From assembly GCF_004010195.1 (NCBI RefSeq), contig NC_057759.1, positions 2,213,199 through 2,277,198 on the forward strand: a stretch of DNA of 64,000 bases. Reading direction: 5' to 3'. The notes below the pieces were generated by a model. The model was not told where the DNA came from and ran no database searches. It worked only from the letters and a program-made list of their open reading frames with translations. Of the stretch, positions 1 through 64,000 are shown in pieces (positions within the stretch are counted from its first letter, which is position 1; every line of letters begins with the position of its first letter). This DNA comes from Chiloscyllium plagiosum (lineage: Eukaryota). The translations under genes were made by a program, and so were the position numbers.

Positions 1-230
1 CATCCACACCACCCTCCTCCCTGACCTATCACCTTCATCCCCTCCCCCACTCACCTATTGTACTCCATGCTACTTTCTCCCCCCCCCCACCCCCCTCTAG
101 CTTATCTCTCCACGCTTCAGGCTCTCTGCCTTTATTCCTGATGAAGGGCTTTTGCTCGAAACGTCGATTTTGCTGCTCCTCGGATGCTGCCTGAACTGCT
201 GTGCTCTTCCAGCACCACTAATCCAAAATC
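1..230 (+). mobile_element. Penelope-like element terminal (pLTR) remnant with hammerhead motif
   Basis: Contains CTGATGA-A-GGGCttttGCTC-GAAA-CG-TC at 138-165, followed by GGATGCTGCCTGA..CCAGCA as in the copies at 12.7, 24.7, 49.0 and 51.4 kb. Confidence 0.75.
134..169 (+). ncRNA. Minimal type I hammerhead ribozyme motif
   Basis: Core CUGAUGA (138-144), stem II GGGC/GCUC, GAAA, palindromic ACGU stem III, GUC cleavage triplet; stem I weak. Confidence 0.65.
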
Positions 231-234
231 TACT

Positions 235-2140
235 CAGGAACAGTCAGCTTTGGGGAACGGACAGCATCGCGCATGCGCCGCAAGGTTGCCAGAATAAATC
301 ATTCACAATAAACCGACAGTGACAGCAGCAGTGCTAACCCCAGACCCAGTATCGGGGATCAGGATCAAAGCACAAATATTACTTCCAAAAAAAGGAGAGA
401 CTAAATGAGCTTGGATTGTTTTTTTTTTATAGAGCAGAGATGACTGAGGTGGTGGCACATGATTGTGGTGTGAAAGATTGAGGCATTTGGACAGGGTGAA
501 TGTAGAGAAGCTGTTTCCTTTGTTTCAGCGATCAATCACAAGTGGTGATTGGGTTAGGATATGGTAAGGATAAGGATTCTCACTGTGGTGTAGGGTAAGG
601 GGTAAATGTATTGAGGGAAAGTCTCTTTCACTCAGCAAGTGGTGGAAATCTGGAATATAATGCCTGGGAAGGCAGTGGAGCCCAGAAACCTTAACCTTGA
701 AAAAGTATTTGGATGAGCACTTGAAATGTCATACTATTTAAGGATATGGGACAAGTGCAGGAAATTAGCAAACCTTCGGTGGTAGTTATTGTGGGTGCAG
801 ACACGATCCCTGAAGGACTTTTCTGTGCTGCATGAGTATATGCATGCCACCTTTTGCTCTGTGTACCACAGGGTGCAGTTATTAATTTGTACCTCTCAGT
901 CTTTGGTTTCTGACTATGTAATTGCATTTATCATATGCCACCTGTCATGATTTTGCAGTGTATATATGAAAGTCTAGTTACAAACCTGTAACTTTCAGGT
1001 TGTAGAGTCATACAGCCTTTGATCCAACTAGTGCACATTGACCAGATAACCAAAATTAATCAAATCTCATTTGCTAGCATAGAGTCAGAGAGATATATAG
1101 CATAGTAATAGACCCTTCAGTCTAACCCGTCCATGCCGACCAGACATCCCAACCCAATCGAGACCCACCTGTCAGCACCTGGCCTATATCCTTCCAAAGC
1201 CTTCCTGTTCATATACCCATCCAAATGCCTTTTCAATGTTGCAATAGTACCAGCCTCCACCACTTCCTCTGGCAGCTCATTCCATACCTGCACCACCCTC
1301 TGTGTGAAAAAGTTGCACCTTAGGTCTCTTTTATATGTTTCCCCTCTCTCCCTAAACCTATGCCCTCTAGTTCTGGACTCCCCAACACCTATTTACCCTA
1401 TCTGTGCCCCTCATAATTTTGTAAACCTCTATAAGGTCACCACTCAGCCTCCGATGCTCCAGGGAAAACAGCCCCAGCCTGTTCAGCCTCTCCCTATAGC
1501 TCAAATCCTCCAACCCTGGCAACATCCTTGTAAATTTTTTCTGAACACTTTCAAGTTTCACAACATATTTCCAATAGGAAGGAGACCAGAATTGCATGCA
1601 ATATTCCAACAGTGGCCTAACCAATGTCCTGTATAGCCGCAACATGACCTCCTAGCTCCTGCATTCAATATTCTGAATAATAAAAGAAAGCATACCAAAT
1701 GCCTTCTTCACTATCCTATCTACCTGTGACTCCACTTTCAAGGAGCTATGAGCCTGCACTCCAAGGTCTCTTTGTTCAGCAACACTCCCTAGGACCATAC
1801 CATTAATTGTATAAGTCCTACTAAGATTTGCTTTCCCAAAATGCAGCATCTCGCATTTATGTGAATTAAAGTCCATCTGCCACTTCTCAGCCTATTGGCC
1901 CATCTGGTCAAGATCCTGTTTTAATCTGAGGTTACCCTTTACACTGTCCACTACATCTCCAATTTTGGTGTCATTTGCAAAGTTACTAACTGTACCTCTT
2001 ATGCTCACATCCAAATCATTTATGTAAATGACAAAAAGTAGAGGACCCAGCACCAATCCTTGTGGCACTTCATTGGTCACAGGCCTCCAGTCTGAAAAAC
2101 AACCCTCCACCACCACCCTCTGTCTTCTACCTTTGAGCCA
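235..2140 (+). repeat. Segmental direct duplication, copy 1 (copy 2 at ~60668-62490)
   Basis: Collinear match, e.g. caataaaccgacagtgacagcagcagtgctaa, ggatcaaagcacaaatattacttccaaaaaaa and gaaagtctagttacaaacctgtaactttcaggttgtaga in both, including the same CR1 insertion point. Confidence 0.92.
1080..2140 (-). mobile_element. CR1-clade LINE 3' fragment (RT C-terminus and 3' UTR), decayed
   Basis: ORF pieces [28 protein letters not shown] and LYRTLVRPLLEYCMQFWSP; an oppositely oriented CR1 piece follows at ~2140-2460. Confidence 0.92.
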
Positions 2141-3734
2141 CATCGACAGTAGGCAAACAGTTGAAGAGATTCTCAGAGACAGGATTTACATATTTTTGAA
2201 AGGCCAGGATTGATTAGGGGGAGTCAACATGGCTTTCTGTGTGGGAAGTCATGTATCTCTGACTCAACTGAGTTTTTTTGAAATGGTGAAGAATAGGACT
2301 GATGAGGGAAAAGTGGTAGATGTGATCTATATGGCCTTCAGGTAAGGCGTTTGACAGGGTTCCCCATGGGAAATTGGTTAGCAAGATTAGATCACATGGA
2401 ATACAGGGAGAACCAACCATTTGGATACAGAACTTGTTCGAAGGTAGAAGACAGAGGAGTGTAAGTATCAAACTGTAATTATCAATCCAATAATCTGTGA
2501 ATACATGTGAGTGAATGCAGTTATTAATCTGTCCCTGGCACTCTCTGGTAAATGTTGGTCACACCACAGAACACTCTCTGGACAGGTTGGTTAATAACTC
2601 ACACATGCAGGTGTCAGTAAATTTCAGAGAAAGATTGATAACTACACTCTCATATTCACAAAGCAGAAACTGACATGAATAGAATGATTATGCTCCCAAT
2701 TTCAAATCACCTAAGTTGACATGTACACTTTGATAACGACATTCATATATTCACAGAGCAGAAACTGACAGATAGAGATTGATAACAAAGCAGAAATTCG
2801 TGGAAAATTCACAGGTGTGGCAGCATTTCAGGTCTAGTGACAGGTCCTCAGAACTGACGGTGGCAAGGAAAATGCACACAATGTGGTCTCCTCTATGTTG
2901 GGGAAACTGAATGTAGATTGAATGTAGAATGTTGCTGAACACCTTGCAGAACACCTACATTCTATCCAGAATGCTCCTCGGATGCTGCCTGACCTCCTGT
3001 GCTTTTCCAGCATCACACTAATCTTGCTCAAATTTTAACGTTAATCTCTCTCTTGCAGCTTTAATACTGTATTGTGGATTCTGTTCTATTTCCCTATGCA
3101 TTTTTTATGATATTATCTGCCTGTAAAGTACACAAAACAAAACTTTCCATTGTATCTCAGTGCATGTGACAATAATCAGATCAAATCAAATGGATAACTA
3201 TACTCACATATGCATAAAGTAGAATCTGAGAGATACAGGTCGATAACTACAGTCACACAAACTGACAGGGAAAGATTAATAAATACACTCAAACACTGAC
3301 ACTACAGAGCCTGACAGGGAAAGATTGATAGCTGATCTTTCACAGTCACAAATCAGAAACTGATTGCGACAGATGAAATCTCAGCTCACACATTCACATA
3401 GTAGAAACTGGAAGGATTGACAATTACACAAACATATTCACCAAGCAGAAACTGACAGCTACAGATTGACATCTATATTTATGTATTCACACAGCAGAGT
3501 CTGAAAGATACAGATTGACAGTTACACTCACTTTGACAAAGAAGAAATTGACAGGTAGAGAGTGATAACTGTACTCCCACATTCACATCACTGAAACTGA
3601 CAGCTAGGCTAACTAATACACCCACATTCACAGAGCAGAAGCTGATGGGTACTGATGAATAACTGTATTCACATATTAACAGGGAAGAAACTGACAGGGA
3701 CAGATTGGTATCTACACTGTCATATTGACATAGT

Positions 3735-4127
3735 TCAAAGTTTGTGCGAAGATTTGTAGCTCGGGTGCTCGTTGTTGTGGTTCTGTTCGCCGAGCTGAAA
3801 GTTTTTGTTGCAAACGTTTCGTCCCCTGGCTAGGCGACATCATCAGTGCTTGGGAGCCTCCTGCGAAGCGCTTCTTTGATGTTTCCTCCGGTGTTTATAG
3901 TGGTCTGTCCCTGCCGCTTCCGATTGTCAGTTTCAGCTGTCTGCTGTAGTGGTTGGTATATTGGGTCCAGGTCGATGTGTTTGTTGATGGAGTTTGTGGA
4001 TGAATGCCATGCCTCTAGGAATTCCCTGGCTGTTCTCTGTCTGGCTTGCCCTACGATAGTAGTGTTGTCCCAGTCGAATTCATGTTGCTTGTTGTCTGCG
4101 TGTGTGGCTACTAAGGATAGCTGGTCA
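3735..4127 (-). mobile_element. Penelope-like element 3' end (GIY-YIG C-terminus, pLTR, hammerhead); left arm of composite
   Basis: Reverse complement encodes HEFDWDNTTI..REFLEAWHSS..INKHIDLDPIY as in the 46.4-47.1 kb element; CTGATGA core at 3840-3846 (-). Confidence 0.9.
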
Positions 4128-4159
4128 TGCTAAATTACCCATAGTGCCCAGGGATGTGC

Positions 4160-4325
4160 ATGGGCATCTCATCCTAAAGATAACAGCGCTGACATGCACA
4201 ACACCTGCAATGCACCACTTTAATACGTGCCTGGATTATGTCGTATGTGCTCATTGGAGGGGGACTCAAAGCCACAATCGTCTGACTCCGGATGTGGAAA
4301 TGCTGGCAACTGAGTTACATCATAC
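4160..4325 (-). mobile_element. Decayed Deu-type (SacSINE1/AmnSINE-like) SINE fragment
   Basis: tatgtgctc..ggagggggactcaaagccacaatcgtctgactc..tgctggcaactgag resembles the reverse-complemented head as I recall it. Confidence 0.45.
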
Positions 4326-4817
4326 CAAGGGAGCCCTGGACCTGTCTGAGTGAGAGGGAAATGGCTGCAGAGCTCAATATGAGGGGAAGTAATATGGAGG
4401 CTAGAATTTGAAGAGGTCAAGTAAATTGTGTCATACACGATATTAATGTGTCGGAGACTGCAAGGAGGAAGAGTTAATATCAATGCAGGGAGAGCATGGA
4501 GGAGAAACATAAAAGAAAAACTAATAAGTTCAAGGCTGAAAGCTGAATCTGAGCTCAAGGATATTAGAGTCATAGAGTTATACAGCATAGAAACAGACCC
4601 TTCGGTCTAACTCGTCCATATAATATAGAACCTAGAACAGTACAGCCAATGATGTTGCACCGAACACAATGCCAAATTAAACTAATTCCCTCTGCCTGCC
4701 CTTGGTCCATATCCCTCCATTCCTTGCATATTCATGTGCCGATGTAAAAGTTTCTTAAATGCCCTATCTGCCTCCACCACCACCTCTAACAGTGCATTCC
4801 AGACTCCTACCACTCTC

Positions 4818-5150
4818 TGGCTCAGTGGTTAGCACTGCTGCCTCACAGCACCAAGGATCTGGGTTTGATTCCAGCCTCGGGTGACTGTCTGACTGGAGTT
4901 TGCACATTCTCCCCGTGTCTGCGTGACTTTCCTCTGGGTGCTCTGGTTTCCTCCTACAATCCAAAGATGTGCAGGTTAGGGCAATTAGCCGTACTAAATT
5001 GCCCATTGTGTTCAGGGATGTGTAAGTTAGGTGCATTAGTCTGAGGTAAATGTAGAATAATAGGGTCTGGGTGGGTTACTCTTTGGAGGGTCAGATTGGA
5101 CTTGTTGGGCCAAATGGCCTGTTTGCACACTGTTAAGGATTTTATGATTC
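4818..5150 (+). mobile_element. HE1 / V-SINE
   Basis: A-box TGGCTCAGTGG, B-box GGTTTGATTCC, V-domain TGGAGTTTGCACATTCTCCCCGTGTCTGCGTG. Confidence 0.9.
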
Positions 5151-5209
5151 TATCTCCTTTGAGCTTTCCCCCTCTCACCTTGAATGCATGCCCCCTAGTT
5201 TTAGGCATT

Positions 5210-5516
5210 TAATTCGACTGGGACAACACTACTATCATAGGGCAAGCCAGATAGAGAACAGCCAGGGAATTCCTAGAGGCATGGCATTCATCCACAAACT
5301 CCATCAACAAACACATCGACCTGGACCCAATATACCAACCACTACAGCAGACAGCTGAAACTGACAACCGGAAGCGGCAGGGACAGACCACTATAAACAC
5401 CGGAGGAAACATCAAAGAAGAGCTTCGCAGGAGGCTCCCAAGCACTGATGATGTCGCCTAGCCAGGGGACGAAACGTTTGCAACAAAAACTTCCAGCTCG
5501 GCGAACAGAACCACAA
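5210..5516 (+). mobile_element. Penelope-like element 3' end; right arm of composite
   Basis: Near-identical inverted partner of 3735-4127; hammerhead gca-CTGATGA-tGTCgcctagccaggGGAC-GAAA-CG-TT-tgc from 5445. Confidence 0.9.
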
Positions 5517-6819
5517 CATATTGACATAGTAGAAACAGATTGACAATGATACTCTGGGGTCAAATAGCAAAACCTGACAGATACTGTTTGATAATTGCAC
5601 TCACATATCGATATAGCTTAAACTAACAGGTAGAGATCAATATCTACATTCTCACAGAGTAAACTGATGGGAACAAGTTGATGACTGCATTTAATATTCA
5701 TACAGCAGAAACTGACAGGTCAAGACTAATATCAAAACTCACATTCTCATAGCTGAAACTGACAGGTTCAGGTTGAAAACTACACTCTCAGACACACAGC
5801 AGAAACTGTTCGGGACAGATTGATAAGTAAGACACACATATTCACTGGGCAGAAACTGACAGGTATGTATTGATAACTAAACTCGCATATCCACATCAGA
5901 GAAACACATAGGGACTGACTGTATTTATTGAAAATGAATGAAATCTATTTATCAACCAGTCCCTGGCAATTTCCTCTATGTGGATACACGAGTTCAGTTA
6001 TCAATCTGCATCTGTCGGTTTATGCTATGTGAATGTATGGTAAATATATTTACATTTTCTCATCACAGAGACAAATGGGGACAGACTGATAACTACACTC
6101 ATGACATTGTGGGCAGCACATGGACAATAGCTATTCCTGAAGGTCGTTGACCACCCCCTTCTCAAAGGGGCCTTCAGCCAGCGACATCCACGTCCCAGGA
6201 GTGAATAAACAAAAACAGCTGGCGTACAATACATCACAAGGTTTCTGTCTGCAGCATACGTGACACTAAAATCTTTCATCCACGACAAACTAAATCGAGT
6301 CTCAGAGATGTTGTTGCACACCTGGTCTTGACTTTTGCACGGGCCTCCTGACCCAGAAATAAGCTCAGACACTGTGGTGCAAAACTCTCTCCATCAGTAA
6401 TTTTCTCCTTCGTAAGAATGGTCCACGTATTCCATCTCTCTGTATGTTACTTTGGGAAAAGAGTTAATATTTGTGGATGAGGGGTCAGCAGGATTAAATA
6501 CCACAGTTAACATTCGATCTGACCATATGTTATCGAATGGGGGAGCACAGGGGATGGGCCGAGTGGCCGCCAGCTTCTCCGCCCCCTGATCAGATTGTGA
6601 GAGAGCCGGAGGGTGGAGTTATTAACATGACCCGGGAATGAACTCCATTGGAGCTTTATAAAGGGACAATGTCCCAGCTTGAAACGTTCCCTGCCGTTTC
6701 CCCAAAACCCCAGCTCCTTTCGTCAAAGTGAGTGAAAAGTGAATTGGGGAAATGACCAATTGATATTTGTTTCTGGGAGGCATTTGGAGAGCACCCCCCC
6801 CATGGGTATTGTTCCCGAG

Positions 6820-6900
6820 CAGAGGAGCGCATGCGTGAGGCCCTCCCCCAGCGCTGCCATTGAGTAGCATTTACTCAGTGAGTGCTAGAGGTTTGTTTGA
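6820..6900 (+). promoter_or_regulatory. GC-rich promoter with NRF1-like site
   Basis: GAGCGCATGCGTG (NRF1 consensus TGCGCATGCGCA) at the start of a CpG-retaining island, followed by a strong splice donor. Confidence 0.55.
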
Positions 6901-7022
6901 AACAGACCGTAATGGAGAGATCAGCGCCCAGGGAAGCGAGGGAACAGCAGGCTCCTTCCAGCAGCACATCGGGATGGGAGCCTGGGACACAGAGGGGGCT
7001 CCGAGACCGGGATTGATTCGGG
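6880..7022 (+). other. Putative first (5' UTR) exon of an unidentified gene; start approximate
   Basis: Ends at GG|GTGAGT (GT at 7023-7024); contains a 34-codon uORF 6912-7016; paralogous donor at 60425-60426 (-). Confidence 0.5.
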
Positions 7023-7218
7023 GTGAGTTCAGGGAGAACCGGGGGCTGTTTGTAAGAGGCCGAGCGGAGCAGGAACTGGTCCCGGAACTTGGAGTGAGCG
7101 GGCTGGGGGGAAGAGAGAGGCCTTTCTCGGGCTGTGTGTGTGCCTGCTGAGGGAGGCAGAGCGGGAAGAAGCTGCTGTGGGACATTCTTGGGGTTTACAA
7201 TCCTCTGAACGTTGATGC

Positions 7219-7424
7219 AAATTCATGATTTGGCTTCTGTTCCCCGTTGTTTGTTGACATTGGGCAGTGAATACTGGAAACACTGATCAGTTTTATGATA
7301 ACCTGTTTCCACACTGTAAGTAATCTAATCTAATCTAATCTAAATTCATGATTTGGCTTCTGTTCCCCGTTGTTTGTTGACATTGGGCAGTGAATACTGG
7401 AAACACTGATCAGTTTTATGATAA
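7219..7424 (+). repeat. Perfect 83-bp direct repeat flanking a 40-bp SINE 3' tail
   Basis: 7219-7301 equals 7342-7424; the insert cctgtttccacactgtaag(taatc)n is the HE1 3' end seen at 19.6 and 39.6 kb. Confidence 0.9.
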
Positions 7425-7802
7425 ACCTATAAAGTACACTATTCGAGTCAACAGATTAAAAGTTTCCACTGAAACATTAGAAATAGCGCCCATTGTTATT
7501 TATTTAAATGGTTACTGTATTGCGAACTGGAGTTCGAACTGTGTAAGCATTGCAGCTGCCTCAGTATTTCCCATTCATGAATGTTCTGGTTAGTTTCTTG
7601 GGCTCGCTCAACTGCTGCAGAACGGCAGGTAAAAAAAAAAGAAACAACTCAGGACAAGATTGGAATCAAAACCAGATCCTTTTGAATTGCTCAGTTAAAC
7701 ATACCTGAATGTTTATGAGCTGATTTCTACATGGATCAAGTTGATTTTTCCTAACTCAGTTTAGGTTGATTTACACAAGTTATATCTTTTGTATCCCTCC
7801 AG

Positions 7803-7876
7803 GAAATGGACCAAAACGATGTAATTTTCCCTTGTTACAAAGTCAAGTTTGACCAACTGCTTCTCACAAACACCAG
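7803..7876 (+). CDS. Putative start-codon exon of an unidentified gene (MDQNDVIFPCYKVKFDQLLLTNT)
   Basis: Pyrimidine tract plus CAG acceptor, ATG at 7806 in GAAATGG context, donor CAG|GTATGT; the inverted paralog keeps the donor and a similar peptide. Confidence 0.45.
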
Positions 7877-9988
7877 GTATGTTACTGCTGTCAGAGCATA
7901 GAATATTTCCACAGTCGCAGAGCTGATCAAGTAGATGTCAGACAAAAACAAGCACCTGACCATTCTCATCCCATTCAGCCAGCATTCCATTTCAATAAGT
8001 GTGTCATGGCAGCAGAAGATCTGCCAAGCCCACCTTTATCTCAACATCATTCTCAACTTGCTCACATTGCAGGAATCAAAATCATACTTTCTCTCGGCTC
8101 TTTGTTTCCAAGTTCACTTCAATTTTGTACAAAGTGCCCACATTCCCATTGACCCTCCCTATGAAATAATACAAGAAAACAGAATGTCATTTCTCCAAAT
8201 TAACAATGTAATCAAATAAGAACCTTTTAAACCAGTAGAGAAAGAATCTGAAATCTGGTAATTTGTAAAGTTTCTCATTTTATTTTGCAAGGAGTGTTCA
8301 ACCATGTTTAATAAATTTGCCTTGATGGTTTAGTTCTTCTCTACTGTCTGACAGAAATTACAAGTCCTTTTGCTTTCCTCATCCCCACCATAGAGCATTA
8401 TAAGGGTACCACTAATGGCTTGCCCCATCATACCGCAGAGTTATGTAACATTCACAATAGAATATTGATATGAATTAGATAATTCTCAGTCCAGTCGAAG
8501 GAATACTGTGGTCACTTAGCTGCAATACAGATTACGTGTTCATTGCCTTTCCCTTTAGACAATATAAAAGGAACTTAACACCCATCAATTTCTCATTATT
8601 ATTCATAAAATTATGTCACTGTGAGAAAAGCTGATGGCAACCTGAAGAACAACCCTTAATACCATTCCTCCCAGTTAGACTCTGCACTATAGGGGTTACT
8701 TAATCCATTGCTTTTCCATTACATAAAATAAATTCACTGTGAGAAAAACTGATAGGTACAGATTGATAACCACACTCTCACATTCACATAGCAAAAACTG
8801 ACAGTCGTAGATTGATAATGAGACTCTCAGATTAACAAAGCAAAGGTTGGCATATGTAGATTGATAGCTACTTTCATACATTCACAGAGAGGAAATAGTC
8901 ATACAGCACAGGAAGAGACCCTTTGGTGCAACGAGTCCATACCGACTGTGATCCCAAAAACAAAGGGGTCCCAGCTGCCTGCACATGGCTGATATACCTC
9001 CAAACATTTCTTGTTTGTGTACTGATCTCAATGATTTCTATAACCGTACCCACATCCACCACTTCCTCAGGAAATTCATTCCACATACGAACCATGCTCT
9101 TTGTAAAAAAAAAAAAATGCCCCCATACCTTTTTAAAAATATGCCTCTGAGTCTTGAAATCCCCCACTTTAGGGAAAAGACACCTGCCAATCACCTCATC
9201 CATACCCCTCATGATCTTATAAGTCTTTATAACTTACTGCACTCCAGTGAAAACTGTCCCAGTCAATCCATTCTCTCCCGATAACTCAAACCCTCCATTC
9301 CCAGCAACATCCTGGTAAATCTCTTCTGAGCCCTCCCCAACATAATAGCATAGACAGCCAAATATTGATAACTAAACTCTCATATTCCCATTGCAGGAAC
9401 AGATAGGTACCAATTGGTAACGACACTCACATACACAAATAGCAGAAAATGTCAAGGAGATATTGATAAATGTATTCACATATTCACAACACAGAAACTG
9501 ACAGGGACAGATTGATAAATGCACGCACACATTCGCAGAGTACTTACTATCATAGAAAGCTTGATAACAAATCTATTATATCCACAAAGCAGAAACTGAC
9601 AGGAACAGACTCCCAGAATAACGCTCCCGGTTTCACATTGCATAAACTGACAGGTACAGTTTGATAACTAATAACAGAGCAGAATGTAACAAGTACACAT
9701 TGATAACTATACTTACAGATTGATAAAGCAGAAACTAACACGTTTAGAATGACAACTCTAGCTACACATTCACCATCAGAAACTGAAAGTATGGATGCAT
9801 GATGATCCTCATACTCACATGGCAGAAACAGACTGTTACAGCTTGATAACTACAGTGACCCATTCACATTCCAGTAACTGACCGGGACAGATTAATAACT
9901 GCACACTCACATTCACATAACATAAACAACAATAACTTATCCCCCACCAATGTAAGACTCATCAGTCTAAATTCCTAGATTTCTTTGA

Positions 9989-10187
9989 TTCGGACTGGGG
10001 TGTACAATGTTAAAAATCACACAACACCAGGTTATAGTCCAACAGGTTTAATTGGAAGCACACTAGCTTTCGGAGCGACGCTCCTTCATCAGGTGATGAA
10101 CCACCTGATGAAGGAGAGTCGCTCCGAAAGCTAGTGTGCTTCCAATTAAACCTGTTGGACTATAACCTGGTGTTGTGTGATTTTTAA
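9989..10187. mobile_element. Palindromic PLE-derived mini-element with a hammerhead on each strand
   Basis: 87-bp inverted arms 10009-10095 / 10102-10188 (1 mismatch); cac-CTGATGA-a-GGAG..CTCC-GAAA-GC-TA-gtg; 15-bp TSD CCTAGATTTCTTTGA at 9974-9988 and 10188-10202. Confidence 0.85.
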
Positions 10188-12701
10188 CCTAGATTTCTTT
10201 GAACAGCCTTTCTTAAATAAAGACGCAATATTAGCCAACCTCCTGTCCTCCAGCATATCACCAATCACTGTTGGTGATAGAAATACTTCTGATAGGGCCC
10301 CCACAATAAATTCCCCAGCTTCCTGCAATGTCCTGGGATTCACTTGATCAGTTCCCAGAGATTTAGCCATCTTTATGTACTTTTACGCCCTCCTGCACCT
10401 CCTTCTGTCATGAGGACTGTTTTCAAGACACCAACATTTATTTCCCCAAGTTTACTAGCCTCCACAGAGGCAGACTGATAACTAAACTCACTATTTGAAT
10501 ATGAGAAACCGATGGGAGAGAATGATAATTACACACTTGTATTCATAAACCAGAATCTGACAGGTGTACATTAGTAACTGCAATCTCATATTCAGAGAAC
10601 AGAATCTGACAGGTACATATTGTTAACAAAACTCACATTCACCTTGCAGAAACTGACAGGTGTAGATTAATAACTACACTTTCTCATTCACCTTGCAAAA
10701 TCTGACAGGTACAGATAGACTCTCACATATTGATGTAGCAGACAGATCAATTGGCACAGCTTAATAACTGCAGTCCTACATTAGCATTGCAGAAAGTAAC
10801 AGATACTGATAACTTTATTCCCATTCACAAATCAGAAACTAGCAGGGACAGATTGATAACTGCATTCCCACATTTTTTTTTGTTTTCTTCATTCCTGGGA
10901 TGTGTGCATCACTTGACTATCCCTCATTCCATGTAGACCAGACCAGGTCAGGATAGCAAGTTTTGTTCCCTAAAGGTTCTGATTTTTTTTTCCCTGAGAA
11001 TTGGCATTAAACTCTTATTTTCAGATTATTATTGAATTAAAATTCCATCCTCTGCTATGATGGTATTTGAACCTGGATGCACAGAACGTTACTCTCTTGA
11101 TTTAATAATCCAGTGATAATATGACCAGGCCCATTGCCTTCCCTATTCACATTCACGTCGCTGAACCTAACAGCTTCACATTGGTAAGTACACTCTCAAA
11201 TTCATAGAGCAGAAACTGACAGGAACAGATCACTAACTGTACGTACACATTCATATTGCAAAAACTGGCAGGTACAGATTGATAATGGTACTCACATTCA
11301 CATAGCAGAAACTGGCTGATACAGATTGTTAACTCAATTTTTACATTCATATTGCAGAAAATGACAGGTATGATTTAATGAATATGTTGACATTTTTACA
11401 AGCAGAAACATTCAGGGATCGATTAATAACTGCAGTCACACAATCATGTAGCAGAAACTGAGAGGCATAGATTGACACCTGCATTCGTGTATTCAGATAG
11501 CAGAAACTGCCAGGCACAGGTGGATAACTACAAGAACTTTCTTATAGCATAAACTAACAGGTAAATATTTATAAACACACTTTCATATTCACAGAGAAAA
11601 AAACACTGTCAAGTACAGTTTGATAACTTCAAAACTACAGAACAGAATCTCACTGGTATATATTGGTAACTACACTCTCTCATTCACTGAGCAGGGATTG
11701 ACAGATGCAGACTGATAGCTACACTGATGCATTCACAACACAAACTTACAGGAACAGGTTGACAAATACCCTCATTCATTCACTTAAAACAAACTGACAG
11801 GTACAGATGGCAATGAAACTCTCATATTCACAGAGCATAAACTGACAAGTCATAAATTGATAACTTTACCCACACATTCATATTTACAGAAACTGACATA
11901 CATATTGCTAAAGGCATTCAGGCATTACCAAATGAGAAAGCTATGGCCAAGTGTTAATATCAGATACAGAGAACCGAAACTGACAGGGATAGATTGGGAA
12001 ATACACACGCACATTCACATAGCAGAAACTGACATATCAATATTGATAACTATATTGGGATGTTCACTTCATAAAGACAGATTGATAACCACACTCTCAT
12101 ATTCACTGAAGCGAAAAGGAGAGTTACAGATGAATAATTACACTCAGGTTCACAACATCAGAAACGGGTAGGAACAGATTGATAACAACATTCACACGTT
12201 CAGATTGCAAAACCTGTCAGTTACAGTTTGATATCAACACTCACATAATCACATCACAGAATCTCACAGGTATATAATGAAAAGTGTATTCACATTCACC
12301 TAGCAGAAATTGACCAGTTCACCCTCACACATTCACACTGCAGAAACTAACATGCATAGATGGATAACTATGCTCAAACATTTACATGACAGAAACAGTC
12401 AGATTGATGACTGCACTCACATATTCACAGAGCAGAATCTGACAGATAGAGATTAATAATTATATTTCAATATTCACAGAGCAGAAACTGACAGGTTTAC
12501 AAATTGACAATCTCATTCACATATTCACAGCACAAATACTGATGAGGAATGATTGATAAATACACTGTCATATTCACCAAGCAGAAACTGTCAGATACAG
12601 ATGGATAGCTATATTTACGTATTCGTAAGCCAGAGTCTGGGTCCAGGTTGACAACTAAACTCACATATTGAAATAGCAGAAACTGCCAAGTAGAGACTGA
12701 T

Positions 12702-12921
12702 GTGTTGAAACTTTATTGCTGGAACAGCACAGCAGGTCAGGCAGCATCCAGGGAACAGGAGATTCGACGTTTCGGGCACAGGCCCTTCTTCAGGAATGAA
12801 GAAGGGCCTGTGCCCGAAACGTCGAATCTCCTGTTCCCTGGATGCTGCCTGACCTGCTGTGCTGTTCCAGCAATAAAGTTTCAACTTTGATCTCCAGCAT
12901 TTGCAGACCTCACTTTCTCCT
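12702..12921. mobile_element. Palindromic PLE-derived mini-element with hammerhead (second family)
   Basis: Perfect 89-bp inverted arms 12704-12792 / 12797-12885, loop GGAA; minus strand attc-CTGAAGA-a-GGGCctgtGCCC-GAAA-CG-TC-gaat; 16-bp TSD CCAAGTAGAGACTGAT at 12686-12701 and 12922-12937. Confidence 0.88.
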
Positions 12922-15900
12922 CCAAGTAGAGACTGATAACAACCCACACATTCTCATAGCTCAAACTGCTAGGTCCTGGTTTGTAACTACACTGACATTC
13001 AGATCTAAAAACTGATAAGTACAGATTAATAACTATGTTCTCAGATACACAGAGGTGACACTGACAGAGACAGATTGCTAATTACACTCTCATAGTCACA
13101 TAACAGGAACTGACAGGAACAGATTAATAACAACAGCCACACTTTCACATAGCATCAACTCACAGGAACAGATTGATAACTACACTCAGTTTCACACATC
13201 AGAATCTGACAGGTACATTTTGATAACTGCATTCACACATTGCCTCGGCAGAGGCTGATCAGCATAGATTCAAACCTGTGCTCACATATTCACAATGCAG
13301 AAACTGACAGATACAGTCCCATATATGCAGAGAAAGGTTTCTGACAAGTACAATTTAATAAGGACACTCAAATATTCACAAGGCAGAATCTTACATGCAT
13401 ATATTGATAATAACACGCACATTCACCTTGCGGAAACTGACAGGGAAAGATTGATAAATACGCTCACACATTCATATTGCACAGACTGACGGGGACGGTT
13501 GTTTATATAATTCTCTTACTTGCACAGCAGAACTGGTCCAGAATAAAATGACAATTACATATAATATTCAACAAGCAAAACGGACAGGAATAGATTGGTA
13601 TGTACATTTACATATTCACACAGCAAAATCTGACAGGGACTAGCCAAAACCAAACTGTCAGATACACTCCTAACAGGAACTGTCAGGTACAGACTGATCA
13701 ATGCATTCACAAAACCAAAACTTGAGAGTAACAGATTGATAACCAAACACTCTAATTAACAGAGCAGAGCCTGATAGGGAAAGAATAATACCCTCTTGGT
13801 TTCACATTGCAGGGACGGATATCGTCACATTGATGAATACACCCACATTCACAGAGCGGACATGGATAGGTACAGATTGATAACGACACACACAGATTCA
13901 CGTAACAAACTGGCCTGGACAAATTGATAACTGCAATTGAATATTCGCACAGCAGAATCTGAGAGTCATAGACTAAAACCTGCACTTTCCTCACTGATAG
14001 GTACTGATAGGTACAGGTTGATAATTACAATCATACATTCACATTGCAGTAATTAACAGGGGCATGTTGATGACACTCACTTGGTCACATGACAAAACTG
14101 ACGCGGAGAGACAGAAAGTGACGGTCACATTCACACAGCACAATCTGACAGTTACAGATTAATATAAACATTCTTGGATGAACAGAACAGAAACAGAAAG
14201 GGACAGGCTGGTGAGTAAACTCACACATTCATATTATAGAGACCGGCAGGTATATTATTAGTAGCTATATATTGATATTATGTAGCTAAAGCTGTAGGTA
14301 AACATGGACAACTACATTCACATATTCATACAGAAGAACTTGATAGGAACAAATTGAAAACTGCATTTGTATATCCACAAACCCAGAGACTGACAGGACA
14401 GATTGGTCCCTAAATTCACAGATTGATACAGCAGAAACTGTCAGTTAGAGACAGATAACAATACTAACATTCTCATAGCTGAAACTGTCAGAGACAGGTT
14501 CATAACTAAACTTACACACTCACATCCCAAAAACTGACAGGTACAGAGTAGTACATACATTCACACATTCACAAACCAGAAACTGACAAAGACAGATTGG
14601 TAAGTACACTCATGTATGCATTTCGCAGTAAATGTCAGAGAAAGATTGATAACTGCACTGTCATATCCACAATGCAGAAACTGATAGGTGCAGATTGATA
14701 ATAACACTACCAGATGCATGTAGCATAAACTGACAGGGATAGAAGGATAATTACACGTAAATTGACAGGTACAGTTTGATCAAGGTATTCACACATCAAA
14801 AACAGGTTAATAACTGGACTCTCAGATTCTAGAACAGAACTTGGCAGGTACAGATCGATAACTGCATTCACATACTCATTAAAGAATCTGACAGGTACAG
14901 ATTGATATGGACAGCAGAAACTGGTAGACATAGATTGATACCTGGACTCAGCAAAAACTGAGAAGCACTGGGTGATTAAAAATAGTTAACACATTCACCG
15001 AGCAGAAAGTGACAGATACACTTTGATAACAATGCTCTCATAATCACATAGCAGGGATAGATTGGTAACTACATTCAAATACTCAGAGAGCAGAAAATAA
15101 CATAAACAAATTTACAACAAACTTACATATACACAGAGCAGAATCTGACTAGATCATATTGATGACTACACCTACGCATTCACCAAGCAGGAACTAAGTG
15201 TTATAGATCAACAACTAAATTGACATCGCAGAAACTGAGAGGCCAAGATCGGAATGTGCACTCGTATGTTTGCAACAGAAAATGACAGTCATAGCTTGAT
15301 AACTACACACTGATTTTCACATAATGGTGACTGAGAAATGCATCTTAATAACTGCAGTCACACATTCTCATTGCAGTAACTGACATGGACATATTGGCTA
15401 CGGATTACATTGACAGGTAGAGACTGATAGCAACAGTCACATAAGGAAGTGACAGGTGCAGATTGATAAACACACACATATTCAAAGAGCAGAATATGAC
15501 AGGTAAAGAATTGACAACTACACTCAAGTGTTGACAACAAAGAAACTGACAGAAACGGAATACAACAACCACAATCTCAATGCTGAAACTGACAAGTATA
15601 AGTTGATAACTACATTCTCATATTCACAAAACAGAAAGTGACCAGAACAGATTAATAATAACACTCCTGGTTTCACATATCCAAATGTACCTCTCAGGTT
15701 TTGATAACTACACTCACACTCGCCAAGCAGGAATTGACAGTGATAGATCAATAATTAAATTCACATTATGACACAGCAGAAACTGAGAGGAATACACTGG
15801 CACCTGCATTCATACATTCACATAGCAGAAAATGACAGGCATAGATGGGTAGTCACACCCGCACAGAAGAAACTGACTAGAACAGGTTAACAGCTATATT

Positions 15901-17140
15901 TCAATATTTGCATATTAGAAACTGTCAGTTATGGATTGATACCTAAACTTTCACCTTCACGCAGCACAAACTGACAGGTACAGGTCAGTAATGGCCCTCA
16001 CCACTTTACTGAGCAGAAGCTGGCAAGTACAGATTGATATTCATATCTCGGGTATTCATATAGCAGAAGCTGACAGGAAAAGTTGATAACCACAATCACT
16101 CATTCATTGAACAGAAATGTTGTTGTAACTGAATAACCAGACATTCACATTTGTATAACAGAAAGTATCAGGTACAGTTTGATAACCACACTCCCAGCTT
16201 CACATTGCAAAACCTGACAGGTACAGGTAAAGAATAAGACTGTCACATTCACACAGCAGAAACCACCAATGACACTTTGATAACTGCATTTATACATTCA
16301 CTCCACAGAAACTGTCAGGTACAGATTTATAAATACACTTTCATATTCATATTGTAGAAACAGACAGGTAGAGACTGATTGCTATTCTTTTATATTCACA
16401 TGATAGTAACTGGCAGGGACAGACTGATAACCATATTCCCATTTTCACGTAGAGGTGGAGAGGGATAGGGCAAACTAACCCTCAAAAAACCTGCAACTCT
16501 GAACAGCAAGTATAGTTCACAATGTAATCCAGAAAAGACAGTCAGTGGGACAACTAAATAAAATACTTATGAACAAGAGATTGCCATGAGCCGAATAAAA
16601 TAGTAGTTACAATTAAAATTGTCAAAAGTACTGTGTTCAAATAGCTGTAATTGACAAAAGGCAGCTCAGAGTGAGTACAACTGACTTGTCAGCAATAAAA
16701 GATAACAGCAAATCCAGATAAAATTGTCAATTCTGTAATTTTGTGGATGTATCAGAAAGTGACAAGCTCTGTTAATTACAGCTGGTACAGAGGACATGCT
16801 AGGCTAGAAACACACCCCTGCACTTCTACATCATCGTAACAACGAGCAAAAGTTAGAGAGCCAACACCACAGTCACTTTCTGTGTCACAGATTAAAAAGC
16901 AAATCTCCCTCAGTCAGAATGAGAGGGTCAGAATCCACTGCTACTTCACATGTCGTTGCAGACACTGAATCCCACACTGGCCCGTCACAGAGATATTAAA
17001 CAAAAATGTTTGACTGTTGCATAAACTACCCAATCAGTGACTGTTCTTTCCCCCATCCTTCATTGCTGCCGCCGTCAGTCGAGAAAGAACGGGCTCCGAG
17101 GCCGCTTTCCCTTATTCTGTATCTGAGAGTGAGCGGCGCT

Positions 17141-17319
<179 letters not shown>

Positions 17320-17354
17320 GGGACCGCACTGCACTGAAACACACACATCCACAA

Positions 17355-17402
17355 CCCAAAGGCTCTTATAAGAGCCACCCACAATTTTCCTGAAACGGCT
17401 GA
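17355..17402 (+). terminator. Histone mRNA 3' stem-loop and degenerate downstream element
   Basis: CCAAA-GGCTCT-TATA-AGAGCC-ACCCA (stem-loop 17361-17376), followed by GAAACGGCTG. Confidence 0.9.
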
Positions 17403-17679
17403 ACCATTATGTTTTTGAGTATGTACAATTAATGTCTATGATAATTGTGTTTTGTAAATGTTCTATAAATTACTGAGTGATCGCTGACCCTATGTGTGCC
17501 TTATTCTCTGATGTGTTCTTACATGTTATGTCAAGACGTTAGAACACTTAGGTTAAAATCCACCCGATTTACACAGTTCCACATTGTCCTTGAACTGATG
17601 AAGACTGAGCCTCCACCCGGGCCGAGTACAGCTCTTGCCTGAGGCAGTCCAGAGAGCAAGAAGCTCTCCTTCGATAAAA

Positions 17680-17815
17680 CAAAACAAAGAATGTGGATGC
17701 TGGAAATCGGACCCAGGGAAAACCACAAACAGCTAGAGAAACACAGCAGGTCTAGCAGCACCTGTGGAGAGCGAAACAGTGTGAATGTTTCAGGTCCAGT
17801 GACCCTTCTTCAAAC
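17680..17815 (-). mobile_element. Decayed PLE-type pLTR fragment
   Basis: GGATGCTGGAAATC..CAGCAGGTCTAGCAGCA..TTTCAGGTCCAGTGACCCTTCTTCA; degenerate hammerhead on minus. Confidence 0.55.
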
Positions 17816-19294
17816 TCTCCATAAGTGCCTTTGAACTGAGCACTTTGAGAATGAACCCATCTCTGAACAGTCGCAAACTGACCATCCATCCAACAGGGGG
17901 CAGTTTACATTCCCTTGGAGCCAGGCTCCCGTAACGGAGGAGCTTCGTCCCATGATCAAACCTTTTACTGTGCGGGTATCGGGAATTCTGAATGTTCCAA
18001 AGCCTTTTCCACTTCACCGCAACTTTATTGAAAGATCGTCACGTGGGAATAACTGCTCAATTAGCGCACAGCAAGATCCCACAAGTAGGAAGGTGACAAC
18101 GCTGCGGACTGGATGTGTGCGTATCGCATTGATGGCTCAGGGTCCTTGTTACAGGGCCCTGGGAGAAGTCCCTGACTCCACCCACTTTTCCCCGGATAGT
18201 GGCAGTGGGATCTTTTACACCCACCCAAGAGGGCAGACAGAACCTCATAATAACGGTAGGCAATGCAGATTCAGGTATATATTCAAAACGCCGATGGTGT
18301 ACAATGAAAATTTGTTTTATCCTCAAACAGCCAGTCAGATATCAGTGTGTAAACCTTGCATTGAAAAGCTACATTAAATACCAATGAGCTACCAGGAGCC
18401 TATCAACCTTTTGGTACTGATATTCTATCCTTGATTATTGCTGCCTCATGGTTATCTGATCTGCAGCGACAGTTTGACTGGCTGTATCAATCCCCCAGTC
18501 AGTGAGTTACAGCTGAAGACTGGCTAAACATTTGGAACATTCATAGTTGACTCCACAGCCCAGTAACACTATCTACTTACCTTGTACTGACCCTTGGACA
18601 TGTGGGGCTCCCTCAGCACTGACATTCCAATGGCGTGGCACAACCTCAGCACTGACTGTCCAATGGCGCATCACTCCGTGGAATAATTTTTAAAAATCTT
18701 TATGTCCTGGTGAACAGCAGTGTTTTTCCCTTCTGAGGGCAGTTAAGTGTCATCCATGTGACAGTGGAACGAGAGTCACAGGAAACAATATTGTGTGTAA
18801 TCTGGATCTCTGATAGTCTGAGCAAGTGAAGGGGCTGCATTGTTCCTAGTGCTGTCTGCAGGCCTGGGAAGTTGGGGCCATGCAGGAGAAAGTGACTGAG
18901 GAGGTTCATATCACTAAGAAGACTTGATCAGATGAAGATTGCTGCTGGCTGACTGTGTAGGGGAGATGAATGAACAAGATGAGGTTCCTCAGTAACTGCT
19001 GAGTGATTTTTGTTCACTGTTACTGACCATTTCCAATATATTCAAACACCAGTGAGTACATGAATACAGTTAGTCCATTGCTAGGTCAGAATTTCAGACA
19101 CAGCTTGCCACAATGTAGCAATACTATATGTATGACAATCAAAACTTTGTACATGCACTACCCAGGGCCTAGTTCCCTGGAGACAAAAAGGAGATTTTGG
19201 TCATGCAATGTGGCTTTCACAAAGGAACAAAATGGCTGGGACTAATTTGGTAGTTCCTAAGCCCATAGGAAATGGGAAGAAGTGTAGGCCATTT

Positions 19295-19617
19295 GGGTGG
19301 CATGGTGACTCAGTGGTTAGCACTGGTGCCTCACAGCACCAGTGACCCGAGTTCAATTCCCGCCTCAGGCAACTGTCTGTGTGGAGTTTGCACATTCTCC
19401 CTGTGTCTGCGTGGGTTTCCTCTGGGTGCTCCGGTTTCCTCCCACAGTCCAAACATGTGCAGGTTAGGTGAATTGGCCATGCTAAATTGCCCGTGGTTTA
19501 GGTGAAGGGGTAAATGTAGGGGAATGGGTCTGGGTGGGTTGCTCTTCGGAGGGTAGGTATGGACTTGTTAGGCTGAAGGGCCTGCTTCTACACTGTAAGT
19601 AATTTAATCTAATCTAA
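19295..19617 (+). mobile_element. HE1 / V-SINE, full length
   Basis: A and B boxes, V-domain, (TAATC)n tail. Confidence 0.92.
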
Positions 19618-20509
19618 TTTGGCCGCTTGGGCCTGCTCCGATTCAGTAGGATCATGGCTGATCTGATATTCCTGATGTCCACTTTCCTGCCCTTTCCCTT
19701 GATTTCCCAAACTGTCTCAGCCTTCAACATACACAAGGACTCTGGTCCCCACAGCTGCCTGTGGCAATGAGTTACAAAGACTCACAACCCCTGAGGGAGG
19801 AAATTCCTCCTCATCTCATACTTAAATCTGCATTATTTTATCCTGTGGCTGTGCTCTGCGCTTTACTAGAACAACACCCTGACCAATTAATGTTGTGGAA
19901 AAATGAAGCAATATTTGATATTTGAAGTCAATCTGCATCAGTGGCTGCATTCTCAATTGCAACACCTTTTCCAACCATAATCCATTTGGTAAGCAATCAA
20001 CACTGTCCTCTCCTGCAGGATGAATATTGTACTTCTTCAGAATTGCCCTCAACACTACATGAGCATTGTCTTTGAGGATGTGTGAAATTTATTTGGAAAC
20101 ACTAAGACATTGTTGCTAAAGGAAATCAGAGGTGTTAAAACCTGGCTATATTTATAAAGAAAAATCACAGAAACACAGAAGGTAGGGGCAGGAGTAGGCC
20201 ATTTGGCCCCCTCGAGGCAGCTTCGCCATTCAGTAGGATTGTGGCTGATCATTGAGCTCAATTCCTGAATTCTGTATACACCCCAATCCGCATCCTTTGG
20301 TCCCTTCAACCACAAAAGCGATATCTACCCCCTTCTTGAAAACACAATGGTTTGGCCTCAGCTACTTTCTGTGGGAGTAAATCCCACAGGCTCTTCACTG
20401 GGTGAAGACATTTCTCCTCAGTTCTGAAAGGTTTATTCCTTGTCCTAATGCTTGTGGAATCCCGTCGGTCATTGGGAACATCTTTCCTGCTTCCGAAGTC
20501 CTGTTCGAA

Positions 20510-21470
20510 TGTTTTTAAAATAGGATCCCTACAATGTAGAAACAGGCCCTTCAGCTAAACAAGTCCACACCGAGCCTCCGAAGAGTAACCAACCCAGACC
20601 CATTCCCCTACACTGTATTTCCTCCTGACTAATGCACCTAACCAAGAATTTGGAGGAGCCACTGGGGCTGACAATTTTGAAGATAACGTATCACCAGGTT
20701 ATGATCCAACAGCTTTATTTGTAAGCACTAGCTTTTGGAATGCTGCTCCTTCATCAGGTGGTTGTGGAGTACAATGTTATAAGACACTGAATTTATAGCA
20801 GAAGATTACAGGGTCATGCAGTGATATATTGAGCAAACTGAATTATTAAGTCTTCCATTTTTTTGGAATGTGTGCAAGTTTCGGTTCAATGCGGACAGTC
20901 AATACATGTAATATTTTGTAAAGTCCACTTTGGAAATAGAACCAACCTGGCTCAGGATTGGGATACAAACAGACTATCATCTGAGCTGAAATGTCACTTT
21001 TTGAATTAAAACATTAAGTTACCTTGAGAAGGTGATTTAAAAGAAGTTCTCAGATTTGCTTATTAATGAACTGAAACTTGCAACCCATTCTAAAGATGAA
21101 AGACTGAATCCAGATTTATTTAATTTATTACTGTATGACACTGTCGTCGTTTGCTATCAATTTTGTGTCTTATGATCCTGATTCACCACTACCTGCTGAA
21201 GGAGCAACGCAGTGAAAGCTAGTGCTTCCAAATAAATCTGTTGGACCATAATCTGGTGCGTGATTTTTAACTTTGTGCACCTAACGTACACATCTCTGAA
21301 CACCATAGGTAATTTAGCATAACCAATTCACCTAACCTGTACAGCTTTGGATTGTGGGAGAAACCCACGCAGATATGGGGGAATATGCAAACTCCAAACA
21401 GATATTGCCCGAGGCTAGAATCGAACCTGGTCACTGGCACTTTGAGGCAGCAGTGCTATACAATGTGCTG
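20510..21470 (-). mobile_element. HE1 SINE split by a PLE insertion
   Basis: SINE 3' part ~20510-20642 and 5' part ~21276-21470 are contiguous once the insert is removed. Confidence 0.8.
20643..21275. mobile_element. Older, longer member of the 9989-10187 PLE family with inverted hammerhead-bearing ends
   Basis: Ends CACCAGGTTATGATCCAACAG..TCCTTCATCAGGTG and CCTGCTGAAGGAGC..GAAAGCTAGTG..GATTTTTAAC; TSD TGCACCTAAC at 20633-20642 and 21276-21285. Confidence 0.75.
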
Positions 21471-21604
21471 CAACTTCTCATTCATCTAAACTCCAGCAAA
21501 TATAATCTGAGCTGACTTGATCTCTTTTGTATATCAGTCCTGCCATTTCAGGAATCAATCTAGTAAATGTTTCCTGCATGCCCACTAGAGCAAGAACATC
21601 CTTA

Positions 21605-21990
21605 GCACAGTGGCTCAATCATTAGCACTACTGCCACAGAGCACTAGGGACCTGGTTTCAATTCCCGCCTCAAGTGACTGTCTGCTTATGGGTGGCATGG
21701 TGGCTCAGTGGTTAGCACTGCTGCCTAAGGGTGCCAGGTTCGATTCCAGCCTTGTGCAATTGTCTGTGTGGAGTTTGCACATTCTCCCCGTGTCTGCGTG
21801 GGTTTCCTCTGGTTTCCGCCCATAGTCCAAGGATGTGCAGGTCAGGTGAATTGGCCATGCTAAAATTGCCCATAGTGTTAGGTGCTCTAGTTAGAGGGAA
21901 ATGGGTCTGGGTGGGTTACTCTTCGGAGGGTTGTTGTGGACTTGTTTGGCCGAACGGCCTGTTTCCACACTGTGTGGAATGTAATCTAAT
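21605..21990 (+). mobile_element. HE1 / V-SINE with duplicated head
   Basis: Two consecutive A/B-box heads (~21605, ~21690), then V-domain and tail. Confidence 0.85.
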
Positions 21991-22139
21991 CCTTCCTCAG
22001 GGAAGGAGGCAAAGACTGTACTCAATCTTCCAACCATGGCCTCAGCAATGCACTGTACAACTGCAGCAAGACTTCCCTGCTCATGTACTCTAATCCTCTC
22101 AACATGAAGGCCAATACGCAGTTTCTTTGCTGTCTCCTG

Positions 22140-22970
22140 CATCGGGACCTGGGTGGAATTTATCCAGTTAATGTAGGCTTCTGGGGAGTGTTGCTGAACA
22201 AAAAGACCTAGGGGTATAGGTGCATAGTTCCTTGAAAGTGGAGTTGTACATTGACAAGGTGGTAAAGAAGGTGTTTGGCAGACTTGCTTTCTTCGGTCAG
22301 AATGCTGGGTGTCACATTGTGGCTGTAAAGTTATTGGTGAGGCTGCGTTTAGAATATTGTATACAATTCTGATCTCCCTGCTCTGGGGAGGATGTTGTTA
22401 AACATGAAAGGCTTCAGAAAAAACTGGCAGGGTTGAAGGGTTCGAGCTATAGGGAGGAGCTGAATAGAGTGGAGTTTTTTCGCTTGGAGTATCAGAGGCT
22501 GAGGGGCAACAAGGATCAGGAACAGGCCCTTCGGCCCTCCAAGCCTGTGCCAACACATTTTGTCATTCCATACTAAAACTGTCTTCACTTACAGGATACA
22601 TATCCCTTCATAGATGTTTGTAAAATCATGAGGGACATGGATAGTGTTAACAGCCAAAGTCTTTTTTCTTGGAAAAGGGGAGTCTGAATTTAGAGGCCAA
22701 CAGTTTAAGACTGGAGAGGAAATATTTAAAACGACCTAAGGGGCAATTTTTTCAGGCAGTGCATAGTGACTGTATGGAATGAGCTACCCGAGGAAGTGGT
22801 GGAAATGGTTAAAATTATGACATTTAAAAGGCTTCTACATGGGTACATGAACAGAAAGGATTTCAAGGGATATGGGCCAAATGCTAGTCAATGGAACTGG
22901 ATCAGTTTAGGATATTTGGTCAGCGTGGATGAGTTGGATCAAAGGGTCTGTTTCTGTGCTGTATAACTCT
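22140..22970 (+). mobile_element. CR1 LINE 3' fragment
   Basis: VWNELPEEVVE..FKRLL.GYMNRK motif and CR1 3' UTR. Confidence 0.85.
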
Positions 22971-24660
22971 ATCTGCACACTCACTTCCAATGACTGGCAT
23001 ATAGAGGACACCCAAATCTGATTTGACATCACCCTTTCTCATACTTAGACTTTGTTGTCACGTGTACTCAAGGCACCATCTTAGGTACAAGTAAGTAGGT
23101 ACAGAATCATAAGAACAGGGTAAAAAGAAAGAACGTTACAGTAATTTTTTTTAAGTAGAAAAATGAAGAAATAAATCGAGAAGTCAAACATTCCAGTCTT
23201 TTGAAAGTGTTTAGCCACTCTGGGATTGCACGTGCTACAAGGGTCCAATCTCCTCCTCTTTGCCATACTTTGTCCACACAGCCTATTCCAGGACAGCCCA
23301 CACTAGGTCACCCACACCACTGCTGAAAGAACTGCTGTTCCTTCTGATCTACCCAGTGTATGGATTCAGGCCTAACGCATTGCTGCAGCTATCTGATGCC
23401 AATCACAGATGCTGCCTTCTCCATTGACTGCAGAGGCTCCTTGTTGTTGAAAGCCAATGCCAATGCTGTCTTCTCGAGTCCTGCACTGAACTCACCGATG
23501 TCGAAGACAGCCACGCTGGTGCCAGTACTCAAAGTTTGGAGCTTGTACTGGTGAACTTTAATCTATTTTCTCTCTGCTGAAGAGGACAGGGCAATCACAT
23601 AATTGCGTGTATCCCATGAATGTTGAGCTGTTGCCTCCAGTGAGACATTCCCTCTGTCGGGGTAACACATATGGAATATTGCACTGTGCCCTCGGTCTTT
23701 TGTAAAAAAACAAATTTCCAGTCACAGTTCTGCCTATTGTACACTGCGCAGTGAGATGCAATTCCAAGATGACACTGATACCCAGCATCTGAAATACCAA
23801 TGCAGTTTTACTTCCTTGCACATTTTCTCTTCTTTCCATTGAACCAAGCAATTGCAACATTGCTTTCACGCATCTTGCGAAAAAAAAAGCACTCCACTGA
23901 CTGCAGTGCAAGTCCTTCAAAAGATTTTTTAAAAGAGAGAAGTGTCGAAATAAGGAAGTAGTGTGCAGATTCTTACGGAGTTTGTCAGTGCAATTCACTC
24001 ACTCTGTTGGAGAGGCTGCTAGCTTCAGGACTGTTTCTTTTCTGGAAATAATTGACACCTATCCCTTCTTGTGGTGAAGTGTTATGTGCGAACATTAGCT
24101 GGATTCTCCCATTCCATCAACACAGTAAGTAAATCACCAAATGATTTATTAAGTGCCTGAATTCTGGCACAAGTTCACTAAGACACATTGTCCGATGGTG
24201 TAGCATTTCAGTACTTTACTTGACCAGTCTTTCATTAGAGTTGCTGTCTAATTAGTGCATTTTTCTCACACAGTTTAAGACTTATTGTTTGTGATTTGAA
24301 CCTTTTTTACTTTTAAATCTGACTGAGTGTAACTCCATTCTTAGCATTATGTTAGGCAACAAATCCTTCCCAACGGGATAATACGTGAGGGGTGATCATT
24401 CACATTAAACCAGGGCTGAGCAGTGACAGTGTTAATGCAATTTTGATGGATGTGCACTCCTTTATGGCAATCTCTTAAACAACGTGTCTTTACTGCAACA
24501 TACTTTAATCCTAAAAAAACATAATACTCAACATTTAATCAGGAAATATCTTATCTGTCTGTCTATCTATCTGATTAATATTGTCCAAACTATCCATCGA
24601 TCCTATCAAATCTACCCTCACATACATAATTTCTTCACTGAGACTCCAACTTACTTGGAG

Positions 24661-24870
24661 GAGAAAGTGAGGACTGCAGATGCTGGAGATCAGAGCTGAA
24701 AATGTGTTGCTGGAAAAGCGCAGCAGGTCAGGCAGCATCCAAGGAACAGGAGAAACGATGTTTCGGGCATAAGCCTTCCTGAGGAAGAGCTTATGCCCGA
24801 AACGTCGATTCTCCGGTTCCTTGGATGCTGCCTGATCTGCTACGCTTTTCCAGCAACACATTTTCAGCTT
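24661..24870. mobile_element. Palindromic PLE-derived mini-element with hammerhead (12.7-kb family)
   Basis: Inverted arms around 24775; CTGAGGA (24779-24785)..GCCC-GAAA-CG-TC; 14-bp TSD CAACTTACTTGGAG at 24647-24660 and 24871-24884. Confidence 0.85.
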
Positions 24871-25249
24871 CAACTTACTTGGAGTGTACATGAAATAAAA
24901 GAGTTGTTAATGCCGCTTTTCCAGGCCAGGAGATAAATTACATTGTTTTGAAGCTGTCATTTACAGAAACACATTTTTGTCAGATATCCTTACTGAAAAT
25001 ACTTGCTTCAATAAAGCTTGACTCAGTCATTTCGAATCTTCAGTTCCTCCTTGAGACCAAGGACAGCTGGCGTCTAATCTCACACAGTACGTTTTCATAA
25101 CCACGGCATTCATTCAGAGAACAAGTCTTTGAGCCGACATGTCTATAAATTGTGCGTTTCCAAGCAGCGTTTCATAATTAGGAAAGGAAAATAGTTTAGT
25201 ATAATTCTGAGAGAAAAGAAACAGAAAGTGCTGCTTTCGCAAGGGAGGA

Positions 25250-28200
25250 AGGTTAGAACACGAGTGGGCGATTCAACCCTTTGAATCTGCCATCCCATTG
25301 AGTATGATCAAGGCTGATTGAGCACTTCAATTCAATTTACACACCCCATTCTCAAAACCCAGTTAACGATTGGAAATCAGAAATCTCTCAGCCCCGACCT
25401 TAAACATACACAGTGATTGAATGATCCAAGCCCCCTGAAGGTCCAGAATTCTGAAGGATTACAATCCACTGCGCAAAACAAAACAAATTCTCATCTCGGA
25501 CCAAAGTACCACTTTTTTCAAAATCCTGCCTGGCTCTAGTTGCCCCCAAACAGCAAACATTAAACCCGTATCTACCATGTCCCTCACTTTAAGGGTTGTG
25601 TTACTGTGTTTTCAATGATATCATCGCTCATCCATCCAAAACCTCAATACACAGGCCCAGTTTGCCGACCCTCTCTTCATAGAATATTGTCCCCGTCCCA
25701 TGCACAAGTCTGGTGAATCTTCATAGCCCTCTCTCCGCATGGAAGTGACATCATTCTGACCCAAACTGCACACAGTCCTGCAGGTCCAAAGTCCAGTGTG
25801 TTTGAAACAAGACTTCACTGCTCCTGTGCTTAAATCCTCTTGTAATAAAGGTTAATATTCCATTAGCCTTTTGACAAGCATATTCTGGCATTGAGCAATG
25901 CATCAAAGATTTCTGCCGTAACAGTGCCTCTATATCCTGGGTGACTTTAATTTGCATTTGGACTGGACAAAACAATGTGGTAGACTATTTCCATGAGCAT
26001 GTGTGTGTTTGTCATTTATTCATGTCTAAGTTGTGGGTATTGCTGGCTGGAGAGTATCTGCTGCCCAGACAGTATCTGCTGCCCATCCCTAGTTGTCCTT
26101 GAGAAGGTGGTGGTGAGCCACCTTCTTGAAGTTTGTGTGTGTAATTGAGGAAGAGATGGCTCTTTAGACCAAACCTTGAAGAACCAACCAGCCAACAAGG
26201 TGTTCTAGATGGGATACTTTGCAATGAGAAATGGTGAATTAACAAGTTTGTTATGTACAGTTCCCTTGGGAAAGAGTAATCATAATATGACAGCATTCTT
26301 CATCAAGTTGAAGGGCCAAGTTGTTGAACTAGAAGCTGGCACCTTGAATCTAAATAAAGGGAACTATGAGTGTAAGAGACACAAATTGGCAAGGATGGAT
26401 TGTGGAGCTATATTAAAGTGTTTGATGGTGGGTCGGGTTCAACGTGGATATACCATCTTTCTGAGTTAAGAAGACCCAAAGTTCACACAGTCCTCCATAT
26501 GCAGCCTCAGCAAAGTCCAGTGTGTTTGAGACAAGACTTCACTCCTCCTGTTCTCAAATCCATAAAAAGGGTTCATGTTTAAAGATAGCATTCTGTGAAT
26601 TACTCATTCCGGTCTGATGCAAGTAAAAAAAAAAGGAAAGGTGGCTCTGCTATGTGTTTCAAAATTGGTCATCGAGAGTACAGAACCAAAGAGCAGAGAT
26701 GTAAAATTGCTTGAGAAAAGGAAACATCCTCAGGATTCAGAGCATTTTAGAAATCTGCAAAAAAAAAGGAAAATAAATGCTCAAGAATGGAAAATAGTGC
26801 AGGAGAATAAATTTGTAGTGAACATAGAAATTTGCTGTAATAAATAAAAATATAAATATGTGAGAACAACAAGTTTATAAAGATAAATGCAGATCTAGAG
26901 CAGTAAGAATCCAAGTGAAATTATATTGGGGAACAAAGAAGTGGCAGAAGATTACGACACATATTTTACTTCTGTCTTCACAAACGAGGACTCAAGGAAG
27001 TGGCTGAAATGTTAGAGAACAAGGGGTTGAGTGAGAGGGTAAAAGTGAACGAAATGGTGCTGGGGTAAATAACAATGTTAAAGGTAGAAAATCAATAATA
27101 CCTGATCATCTACACCCCAGAGTAGTGAATGAATGTACCCTGGAAACATAACTTGCATTAAAAACAAAGGACAGTACAGCACAGGAACAGGCCTTTCACA
27201 CCTCCAAAACTCTGCCATAATATTTTGCCCTTGTGTATTAGTCTGTGTCCCTCTGCTCCTTCCTGTGCATGCATTTGTCCAGGTGTTTCTTGAATGCAGT
27301 TATGTTGTCAGCTTCCATCACCACCTCTGGCAATGGATTCCAGGCACTCACTATCCTATGTGTGAAAAGCCTGCCTCGCAAAACTCTTTTAGACTTCCCT
27401 ACCCACCCTCCCCCAGCACCTGTCTCCTAGCAATTGAGCCCTCCACACAGGGAAAAAGCCTCATACCTTCCACTCTATCCATGTCATTCACAATCTTATA
27501 AACGTTGATCAGGTCGTCCCTCATCTACCTGCCTTCCAGTGAAAATAAACCCAGTCTATCCAACCTTTCTTCATAGCTAAAATCCCCCAATAGCAGGCAA
27601 CATCCTGGTAAACCTTTTCTGCATCTTGTCCAAACCATTCACATCCTTCTGGTAGTGTGGTGACCAGAACTGTATACAATATTCCAAAGGTGGCCTAACT
27701 AAAGTTGTATGGAGCTGCAACATAACCCGCCTATCCTTACCCTCAATGCCCCTCCCAATGAAGGCAAGCATGCCGTAGGTCTTTTTCGCTACCTTATTAT
27801 TGCACCTGCCACACATATGTTTAAATTCTTATAATCAGCAAAAGAACTGTGAAGTGAACCTTAATCATGATACACAATATTACTCATTTATTTGGCATCA
27901 TTAATATTGGAACAATAAAGTATACTAGAAACTAATGATACACACTAGAAACTATCTTAAACTTTACTTAACTTTGTATGATCATATACCACCACACTAG
28001 AATTTGGCCAGGCTCCACATGGTGATGTCTTCCTCTTCTTCCAATGGTCTTGAATGTGTCCTCTCTTTCGGTGGTGATTCTCGAGTTTCCATGTTGAGTG
28101 GGGTTCTGTGGCAATTCTCACCCTTCTGAATCGTCACGCCCTTTTGGGAGGGTCTTGAGGATCTACCAATGGATTGATTAGGTTTGATTACCTTTTTGAT

Positions 28201-29880
28201 CAGACCCAACAAGGTGTTGGCATATTCATGATAGTGTAGCCCTTAGTTGTCCATTTTAGTAGGTGCTGGGTGCACACAGCTCCCTCCATATAAGGGTGCT
28301 GTGTGCCTCCATGTCTAGCGAATGACTCGATTGCTCCTGATTGTCCTGGGGTGACATTCCATTGTCCCATTCAGTGTCCCAACTCCAGCTGTGTAGTACA
28401 GGGCCTGCAGCTGTCAGGTTTGTTTGCAAACTGTCTGTGGGCAGCTACGGACTGTCTGTATTCTGCAGCATGTGGATTGAGACAGTCACTTTAGTTAAGC
28501 TGCGTTCCATTTTCCAGCATACTTCAAATAATGGCCACTGTATTGAAGTTCATCATAAATGAATTATTTTGGGCAGCCTGTCCAGTCACACTATCTACCT
28601 GCGCTGCCACCTTCAGTGGTCTGTAGACCTGCACACCCCAGATCCCTTTACATTTCAATACTCCTGAGGGTTCAGCCATTCATTGTATATTTTCCACCTC
28701 TACATAACATTCCAAAATGCATCAACCCACATTTTTCAGTTTTCTTCCCATGCTTTCAACTGATCTATATCCTGCTGTATCCTCTGACAATCTTCCTCAA
28801 TATCCGTAACTCCAACAAACTCTGTACTGTCTGCAAATTTATTAATTAGAACTGCCACGTTTTCCTCCAACTCATTTATGTAGATCACGAAAAGCAGAGG
28901 TCCCAGCACTGATCCCTATGGAACACCACTAGTCACAAGCGTCCAGTCCGAAAAACATCCTTCCACCATTACCTTCTGTTTCCTATGTCTAAGCCAGTTC
29001 TGTATGCATCTTACCAGCTCACATTTGATACCATGTAACATTGCCTTTTTAACCAGTCTGTCATGAAAGATCTTGTCAAAGGCTTTACTGAAGTCCAAGT
29101 ACACAATATCAACTTCTCCCTCATCAATTATCTTTGTCTCCTTCTCAAAAACTCGATCAAGTTAGTGAGGTGTGACTATGGTATCGATCGCAAATAAGTC
29201 AATATGCTTCTAAATGCATATAGCTCTTGTCCTGAAGAATTGTTACCAATAAATTCTCTACCATCAGCATGGGACGCACAGGCCTGTAATTTCCTGGATT
29301 ATCTCTGATAGCCTTCTTAAACAATGAGGTAACATTGGCTATTTTCCAGTTCCCTGGGACCTTACCTGTGGCCAAAGCAGATACAAAGATGTCTGTCAAC
29401 GTTCCAGCAATTTGCTCACTTAGCTGCCTCAATATTCTGGAATAGATCCATCAGGGACTAGGGACGTATCTCCCTTTCAACTTTTAAGATACGCAGCACC
29501 CCTTTTTAACTGCAACTTGGCTTGGTTTAATGATCATCTTCCAAAATTTTGTAGACCTTAGAGCATGTCCAATAGATTGCAACACTCTTTTCTTTTTACA
29601 TATCCACAGAAGCTCGTTTTTTGTATATTTTTACTTTCACCATAAATTTTCTCTGTTCTGAGCACCGTCTGTGTGTTCCTGAACGATGTCCAAATCTCTG
29701 ACTGACCTTTGTTTTGAATTGGACAGCACTCATTGACCGCCTTTCCCAACCATGGGTGATTCTGCTTTCTTGTTGAGTTCTGCTTTTTAACCTGAATGTT
29801 TTTTAATTTGCATTGATAGTTTTGAGACATCTTTTTCAAAATCTGACCCTGCTTATCAGCCGAGATTCTCCTTGCTCCTT
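25250..29880. mobile_element. Cluster of nested, decayed CR1 LINE fragments in both orientations
   Basis: YLDFSKAFDKI, TLVRPPLEYCIQFWSP and DNPGNYRPV pieces; an unclassified insert at ~27813-28580. Confidence 0.8.
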
Positions 29881-29894
29881 TCGTAGCCTCCTCT

Positions 29895-30230
29895 TATAAT
29901 GATTAGAACGAGGTCAGCCAGGTGGACCTCATAGAATCTGAGTTCCCTGATTGGGGATGATGGTCTAGTCCAAGCTGGGAGTCCTGACTGACAGATATAA
30001 GCAGAAATATCAGAGCTTCTGTTCACATTAGGCGGTGTTCAGTTTAGCTGGGTCAGTGTCATGTACTATGCACGTGTAACTATTTCAGTGGTGAAAAGAG
30101 AAAAACGCACTGTTGAAGTGATTCATTTGCAAGAGTTGTCTTTAAATTTGTGGCATCATGCCATTATTAGGAAAGCATGACTTGTGAGATCCTTCCAAAG
30201 ACTAGGCCCAGTATATCGACAAAATGACAT
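29895..30230 (+). mobile_element. Gypsy-type LTR, degenerate PBS and start of gag
   Basis: LTR with GATATAAG ending TATTTCA, then TGGTGAAAAG (PBS-like), then MPLLGKHDL*DPSKD*AQYIDKM resembling Gypsy Gag N-termini. Confidence 0.6.
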
Positions 30231-30719
30231 CGGGGCAGATGAAAAGCAATAAGCAATTCTCCTGACATAGATTCTATATTTTCATTTAGAACCTCACCCA
30301 TCTCTTGTTGCTCTCACATTGAGACATTGTTGGTTTTGAAGAGGCCCTCTTCTCTCCTTAATTACTCCCTTATCCTTCATCTACTTTGGATTCTCCTTAA
30401 CCTTATCTGCCAAAGACATCTCATGTCCACTTATACACTACTGACTTCTCTCTTAAATACACTGTGACACTCTCTATAATCCTCAAGGAATTCACTGGAT
30501 GACAGCTACCTATACATGTCATTTGCCTCCTTCCTTTCCAAGACCAGGGCCTCTATATCTCTAGTCATCCAGGGTTCCCTACTTCTGACTGGAACACGCT
30601 GGCCCTGAGCGCTCATTAACTCACTTTTGCGAGCATCTCATTTATCAGATGTCCCTTTGCCTGCACCCAGCTTCCCTGAATCAACTCATGAAAGTTCCTG
30701 TCAAAGTCGATCAAAATTG

Positions 30720-31480
30720 ACCTTGCTCCTGTTGAAAATTTAACTTGTGCACCTTTCCTCTTCCATAGCTGTCAAAAGTAATAGAATTATTGTCACCATT
30801 CACAAAGTGCTCACTTACTAACACTTCTGAGACTTGCCCTGCATTATTTCTCAAGAGGAGGTCAAGTTTTGCGCCTTCTCTAATCGAGCCATATACAAAC
30901 TACATGAGAAATTATTCCTGAGCACATTCAAATTTCTCTCCAACCAAGCCCTCAACACCATAGCAGCCCAGGTCAATGTTAGGAAAGTGAAAATCTCCTA
31001 TTATTACCATTCTATTATCCTTGCAGCTATCTATGATCTCCTTACATATTTGCTCCTCAATCTCCCACTGTCTATTGGGAGAGGCCTATAGTAGATGGCA
31101 TTAAAGTGATCTTGCCCTTTTTATTTCTCAGTTCTACCCACATAGACTCAGTGAATCATCCCTCAAGAATGTCCTTACTCAGGACTGCTGCGATGTTCTC
31201 CCTAATCAAAAAAGAACTCCCGCCACCCCCCCCCCCCCCCGCTCCTCTCTTGCCTCCCCTTTTATTCCTCCTATAATATCTGTTCCCTGGAACATTGAGC
31301 TATAAGTCCTGTCCCTCTCTCAGCCATGTTTCTGTAATAGCTGTAATCTCTCAGGCCCATGTAAAAATCCATGCCCTCAGTTCAGTTGCCTTATCTATCA
31401 GGCTTCCTACCTTGAAATAAATGCAGTTTAACCCAGATTTCCCTTGCTTTCTGTTATGCCCGTGTCTGTTCTGTCGAGTA
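30720..31480 (-). mobile_element. CR1 LINE fragment (endonuclease region)
   Basis: Similar to the 50.3-50.9 kb piece with its GDFNFTNVDW APE motif; heavily decayed. Confidence 0.65.
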
Positions 31481-31534
31481 TTAGGATAATCAGCACTGCC
31501 TTTGCTTGTTAATTGCTGTCATTACCTTCTGTAC

Positions 31535-32256
31535 TGTGAGAAACAAAGCTTACTCAATTGAATAATTTCAGTCCGAGACCAAGATCTGAAGCAGTAGTAT
31601 TGTTTATTACGCTCTTGCACGAGGGGTGTGGTGTCTAATATTTACAAGGTAGTCACACACACACCGAGTTTAACGAGTACACAATATTTATGTAATTAAT
31701 TTCTCTTCCCTCCTCCCATTGCTCCTCCCCTGTTTATATCTGTCACTACTCTGAACCCTGTTTATCTCTGAACGCAGCTGGCCTTGTCAGTGACAAAATA
31801 CTTATTTCTGGCCTCACAAGGCCATTTGAGCACGTTCCTCTGTAGTCTTATTGTTATATATCCTTCTTCACTGCCATCTGTTTCCATGCTAGCCAAAGCA
31901 ACATTTCCTTTTACTCTTTGCCCAAACTGAGCCTTATGACCTCTTGATTGTGTTTTGTTCTTGTTTTTGCAGAAGCGGGAAACAGGTGCTTATAACTACT
32001 GTTTGTACAGGCATATCTAACTTAACCCCTCCCCTCATAGCACCTTATCTATTTGTCTGTAGCATCTACCATTGTTTGCAGGCACATTTCATTCTTGTAT
32101 GCACATTTTAGCTAATGCAAAAGCAATTATATATTTCCTTCACATAGTTTTCATTCTTGTTAATTCAGCTCTTGGCTGAAACAATTATACACTGGTGTGA
32201 GTTCATTTACCTTGCATAAGTAATTATGATTGCAGAAGTAACACCTATATCCCACA
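31535..32256 (-). mobile_element. ERV 3' LTR (~722 bp)
   Basis: On minus it starts TGTGGGA right after the PPT AAAAAGGGGGAAAT, ends TCTCACA, and has AATAAA at 31603-31608. Confidence 0.8.
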
Positions 32257-32272
32257 ATTTCCCCCTTTTTAT

Positions 32273-33966
32273 TTAATTATCATTTGTTACTTCTGCATTT
32301 TTCTTATATGTCGCTTCCAAATTGACGAGCATCTTTCCCGAAATTTCATTTATTTTGGAAATCACCCTGAGGTCACTTATTGCTTCATTGTTTAACAGGT
32401 AGAGCCCTTCTCTCTGATTGCTCTTTAGGGGCATTTGTTTCATTAAGGCTGTCTCAATCAGTCTTTGGGTGAGCCCTGCAATACAGGGTATGATGCAACA
32501 GTCAATGGCTACCGATACCCCGGCTACTACTATCAGGGAAGTAAGGACGAAAACCACCATCCCATTCCATTTTCCAAACCATGATTCAAGCCATCCTGTG
32601 AGAGATGTGTCAACCTCTGAATTCTCAGCCAGTTCCTCTGCTAAGGTAGTCAACCCCCTTACGGCCCGAGTAATTGAACCATCAGGTGCAGTGTTATTAG
32701 AATAAAGGTACAACAGCTTCCTCCTAACATAACACACATACATACCATTTTTCTGCTAGAATCATATCAAGGGCCATTCTGTTTTCCCATGCCATCCTAC
32801 TTGTCGCATCAAGCTGTTCTGCTATTCCTTTAACTGCATCTCTTGTATAATTTATAAATTGCTGCTGATTATAGAAAATGTAATTTATCCAATCTACATT
32901 TTTATTAATCGTTACCCACCAAAAAGAGCTGACTCAAAGCCTGCTGCAATCTGGTTGCGAGCCTTGAACTCATCCGGTAACCCCCCTCTTGGAACTCCTA
33001 TAGAGTCTAGATAAATCCTGCCATCAAAAGAGGTGCCTAATAATGATCTTTTACTTCTTCCCTTTTTCTCTACTATCTTGTCCTTCTCAAAAGCCAGGGT
33101 AAATTGAATTATCAATTGTACAATTGCACATATCCCTCTCCAATCCAGAGGTGGGGTGTGTCACAATACTTTGCCTCCACAGTACCACCACAGATCCGCT
33201 CGGGGAACCTTTAGTGCTAAGTAGTTCCCTCCCTTGTCCGTTTCAGTGACATTCTTAATCTCTGTACACAATTTCACCTCCCCCAAGTCTCTGGACCGAT
33301 TTGTACCTCGCCAACAAACACGACGTGTGATTTCCAACTGCAGCTGAAAACGTAGGGGGGCTTTTAAGTCTTTCTTCTCCAAGGGAGGGAACATCAGAGA
33401 TAGGGAGGTACACTTCCTATCATTCCATGCAGTCTCATCCTGGTACAGAGCTATCATACATTTCATGCCTTTCCTGTCTCGCTTCCACCGAAGTGGAAAG
33501 GGAACTACCTGGGCCACTGGCCTACCGGAGGCACATGCATAGCAATTGCTTTTGTTCAGACTTTTTACAGTATACTTTACCCATTCAACCCAGGCATTTG
33601 CATCCCCGTACCCAGTTTCTATTTCGTGGTTTTCTCTATCGTTAGGTATATTGAGTTATGCTCTTTATTGGGACAATCGAGAGCTGGTCGGAAGGGGGCC
33701 TGGTGTACTGTGACGAGACGAATATAACAAGTACCATCTCCAAGGTCATCCCCAAAGGACTTAAGATGTATCTCTGAGCTGCGGTACTGTCTCTGATTAT
33801 CTACATCCCCACAATTTACTAAACTGCATGCAGCAGCGTCTATTACTTGCGGATTATCAGACTCAGGAACCGTTAATAACACATATGAAAATAATGTTTG
33901 ACAAAATCCCAATATTAAGAGAGCTTGTACCATAACCCTAAGCACCCAGAGCATTCTAAAAATCAT
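32273..33966 (-). pseudogene. env: Class I ERV env (ERV-Pb/PABLB-like TM), frameshifted
   Basis: Signal-like N-terminus, CYAC CXXC motif, furin site RSKR, YLDSIGVPRG..PDEFKARNQIAAGFES, ISD WENRMALDMILA, CX6CC (CVMLGGSCC), NNTAPDGSITRA, hydrophobic TM. Confidence 0.92.
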
Positions 33967-34104
33967 GTTGAAGCACCAAAAGACTTAATATACAATCCCA
34001 TAGAAATAATCCCGCGCTCGCGTTGCCACTGTATAATCAGTTACTCAAAGTCTCTTTAGCTTGCGTTTCAGTGATTCTTGCATTGATTCAGTTGTCCTGA
34101 CTTC

Positions 34105-34515
34105 TTACTCAACTGGAGATTCCACTGGCCCTTTGATCCGAGTGTAGTGAGTCCAGCCTTTCTCTGCCGTTTTTATCGCCATTTCGGTAGTCAAAAGAGC
34201 CTGGTACGGCCCTTTCCAGTCCGGTTGCAACTTAGTCTTTGTCCATGATTTTACTAAGACCCAATCCCCCGGTCGAATCGGATGAACAGTGAATTCCAGG
34301 GGCGGAGTCCCTTCCAATAAACCCTGTTTCCTGAGGAAAGACAAAGAGGAGGACAAGCCCAGTATATACTTCTTTAAAAACAAATCTTTAGTTTCTGAGT
34401 TTGGCAGTGATCAGAGATAGGAGCCTTCCGAGGACCTGGGACAGTAGGTATTAAGGAATAAACCACCGCTTCCTGTGGATTCTGGGCAGCTTCTTTAGTT
34501 ACCTCATCGGCCAGT
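34105..34515 (-). pseudogene. pol: ERV pol remnant: RNase H end fused to integrase C-terminus
   Basis: LADEVTKEAA (RNase H end) lies just upstream of HPIRPGDWVLVK..WKGPYQALLTT..WTHYTRIK (GPY/F module); integrase core absent. Confidence 0.85.
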
Positions 34516-35424
34516 GATGTAGCTGTCCATGTTTCAATTAACAATGAATTAATGCAGTCATGTTTTAATTAACCATGAATCAATATGACAGGTCACTTAA
34601 AATGTTTGAAGAAATCCTGCCAATTAATATTGATTTGGGCTAACACAATCGATTTATTATAAACATTCATTATTAATTACATAGTATATAAATAAAATAA
34701 ACATTATCTGTAATTCAGGGTGGAAACGCAACAAGTGTGACCTCAACCTTCTCTTTCATCTCCCCAATGCTTTGGATCCCACGTCCCTATCAGAATATAT
34801 TAAACACTCCCGAATGGCTCGAGCAAATCTTTCCACGAGAATATTGGTCCCCCTCCAGCTTGAATGCAACCCATCCCTCTTGTACAGGAGATCTAACTGA
34901 GGGATATAAGACGCTGAAGAAGTGATTGGCAAAGGAGTTGGAGAAAGAATGCTTCCTTATGTGGTGCAACCTAAAACGAGAGGATCACTGTTTCAGGACA
35001 ATGGGATGGGACAGATTGGAAACAGAGATGGGGAGGAGTGGCTGAGCCTATTTCGCCCCAAGAACTGGATGGGGGAAAGGGAGCTGACCCAAAGGGTCAG
35101 TTTCTGTGCTATCAGTGAGGAGGAATTTCTTCTCTCCGAAAGGAGTCAATCTGTGGAATTATTTACCACACCGGGCTGTGGAGGCTGCATCGTTGAGTGT
35201 ATTGAAGGCTGAGATTTTAAACCAGGAGGGGGAATGGAGGGTAATGGGGAGTAGTGAAGAAAGGTCCCAATGACTGACGACTGTGTCCCACTCAATCTCT
35301 CTCATGCTGTTTGGCTGTGCCCTCTTCATCCACCACTCGCCTGCCACCAGCAGGAACAGACAAGCAGGAAACAGCAGACTGAATCACTGACTGTATACAC
35401 GCTCCAATCAGACAAGACTCTGTG

Positions 35425-35455
35425 ATGGATATCTTCTCTGCTCTCCTACTGCTCG
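35425..35455 (+). CDS. Candidate leader exon S1 of an FcR/FCRL-like gene (MDIFSALLLL+G)
   Basis: ATG plus 31 coding nt, hydrophobic, phase-1 donor G|GTATCT; upstream CAGGAA (ETS-like) sites and CCAAT at 35404. Confidence 0.6.
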
Positions 35456-35619
35456 GTATCTCCAGCTTTTATCACTATTTTGGGGTGGGTGCAAGGAATA
35501 AATCTGTCATTCAGCTCCTGCCCTCAGCTCAGTGTACAATGGGAATGTGAACAGAGGCACAATCATATTGTGTAAGGACAGCAGTGCACATGTGTGCTGG
35601 CATTTCCCAGACTGCTTAA

Positions 35620-36515
35620 CAAATATGTGCACACACGTGCACACGCTTACTCACACACACACACATTCTCACACTTGCTCACACACACTTGCACACATAC
35701 TTTCCAACACTGTTGTTCTCTCACACAGACACCCTCTTACATGCACTCCCACGATCTCTCACACTCACTCACAGTATATATCTCTCACGGACACACTCTC
35801 TAACACCCTTTCTCACAATCTCTCACAGTCTTCACGCACAGTCTCCCTCTCTCAAACTCTCTCATCCAAACACTCTCAGGAGAGTGCAGGAGAGAGAGAA
35901 AGAAGGTGTGAGAGAGAGGGCGTGAGAGAGAGTGAGGGTGTGAGCGAGAGAGTGAAGGTGTGTGTGTGAGAGAGAGAGATAGAGAGAGAGGGGGCAGCGT
36001 GAAAAGGAGATTGAGGGTGCAGGAGAGAGAGATTTTGTATGAGTGTGCGGGAGAGAGGGAGTGATGGCATGATAGGGAGAGTGAGGATACAGAGGAGGGA
36101 CAGAGTGAGGGTATGGGGGAGAGCCAGAGAAAGTGAAGGTGCGGGAAAGAGTGTAGGTGCAGGAGAGAGAGAGTGAGGGAGGGTGTGGGGAAGAGAGAGA
36201 GAATAAGGATAGGAGAGAGTGAGAATGTGAGGGTGAGAGAGAATGTGAGGTTGTAAGAGAGAGAGAGAGCTTGAGAATGTGGGAGAGAGCAGGAGAGTGT
36301 TAAAGTGCAGGAAATAGAGAATGAGGTTGTGGGAGAGAGAGACAGGGTGTGAGGGTGCAGGAGAGATAAAGGAAGAGTTAGGGTGCAGGCGATAAATGGA
36401 GCGAGTGAGGGTGTGTGTGAGGGTGCAGGAGAGAGAGAGAATGAAGGTGCGGGAAAGAGCGAGAATGAGGGTGCCGGGGAGATAGAGAGAAAGAGGCTGC
36501 AGGAGAGAGAGCACA
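35620..36515. repeat. Low-complexity (CA/TC)n tract abutting a (GA/GT)n tract
   Basis: Composition flips at ~35880. Confidence 0.9.
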
Positions 36516-36598
36516 ATTAACAACAGGCAATAAATGCTGGTCTCGTCAGCAATGCCCAAATCCCATGAGTGTATAAAGATAGTGTGTATGTTTCCAAG

Positions 36599-36619
36599 TA
36601 CACATGTTGTGGTGTACAT
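36599..36619 (+). CDS. Candidate 21-nt leader mini-exon S2
   Basis: tttccaAG|TACACATGTTGTGGTGTACAT|GTaaat; phase 1-1, gives V-H-M-L-W-C-T-S in frame with the flanking exons. Confidence 0.42.
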
Positions 36620-36649
36620 GTAAATGAATATGCATGATTGAATTGTAGA

Positions 36650-37760
36650 ATTTGGAAAACAAAGACAATTTTTTTTATCAAGAGCGGGACAATAGTGAAT
36701 GAGTTTAAAATTGCAGGGAACATAAAAACTGACTGTAAAAGCTTCTGCAAACATGTGAAGAGAAAAGTATTTATGATGACAATTGTAGGTGCATTGCAGT
36801 CTGAATCGAGGGGATATTATAATGGCAGAAGATTTGAGTGCATAATTTGGGTATGTCTTCTCAAAAGAGGGAAATAAATCATCTCCCAGTAAATGTTAGA
36901 TAACCAACATCTATTGAGAGGGAGGAACTGAAAGAAATTAGTAATAGTAGGGAAATGGTGTTGGGGAAATTAGTGGGATTGAAGATTGATAAGTCCTGAG
37001 GGACTCTTAATTGATATCTCAACATCCTTAAGAAAGTGGAACTGGATATAATGGGTTCATTGTTGATAATGCTTTAAGATTCTATAGACTTGGGAATAAT
37101 TCCCACATATTGGAAGAGAGGCAATGTAATCCCTCTGTTTAAAATGTAGGTGGCAGAAAGAGACAAAAATAAACACTGAGTATTACAGACCTGATAGCTG
37201 AACATCAGTAAGTAAGGGGGATTCTGGGAATACCTATAAAAGGCGTGATGACAGAACACTTAGAAAGCATTAAAGACATTGTACAAAGCCAGAATTATGA
37301 GAGGCAGAAGAATCTTAGTAAATCAGCCGTCATTTTCTGAGGGTCTAAGGATAAATAAGGGAGAAGCAGTGCATGTAGCTTATTTGGTTTTTCAGAAGAC
37401 ATTTGAGATGAGGTTGATGTGCAAAGCGAAAGGACAAGAGTTTGATGGTAGTATACTGATGTGAATTGAGAATTAGTTGAGAGACGAGAGAGAGAGTGGG
37501 AATAAATGTGTCTTTTACCCAAGAGGTAAATTGTGACTAGTGAGATACTGCAGGAACTGATACATGGGCCCCAGCCACTCTTAATATATATTAATTACCT
37601 GGATGAGGGAGCTAAGTGCAACAGTTCCAAGTTTGCTCATGACACAAAACTGGCCAGGATTGTGAGGAGGATGCAAAGGAAGTGATTTAGACAATTTGAG
37701 TGAGTGGGCAAACACATAGCAGATGCAGTACAACGTGGATAAAAGTCTTTTTGTGGCTAG
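36650..37760 (+). mobile_element. Decayed CR1 LINE ORF2 fragment
   Basis: IKTDCKSFCKHVKRK, AVHVAYLVFQKTF and SKFAHDTKL-like pieces. Confidence 0.75.
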
Positions 37761-37761
37761 A

Positions 37762-38168
37762 AGACATGACCCTCTCTCCCTCGTAGTGCTACACATAGAT
37801 GAAAAAAAAACACCATTTCGACTGGGACAGCACATCTATCCAGGGACAAGCTAAGCAAAGACATGCCAGAGAATTCCTAGAGACCTGGCACTCCAACCAC
37901 AACGCCATAAGCAGACACATAGAACTAGATGCCATCTACCAACCCCTCAGAAAATGAACAGGAAATGACATCACCACAAACCCCAGGAACTCCATCCAGG
38001 AGAAAGATATAAATAGAAAGCAGGAGACAACAGCTTCGCTTCACTTGGAGGTCACCACTGATGATGTTACCTAGCCAGGTAATGAAACGCCTGGATATCA
38101 AACCTACAGCTCAGCAAGCAAACCTACACCCTAAACCTCAACCTGAGCTACAAACCTTCAAAAACCTT
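37762..38168 (+). mobile_element. Penelope-like element 3' end with hammerhead
   Basis: HHFDWD..REFLETWHS..IYQPL; cca-CTGATGA(38058)-tGTTACCT..AGGTAAT-GAAA-CG-CC-tgg (cleavage triplet mutated). Confidence 0.82.
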
Positions 38169-38169
38169 G

Positions 38170-39245
38170 CTTTACTGAAATCCATATACATCGCATCAAC
38201 CGATTTACTCTCATCTACCTGTTTGGTCACTTTGTCAAAAAACTCAATAAGATTCGTTAGGCATGACCTACCCTTCACAAAACCATGCTGACTGTCCCTG
38301 ATCAGATTATTCTTTTCTGGATGGTTATAAATCCTATCTCTTATAACCTTTTCCAACACTTTACCAACAACTGAAGTGAGACTCACTGGTCCGTAATTAC
38401 CAGGGTTGTCTCTACTACCCTTTTTGAACATTTGCTATCTTCCAGTCCTCAGGCACTATTCCTGTAGACAATGATGATTTGAAGCTCAATGCCAAAGGCT
38501 CGGCAATCTCTTCCCTTGCTTTCCAGAGGATTCTACGATAGATCCCATCTGGCCCAGGGGACTTGTCTATTTTCACACTCTGCAGTATTTCTAATACCTC
38601 TTCCTTGTGAACCTCAATCTCTTCCAGTCTAGATGCAAGTATCTCTGTATCTTCCTCGCCAACATTTTCATTTTCTATAGTGAACACTGTCGAAAAATAT
38701 TTATTTAGTGCTTCCCCTATCTCCTCAACTCCACACACAACTTCCCACTATTGTCCTTGATTGGCCCTAATTTAGCTCTCGTCATTCTTTTATTCCTGAC
38801 ATACCAATGGAACGCCTTAGGTTTAACCCTGATCCTAGTTGTCAACAACTTCTCATGTCCCCTCCTGGCTCTTCTGAGCTCTCTCTTTAGGTCTTTCCTG
38901 ACTTCCTAGTAACCCTCAAGCGCCCTAACCGAATTTTCACATTTTGTCCTAACATAAGCCTTCTTCTTCTTCTTGACCAGGGATTCCATTTCCTTAGTAA
39001 ACCACGGCTCACACGTTCTATATCTTCCTCCCTGCCTGACAGGTACATACTTATCTAGGACACACAGGAGCTTTTCCTTGAATAAGCTCCACATTTTTTA
39101 ATGTGCTCATCCCCTGCAATTTCCTTCCCCATTCTACCTTTCCTAAATCTTTCTTAATTGCATCGTAATTTCCCTTCTCCCAGCTGTAACTCATGCTCGG
39201 GGGAGTACACCTATCCCTTTCCATCACTAAAGTAAACCTTACAGA
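38170..39245 (-). mobile_element. CR1 LINE ORF2 fragment
   Basis: KSPGPDGIY, QHGFVKGRSCLTNLIEFF, YMDFSKA. Confidence 0.92.
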
Positions 39246-39295
39246 GGCAATGCCCCCTTGTCTCGGGCCCTCCCACACAAGGGGAAACAACGTGT

Positions 39296-39612
39296 GGGCG
39301 GCACGGTGGCACAGTGGTTAGCACTGCTGCCTCACAGCACCAGAGACCTGGGTTCAATTCCCGCCTCAGGCGACTGACTGTGTGGAGTTTGCACGTTCTC
39401 CCCGTGTCTGCGTGGGTTTCCTCCGGGTGCTCCGGTTTCCTCCCACAGTCCAAAGATGTGCAGATTAGGTGAATTGGCCATGCTAAATTGCCCGTAGTGT
39501 TAGGTAAGGGGTAAATGTAAGGGTATGGGTGGGTTACGCTTCGGCGGGTCGGTGTGGACTTGTTGGGCCGGAGGGCCTGTTTCCACACTGTAATGTAATC
39601 TAATCAAATCTA
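39296..39612 (+). mobile_element. HE1 / V-SINE, young full-length copy
   Basis: GGGCGGCACGGTGGCACAGTGGTTAGC head with CpGs retained, V-domain, TAATC tail. Confidence 0.95.
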
Positions 39613-40348
39613 AAAACGTCTTCTGCAACAATGCTTTAAAAGCCTTGAAGTATATTGCATAAGGTCGCCTCTCCTTCTTGTAAATTCCAATGAGTAAGGC
39701 CCAACTTACTCAATTTCTCCCTCATTAGACAGCCCCTCCCTACCCAGCTCAGCTGAGTGAACCTTCTGTAGACTGCCTCCAATGCTGGTCTAACCTTCCT
39801 TCGATATGGGGCCCAAACTGTTTACTGGATCCTAGCTGTAGCCTGTATAGCTTTAGTAAAACTTCCCACCTTTTATACCCATTTCCTTTGAAATAAAAAC
39901 AATTTGTGTTCCCTGTAACCCATTGTATTTGCATGCTAGCTTTTTTTGTGATTCACAAAGAAGGACTCCTGAAATCCCTCTGATCCATAGCTTTCTACAG
40001 TCTTTCTCCATTTAAACAATACCCAGCTCCTCTATAGTTCCTGTCAATGGGATGCACTGCTCCTGAGAATTACAGAATTTTTTTTCCTGTATTTTGGATA
40101 GTGGGATGAAATGGGGAAAAGACACTGCGAAAGCAAAACTCGGTACCCCTTTTGGAAATTTGTTTTATAATCATAAGTGGAAGGGTTGGTTACACAGCTG
40201 CTTGTTGAAGCAGGAGGGAAAGTCATGTTGGATGATGAGCTGGAGTCAGGGACTTATATGAGTAGAGACTTTGCTGGCACCAGGCAGCTCATTGGTCTGG
40301 TTGGTTCTTATGCCCCATTATTAATTCAAGTCATTTCTTTCTTGACAG

Positions 40349-40636
40349 CTCCTGATTCGCTTATGAGTATTGAATCTGAGCCAATAGTTCTGAGGTATGA
40401 ACAGACACTGAAATTGAGTTGTCAATTCATGTTCCGTGCGCCCGATGAATTCATTTAGACATTTTATTGGGAAGGCTCTGTTGTGGCTGAGATCCAGACA
40501 AGAAATGAAACTGTTTCTTTTGAAAAGGAACGGGTTACGTTTGAAGATGCAGGACGGTATCGATGCCAAATGCAGTTTGTTAAGCATCCCAATGGTCCTG
40601 TATACACATCAGCTTACAAACATGTGGATGTGTGAG
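40349..40636 (+). pseudogene. C2-type Ig-domain exon with two in-frame stops
   Basis: ttcttgacAG|..|GTacgt, 288 nt, phase 1-1; PDSLMSIESEPIVLRYEQTLKLSCQFMFRAPDEFI*TFYWEG..VTFEDAGRYRCQMQF..KHVDV*; TAG 40456-40458, TGA 40633-40635. Confidence 0.88.
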
Positions 40637-40829
40637 GTACGTTTCACTTTAGAATATAAGAGTTAGAAGTAGAACGAGACCATTCAATCCCTGCAAAACC
40701 TGCTTCCCCCATTCCATACGACTGTGGCTGAACATATCTCAGCCTCATCTCTACCTCCCTGCCCCCACTCTCTTTAACCCGTCATGTTGACTTGAAACGA
40801 TGGCCAATGTTGAACCCTCAACATGTACC

Positions 40830-43800
40830 TGACACTCCCAATTCCAAAGTCAAGCTGACTGGTCTATAATTCCAAATGGATGTAGTCTATATGGACTTTA
40901 CTGAGGCCTTTGACAAGTTCCTGCATGGCAGACTAGTCACAAAGGTTGTGATCCAGGGAGAGCAAGCCTTATTGGATTCAAATTGCCTCGGTTCTAGGAA
41001 GCAGATGTGATGTTTGAAGGTTGTTTCTCAGACTGGAGGCCTGTGACTTGTGGTGTGCCACAGGATTCAGTGCTGGGACATGTGTTATTTGTTATTTACA
41101 CAAATGATCTGGCTGTAAATGTACAAGGCATGATTAATAAGTTAGTGGATGATACAAAATTAGAGTTACGGTTGACAGCAAGAAAGGTTATCAAAAATTA
41201 CAGAGGGATCTTGATCAGATGGGAAAGTAGTCTGAAGATTGGCATAATCAAAAATCCTTCTGACTCCTCCTCAAATTTATTAAGTGTTCTGGCATCCCCC
41301 ACAACCTCTGGGGAGGGCGGAGTGGTGAATTTCTACAGATTCACGCCTCCCTTCCCCGACTCCCAATTTTAAGAAAAGGGATTCCTCCTTATCTCTGCTT
41401 TCAGTCTGCTCAGCCCCTTACCCTGAAATAATGACCTCTCATTCTAGATTGTCTCACAGGAGGAAACATCCTCTCTTCAGTTGCTTTGTCGGCCCCACCC
41501 CACCCTTTCGCATCTTACTCTCAATCTTCTAAACTACAGAGAGTATACGTCGAAACCATTTAATCTCTCCACATAAGACAAACCCCTGGAATTGATTGAA
41601 TGGATCTCCGCTGAACAGCCTCCAATGCAATTACATCTCTCCTTAAGTAAGTGTACCTAACCACCACACAGTTCTCTGGATGCGAAAACCCTCAGACCTT
41701 GTACAGTTGCAGCAACATTTCCCTACTCAATTACACCATTCTTTCAGCAATTGCCAGTTGCCTTCCTTGCTGTAATAAGATTTGTGCACAAGGACACCCA
41801 GATCCCTCTGCACCGAATAACTTTGAAGTTTCACTCCTACTTGAATAATAAGTTGCACTTCTATTCCTTTGACCACAATGGGCAACCCCAATCATACTCG
41901 CATCAAATGTCAAATTTTGTCACTATTACCTAACCTATTCTGTTCCATTTCTAAATGTCTTATTTCTACCTTGCAATTTGGTTTCCCAACTATTTTAGCA
42001 CCATCTACAAATTTGCCTGGAGTAACTTCTATCCCTGTGTCCAAATCATGAATACAGATTCTAAATAGTTGGAGACAAAGGCTTAACCCTGTGAGTTGCA
42101 CTCATTATATCCCAGTCAAACAGAAAAAAGATCCATTTATCCTGACTCTGTTCGCTGTTGGCTAGTCAATCCGCTGTCTAAACTAATGTTGTTCCCTGAA
42201 TTTGATGTGGACATTATTTTGAAAGTTCGTCCTATGATTTGATTGATTTAATTCCCATCAAATCTAGAGGAAAATGTATTTCAGCAGCTGAAACGATGAC
42301 ACTGAGTGATTGGCATTATTGAAGCAGTAATAATCTGAGCGGTTAATTCTAGCTGATAACAGCACGGTACTGGCTCTGATATCAATAGCTGGCTGTAATG
42401 CCTATGGTTTTAGCCATCACCCATCTCCCTGATACTCCCAATTCCAACGTGAGGCTGACTGACCTATAATGCCCAATGGATGTTGTCTACATGGATTTTA
42501 ACAAGGTCCCCGCACAGCAGACTAGTCATAAAGGTTAGGGCGTCTAGGATCCAGGGAAACCTAACTAATTGGACTCAAATTTCGCAGAATTCTAGGCAGC
42601 AGAGAGTGATAGTTGAAGGTTTTTTTTCTTGGACTGGAAGCCTGTGACTAGTGGTACGCCACAGGAGTCGGTGCTAGGACCTTTGTTATTTGTTATTTAC
42701 ATAAATGGTCTGAATGTGAATGTACAAGGCATGATTAGTAAATTGGTGGATATTACAAAATTAGAAGGTATTAATGATAGCAAGGAAGAGGTTATCAACA
42801 ATTACTGAGGGATCTTGATCAGATGGGGAAGCTGGCTGAGGATTGGCAAATGCAATTCAATACATAGAAGTGTGAGGTGTCACACTGTAGAAAGTCAAAC
42901 CAAGATAGGAAATATAAAGGTCCAGAGACGTGAGTGGAACAGAGGATTCTAGGAGTGCAAACATATAGTTTGTTGAAGGCAGCATAATCGGGTGACAAGT
43001 TAGTTAAGGCATTTAGCATGCTGGCCTTCATCGGTCGAGGCATTGAACATAAGAGTTGGGACTTTATGTTGCTGTTGTATAAGTCGTTGGTGAGGCTGCA
43101 GTTGTAGTGTTGTGTACAGTTTTGAGCACCTTGTTATAAGAAAACATAGTTAAACTGGAAAGAGTGCAAAGAAGATTTATAAGGATGTTGCCAGGATGCG
43201 TAGGTTTGGGTTTGAGGAAGAGGTTGTCCAGGATAGGATTTTATTCCTTGGAACGTGGGAGAATGAGGGGTGACCTTATAGAGGTATATAAATCATCAGA
43301 GGCACGGACATGATGAATGCAAATAGTCTTTTTATCCCAGGAATGGGGAAATGACAACAAGAGGGCACAGGTTTAAGGTGAGAATGGAAAGATTTAAGAA
43401 GGACCTGAGGAGCAACTTTTTCATACAGACTATGGTGCGCATATGAAATGGATTGGAGGAGAAAATGGCTGAGGCAGGTACAATAGTAACATTTTTAAAA
43501 AGACATTTGGATAGGTACATGGATGGGAAGGGTTTAGAGGGATGTGGACCAAATGAGGGCAGTTGTAACTAGCTTAGTGTGAACCATAGTTGGCATGGAC
43601 CAGTTTGGACCGAACGGTCTGTTTTCCTGCTGTATTACTGGATGATCCTAACTCTCTTTTTAAATAGTAAGGTTGCATCATCAATCGTCTGATATGCAGG
43701 CACTATCCCAGCATCTGTGGGATACTCAAACAGTCTGTTGGATCCTTGAACACTGTCACCAATGCAACCATTAATTCTACAGCCACTTCCTTAACCACTC

Positions 43801-44545
43801 TGGAATGTAGTTTGGCAGGCCCTGAGGATTGATCTCCCTTCAATTTCATCAATTTCCCTAGCAATATTCCTTTATTTCCTTCCACTCAACAACTTCCGTG
43901 TTCCCCATCATTTCCAGCACATTTTTCATCGCCTCCTGTATGAAGACAGAAGTGAAGTATAAATTCAGTTCATCAGCCATTTCTTTGTTCCTCACTGTAA
44001 ATTCTCTTGTTTCCGAGTGCAATGGACTTAGATTAGTTTTCAGCAATACTTTTCGCTTTATATATTTGCAGAAGCCTTTCCAGTCTGTTTTTATGTTCCC
44101 AGCAAGCCCACACTAATACTCTAGTTTCCACTTCTCACGCAATCTTTTGGTCCCCCATCGGTGACTTCTGAACTGTTCCTCATCCTCAAGGCTACTCTTT
44201 CTTTTCTTGCTAATTTGAAATCCTTTTTGTTTTTTTTGCATCTAATACTATCTGAAACATCCTCTGTAAGCCATACTTTGGCCACTGTTCCAGTTTCACT
44301 TAAATCAGTTTGGAATAAATAATTGTAGTAGTTGACCATTAGCTCTTTGAATGCTCGCCACTGCCTACCCACTCTCATACTTTTCAGTAACATTTCCCAA
44401 TCTATCATAGCCTACCCACGCCTCATACTACCATAGTTTACTTTATTAACATTCAGAAACCTAGTCTCAGAATCTCACTCTCCATTCTAACGAAACATTC
44501 TATCATGCTATGAATGTTTATCCCAAAGGATCTCTCACAACTGCA
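40830..44545. mobile_element. Nested CR1 LINE fragments in both orientations
   Basis: GVPQDSVLG, KLVDDTKL and KFVDGAKI RT motifs and 3' UTRs. Confidence 0.85.
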
Positions 44546-44832
44546 CTATCTATCCTTCCAACAAAAAGCAATCTAAATGGACAAGCATATGGACGTACAT
44601 GGAATAGTGTAGGTTAGATGGGCTTCAGATTGGTATGCCAGGTATGGCAACATCGAGGGACGAACGGCTTGTACTGCGCTGTAGTGTTCTTTGTTCTATG
44701 TAAATACATAAAGCTATTCAGTCTATATCCATGCTTTAAAACTGATTTTAGATGTAATGGTGTCAGAAATACCTGCGAGTTAATGATTAACATCAAATGC
44801 AGAGTTGAAAATACATCAGTTAATTGCTGCTT

Positions 44833-45045
44833 AAATAACTCTACAGAGGCTGGTATTCAGTCAAGTCACCCTTTAATTACTTGTGTATAGTACAGGACAC
44901 GGACCCAGCTAGCTCAGAGCTGGCTCCTAATTCCCTGCCACCACTGTTTACATCTTTCAGCCAGAACTCTCTGATTGCACCAGATTAACAGCCCCAATCG
45001 GGGAACTCACATTCTATGTGTTCCACCCGGCTGACATCATCACAC
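44833..45045 (-). mobile_element. Solo LTR related to the 29895 Gypsy LTR
   Basis: Reverse complement gtcagccgggtggaacacatagaatgtgagttccccgattgggg..gctgggtccgtgtcctgtactat matches 29910-30070. Confidence 0.65.
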
Positions 45046-45151
45046 CGACTCCAATTGTGAAGCAGATATCCAAGCAACAGACATTGAAAATGATTAATCA
45101 AAATCTTATGGTTTACATCACAAAACATTTTAACCACTCTGTCAATTTCAG

Positions 45152-45418
45152 ATATTCCGGTGATTTTGCAGGTGAATCCCAGGCTGCAGAAAGCCGGTGA
45201 TTCCATCACACTGAATTGTACCTGTGCCCAGGATCACATGTATGGGAGAGGACAAATTTCCTTCCACAGAAACGAAACTCTTGTGAGTTCTGATTCTGTA
45301 TCTCACAACATCTATTGCATCCACCAAGCGAACCCAATGGATTCAGGATGGTACCACTGCATGGTTTTCCAGAACCTTTCGATGTTCACGTCCCTCGGGG
45401 TAGGAGTCACTGTCCAGA
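45152..45418 (+). CDS. Intact C2-type Ig-domain exon, FcR/FCRL-like
   Basis: atttcAG|..|GTGAGT, 267 nt, phase 1-1; IPVILQVNPRLQKAGDSITLNCTC..ISFHRN..DSGWYHCMV..VGVTVQ. Confidence 0.9.
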
Positions 45419-45844
45419 GTGAGTGAACCGAGTGGCCGCGGTGCGGTGGGAGGTGTGGGGAGAGTCTAACACGGGATGGAAACCATAGTTCACTAGCGCT
45501 GATCTGGCTAAATGGAAATCGTGTCTTTCGTTTCTCATCTTGAAACCAATCAGGACACTTTGCAAGAGTTCTAACTTGAGCGGGAGCAAATTGACATTGG
45601 CTATGGAAGAGAGGGGATTGATTGGCTGTCTGGTTCCTATGGAGGACGTGACGGTCAATGCAACTGCTCAAAATAGGCCTGAAATCTTCACGTCATCTTC
45701 TATAGCTTTTAGAATAATCCCAGTTTTTCTCTCCAAATTTATCTACTGGAAATGAGGGTGAGTTTCAAGAGGAGTGTTCCACGATTAGTAAACCACCGAT
45801 ATTCACCTCTGCCCTAATCTTGAGACCAGATTCTAACTGAAGTA

Positions 45845-47141
45845 GTTCTGTTCGCCGAGCTGGGAATTTGTGTTGCAGACGTTTCATCCCCTGTCTAGGT
45901 GACATCCTCAGTGCTTGGGAGCCTCCTGTGAAGCGCTTCTGTGATCTTTCCTCCGGCATTTGTAGTGTTTTGTATCTGCCGCTTCCAGTTGTCAGTTCCA
46001 GCTGTCCGCTGCAATGGTGGGTATATTGGGTCCAGGTCGATGTGCTTATTGATTGAATCTGTGGATCAGTGCCAAGCCTCTAGGAATTCCTTGGCTGTTC
46101 TCTGTTTGGCTTGTCCTATAATAGTAGCGCTGTCCCAGTCGAATTCATGTTGCTTGTCATCGGAGTGTGTGGCTACTAAGGATAGCTGGTCGTGTCATTT
46201 CGTGGCTAGTTGGTGTTCATGGATGCGGATCGTTAGCTGTCTTCCAGTTTGTCCTATGTAGTGTTTTGTGCAGTCCTTGCATGGGATTTTGTACACTACA
46301 TTTGTTTTGCTCATGCTGGGTATCGGATTTCTGGGTATCCAGAAAGAAGGACCAAATACCCANNNNNNNNNNNNNNNNNNNNNNNNNNNNNNNNNNNNNN
46401 NATGTATTCGCCAAAAACGGATACCCGCGCAATTTCATCAACAGATGCCTAAGGGAAAGACAATGGAATGAGGACATGCCACAACCCAAAGGACTAGCCA
46501 CACTACCATACATCAGGAGCATTTCCGAACTGACAGCCAGACTACTGCGACTATTAGGACTCATAACAGCACACAAACCAACAGCTATTCTCAGACAACA
46601 ACTCACCGGGACGAAGGACCCAATACCCAGCATGAGCAAAACCAATGTAGTGTACAAAATCCCATGCAAGAACTGCACAAAACACTACATAGGACAAACT
46701 GGAAGACAGCTAACGATCCGCATCCATGAACACCAACTAGCCACGAAGCGACACGACCAGCTATCCTTAGTAGCCACACAAGCAGATGACAAGCAACATG
46801 AATTTGACTGGGATAACACTACTATTATCGGAAAAGCCAAACAGAGAACAGCCGGGGAATTCCTAGAGGCATGGCACTCATCCACAGATTCAATCAATAA
46901 GCACATCGACCTGGACCCAATATACCGACCACTGCAGCGGACAGCTGGAACTGACAACAGGAAGCGGCAGATTCAAACTACTACAAATGCCGGAGGAAAG
47001 ATCACAGAAGCGCTTCACAGGAGGCTCCCAAGCACTGAGGATGTCACCTAGACAGGGGACAAAACGTCTGCAACACAAATTCCCAGCTCGGCGAATAGAA
47101 CCACAACAACGAGCACCCGAGCTACAAATTTTCTCACAAAC
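45845..47141 (+). mobile_element. Penelope-like retroelement with inverted 5' copy; RT thumb and GIY-YIG endonuclease
   Basis: FAKNGYP..LPYI..NVVYKIPCKNCTKHYIGQTGR..RIHEH (46402-47051); 45845-46330 is its inverted repeat; hammerhead motifs at ~45880-45912 (-) and ~47035-47068 (+, GAAA mutated to AAAA); 39-N gap inside. Confidence 0.95.
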
Positions 47142-47249
47142 TGGAGATAATTTGGATGTCTGTGGCCTCTGCCTATTTAATTTGGCCTAATTCTGTGCAA
47201 GGGTTTTGCATTTGCTGGGTGCGTGTAATTTGATTGTTCTCAGTCTGTG

Positions 47250-50200
47250 AAGACCATAAGATGTAAGAATGGGAGTAGGCAGTTCAGCCCATCGAATCTG
47301 CACCAAATTTAACAGTAACGTTTTTGATCTCAGCATCCTCAACTCCACCTTCCAGTCTTCACCCCCACGCTGCCCCATCCCAACACTCCACCTACACCCC
47401 CATCACCCTCGATACTCCTTCCTGATGAAAAGTCCCTTCATCTCTGCTTGAATATACCTAATAGCACAGCCCCAAAGTCCCTGTGTGGTAAAGAATTCCA
47501 CAGATCAACTCCGCTCACAGAGTTTAAATTCCTGCCCATCTCTATCTTCAATAAGCAAAGTCCCTTATTCTGAGACAATGCCCCTCTGGTCCTAGACTCT
47601 CCCACACAAGGGGAAACGAATTCTTTCTATCTCTCATTTCAATTCCCTCTATGAATCTTCACTCAGGTCACCTCTCATTCTTCTAAACGCCAATGAGAAC
47701 AGGCCCGGTCCGTTCAACCTTTTCATCATCCGTCAGTAACTCTCTCCATATCCGGGATTAACTGAGTGAACATTGTCTGGACTGCCTCACTGCCAAGATT
47801 AGGTTTCCTCAGAAACTGGGACCCAGAACTGACCACACTATTCCAAATTAGTAAAATATTAGATTAAATTAATTTACTGCATTTTGGTAAAACAAATCAA
47901 GGCATGGTTTATACATTTAAATGTATCATCTGGGGGAATATTGCTGAATAAAGACTTATGGGTGCAGGTTCATATTTCCTTGAAAGTGGAATTGCAGGTG
48001 GGCAGGGTGGTGCAGAAGGCGTTTGGTGCACTTGCCTTCATTGGTGAGTACATTGAGGATAGGCGTTGTGATGTCATATTGCAGGTGTACAGGACATTAG
48101 TTGTGCCTTTTTTTTTGAATACTGTATTCAATTTTGTTCTCCTTGCAATAGGAAAAGCGGTGTTAAGCATGAAAGGATTCAGAAAATATATATAAACATG
48201 TTGCTATTTTGTTGGGTTTGATAAATAGGGAGAGCTTATTTTACCTGAAGTGTCAAAGACTGTGGTTTACAATATATATAGCTTTATAAAATCATGAGCG
48301 GCATGGATAGGGTAAATCGGCAAGGTCTCTTTCCCAGGGTAGGAGAATCCTGGGAGGGCATAGGTTTAAGGTGAGAGAGGCAAATTGAAAAGGCGCATGA
48401 ATAAGAATAGTTTAATGGATATGATCCACATGTTGGCAAGCAGGGTTAGATTGATTTACGCTATCTGATCGGCATGAAGGAGTTGGTCTGAAGGGACTGT
48501 TTACGTGCTGTTCTTCTCCATGACTCTACACTTCAGCTCCATTCGCCAGTCCCCAAATACTGAAGCACTCTATGTCCAAATGCAGCAACATATTGATAAT
48601 ATCTAGGCTTGTGCAGAAATGTGGCAAGGAACATTTGCACTATCCTATTACATTCTACAATCAGAAAGATCCTGTTAATATTCAATAATGTTCCCATCAC
48701 TGAAGCACCTCACTATGAACATTCTGGGGTTTACCATTGAGAGAGAATCTAACCATAACCCCCTTTATTTTCAATGGCATTGTTATCACTGAATACCCTC
48801 ACTACCAATATCCTGGGAGTTACTGTTGACCAGAAACTGAACTGGACTCTCCATATCAGTACTGTGGCTACAAGACTACGCCAAAGGCTAGGAATACATC
48901 AGCGAGTAACTCACCTCCTGACTCCCCTCAAAACCTGCCCATTTAAAAGGCACAAGTCGGAAGTGTGATGCAATACTCCCCACTGCTCTGGATGCAGCTC
49001 CAACAACACTCGAGAAACTCGAGAATCTGATGAAGGGCTCTTGCCTGAAATATCGATTTTGGTGCTCCTCGGATTCTGCCTGACCCATTGTGCATTTCCA
49101 GCACCACTCTAATCTAAACTCTATTGTATCTTGAACAAAGCAGCTCCCACTTGATTGGCACCATATCCACAACATCCACTTCCTCAACCAACAATTTTCA
49201 ATAGCAGCAGTGTGTAGCATCTGTAAGATTATTGCACAAGCTCACCAAAGATCCTGAGACTAAACTCATGACCACTTCCATCTAGAAGGACAAGAGCAGT
49301 AGATACGTAGGAACATGACACCCTGCAATATCCCCTCCGAGCCACCCTGCAATATCCACTCCGAGCCTGACTTGGAAATATATCGGCTGTCTATTAAGTG
49401 CCGTTGGGTTGACATCCTGGAAATTCCTCCCTCAGGACACTGGGGGGCATATGTACAGCATATTGACTACATTGATTCAAGAAGGCAGCTCGCCATTACT
49501 TCTCAAATGGACAACGGTGACTAATGCTGGGCCCAGTCAGTCACATCCATGTCCCAGAAGTAAAAAGAATAAAGGAATGGTAGTAGGAGACAAAGAGTTC
49601 AAATGCGGCATTCATGGAATCAGTGCAGTAAGTTAACTGTTATTCGGATTTTTCAGTTGTTTAGCTTTATTATTGTAAAGCTATGTAAAATAAAGTTATT
49701 GTAACATTGTGCCTGCCGAAAAGTATCATTTGACACTGATATTCAGCAAGGAACTGCAAGTCATGGAGATATACAGCACGGAAACACACCCTTCGGTCCA
49801 TATGGTGTGCGCCAAACAGATATCCGAACCTAATCTAGTCCGATTTGTCAGCACTTTGTCCACATCCCTCTAAACCCTTCATATTCATATATCCATCCAG
49901 ATGCCTTTAAAACATTGTAATTGCACCAGCCTCCAATACTTCCTCTGGCAGCTCATTCCAAACACGTACCACCCTGTTTGTGAAAAATGTTGCCCCTTAG
50001 GTCCGTTTCAAATCTTTCTTCACTCAACTGAAATCTATGCCCCCTAGTTGTAGACTCGGTGCAAAGACCGTGACTATTAACCCTATTCAAGCCCTTCATG
50101 ATCTTCTAAACCTCTGTAAGGTCAAGCCTCAGCTTGTGAGGCCCCAGAGAAAACAGCCACAGCCAATTCAGAATCTCCCTTCAGCTCAAATTCTCCAACT

Positions 50201-50920
50201 ATGGCAAAATGCTTGTCAATATTGTATGAACTCATTCAAGTTTAAAACATTAATTTTTAGATCCTGTCTCTTCTTTACCATCACTATTTTAAAACAAATA
50301 GAATTATGGGCGCTGACTCCAAAGTTCTCCCCTACTGCCATCTCAGTCACTTGCTCTGCCTTATTCCCCAACAGTAGATTAGGTTTTCCATCTTCTCTAG
50401 TAGGAACAATCACATACTTAATCAGAAAATGTTGTTGAACACACGTAACAAATTCCTCTACACGTAAACTATTAACACCATGGCAATCCCAATCTACGTT
50501 TGTAAAGTTAAAATCCCCCACTATAGCCGCCCTGTTATTCTTACAGATAACAGATCTCCTTGCAAATTTGTTTCTCAATTTCCCGCTGACTATCGGTGGC
50601 TCTATAGTGCAATCACAATAACATGACCATCCCTTTCTTATTTTTCAGTTCCACACAAATAAATTCACTTGATGTATTCCCAGGAATATCTTTTCTATTT
50701 ACAGTCATAGTGTTTTCCCTAATCAGAAACATCACTTCTCCTCCTGTCGTGCTGCCCTTTCTATCCTTGCAATAGCATTTGTATCCTGGAATATTAAGTT
50801 GCCAATCACATGTTCCAAACCATGTTCTGAGTTCATCTGCTTTCCTTGTTAGGCCTCTTGCATTGCAGCAAATGCAGTCTAAATTATCAGTCCTACTTTG
50901 TTCTCTGCTTTGTCCCTGCC
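47250..50920. mobile_element. Series of decayed CR1/L2-type LINE fragments
   Basis: ILGVTVDQKLNW, GDFNFTNVDW and LNIPGY motifs; PLE hammerhead piece CTGATGA at 49027 inserted. Confidence 0.8.
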
Positions 50921-51279
50921 TGCCCTGATTGATTGGCTTGCTCTTTTTTTCCAAATGTGCCAGTCTCTGATTTTTTTTTTGTTCACTATCTCCCTGGGTC
51001 CCAAGTCGGCATTTTGCAAGCTGAACAAGCATATGCCCGATGTGAAAGCTGCAACCTTGCAAACAGGGGTAAAGCAAAATATACCCAGTCCCTCAGAATA
51101 TCCGCCAAGGCTGTCCTAGCTCCCCCTCTACCTAGTGTCAAAAAGGACACTGCAAAATCTGCAGTGTCCATGCCAATACTGCCTGAAGCAAAAATCGGCC
51201 GATACACTCTGGGTGCAAGAGCCAGGCTATGGTGCAGACAAACCACCACTGTCCAGGTACAGTCCGAGATTCTGGACCT

Positions 51280-51650
51280 GGTGTGAAAATGACTCCAGGA
51301 AGCTATAGAATGAAAAATAGACCTATAGGTCAGCCAGATGGATCTCGTAGAAAACGAATGTCCTAATTGAAGTCGTTATCCTGGCCTGATCAGGGAATCA
51401 GCGCTGAAAATGTGTTGCTGGAAAAGCGCAGCAGGTCAGTCAGCATCCAAGGAACAGGAGAATCGACGTTTCGGGCATAAGCCCTTCTTCAGGAATGATC
51501 AGGGAATCCTGCTGGTAAATATAAGCAGGAATGTCAGTGGTTGTGCTTTCTGTAGGAGCCGGCTCTGTGTTAGTAGTGTTTGGGTCATGACTGTGCACAT
51601 GTCAAAAAATGGTATCTTGTTGAGTGGATATTAGCTTCGTGGAGTTATTT
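51280..51650 (+). mobile_element. Diverged solo LTR of the Gypsy family, interrupted by a PLE arm
   Basis: ggtcagccagatggatctcgtagaa..aatataagcagga..ggagccggctctg..ggagttatttta. Confidence 0.5.
51400..51495 (-). mobile_element. 96-bp single-arm hammerhead element
   Basis: Minus strand attc-CTGAAGA-a-GGGCttatGCCC-GAAA-CG-TC-gatt; 13-bp TSD TGATCAGGGAATC at 51387-51399 and 51496-51508. Confidence 0.85.
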
Positions 51651-52488
51651 TAAATGGTAGAAGTTATAAACACAAATTGCTGGAGAAACTCAGCGGGTCG
51701 GGCAGCATCTGTGGAGAGGCAAAAATAGAATAAATTATCTGAATCCAATGACCCTTCGTCAGAAATGGACCTGTTGAGTTTTCCAGTACTTTCTATTCAA
51801 TACCAGTCTGTCTCCTCTTTCATCAAATTAAAAACCTCCCAGCTCAAATGGCAACATCCTGGTAAATCTTTAGCTGTATCCTGTCCCAAAACTATCACAG
51901 TCCTCCGAGAATGTGGATTTCCAGAATTGCAGACAATATTCTTGCTTTGTGACCTAACGGGCGTTTTATACAGTTCCAGCACAGCAGATAGATATCGTGG
52001 TATTAAATGATAATGTTGCAGAGAATATCTCTCATACTGGTTAAGGAGTCAAAATGTGAACTTAGCAATATCTATTCAAACATATCAACTCCACGCAACA
52101 GCTAGTGTTAATGCAGTTTGCAAATGCTGTTGGTGCCTTTGGCCTGAGCTGGATACTGCGAGAGATAAAGCGCTTTATTTCCTCCTTCAACTTCAGTCTG
52201 ATTTAGTTCACTCCCTTTCCCCCTATTCTCTCTGACTTTTTTTAATGTCAGCATTGCCCTTAACGGGCATTGTTTTTTTTTAAAATATATACTTAGCCAC
52301 TCGGGTATTTTCTTTGTGATGGAAAAACGTATACATAGTCAAGCCCATTCATACCATTGTCTTTTCCTACTGTCTCACTATATCTACAAATAGAGAAAAC
52401 CACTATATACATTTGGGGGAAGAAAAGAAAATAAAGAGTGCTTTGAGCCAAAAAGGCACAAGAGAGAAAGATCAATGAAGCATCACCT

Positions 52489-52489
<1 letters not shown>

Positions 52490-52534
<45 letters not shown>
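52490..52534. repeat. Poly-C homopolymer (~45 nt)
   Basis: Direct observation. Confidence 0.95.
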
Positions 52535-52535
<1 letters not shown>

Positions 52536-54388
52536 TGCCTCTTGTGATGCAGAATATTGTCCCTTCCGCTGAACCAAGAGACCAGGATTCAAGACCCACG
52601 TGCTCCAGAAGTGGTCAATAGCAACTCTGAAAAGGTTGGTTAGAAATAATGTTTTAATAAAATGAACCCCCTGCCCACTTCCATGCTTGGCTGCCATTGT
52701 GGCGAGAGCAATTACTGTCTCCTAATGCTATCAATGCCTTTAGAGACAGGTGATCACTGCAATCAATGCTTTATTCTCCCCCTAAGTCCATTTTGGTTTG
52801 GCCACTTTCCCTACATCCTCCACACTTTTAATGGTTTCCATGATCAGGTAAATTGCAATTTGGTGATCACAGATAGAAAAGGGGAGAAAATAAAAAAAAA
52901 GTATGTTCAGAGATTTTGGTGGTTGGCAAGCTGTGTGTCATAGCATATCTGGGTTAAAAGAAAATTAAAAATCAGATAGTGTTCTGGTAGTGCTTTGTCA
53001 TTTTAAAAACAAAATGAAAGGCAGGGTGATTTGCTGATGGGAAAGTCATTCAGTTAACGTGTTAGTACTTCTGATTATAGAAAAAGAAAATGAAATCAGA
53101 CCCAGTGTCCCTCTTGTGCAGTTATGTTCATATCCGTGTGTCCTTAGAAAGGGAGCACACCGTGTCCATCATTTCTCTCGATTTTTTTCTCTTACACCCC
53201 CTCTCACCTTTGATGGTTTATATTACCGAGAATGGGCTTTGCTTGTCAATATCTGATTGGCTGGTTAACTTGTGGCAGTTTATGGATAAAAAGAAAGAAA
53301 AAGTCATGGTGATTTGAAGGTGGAGGAAAGCAATTTGTTTGGTTGGGTCCAACTCGAACTGCACCGGCCAGCCATCCCAGCCCGACCCAGTCTCATTTGC
53401 CTGAAATAGGTCGCCAAGCCCTCTAATCGTTTCCTAGCTATGTATCTATCCAAAGGTCTTTTAAACTTTATAATTGTTACCAACTTTACTACTTCCACTG
53501 CAGCACATTCTATATAAACACATCACCCTCAATGAGAAACAATTGCCTCTGAGGTCCCTTTTACATACTTCCCCCTCACCTTAAACCTATCCCCTCTCGT
53601 TTGAGATTCCGTTCTCCTGGACCTCGGATACGGCCTGGCCTGCTGTGCTTTTCCACATTTTTCGACTCTGATCTCCAGCATCAGCAGTCCTCACGTTCTA
53701 CTGAGGGAAGGACCTTGCCAATGCACCTTGTCTATGCCCCTCATGATTCTATAAACCTGCATAAGATCACCCCTCAAGATCCTACAATCCAGCGATAAAA
53801 AAATTCTGGAATCAACTGCCACTGTGTGCAGTTCCAGTCTCCGCATTATAGGAAACACGTCATTACTTTGAAGGGGGTGGGGGTGGGGNNNNNNNNNNNN
53901 NNNNNNNNNNNNNNNNNNNNNNNNNNNNNNNNNNNNNNNNNNNNNNNNNNNNNNNNNNNNNNNNNNNNNNNNNNNNNNNNNNNNNNNNNNNNNNNNNNNN
54001 NNNNNNNNNNNNNNNNNNNNNNNNNNNNNNNNNNNNNNNNNNNNNNNNNNNNNNNNNNNNNNNNNNNNNNNNNNNNNNNNNNNNNNNNNNNNNNNNNNNN
54101 NNNNNNNNNNNNNNNNNNNNNNNNNNNNNNNNNNNNNNNNNNNNNNNNNNNNNNNNNNNNNNNNNNNNNNNNNNNNNNNNNNNNNNNNNNNNNNNNNNNN
54201 NNNNNNNNNNNNNNNNNNNNNNNNNNNNNNNNNNNNNNNNNNNNNNNNNNNNNNNNNNNNNNNNNNNNNNNNNNNNNNNNNNNNNNNNNNNNNNNNNNNN
54301 NNNNNNNNNNNNNNNNNNNNNNNNNNNNNNNNNNNNNNNNNNNNNNNNNNNNNNNNNNNNNNNNNNNNNNNNNNNNNNNNNNNNNNNN

Positions 54389-57300
54389 ACCTAACAGTTT
54401 CTGCTCTGTGTCTGAGGGTGTATTTATGAATCTATTGCCGTCAGTGTTTGCAATGTGAAAGTAAATTGATCAATCTTTCCTCATTAGTTTCTGTTCTCTG
54501 AATCAGAGTGTTTAATTATCAATGAGTAACTGTCAGTTTTTGGCTTTGTGAATGTGTAAATGAATTTATCATGCCGTACCTATCAGATTCTGCTTTGAGT
54601 TTTTCTGAGAGTTTAGTTTAATCTGTCCCTGTCAGAATCTGTAAATGTAGTTACCAATCCATACCTGTCAGTTTTTCTGGCTGAATATGTGTGCGAAATG
54701 TCAGGCTATCCCTGACCAATTCCACTGTGTAAATATGAGAAATTCGGAAGCAATGCTTCCTGTCAGTCTCTGCAATGTGAATATGTGAGTGTATTTATCA
54801 ATATTTCCCTGACAGTTTCTGCTCGGTGAGACAGTGTTGTGATCAATACATTCTGCCCTATGAATATTTGAGTGTCTTTATCAAATTATACTTGTCAGAA
54901 AATTTTCTCTGCATATACAGAAGTTTAGCAGTCAGTTTCGTCAATGTGAATATGTGAGCACAGGTTTGAATCTATGCCTATCTGTTTCTGCCAAGTCAAT
55001 ATGAGAGTGCAGTTTTCAATCTCTACCTGTCATATTTTGCGTGAAATTGAGTGTACTTATCAAACTGTATCTGAGAGTTTATGTTAAGTGAAAGTGAAGT
55101 GTTGTTAACAAAAAGTCACAGGTACAATTTGATATGTGACTAGAAGAGTGTAATTTCCAATCTGTCCCTGTCATTGTCTTCTCCATAAATCCGAGGTAGT
55201 AATTAAATTATACTTGCCGGTCTTTGCTATGTGAATGAGAGTGTACATCTCAACCAATATCTGGCAGTATGAGTTATGAGAATGAGAGTGTTGCTATCAG
55301 TCTGTACCTTTCAGTTTCTGTTATTTCAACATGTGAGTTTAGTTATCTACCTGTACCAATCAGTTTCTGCTTGGTGAATATGTGAGTGCATATAACAATC
55401 ATTCCTTGTCAGTATCTGTGTTGTGAATATGTGAATGAGGGTATCAATTTGTAAACCTGTCAGTTTCAGACATGTACGTATGGAAATATACCCGTCAGAT
55501 TCTGCTCTGTGAATATGGTGCAGTAATCAATCTGTCTTTGCTTTGTGAACATCCAAATATAGTCATTAATATGGACATGTCAGTTTCCACTATGTGAATG
55601 CGTATGTGTATTTCTTAACCTACCCCTGTGAGGTTCTGCTGTCTATGAGAGTGTTGACATGAACATGTAGCTGCAAGTTTCTGGTTTGGTAACGTTTGAA
55701 TGCCTTTGTCAAAATGTATGTCAGTTTCTGTAATGTGAATGTGTCAGTCCAGTAATCAATTTACAACTGTAACTTTCTGTTCTGTGCATATGTAAGTGGT
55801 GGTTATCATCTGTACCTGTTAGTTTCTGCTTCATAAATGAATGAGGGGAGTTGTCCACCTGTTCCTGTCAGTTTGTGCTGTGAATGTGTCAGAGTAGTTA
55901 ACAGTCTGCATCTGTCAATTTCTACAAGGTGAATGAGAGAGTGTAGTTCCCAATATGGACCTGTGAGATTCTGATCTGTTATGATTGAGTATTGTTATCA
56001 AACTGTACATGACAATGTATTTATCCCTCTGTGAACTTGGAAGTGTAGTAATAAATGTTTACCTGTTCGGTTATGCTGTGGGAAAGTTCTTGTCAGTTTC
56101 CTCCAAGTGAGTTTAGTTATCCATCTGTGCCGGCCAGTTTCTGCTATCTGAATGTATGAGTGCAAGTATCAATCTGTGTGTCTCAGTTTCTGCAACATCA
56201 ATAAGCAAGTTAAATCTTTGATCTGTACCTGTCAGTTTCAGATATGTGAATGTATGAATGCTGTTATTAATATATCCCTGAATGTTTCTGCTTGTAAAAA
56301 TGCAAATATATTCATTAAATTATCCCTGTCATTTTCTGCAAAGTGAATATGAAAATGTAGTTATCAATCTGTAACTGTCAGTTTCTGTTCTGTGAATATA
56401 CAAGTGTTGTAATCAATCTGTACCAGCCAGTTTCTGCAGTATGAATATTATTGTAGAATGCGGCACATTATGCGACACAGTGGCTGGATCTGTTGCCTCA
56501 CAGCGCCAGGGACTTGGATTCGATTCGGGCGACTGTCTGCATGGAGTGCACATACTCCCCGTGTCTGTGTGGGTTTCCTCTGGCTGCCCCGGTTTCCTCC
56601 CACAGTCCAAAGAACAGGTTAAGTGAATTGGCCATGCTAAACTGCCCATAGTGTTCAGGGATGTGTGGGTTAGGTGCATTAGTCAGGGGTAAATGTACAG
56701 TGATAAGGGAATGGCTCTGGTTGAGATAATCTTCAGAGGGTCAGGCTGAATGTCCTGTTTTGAAACTGTACGGATTCTAATTCTAACTAAAAGACTATAT
56801 CTGAAAGTTTCTGCTAGATGAATTATTACATATAAATTGATTAGTTATTAATCTCTCCCCATCAGTTTCTGATTTGATAATGTATGAACGCACTTATCAA
56901 TCTGAATCTGCTATTTTTTTGTAATATGAATATGGGAGTACAGTTACTGTTCTATGCCTGGAGACATAGGAGTGGAAGCTAGGAAACTTGGGGAAATGGA
57001 TATTGATATCTTGAAAAATATTTGATGTCAGTGCACATGCCAAAAGTGCAGGTGTTAGAGATGTTAAAAAATAAATAAAGGTGTATCAAACTCTCAGACC
57101 TGATCAAGTATATCCCTTGATGTTGTAGGAAGCTGTATTGGTAATTTGAATAAATGATATTGTTTTCTTACTTTTTTTTAGAATATCTCAAAGGGAGGGT
57201 CAATCTATCTCTGTCAGTTATTGCAATGTGAATGTGTGACTGTGGTTATAAATCTGTACCTGTCAGTTTCTATGTGAATATGTGGGTGCAGTTACCCATC

Positions 57301-58380
57301 TCAGTTTCTGCAATGTGAATGAGAGTATAATTATCAGTCTCTAGCAGTCAGCTTCTCCAACATCTATATGTGATGTTAGTTATGGAGCTGAACCTCTGTT
57401 AGTTTCTGTCAATATGAATGTGTGAGTGTCATCATCAATCTGTCCCAGTCAGTTTCTGTAATGTGAATGGGTGTGAGTAGATATCAACCTGCAACTGTTT
57501 CTGCCATGTGAATATGAGTTGAATATGAGAGTGTAGTTGTCAGGCTTTGTTTGTCAAACTGAGTATTGTTATCAATCTATACTTGTCAGATTCTGCTGTG
57601 CTTTATGCAATATGAAACTGAGTGTTATTGCTAATCTGTTCCTGTCAGTTTCTGCTTTGTGGATATGATACATTTGTTATCAAACGTTCCCTGACAGTAA
57701 CTACAATGTGAATGTCAGGGTGTATTTACTAATTGTTCCTATCAGTTTCAGCTCTGTATATTTAAGTGTGCAGTTATTAATCTGTAACTTTCAGTGTCTG
57801 CCATGTGAACGTGTGAGTGCATTTATCCTATCAGCTTCTTGCTAATCTGTTCCTGTCAGTTTCTGCTTTGTGGATATGATACATTTGTTATCAAACGTTC
57901 CCTGACAGTAACTACAATGTGAATGTCAGGGTGTATTTACTAATTTGTTCCTATCAGTTTCAGCTGTGTGTATTTAAGTGTGCAGTTATTAATCTGTAAC
58001 TTTCAGTGTCTGCCATGTGAATGTGCGAGTGCATTTATCCTATCAGCTTCTGTGTTACGAATATGTGAATGTGCTTAACAATTTGTACCTGCCAGTTCTG
58101 ATATTTAAATATCATCCTCAATTTCTCCTTATCGATTTCTCCTATATGTGTTACCGTGTGCAGTTAGTAATCTGTACATGAACTTTTCTGCAATTTGAAA
58201 ATTAGAATATACTTACCAATCTGACTGCTCTGTAAATGTATAAGTAGAGTCATCAAACTATACATGCCAGCTTCTGCTTTCTGACTATGAATTTAGATAT
58301 TAATCTTTGCCTGTCAATTTCAGCTACGTGAATGTGTGAGTGCACTTATCAATATGTACCTGTTAGTTTTTGCTCAGTGC
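54389..58380 (-). repeat. Diverged ~47-50 bp minisatellite array 3 (inverted paralog of array 2)
   Basis: GTTATCAATCTGTACCTGTCAGTTTCTGC units with landmarks collinear to 9.4-13.8 kb. Confidence 0.92.
56458..56785 (+). mobile_element. HE1 / V-SINE
   Basis: Head, V-domain and GAATTGGCCATGCTAAA body; absent from the paralogous array. Confidence 0.85.
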
Positions 58381-59682
58381 ATTTGATTTGTGTCATGGAT
58401 TGTGCAATGGGAAATTAAAGGGTTTTCCAACTCCTATAGTGCAGACTCAAACTGGCAGGAATGATACCATGGGCTGTTCTTCAGGATGTCATCAGTTTTT
58501 CCTCAGTGCATAGCTACATACTTTTGTGAATAATGTTGAGAAATGGATAGGTGTTACATTCCTTTGGTAGTGTCAAAATGAAAGGGGAACAAACAAATAA
58601 ATTGTATTGTAGCCGATTGACCACAATGTTTCTGCTACAGGAAAGAGAATTGGCTAGTTCACTTCATTATTCTATTGTGAGTATTACATAATCCTGCTCT
58701 GTAGTGTGATGGTGCAAGCCATTAGCAGTACTCTCCTGGTGCTCTATGGTGGCAATGAGGAAAGCGAAAACACTTGTATTTTTGTCATGCAGCAGAGAAG
58801 ATTTAAATCATTCAGGCAAATTTATTGAACTCTTCTTTCAAAAAAAGGAGAATTTACAAATTAATTTCTTTGTTGAATTAAAGGGTGATTACTTGATTAT
58901 ATTGTTAAATTGACGATATGACATTTGATTTTCTTCCTTGTTTGTGATATTTCATAGGGTGGGGAATTTGGGATTCTTTGTAGAAGATTAAAGTGAATTT
59001 GGAGACCAAGTTACACATTGTTTAATTAAAAAATGAATACTGGGCAGTGTGAAAATGTAATTTCTATCCATGCAAGGTGAATATGTTGAGATCAAGGTGG
59101 GGTTGGCAGCTCCTCTGCTGCCATGACACACTTAGTGAAATGGAATGCTGGCTGAATGGGATTTAGTTGCTTGTTTTTGTGTAAGCATTTCGTAAATATT
59201 CATTTCTGTTTCCTCCAGTGTTAATGTGTGTACATCGCTGTTAGTTTCTGTATCTTGGGTGTTGATATGATGGTTCAATCTGAATCAGTCAGTACCTTTG
59301 TGTGTGTGTGTGTGTGCTCAGTAATTATTCACTACTTGTCACATATGGTTGTTGACATCATGCTTTTACATAATTTCATTGTTTGTCCAATTGTGACATT
59401 TAAAATTCCCGTTTAAAATGTAAACTTGATTTAGTACACCAATTGCCTACATCAGACAACCAGTCAGCTTCAAAAATACTGTGAATGGTTGTGGCCTATG
59501 AATCATATCAATTGAAACTGGGAAGATGTCTATGGAGAATGCAGAGAAAAAAGAAACTTGTCTTTCCGCAATTGTATCTGACTGTTTGCTTGTTTGGATA
59601 TATCTCTGGAAATTGAGCTCAAACTAAGTCTGATCCAATCAGTTCTGTATCTGTGCTTTCAGCTTTGACAGTGGTGACATAC

Positions 59683-59759
59683 CTGCTGTTTGTTTGAAGC
59701 AGCTGGTCAAACTTGGCTTTGTACTGAGGAAATATGACATTGTCTTCATCATTCAAATA
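59683..59759 (-). pseudogene. Paralog of the 7803-7876 exon, frameshifted after the ATG
   Basis: DEDNVIFPQYKAKFDQLLQTNS with donor CAG|GTATGT; the ATG is 1 nt out of frame. Confidence 0.4.
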
Positions 59760-60253
59760 CTTGTTTGGAGGAAGACGGAAGATTTTTCAGCTGTAAATCA
59801 ACATAAGCCAAGTTAGGCAAGATTAAACTGATCAGTGTGATAGTCAGTTAATAATCATTAGGATATTTTTAAACCTCGCAATTCAAACAGAACCAGGTTT
59901 CAATTCCACTCTTTCCCCGAGTGGCTCCTGGTCACCTTTTATTTGCATCTTTGCAACAATTGGGTGAGATCCAGAACTAACGTCTGCACACATCCATGAA
60001 TGAGAATTCTTGATGCAGCTGCAATGCTGACAAATATCATAGCAAGCTGCCAATACACTAAATGTTGAAGGAAAGAACAAGTGACGCTATGTCTATTGTT
60101 TTATTCGAAACTTCAAATCTGTTCTCTCTAATACGTGTCCTTTCTACGATTTCCAAAATTATGGTTTGTGCTTCCATTATTCAGCGCCCCATACCAATAA
60201 ACAGCGTGAAACAGAAGTCAAGCAGAATTCCCATCAGTGTTTAGGGGATTAAA

Positions 60254-60715
60254 AACCCCAAGAATGTCCCACAGCAGCTTCTTCCCGCTCTGCCTCCCTC
60301 AGCAGGCCCACACTCAGCCCGAGAAAGGCCTCTCTCTTCCCCCCAGCCCGCTCACTCCAAGTTCCGGGACCAGTTCCTGCTCCGCTCGGCCTCTTACAAA
60401 CAGCCCCCGGTTCTCCCTGAACTCACCCCGAATCAATCCCGGTCTCGGAGCCCCCTCTGTGTCCCAGGCTCCCATCCCGATGTGCTGCTGGAAGGAGCCT
60501 GCTGTTCCCTCGCTTCCCTGGGCGCTGATCTCTCCATTGCGGTCTGTTTCAAACAAACCTCTTGCACTCACTGAGTCAACGCTCCTCAATGGCAGCGCTG
60601 GGGGAGGGACTCACGCATGCGCTCCTCTGGGCAGGACCAATCAGCTTTGGGAAAGGGGCAGCACCGCGCAGGACCAATCAGCTTTGGGAAAGGGGCAGCA
60701 CCGCGCATGCGCTAT
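60254..60715 (-). promoter_or_regulatory. Paralogous GC-rich promoter and first exon with NRF1-like and CCAAT sites
   Basis: Inverted near-identical copy of 6820-7196; CGCATGCG at ~60614 and ~60704; 37-bp tandem duplication with CCAAT at 60631-60704. Confidence 0.6.
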
Positions 60716-61509
60716 TTCAGGTAGCCAGAACAAATCATTTACAATAAACCGACAGTGACAGCAGCAGTGCTAAACTCAGACTCAGTATCAGGGATTAGGA
60801 TCAAAGCACAAATATTACTTCCAAAAAAACGAGAGACTAAATGAGCTTGGATTGTTCTTTTTTCGAGCCGAGATGTCTGAGGTGGCACATGATTGTGGTG
60901 TGAAAGATTATGAGGCGTATGGAGAGGGTGAATGTCGAGAAGCTGTTTCCCTTGTTTGAGCGATCAATCACAAGTGGTGATTGGGTTAGAATATGGTAAA
61001 AAATAAGGATTCTCACTATGATGTAGGATGGGGGTAAATATATTGAGGGAAAGTCTCTTTCGCTCAGCAAGTGGTGGAAATCTGGAAGATACTGCCTGGG
61101 AAGGCAGTGAAACCAGGAAAGCTGAACCTTGTAAAAGTATTTGGATGAGCACTTGAAATGTCATACCATTTAAGGATATGGGACAAGTGCAGGAAATTAG
61201 CAAACATTCAGTGGTAGATATTGTGGGTGCAGACACGATGCCTGAACGGCTTTTCTGTCTGTATGAGTATATGCATGCCAGCTTTTGCTCTGTGTATCTC
61301 AGGGTGCAGTTAATAATTTGTATCTGTCAGTGTTTGGTTTCTGACTATGTAATTGCATTTATCATATGCCACCTGTCAAGCTTTTGCAGTGTATATATGA
61401 AAGTCTAGTTACAAACCTGTAACTTTCAGGTTGTAGACACATACAACCTTTGATCCAACTAGTGCACACTGACCAGATACCCTAAACTAATCAAATCTCA
61501 TTGGCTGGC

Positions 61510-64000
61510 ATGGAATGATAGAGATATATAGCATGGAAACAGACCCTTCGGTCCAACCCGTCTATGTCGACCAGATATCCCAACCCAATCTAGTCCCACC
61601 TGCCAGCATCCAGCCTATATCCCTCCAAAACCTTCCTATTCATATACCCATCCAAATTCCTTTTAAGTGTTGCAATTGAACCAGCCTCCACCACTTCCTC
61701 TGGCAGCTCATTACATACCCGCACCACCCTCTGTGTGAAAACGTTGCCCCTTAGGTCTCTTTTATATCTTTGTCCTCTCACCCTAAACCCCTCTTGATCT
61801 GGACTCCCTGACCCAAGGGAAAAGACTTAGCCTATTTACCCTATCCATGCCCCTCATAATTTTGTAAACCTCTATAAGGTCACCACTCAGCCTCCGACGC
61901 TCCAGGGAAAACAGCCCCAGTCTGTTCAGCCTCTCCCTATAGCTCAAATCCTCCAACCCTGGCAACATCCTTGTAAATATTTTCTGAACCCTTTCAAGTT
62001 TCACAACATCTTTCCGATAGGAAGGAGACCAGAATTGCATGCAATATTCCAACAGGGGCCTAACCAATGTCCTCCCAACTCTTGTTCTCAATACTCTGAA
62101 CAATAAAAGAAAGCATACCAAACGCCTTCTTCATTATCCTACCCATCTGTGACTCTACTTTCAAGGAGCTATGAACGTGCATTCCAAGGTCTCTTTGTTC
62201 AACAACACTCCCTAGGACCTTACCGTTAAGTGTATAAGTCCTGCTAAGATTTGCTTTCCCAAAATGCAACAGCTCGCATTTATCTGAATTAAACTCCATC
62301 TGCCACTTCTCAGCCCATTGGTCCATCTGGTCAAGATCTTGTTGTAATTTGAGGTAACCCTCTTCGCTGTCCACCTTCATTTCCATTATATAAATGATGA
62401 AAAGTCGTGGACCTAGCACTGATCCTTATGGCACTCCAGTAGTCACAGGCCTCCAGTGTGGAAAACAACCCTCCACCAGAAACCTATGTCTTCCACCTTT
62501 GAGCCAGGACTGTATCCAAATGGCTAGTTCTCCCTGCATTCCATTGCTAACCAGTCCCCCATGGGGAACCTTGTTGAATGCCTGACTGAAGTCCATAAAG
62601 ATCACATCTACTGCTCTGTCCTCATCAATCCTCTTTGTTACTTCTTCAAAAAGTTCAATCAAGTTTGTGAGACGTGATTTCCCACGCACAAAGCCATGTT
62701 GACTATCCCTAATCAGCCCTTGCCTTTCCAAATACATGTACATCCTATCCGTCAGGATTCCCTCCAACAACTTGCCCACCACCGGCATCAGGCTCACTGG
62801 TCTATAGTTCCCCTGCTTGTCCTTACCACCCTTCTTAAACAGTAGCACCACGTTTGCCAACCTCCAGTCTTCCAGCACCTCACCTGTGACTATCAATGAT
62901 ACAAATATCTCAGCAAGAGACCCAGCAATCACTTCTCTAGATTCCCACAGAGTGCTTCGGTACACATGATCAGGTCCTGGGGATTTATCCACCTTTACGT
63001 TTCAAGACATCCAGCACTTCCTCCTCTGTAATATGGACATTTTGTAAGATGTCACCATCTATTTCCCTACAGTCTATATCTTCCATATTCTTTTCCACAG
63101 TACATACTGATGCAAAATACTCATCTTGTATCTCCCCCACTTTCTCCGCCTTGCTGATCTTTGAGGTGCCCAATTCTCTCCCTAGTTACCCTTTTGTCCT
63201 TAATGTATTTGTAAAAACCCTTTGGATTCTCCTTAATTCTATTTGCCAAAGCTATTTCACGTCCCCATTTTGCCCTCCTGATTTCCCTCTTAAGTATACT
63301 CCTACTTCCTTTATACTCTTCTAAGTATTCACTCAATTTAACCTGTCTATACCTTACATATGCTTCCTTCTTTTTCTTAACCAAGCCTTCAATTTCTTTA
63401 GTCATCCAATATTACCTATACCTACCAGCCTTTCCTTTCACCTTGACAGGAATATACCTGGTCTAAATTTGGCACATATCCCTTTAAATCCTTCCTGTTC
63501 ATTTACCCATTCAGGCTCCTTTTAAATGTTGTAATTGTTTCCACCTTCATCACTCATTCCATATGCACATCACCCTCTGCATGAAAAGGTTGTTCCTCAG
63601 GTTATTTTTAAAATCTTTGCCCTCTCACCTTAAACCTATGCCCTCTATTCTCCTCCACCCAAGGAAAAATACCTTGGCTTTTCATCCTATCGATGCCCCT
63701 CATGATTTTATAAGCATCTGTAAAAATCACCCCTCAGATTCCGATGCTCCAGGGAAAAAAGCCCCAGCGTATTCAGCCTCTCCCGATAAATTCAAACACT
63801 GGTAACATTTCTGTCAATTTTTTTGCACCCTCTTAAGATTAACAACATCCTTCCTATGGCAGCGCGATCTAAACTGTACGCAGTTCTCTAACAGTGCCCT
63901 AACCAATGTCCTATGCAGCCCGAACATGATGGCCCAGCTCCTAAACTCAGTGCACTTACCAAAGGAGACAAGCATGCCAAACACCTTTTTTACAACTTTT
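61510..64000 (-). mobile_element. CR1 LINE ORF2 and 3' fragments
   Basis: NRIKENPKGFYKYIK, KSPGPD, QHGFVRGKSRLTNLIE, MDFSQAFNKVPH, RTLVRPLLEYCMQFWSP; a second 3' fragment from ~63470. Confidence 0.93.

Follow-up and report, generated by a model that had tools for sequence, protein, structure and literature searches.

The 64-kb window analyzed here, a stretch of 64,000 nucleotides from Chiloscyllium plagiosum, contains a short palindromic insertion at positions 9974–10202. It is bounded by an exact 15-nt direct repeat, the target-site duplication (TSD; left copy 9974–9988, right copy 10188–10202), and the insert between the repeats measures 199 nt (9989–10187). Two inverted arms of 87 nt each, 99% complementary to one another, face each other across a 6-nt spacer. 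The left arm (10009–10095, minus strand) is, by arm comparison and contigs, a putative inverted and 5′-truncated end module (pseudo-LTR, pLTR) of a Penelope-like element (PLE) family; the right arm (10102–10188, plus strand) is correspondingly the direct copy, ending at the tail-less end of the family and sharing base 10188 with the TSD. The spacer is the head-to-head junction (10096–10101), with loose contig ends at 10095, 10097, and 10099. The only mismatch between the arms, at 10117, is private to this copy. Upstream of the hammerhead core described below, the left arm reaches 3–5 nt and the right arm 3–6 nt.

A tail of 20 nt (9989–10008, minus strand) is found on the left side only and is assigned to the inverted copy from loose ends at 9992 and contig comparison. 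Its base 10008 is a private change that differs from 97% of the depth in DNA run X1, and X1 record 1 carries 16 unplaced letters after 9994. In the family as a whole, the tail measures ∼35–38 nt, as judged from the loose ends at 9992; the focal tail appears to be this tail with ∼15 nt missing internally, between two GGA triplets. Compared by eye with the consensus of the loose ends at 9992, the final three bases of the left TSD coincide with the distal end of the family's tail, possibly reflecting microhomology used for priming.

The insertion splits a decayed CR1-type LINE reverse-transcriptase (RT) fragment on the minus strand (9930–10440, bounds approximate). The right flank shows 51% identity over 61 aa to a CR1-type RT frame of the window that itself matches Pfam RVT_1; upon removal of the insert in silico, the match spans the repeat (50% over 64 aa) and resumes after a 1-nt shift. 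In a second species (organism B), the site appears to be empty, with the repeat present as a single copy, and hence the 15-bp TSD is taken to be real. Repeat and frame comparison thereby confirm the anatomy given by an earlier sequence-only reading—the TSD, the 87-bp arms with one mismatch, the one-sided tail, and the CR1 relic. In X8, the flank contig ends at 9973, and no listed contig continues it. RNA depth on the flanks of the locus was nil in the one poly(A) run examined, which does not speak for silence elsewhere.

A scan of the window for minimal hammerheads gave three matches, two of which are the focal arms (cores starting at 10105 on the plus and 10092 on the minus strand); block-shuffled controls (n = 50) gave 0.02 matches on average, never with a palindromic stem III. 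The claim of a hammerhead motif with a CAC/GUG stem I on each strand thus stands. Each motif consists of CUGAUGA, an extra A, stem II, GAAA-GC-UA, the 3-bp CAC/GUG stem I, and a palindromic AGCU and, hence, contains the features of a minimal hammerhead, i.e., CUGANGA, stem II, GAAA, UH, and a stem I closing both ends. The left-arm motif (10061–10095, minus strand) has a stem I of 3 bp, a stem II of 5 bp, and AGCU as stem III, with a predicted cut between 10064 and 10063. In the right-arm motif (10102–10136, plus strand), predicted by scan and fold to be cut after 10133, the change at 10117 reduces stem II from 5 to 4 bp. Comparison with Rfam covariance models, proposed earlier as a check, did not add support, as none of the 11 matches at E ≤ 10 in positions 8000–12000 was to a hammerhead family. 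The type I core, the unpaired base before stem II, the G10.1–C11.1 pair, the palindromic stem III positions (AGCU in the focal arms and ACGU in the window's other end families), and the dual motifs on opposite strands are all shared with known minimal hammerheads of PLEs. Known dual motifs lie ∼100 to 700 bp apart and mostly belong to truncated PLEs (PMC4209133), whereas the focal cores are spaced by 12 nt. Stem I has 3 bp here, compared with 4–5 in Schistosoma families and 2 in Drosophila virilis, and stem II has 4–5 bp, compared with 7–8 in Schistosoma.

As RNA, the palindrome folds with −169.5 kcal/mol (z = −26.8), and 0 of 200 shuffles folded as well. The hairpin most likely buries both hammerheads and is predicted to be inert as a ribozyme, since any read-through transcript would form the 87-bp duplex; adopting the hammerhead fold in such RNA costs 55.8 and 59.6 kcal/mol. 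Nor does the idea hold that the opposite-strand hammerheads act as a dimer, because any transcript carries one sense motif together with its antisense, which pair with each other. The AGCU stem III duplex contributes only −2.5 kcal/mol in the energy model, and cofolding of two monomers yields an alternative duplex instead of a dimeric hammerhead, in a model that does not score the active fold, so that the cofolding result counts neither for nor against it. Plausible effects of the hairpin are that it provides a double-stranded RNA substrate and one poly(A) signal per strand.

Three further palindromes of this kind occur in the window, and the four have four different centers. An older copy of the focal family (20633–21285) spans ∼630 bp and has inverted arms that run >100 nt upstream of the hammerhead, a 10-bp TSD, and a tail on the left; its anatomy is otherwise that of the focal copy, and six-frame translation gave no readable ORF in it. 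The other two belong to a second hammerhead-bearing end family. One is a 220-bp palindrome (12686–12937) with a 16-bp TSD, a tail on the right, and arms of 89 nt that are 100% complementary, its right core missing C3. The other, of 210 bp (24647–24884), has a 14-bp TSD (17 bp with one mismatch), a tail on the left, and arms of 81 nt that are 94% complementary, with no core in the left arm. A solo arm has a TSD of 13 bp. A frame next to a different end family of the window gives a weak GIY-YIG match (E = 0.039, below cut-off).

The family to which the focal arms belong is very abundant, as seen in contigs from three DNA runs. Loose ends at 9992 number 642, 328, and 617 contigs in these runs, in addition to 171 RNA reads, and one consensus continues for ∼23 nt; at 10188, beyond which the flanks are unrelated, there are 541 (X1) and 553 (X10) loose ends. 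The family thus has two fixed ends with unrelated flanks beyond, at 10009/10188 and ∼23 nt past 9992. Of the arm copies in the window, roughly half have their start no more than a few bases from the hammerhead core, and the truncation point is therefore probably nonrandom. At the center base 10098, the summed depth amounts to 0.8%, 0.2%, and 0.4% of that at 10059 in the three DNA runs, or 255 to 2,400 single-copy depths; depths summed over contigs do not give copy numbers. Hundreds of such minimal palindromes, if not more, seem to be present in the genome. Exact-pattern scans for the arms in metagenome, viral, and prokaryote collections, which are uninformative for a vertebrate repeat, gave no match.

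RNA reads of the family, which derive from the family and not from the focal locus, place a polyadenylation signal AUUAAA at 10052–10047 on the minus strand, which some family members carry as AAUAAA, and an addition site at ∼10032–10035. A T run is attached at 10032 or 10035 in 429 plus 363 of 2,149 reads, and the mirror position on the plus strand is 10145–10165. The family RNA is, hence, polyadenylated ∼30 nt beyond an uncut hammerhead site, which suggests that the end module plays a part like that of the R region of retroviruses and that each palindrome introduces a terminator signal on each of the two strands. Read counts do not fall across the cut site (1,165 followed by 1,184), where a cut 3′ piece of ∼30 nt would escape the poly(A) library. 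Upstream of the core, 312 and 557 reads run on into family sequence, and no pile-up of RNA starts is listed there in this 3′-biased library; the RNA thus lends no support to a transcript start upstream of the core. A>G changes occur at 22 places in the RNA, compared with 3, 4, and 7 in the DNA runs; other types of change are raised as well, and the reads come from many loci. A-to-I editing of the family RNA is thus a lead only.

The focal palindrome is very probably an insertion of an endonuclease-type (EN+) PLE, i.e., a direct copy with an adjacent inverted, 5′-truncated copy, a one-sided tail, and a short TSD of variable length. Published PLE insertions carry an inverted pLTR, a 30–40-bp tail at one end, and a TSD of 8–10 bp (PMC3846280; PMC8557442). 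The focal copy resembles such units (Arkhipova et al. 2013; Craig et al. 2021) in its head-to-head arrangement of a direct and an inverted 5′-truncated copy, its one-ended tail (herein a 20-nt remnant), its short TSD, and its junction palindrome. It differs in that its copies are cut to 87–93 nt without an ORF and in that its TSD has 15 bp, against 8–10 bp in the rotifer examples. It is, hence, ordinary: the published inverted-pLTR, tail, and TSD insertion at minimal size. That the usual endonuclease-type PLE unit was here cut down to a 90-nt end module is very probable from its sequence, and the earlier proposal that a Penelope-like insertion carrying an inverted 5′ copy was truncated to an extreme degree is backed by both the anatomy and the variable centers. 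Motif and anatomy are the basis for assigning the family to PLEs; no ORF of the family was recovered, and its clade and mobilizing enzyme are accordingly putative. Animal non-LTR retrozymes (PMC7229834; bioRxiv 10.64898/2026.07.22.740005) are likewise short, noncoding, PLE-related, and equipped with a type I hammerhead. However, they are head-to-tail tandems with hammerheads on one strand and a circular RNA, whereas the focal unit is arranged head to head and is self-masking; no head-to-tail tandem with same-strand hammerheads was found at 9974–10202.

Overall, the best explanation, with a probability of about 0.85, is a single recent PLE insertion that was made in trans and was dead on arrival. 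The RT/GIY-YIG endonuclease of an endonuclease-type PLE would nick both target strands 15 nt apart, as suggested by the TSD and by an in vitro precedent in another PLE. Each 3′ end would then prime cDNA on the element RNA, one at a distal start that gives the tail and the other at a proximal start, as inferred from the two fixed family ends ∼35–38 nt apart. Synthesis would halt immediately upstream of the hammerhead, possibly on reaching the 5′ end of the RNA, and the two strands would be joined head to head via snap-back or microhomology. The sequence shows that the template was uncut RNA, since the part of the core that precedes the cut site is retained in both arms. This two-strand route, taken as a whole, is somewhat favored. 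The precedent is the Poseidon element PAc of Anolis (Frangieh et al. 2024, PMC11167929), which has two adjacent RT start sites that define the tail, cutting and extension of both target strands in vitro, an uncut RNA template, and a hammerhead that needs protein. The two fixed ends of the focal family resemble these start sites. The tail-side junctions here show 3–7 nt of identity between target and template in three cases judged by eye; PAc, by contrast, begins at a nonhomologous site. In the sections of that work consulted, inverted copies are not linked to the extension of both strands. Being single weak cases, a cap-derived G at 10098 and start-site motifs at the arm ends were dropped.

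Alternatively, the inverted arm may arise by self-priming, i.e., from an antisense template or by snap-back of the first cDNA, with the endonuclease trimming the second end; the antisense-template version was proposed for rotifer Penelope (PMC3846280). Consistent with such a fold-back, the focal arms are identical except for the one private change and have their subfamily features in common, and the centers at 12797 and 24775 can be drawn by eye as short snap-back hairpins. However, in the palindromes at 12686 and 24647, the tail lies on one arm and 4–10 extra core bases lie on the other (by eye), so that neither arm can simply have been copied from its partner. One fold-back alone could not produce this distribution. 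It would have to be combined as a hybrid, with snap-back at the center and priming at the second nick, which forms part of the best explanation. The unique family sequence in each arm of these two neighbors thus favors priming on both strands of the target rather than a simple fold-back, which we consider unlikely though a serious contender; in the focal copy, the corresponding difference is weak (1–3 nt).

The sequence-only reading had also offered a replicating, nonautonomous ribozyme hairpin with a MITE-like appearance, a unit with a fixed center. Three palindromes of 199–220 bp in 64 kb fit this idea, as do small indels at 10098 in contigs of all three DNA runs, including a 4-nt loss that leaves a perfectly palindromic center (depths 736, 70, and 637). 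It fails, however, in the comparison of centers: of 597 joints listed, the 15 displayed all run head to head from left to right arm and have different centers, as do the four palindromes of the window. Among these 15, 11 recur in at least two runs and seven in all three DNA runs, and 14 are flagged "between: not known"; tandem, noninverted joints are listed too. Only six RNA reads cover 10098, compared with ∼1,380 at 10059, and the tail lies on either side in different copies. The similar sizes are explained by the two arms both ending close to the core, and the 87-bp duplex would be expected to mask the RT start region. A replicating fixed-center unit is accordingly judged highly improbable.

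An assembly or library fold-back artifact is hardly credible. Library preparation can produce perfect palindromes, and no contig among those listed spans the whole element. However, both junctions are found in contigs of the independent-looking DNA run X1 (records 1 and 6, the latter covering 10165–10372), a TSD with a canonical tail is not expected from such an artifact, the arms differ at one base, and the site is apparently empty in the second species. A DNA-transposon MITE or microRNA precursor, suggested by inverted arms with a TSD and by Rfam microRNA models scoring 43 bits on the hairpin, is just as remote and largely refuted by the varying TSD length (10, 14, 15, and 16 bp; 13 bp for the solo arm) and by the existence of single arms as well as long copies, the termini being asymmetric through the tail and the score reflecting pairing only at about half of the gathering thresholds (81–90 bits).

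How PLEs produce the inverted copy and the one-sided tail is stated as an open question in PMC8557442 and PMC11167929. Among the nonsubscription papers listed, which included recent work on mechanism and on shark repeats, no description of PLE twin priming, strong-stop products, MITE-like palindromic PLEs, or pLTR polyadenylation was found. The value of the present locus is that of a probe: in a minimal palindrome with a clean TSD, the two priming sites and the joint are all preserved within 200 bp, and by comparing the arm that carries the tail with the arm that reaches further 5′, fold-back can be separated from two-strand priming by sequence alone. As a long shot, a shared-center subset of the two-hammerhead hairpins, such as those with the perfectly palindromic center left by the 4-nt loss at 10098, might be retranscribed and reinserted by a PLE enzyme as a 200-nt nonautonomous element; if true, this would be a retroelement that is only a ribozyme hairpin.

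The palindromic insertion consists of a 199-nt insert flanked by an exact 15-nt direct repeat (9974–9988 and 10188–10202), its target-site duplication (TSD). Its inverted arms, 10009–10095 and 10102–10188, are 87 nt each, differ by one mismatch and lie 6 nt apart; a tail of 20 extra bases is found on the left side only. The elements described by the sequence-only reading (arms, one mismatch, hammerheads, tail, TSD, and CR1 host) are all present. The predicted fold of 9974–10202 has an energy of −169.5 kcal/mol (z −26.8). Both strands of the window hold three minimal-hammerhead matches (mean of 50 shuffles, 0.02), two of which are the focal arms. The Rfam search of the focal region proposed by the same reading detected no hammerhead family. 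The focal motif fits the minimal hammerhead as described in PMC4209133, with stem III being AGCU versus ACGU in the other end families of the window. Exact 15-mer repeats spaced 150–315 nt form 11 runs in the window, one being the focal TSD and one bordering a second palindrome. The right flank aligns with a CR1-type reverse transcriptase (RT) frame located elsewhere in the window, and removal of the insert lengthens the CR1-type RT alignment over the TSD from 61 to 64 residues; after a 1-nt shift, the next conserved stretch follows.

Four coded runs were aligned to 9850–10450 at 88% likeness. In DNA run X1 (organism A), a single contig (10165–10372) joins arm, right TSD, and flank, and another comprises the left flank, the left TSD, and six inserted bases, followed by 16 unaligned letters. 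In DNA run X10 (organism B), a contig aligned from 10188 onward begins with 37 non-arm letters, exactly the length of the left flank 9936–9973 minus one base lost at 9940. It has a 30-letter overlap with the two left-flank contigs, as expected for contigs from 31-letter words. Judged from lengths and overlaps rather than from the letters themselves, organism B would carry an unoccupied site that holds the 15-mer once. In DNA run X8, the flank contig ends at 9973. The focal 15-nt repeat is therefore a genuine TSD, and the insertion probably postdates the divergence of organisms A and B. The insertion is real, recent, and ordinary in kind. Two bases are private to this copy, the one mismatched at 10117 and the one at 10008; at 10263, where all three DNA runs have C, the A of the window is either a private allele or an assembly error.

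Over the focal arms, contig depth sums to 1–5 million in X1 versus ~6 on the unique flank, which marks a very abundant repeat, although such depth does not measure copy number. By type, the repeats look similar to those of cartilaginous fishes. At a fixed family end, 10009 and its mirror 10188, ~480–550 contigs each in X1 and X10 exit to unrelated sequence (agreement 0.37–0.38), and other contigs (642 in X1, agreement 0.67) continue past 9992 via a common stretch of ~23 nt. These two family ends, ~35–38 nt apart, are the tail of a Penelope-like element (PLE), ascribed to two RT start sites by Frangieh et al. (PMC11167929). By eye, the focal tail is the family tail minus ~15 nt between two GGA triplets; the X1 animal may carry the full tail here, its 16 unaligned letters fitting the 15 lost plus one.

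Start points were compared, mostly by eye, for fourteen arm copies of the focal and second families in the window (4 + 10 from two analyses). Relative to the first core base, seven begin between ~6 nt upstream and 8 nt downstream, probably joined by an eighth at 49028; three extend further upstream, and three begin at least 30 bases downstream, by position alone. The 5′ truncation is nonrandom, and unrelated palindromes all measure ~200 bp because their arms stop close to the hammerhead core. Since arms end upstream of the core, away from the cut site, the template is uncut RNA, as it is for PAc, the Poseidon element of Anolis (PMC11167929). The family RNA was taken from a poly(A) single-cell run (X21, ~2% read), of which 2,149 of 12.96 million records aligned; the focal flanks received none of them and the centre base 6. 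T runs are attached at 10032 or 10035 (429 + 363 reads), 12–15 nt past AUUAAA and directly before a GU-rich stretch; the DNA has no A run there, so family copies, rather than this locus in particular, supply a working poly(A) site ~30 nt past the cut site. RNA depth does not drop across the predicted cut site. Poly(A)-ended RNAs stop 23–26 nt before the arm end without the tail and therefore cannot be copied from their own 3′ end; an upstream repeat of a transcript would serve as template instead. X21 family reads over 10009–10188 show A>G at 22 places versus 3–7 in the DNA runs, possibly A-to-I editing of duplexes formed by the family, a signal confounded by the origin of the reads from many loci.

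Each arm runs antisense to the element from flank to centre, and this orientation looks like that of cDNA whose synthesis was primed at a nick in the target. For PAc, both target strands are cleaved and extended, two start sites are used, and a dimer is modelled (PMC11167929). We infer the nick geometry, the reason synthesis stops, and the way the strands join: in the simplest account, two nicks would lie 15 nt apart in opposite target strands, one cDNA would begin at the distal site, giving the tail, and the other at the proximal site, and both would halt near the 5′ edge of the hammerhead before being joined. The TSD, the two family ends, the uncut template, and the arm asymmetry are shown by the sequences; two-strand priming, pure or hybrid, is given a probability of about 0.55. 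The asymmetry is seen in two palindromes of a second family, 12686–12937 (16-bp TSD, 89-nt perfect arms, tail on the right) and 24647–24884 (14-bp TSD, 81-nt arms, tail on the left). Their centres can be drawn as short snap-backs, and a hybrid of snap-back and two-strand priming is plausible. The published alternative, self-priming on the antisense template (PMC3846280, in its Discussion), in the form of a simple fold-back requires one arm to contain all of the other, but it fails in both: at 12686–12937, the left arm has 4 additional core-side bases, and at 24647–24884, the complete core sits in the right arm and is missing from the left. The focal copy shows the same polarity by 1–3 bases only, too small to discriminate, and the older focal-family copy at 20633–21285 (10-bp TSD, tail left, arms >100 nt upstream of the hammerhead) is too decayed. 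The arms of the latter are only ~76–81% alike despite the perfect TSD and may derive from two different template copies. In both second-family palindromes, the tail-adjacent TSD end starts with the identical 7 bases (a similar 3-base match in the focal copy), reflecting either tail pairing with the target at priming or target preference.

A hairpin scan of the window (at least 25 pairs, loop up to 30) found exactly three, the focal one and those at 12686–12937 and 24647–24884; a solo second-family arm lies at 51387–51508 (13-bp TSD). Centres differ among all window palindromes, with none in common. Among 597 joints over the four runs, the 15 shown all lead head-to-head from left to right arm and lie at different positions, 11 in at least two runs, 7 in all three DNA runs, and none in the RNA run; 14 are flagged "between: not known," and some further joints are tandem. 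With centres varying, which the sequence-only reading had itself taken to mean independent truncations, the window palindromes are independent events; its extreme truncation product is upheld, and its replicating, MITE-like ribozyme hairpin fails by that criterion. A subset of hairpins with one common centre, though unlikely, would accord with a depth at centre base 10098 of 255–2,400 single-copy depths and with a perfectly palindromic centre, shorter by 4 nt, that all three DNA runs contain, but that depth is below 1% of the depth at 10059 (0.8%, 0.2%, and 0.4%), part of it bears differing small indels, and the joints shown share no position.

A transcript through the palindrome contains one sense motif and its complement. 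By RNA folding, adopting the hammerhead structure takes 55.8 or 59.6 kcal/mol in read-through RNA, with stem probabilities of zero, and 6.6–8.0 kcal/mol in single arms; the two focal motifs are thus predicted to be unable to act as a dimer in cis.

A third end family that carries hammerheads, likewise with inverted arms, occupies 3721–5530 (14-bp TSD, 3721–3734/5517–5530) and 45842–47142; the latter adjoins a frame with a weak GIY-YIG match (46128–47051) and spans an assembly gap (46363–46401). A long decayed tandem array (~8400–14700, 49-bp unit, 60–85% alike) hosts the inserted CR1 relic and two palindromes, and a second block lies in opposite orientation at ~54700–58700. Two stop-free minus-strand frames (32273–32755 and 33161–33655), for which Pfam gave no match above cut-off, resemble a retroviral envelope remnant, and ~17150–17320 (plus strand) looks like a fragment of a histone H2B pseudogene with an internal deletion.

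By its anatomy, the focal insertion appears to be the insertion unit of an endonuclease-positive PLE, as described in PMC3846280 and PMC8557442. Minimal-hammerhead pairs on opposite strands, 100–700 bp apart, are already reported in PMC4209133, and the focal pair is their short extreme. MITE identity was rejected, as was retrozyme identity, retrozymes being tandem with hammerheads on the same strand (PMC7229834). The lasting value lies in arm asymmetry as a test of how PLEs insert and in the poly(A) site within the hammerhead-bearing end module.

Follow-up and report, generated by a model that had tools for sequence, protein, structure and literature searches.

A probable pseudogene from an FcR/FCRL-like family in Chiloscyllium plagiosum and the split leader of its shark relatives

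The window copy and its paralogs on contig C50

The window (the whole stretch of 64,000 nucleotides of Chiloscyllium plagiosum that was analysed) lies on contig C50 and carries parts of an Ig-domain gene (Table 1). Four stretches had been proposed as exons in a first-pass annotation; all four have AG/GT ends and the lengths listed, and joining them in frame gives the annotation's protein. The two stop codons noted in the 'Ig1' exon are also real: a TAG at 40456-40458, where three open paralogs have TAC or TGC, and a TGA at 40633-40635, where the three have CAA or CGA. What was taken for the first Ig domain is actually the second of the family, as the paralogs have a D1-type Ig exon between the leader and 'Ig1'. 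In our domain tree the window Ig1 joins domain 2 of six shark proteins (support 99/100), and the window Ig2 joins domain 3 of Chiloscyllium and Stegostoma proteins (100/98).

Table 1. Features of the gene copy, in window positions
Feature	Position	Strand	Remarks
Leader exon S1	35425..35455	+	31 coding nt, MDIFSALLLL; same as the N-terminus of P0003 and P0004
Proposed mini-exon	36599..36619	+	21 nt; intron sequence, rejected as an exon
Deletion site	37747..39611		Breaks relative to copies B, C and D; now a 1.9 kb high-copy repeat
Ig exon, family domain 2 ('Ig1')	40349..40636	+	288 nt, two stop codons
Ig exon, family domain 3 ('Ig2')	45152..45418	+	267 nt, open frame

The donor of S1 in the window copy is GTATCT, with 4 nt lost, where most paralogs have GTATGT or GTACGT. 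Ig2 is recognized by Pfam as an Ig domain with a score under the curated cut-off; among solved structures its top match is domain 2 of FcgRI (17.7 bits, versus 8.9 and 2.0 for the other two FcgRI domains). As Ig2 is still open and its pN/pS against five paralogs is 0.43-0.76, the decay of the copy may be recent.

The window copy is colinear with copies B, C and D up to 37746 and again from 39612-39644, and thus 9.0-10.3 kb are missing, including the second leader exon (S2) and the D1 exon. The repeat in place of the lost segment has many matches elsewhere; we read it as LINE/SINE remnants, and its open reading frame matched no Pfam family. A D1-type N-terminal C2 domain, present in the intact relatives, is therefore deleted here, and neither the D5-type membrane-proximal domain of the paralogs nor the uncharged membrane segment and ITIM-type motifs of the RefSeq proteins XP_072422780.1 (P0003) and XP_043539744.1 (P0004) were found in the window copy. 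D5, membrane and tail exons were looked for between 40 kb before the window and 60 kb beyond it, and none turned up; for the membrane and tail exons this covers 78 kb downstream. A search with one uncharged membrane-exon query, covering the uncharged type of the shark subfamily, gave seven matches in the genome, all at least 0.78 Mb away (the nearest on the same strand at 1.1 Mb). Two assembly gaps (39 and 500 N) downstream of Ig2 could conceal exons.

Two neighboring segments of the window were also noted. Positions 45842-47142 hold a 485-nt inverted repeat (94%) that flanks an assembly gap and has copies in other loci; this insertion is missing at the same place in paralogs B, H and I. On the minus strand, 1.4 kb upstream of exon 1, there are three short open frames (32273-33984) that matched no Pfam family, which we take to be pieces of a broken retrovirus-like envelope gene.

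Exon 1, Ig1, Ig2 and D1 each have 8 to 12 matches genome-wide, mostly on C50, and the window's own contig carries paralogs of exon 1 and of the two Ig exons. Most of the other copies in the 1.04 Mb examined have stops, frameshifts or missing exons, a pattern that suggests a birth-and-death cluster. Intact members of the family have a leader on exons of 31 nt (S1) and 30 nt (S2), followed by four exons for Ig domains, one for an uncharged membrane segment and a tail with tyrosine motifs. One complete annotated protein was mapped: P0004 matches contig C50 letter for letter, with 5' exons that belong to copy D and 3' exons that belong to copy C, a combination that may reflect either real read-through splicing or an effect of assembly or annotation. 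The P0004 model (G000:C50:5125795-5236190, minus strand) spans 110 kb and skips the leader, the frameshifted D1 and D2 and the disrupted D5 of copy C. Orphan membrane and tail exons are found on both strands at G000:C50:5390003-5415329 and 6381096-6427970, with no family-1 Ig exons nearby, a sign of local inversions or misassembly.

The second leader exon

Aligning the introns of the paralogs revealed a 30-nt S2 with AG/GT ends, a pyrimidine-rich acceptor and a GTATGT donor. Of the 11 copies with S1, nine contain it; it is missing from the window copy and from copy K (in which S2 was looked for in 40 kb). Over seven copies its mean identity is 95%, compared with 83% in the 100 intron bases that follow. 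RefSeq proteins of three bamboo-shark species have S1, then the S2 peptide, then D1, a Stegostoma protein has a near match to the S2 peptide, and one isoform (P0006) skips S2. The leader of this family is thus split over exons of 31 and 30 nt, both in the gene copies and in the RefSeq proteins. A second leader exon of 21 nt, the mammalian length, was not found; it is 30 nt in both shark subfamilies (the second is described below). Since S2 is 30 nt, whether a shark gene belongs here cannot be judged by the 21-nt 'hallmark'. A 30/21 leader rule is followed by only a fraction of the Xenopus XFL genes, according to PMC2413239.

The D1 exon of the paralogs (e.g. near G000:C50:5228015) can start at either of two in-frame acceptors 9 nt apart; the upstream one is that of the carpet-shark RefSeq models, and the shorter N-terminus of the catshark proteins agrees with the downstream one.

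Other sources for a 21-nt exon were considered and rejected. Two further 21-nt candidates with better acceptors (38586-38606 and 39184-39204) are inside the repeat that fills the deletion and are missing from the family proteins. The first seven codons of the D1 exon might have been a fused 21-nt S2, an idea that we dropped because a separate 30-nt S2 exists and because the stretch before D1 is shorter in other sharks.

RNA reads on 35150-39250 (four runs; ~2% of X6; X7, 0 reads) are mostly in repeats, with a depth of ~1 at exon 1; at that depth, none of the joints listed is at 35455 or 36599.

We consider the window copy to be, with high probability, a broken partial duplicate (a likely pseudogene) of a shark FCRL-like gene, which retains S1 together with the second and third Ig exons, lacks S2 and Ig exon 1 and has acquired two stops. 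Two other readings of the locus can be weighed against this one. The first-pass annotation had the gene splicing its 31-nt exon to a 21-nt mini-exon, a signature that sharks would have in common with mammalian FcR/FCRL genes. The proposed mini-exon does have 21 nt, AG/GT ends and an in-frame hydrophobic peptide, copy D retains all 21 nt with AG/GT, and a second exon of 21 bp is the mammalian rule according to PMC7940838. But it is only one of 20 stop-free AG-N21-GT stretches in the intron (35456-40348), and its acceptor is weak (AAG, with 53% pyrimidines upstream). The stretch is broken or missing in six of the seven exon-1 paralogs checked: B lacks 2 nt, C lacks 6 nt along with the donor GT, and no match was seen in E, F, G1 or G2. 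Copy D itself has the 30-nt exon too, and its annotated protein P0004 uses the 30-nt peptide, whereas the 21-nt peptide is in none of the shark family proteins whose sequences were read. The annotation had named a different leader in the paralogs as the result that would overturn its proposal, and this is what we see: paralogs and RefSeq proteins have 31 and 30 nt, or skip exon two. The mini-exon is intron sequence, and this version of the leader, to which we give hardly any credence, is largely refuted.

It is also quite unlikely, if somewhat less so, that the copy is truncated but active, as a short secreted Ig domain (S1 joined straight to Ig2), a regulatory RNA or a donor of exons by gene conversion. 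S1 and Ig2 both have open frames and their phases match, the pN/pS of Ig2 is ~0.5, and the annotated P0004 is itself stitched from two adjoining copies; on the other hand, the S1 donor is altered, no exon was found downstream, and the low pN/pS may stem from selection that acted on the ancestral gene or along the branch of the paralog. No open frame from leader to membrane anchor was found at the locus, given the two stops, the deletion and the absence of a membrane exon among those searched for. Because the 78 kb downstream yielded neither a membrane nor a tail exon, a pseudogene fragment is the most likely reading; what had been described as a gene is a decayed fragment, with a deletion, without S2 and with no downstream exons found. 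Segmental duplication within a birth-and-death cluster would have produced such a copy, which probably makes no receptor, because S1 spliced to the next Ig exon would run into a stop after ~46 codons.

The shark family and its likeness to FcR/FCRL receptors

In the intact relatives, a signal peptide is followed by three to six Ig domains of the C2 type, an uncharged membrane helix and a tail that carries two or three ITIM-type motifs. In all nine proteins checked the tail contains two or three motifs that read IVYSxV, VTYASL or SIYQNI or differ little from these. The searches gave related proteins for ten species of shark, which belong to eight genera. The RefSeq shark models named FCRL 2/3/4/5 or FcgRI-like (P0004, P0003 and XP_060712762.1, or P0012, among them) belong to the same family as the window copy, with S1 and domains 2 and 3 in common and 77-82% identity over the Ig2 exon; these names come from automatic annotation and carry no curated orthology. 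Unlike the window copy with its two stops, these models are intact, with the 30-nt S2, D1, the membrane segment and the tail.

P0003 aligns with human FCRL5 in a single stretch (residues 5-345, spanning FCRL5 domains 1-4; E 1e-45 for the protein), and it aligned with FCRL4 too. A profile built from 12 shark proteins gives E-values of 1.8e-85 for FCRL5, 1e-29 for titin and 3.6e-25 for CEA. Best single stretches are a fairer measure, because summed scores favor repeat proteins; by these the order is FCRL5 (91 bits), FCRL4 (89), CEA (55) and titin (40). Of the 157 profile matches, the top 60 include neither CD22 nor PECAM1 nor LILR. On D1 of FcgRI, domain 1 of the profile reaches 42.6 bits, versus 19 on the corresponding stretch of CEA, and domain 4 of the family matches repeats 7-9 of FCRL5, not its domains 1-3. 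Domain 2 alone is weak (E 0.008 for FceRIa and 0.011 for LILRA2), while in the whole protein domains 2 and 3 are colinear with D2-D3 of FCRL5. As domain 3 fits D2 of FcgRI best, the shark order may be D1-D2-D2-D5 rather than D1-D2-D3-D5.

A distant Ig exon led to a second subfamily, with 11 matches on C50. One copy (G000:C50:3851739-3875000, minus strand) has seven open Ig exons, and its paralogs are found from 1.0 to 7.1 Mb on C50. We read the order of its domains as D1-, D2-, D2-, D3-, D3-, D5- and D4-like, two of the exons having been tested against solved structures: the fourth Ig scores 32.2 bits on D3 of FcgRI (6.0 on D1 and 4.8 on D2), and the sixth matches the D5-type repeats of FCRL5. 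Three of six copies in this subfamily have a 31-nt hydrophobic exon and a 30-nt exon; of the others, one has an open 30-nt match, one an offset match and one has lost the splice sites. Judged by their conservation, these are putative leader exons, which suggests that both subfamilies use 31 + 30 nt.

Human FCRL4 and FCRL5 have an uncharged membrane segment and an ITIM-type tail, as the shark proteins do. The human proteins (PDB 9loc, 9mbz) and the shark family also have in common four colinear domains, with an FcR-type D1 first and a D5-type domain next to the membrane, and a split leader with a first exon of 31 nt; they differ in the second leader exon, which in sharks is 30 nt and not 21. 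The Xenopus XFL family, as described in PMC2413239, resembles the shark cluster in being large, with fragments and shuffled D1-D5 exons, and its signal peptide is always on two exons. The XFLs include activating forms with a charged membrane motif; the seven shark membrane exons were found with an uncharged query.

The first-pass assignment to an FcR-like family in sharks is supported by the colinear match with FCRL5 and FCRL4 and by the matches of D1 to D1 and D5 to D5. The family can be called FcR/FCRL-like, which is well supported by sequence, short of proof from phylogeny or synteny. An alternative is that it is a shark-specific expansion of Ig receptors nearer to CEACAM, CD22 or the LRC receptors, with a likeness to FCRL that is only generic similarity of C2 domains. 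CEA is the top match of a single D1 exon by summed score, and a fold search with Foldseek (the AlphaFold model of P0003, pLDDT 73) puts LILRB2/PirB ahead of FcgRI and FCRL5, among generic multi-Ig matches that do not discriminate between the families. The ESM Atlas returned Ig clusters, FCRL5 and FCGR3 included, all at 0.92-0.94, which we treat as a lead only. The 21-nt exon is missing, and the domain tree (49 rows, 91 columns; nearly all shark) leaves the deep forks open. The tree is under-sampled because the word-based searches gave sharks, one bird FcR-like protein and contactins: its non-shark rows are that bird protein and contactin-5, with no rows for human FCRL, CD22, CEACAM or PECAM. 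Linkage to the human 1q21-23 block was looked for with UFC1, COPA and PRCC, markers of 1q23, and with Ets. UFC1 and COPA are on other contigs (C95364 and C84483), PRCC was not found, and C50 had no match for these three families or for Ets. Against all this, the matches are specific for the type of domain, including the preference of the second subfamily's D3-like exon for D3 of FcgRI, and the domains follow one another as they do in FCRL4 and FCRL5. CEACAM and CD22 have a V-type N-terminal domain, and no such domain was seen in the shark family. We therefore regard the alternative as unlikely and keep to an FcR/FCRL-like family.

Proposed function and earlier accounts

Inhibitory FCRLs recruit SHP-1/SHP-2 and damp B-cell signaling. 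By analogy, the intact shark relatives, presumably type I surface receptors of leukocytes, would damp signaling via SH2 phosphatases at their ITIM-type motifs, and immunoglobulin is one candidate ligand. The locus in the window is presumably an ordinary dead gene copy; the family and its 31 + 30 leader are of more weight. On balance we favor the view that sharks have a true FcR/FCRL family, with at least two subfamilies on one contig that jointly contain D1- to D5-type domains and with a split leader of 31 + 30 nt. If this is true, the family was already present in the common ancestor of jawed vertebrates, contrary to reviews as late as 2026, the 21-nt mini-exon is a later or lineage-specific form, and an intact ITIM-bearing member is a candidate immunoglobulin receptor of shark B cells. 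The domain-type matches and the two-exon leader support real homology and single out the intact genes as candidate receptors for IgM, IgW or IgNAR.

Shark orthologues had been called poorly defined in the first-pass annotation. RefSeq already contains automatic FCRL- or FcgRI-like names for proteins in the ten shark species returned. Passages in papers of 2014, 2017 and 2026 (PMC4016189, PMC5742104 and PMC13337447) say that FCRL is missing from cartilaginous fish and ask how sharks use antibody without Fc-receptor-like genes; we count these statements against the identity of the family. We found no dedicated account of the structure of shark FCRL genes in the literature covered, most subscription papers lying outside it. 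The term 'fcr' is absent from the main text of PMC13262535, whose supplements may bear on the age of the family. A single-cell paper of 2024 (PMC11372145) lists fcrl names in shark B cells, and the rows found in its supplement are tongue-sole. An earlier trace is the 1988 title 'Fc receptor for shark IgM', an entry in the reference list of PMC6795676.
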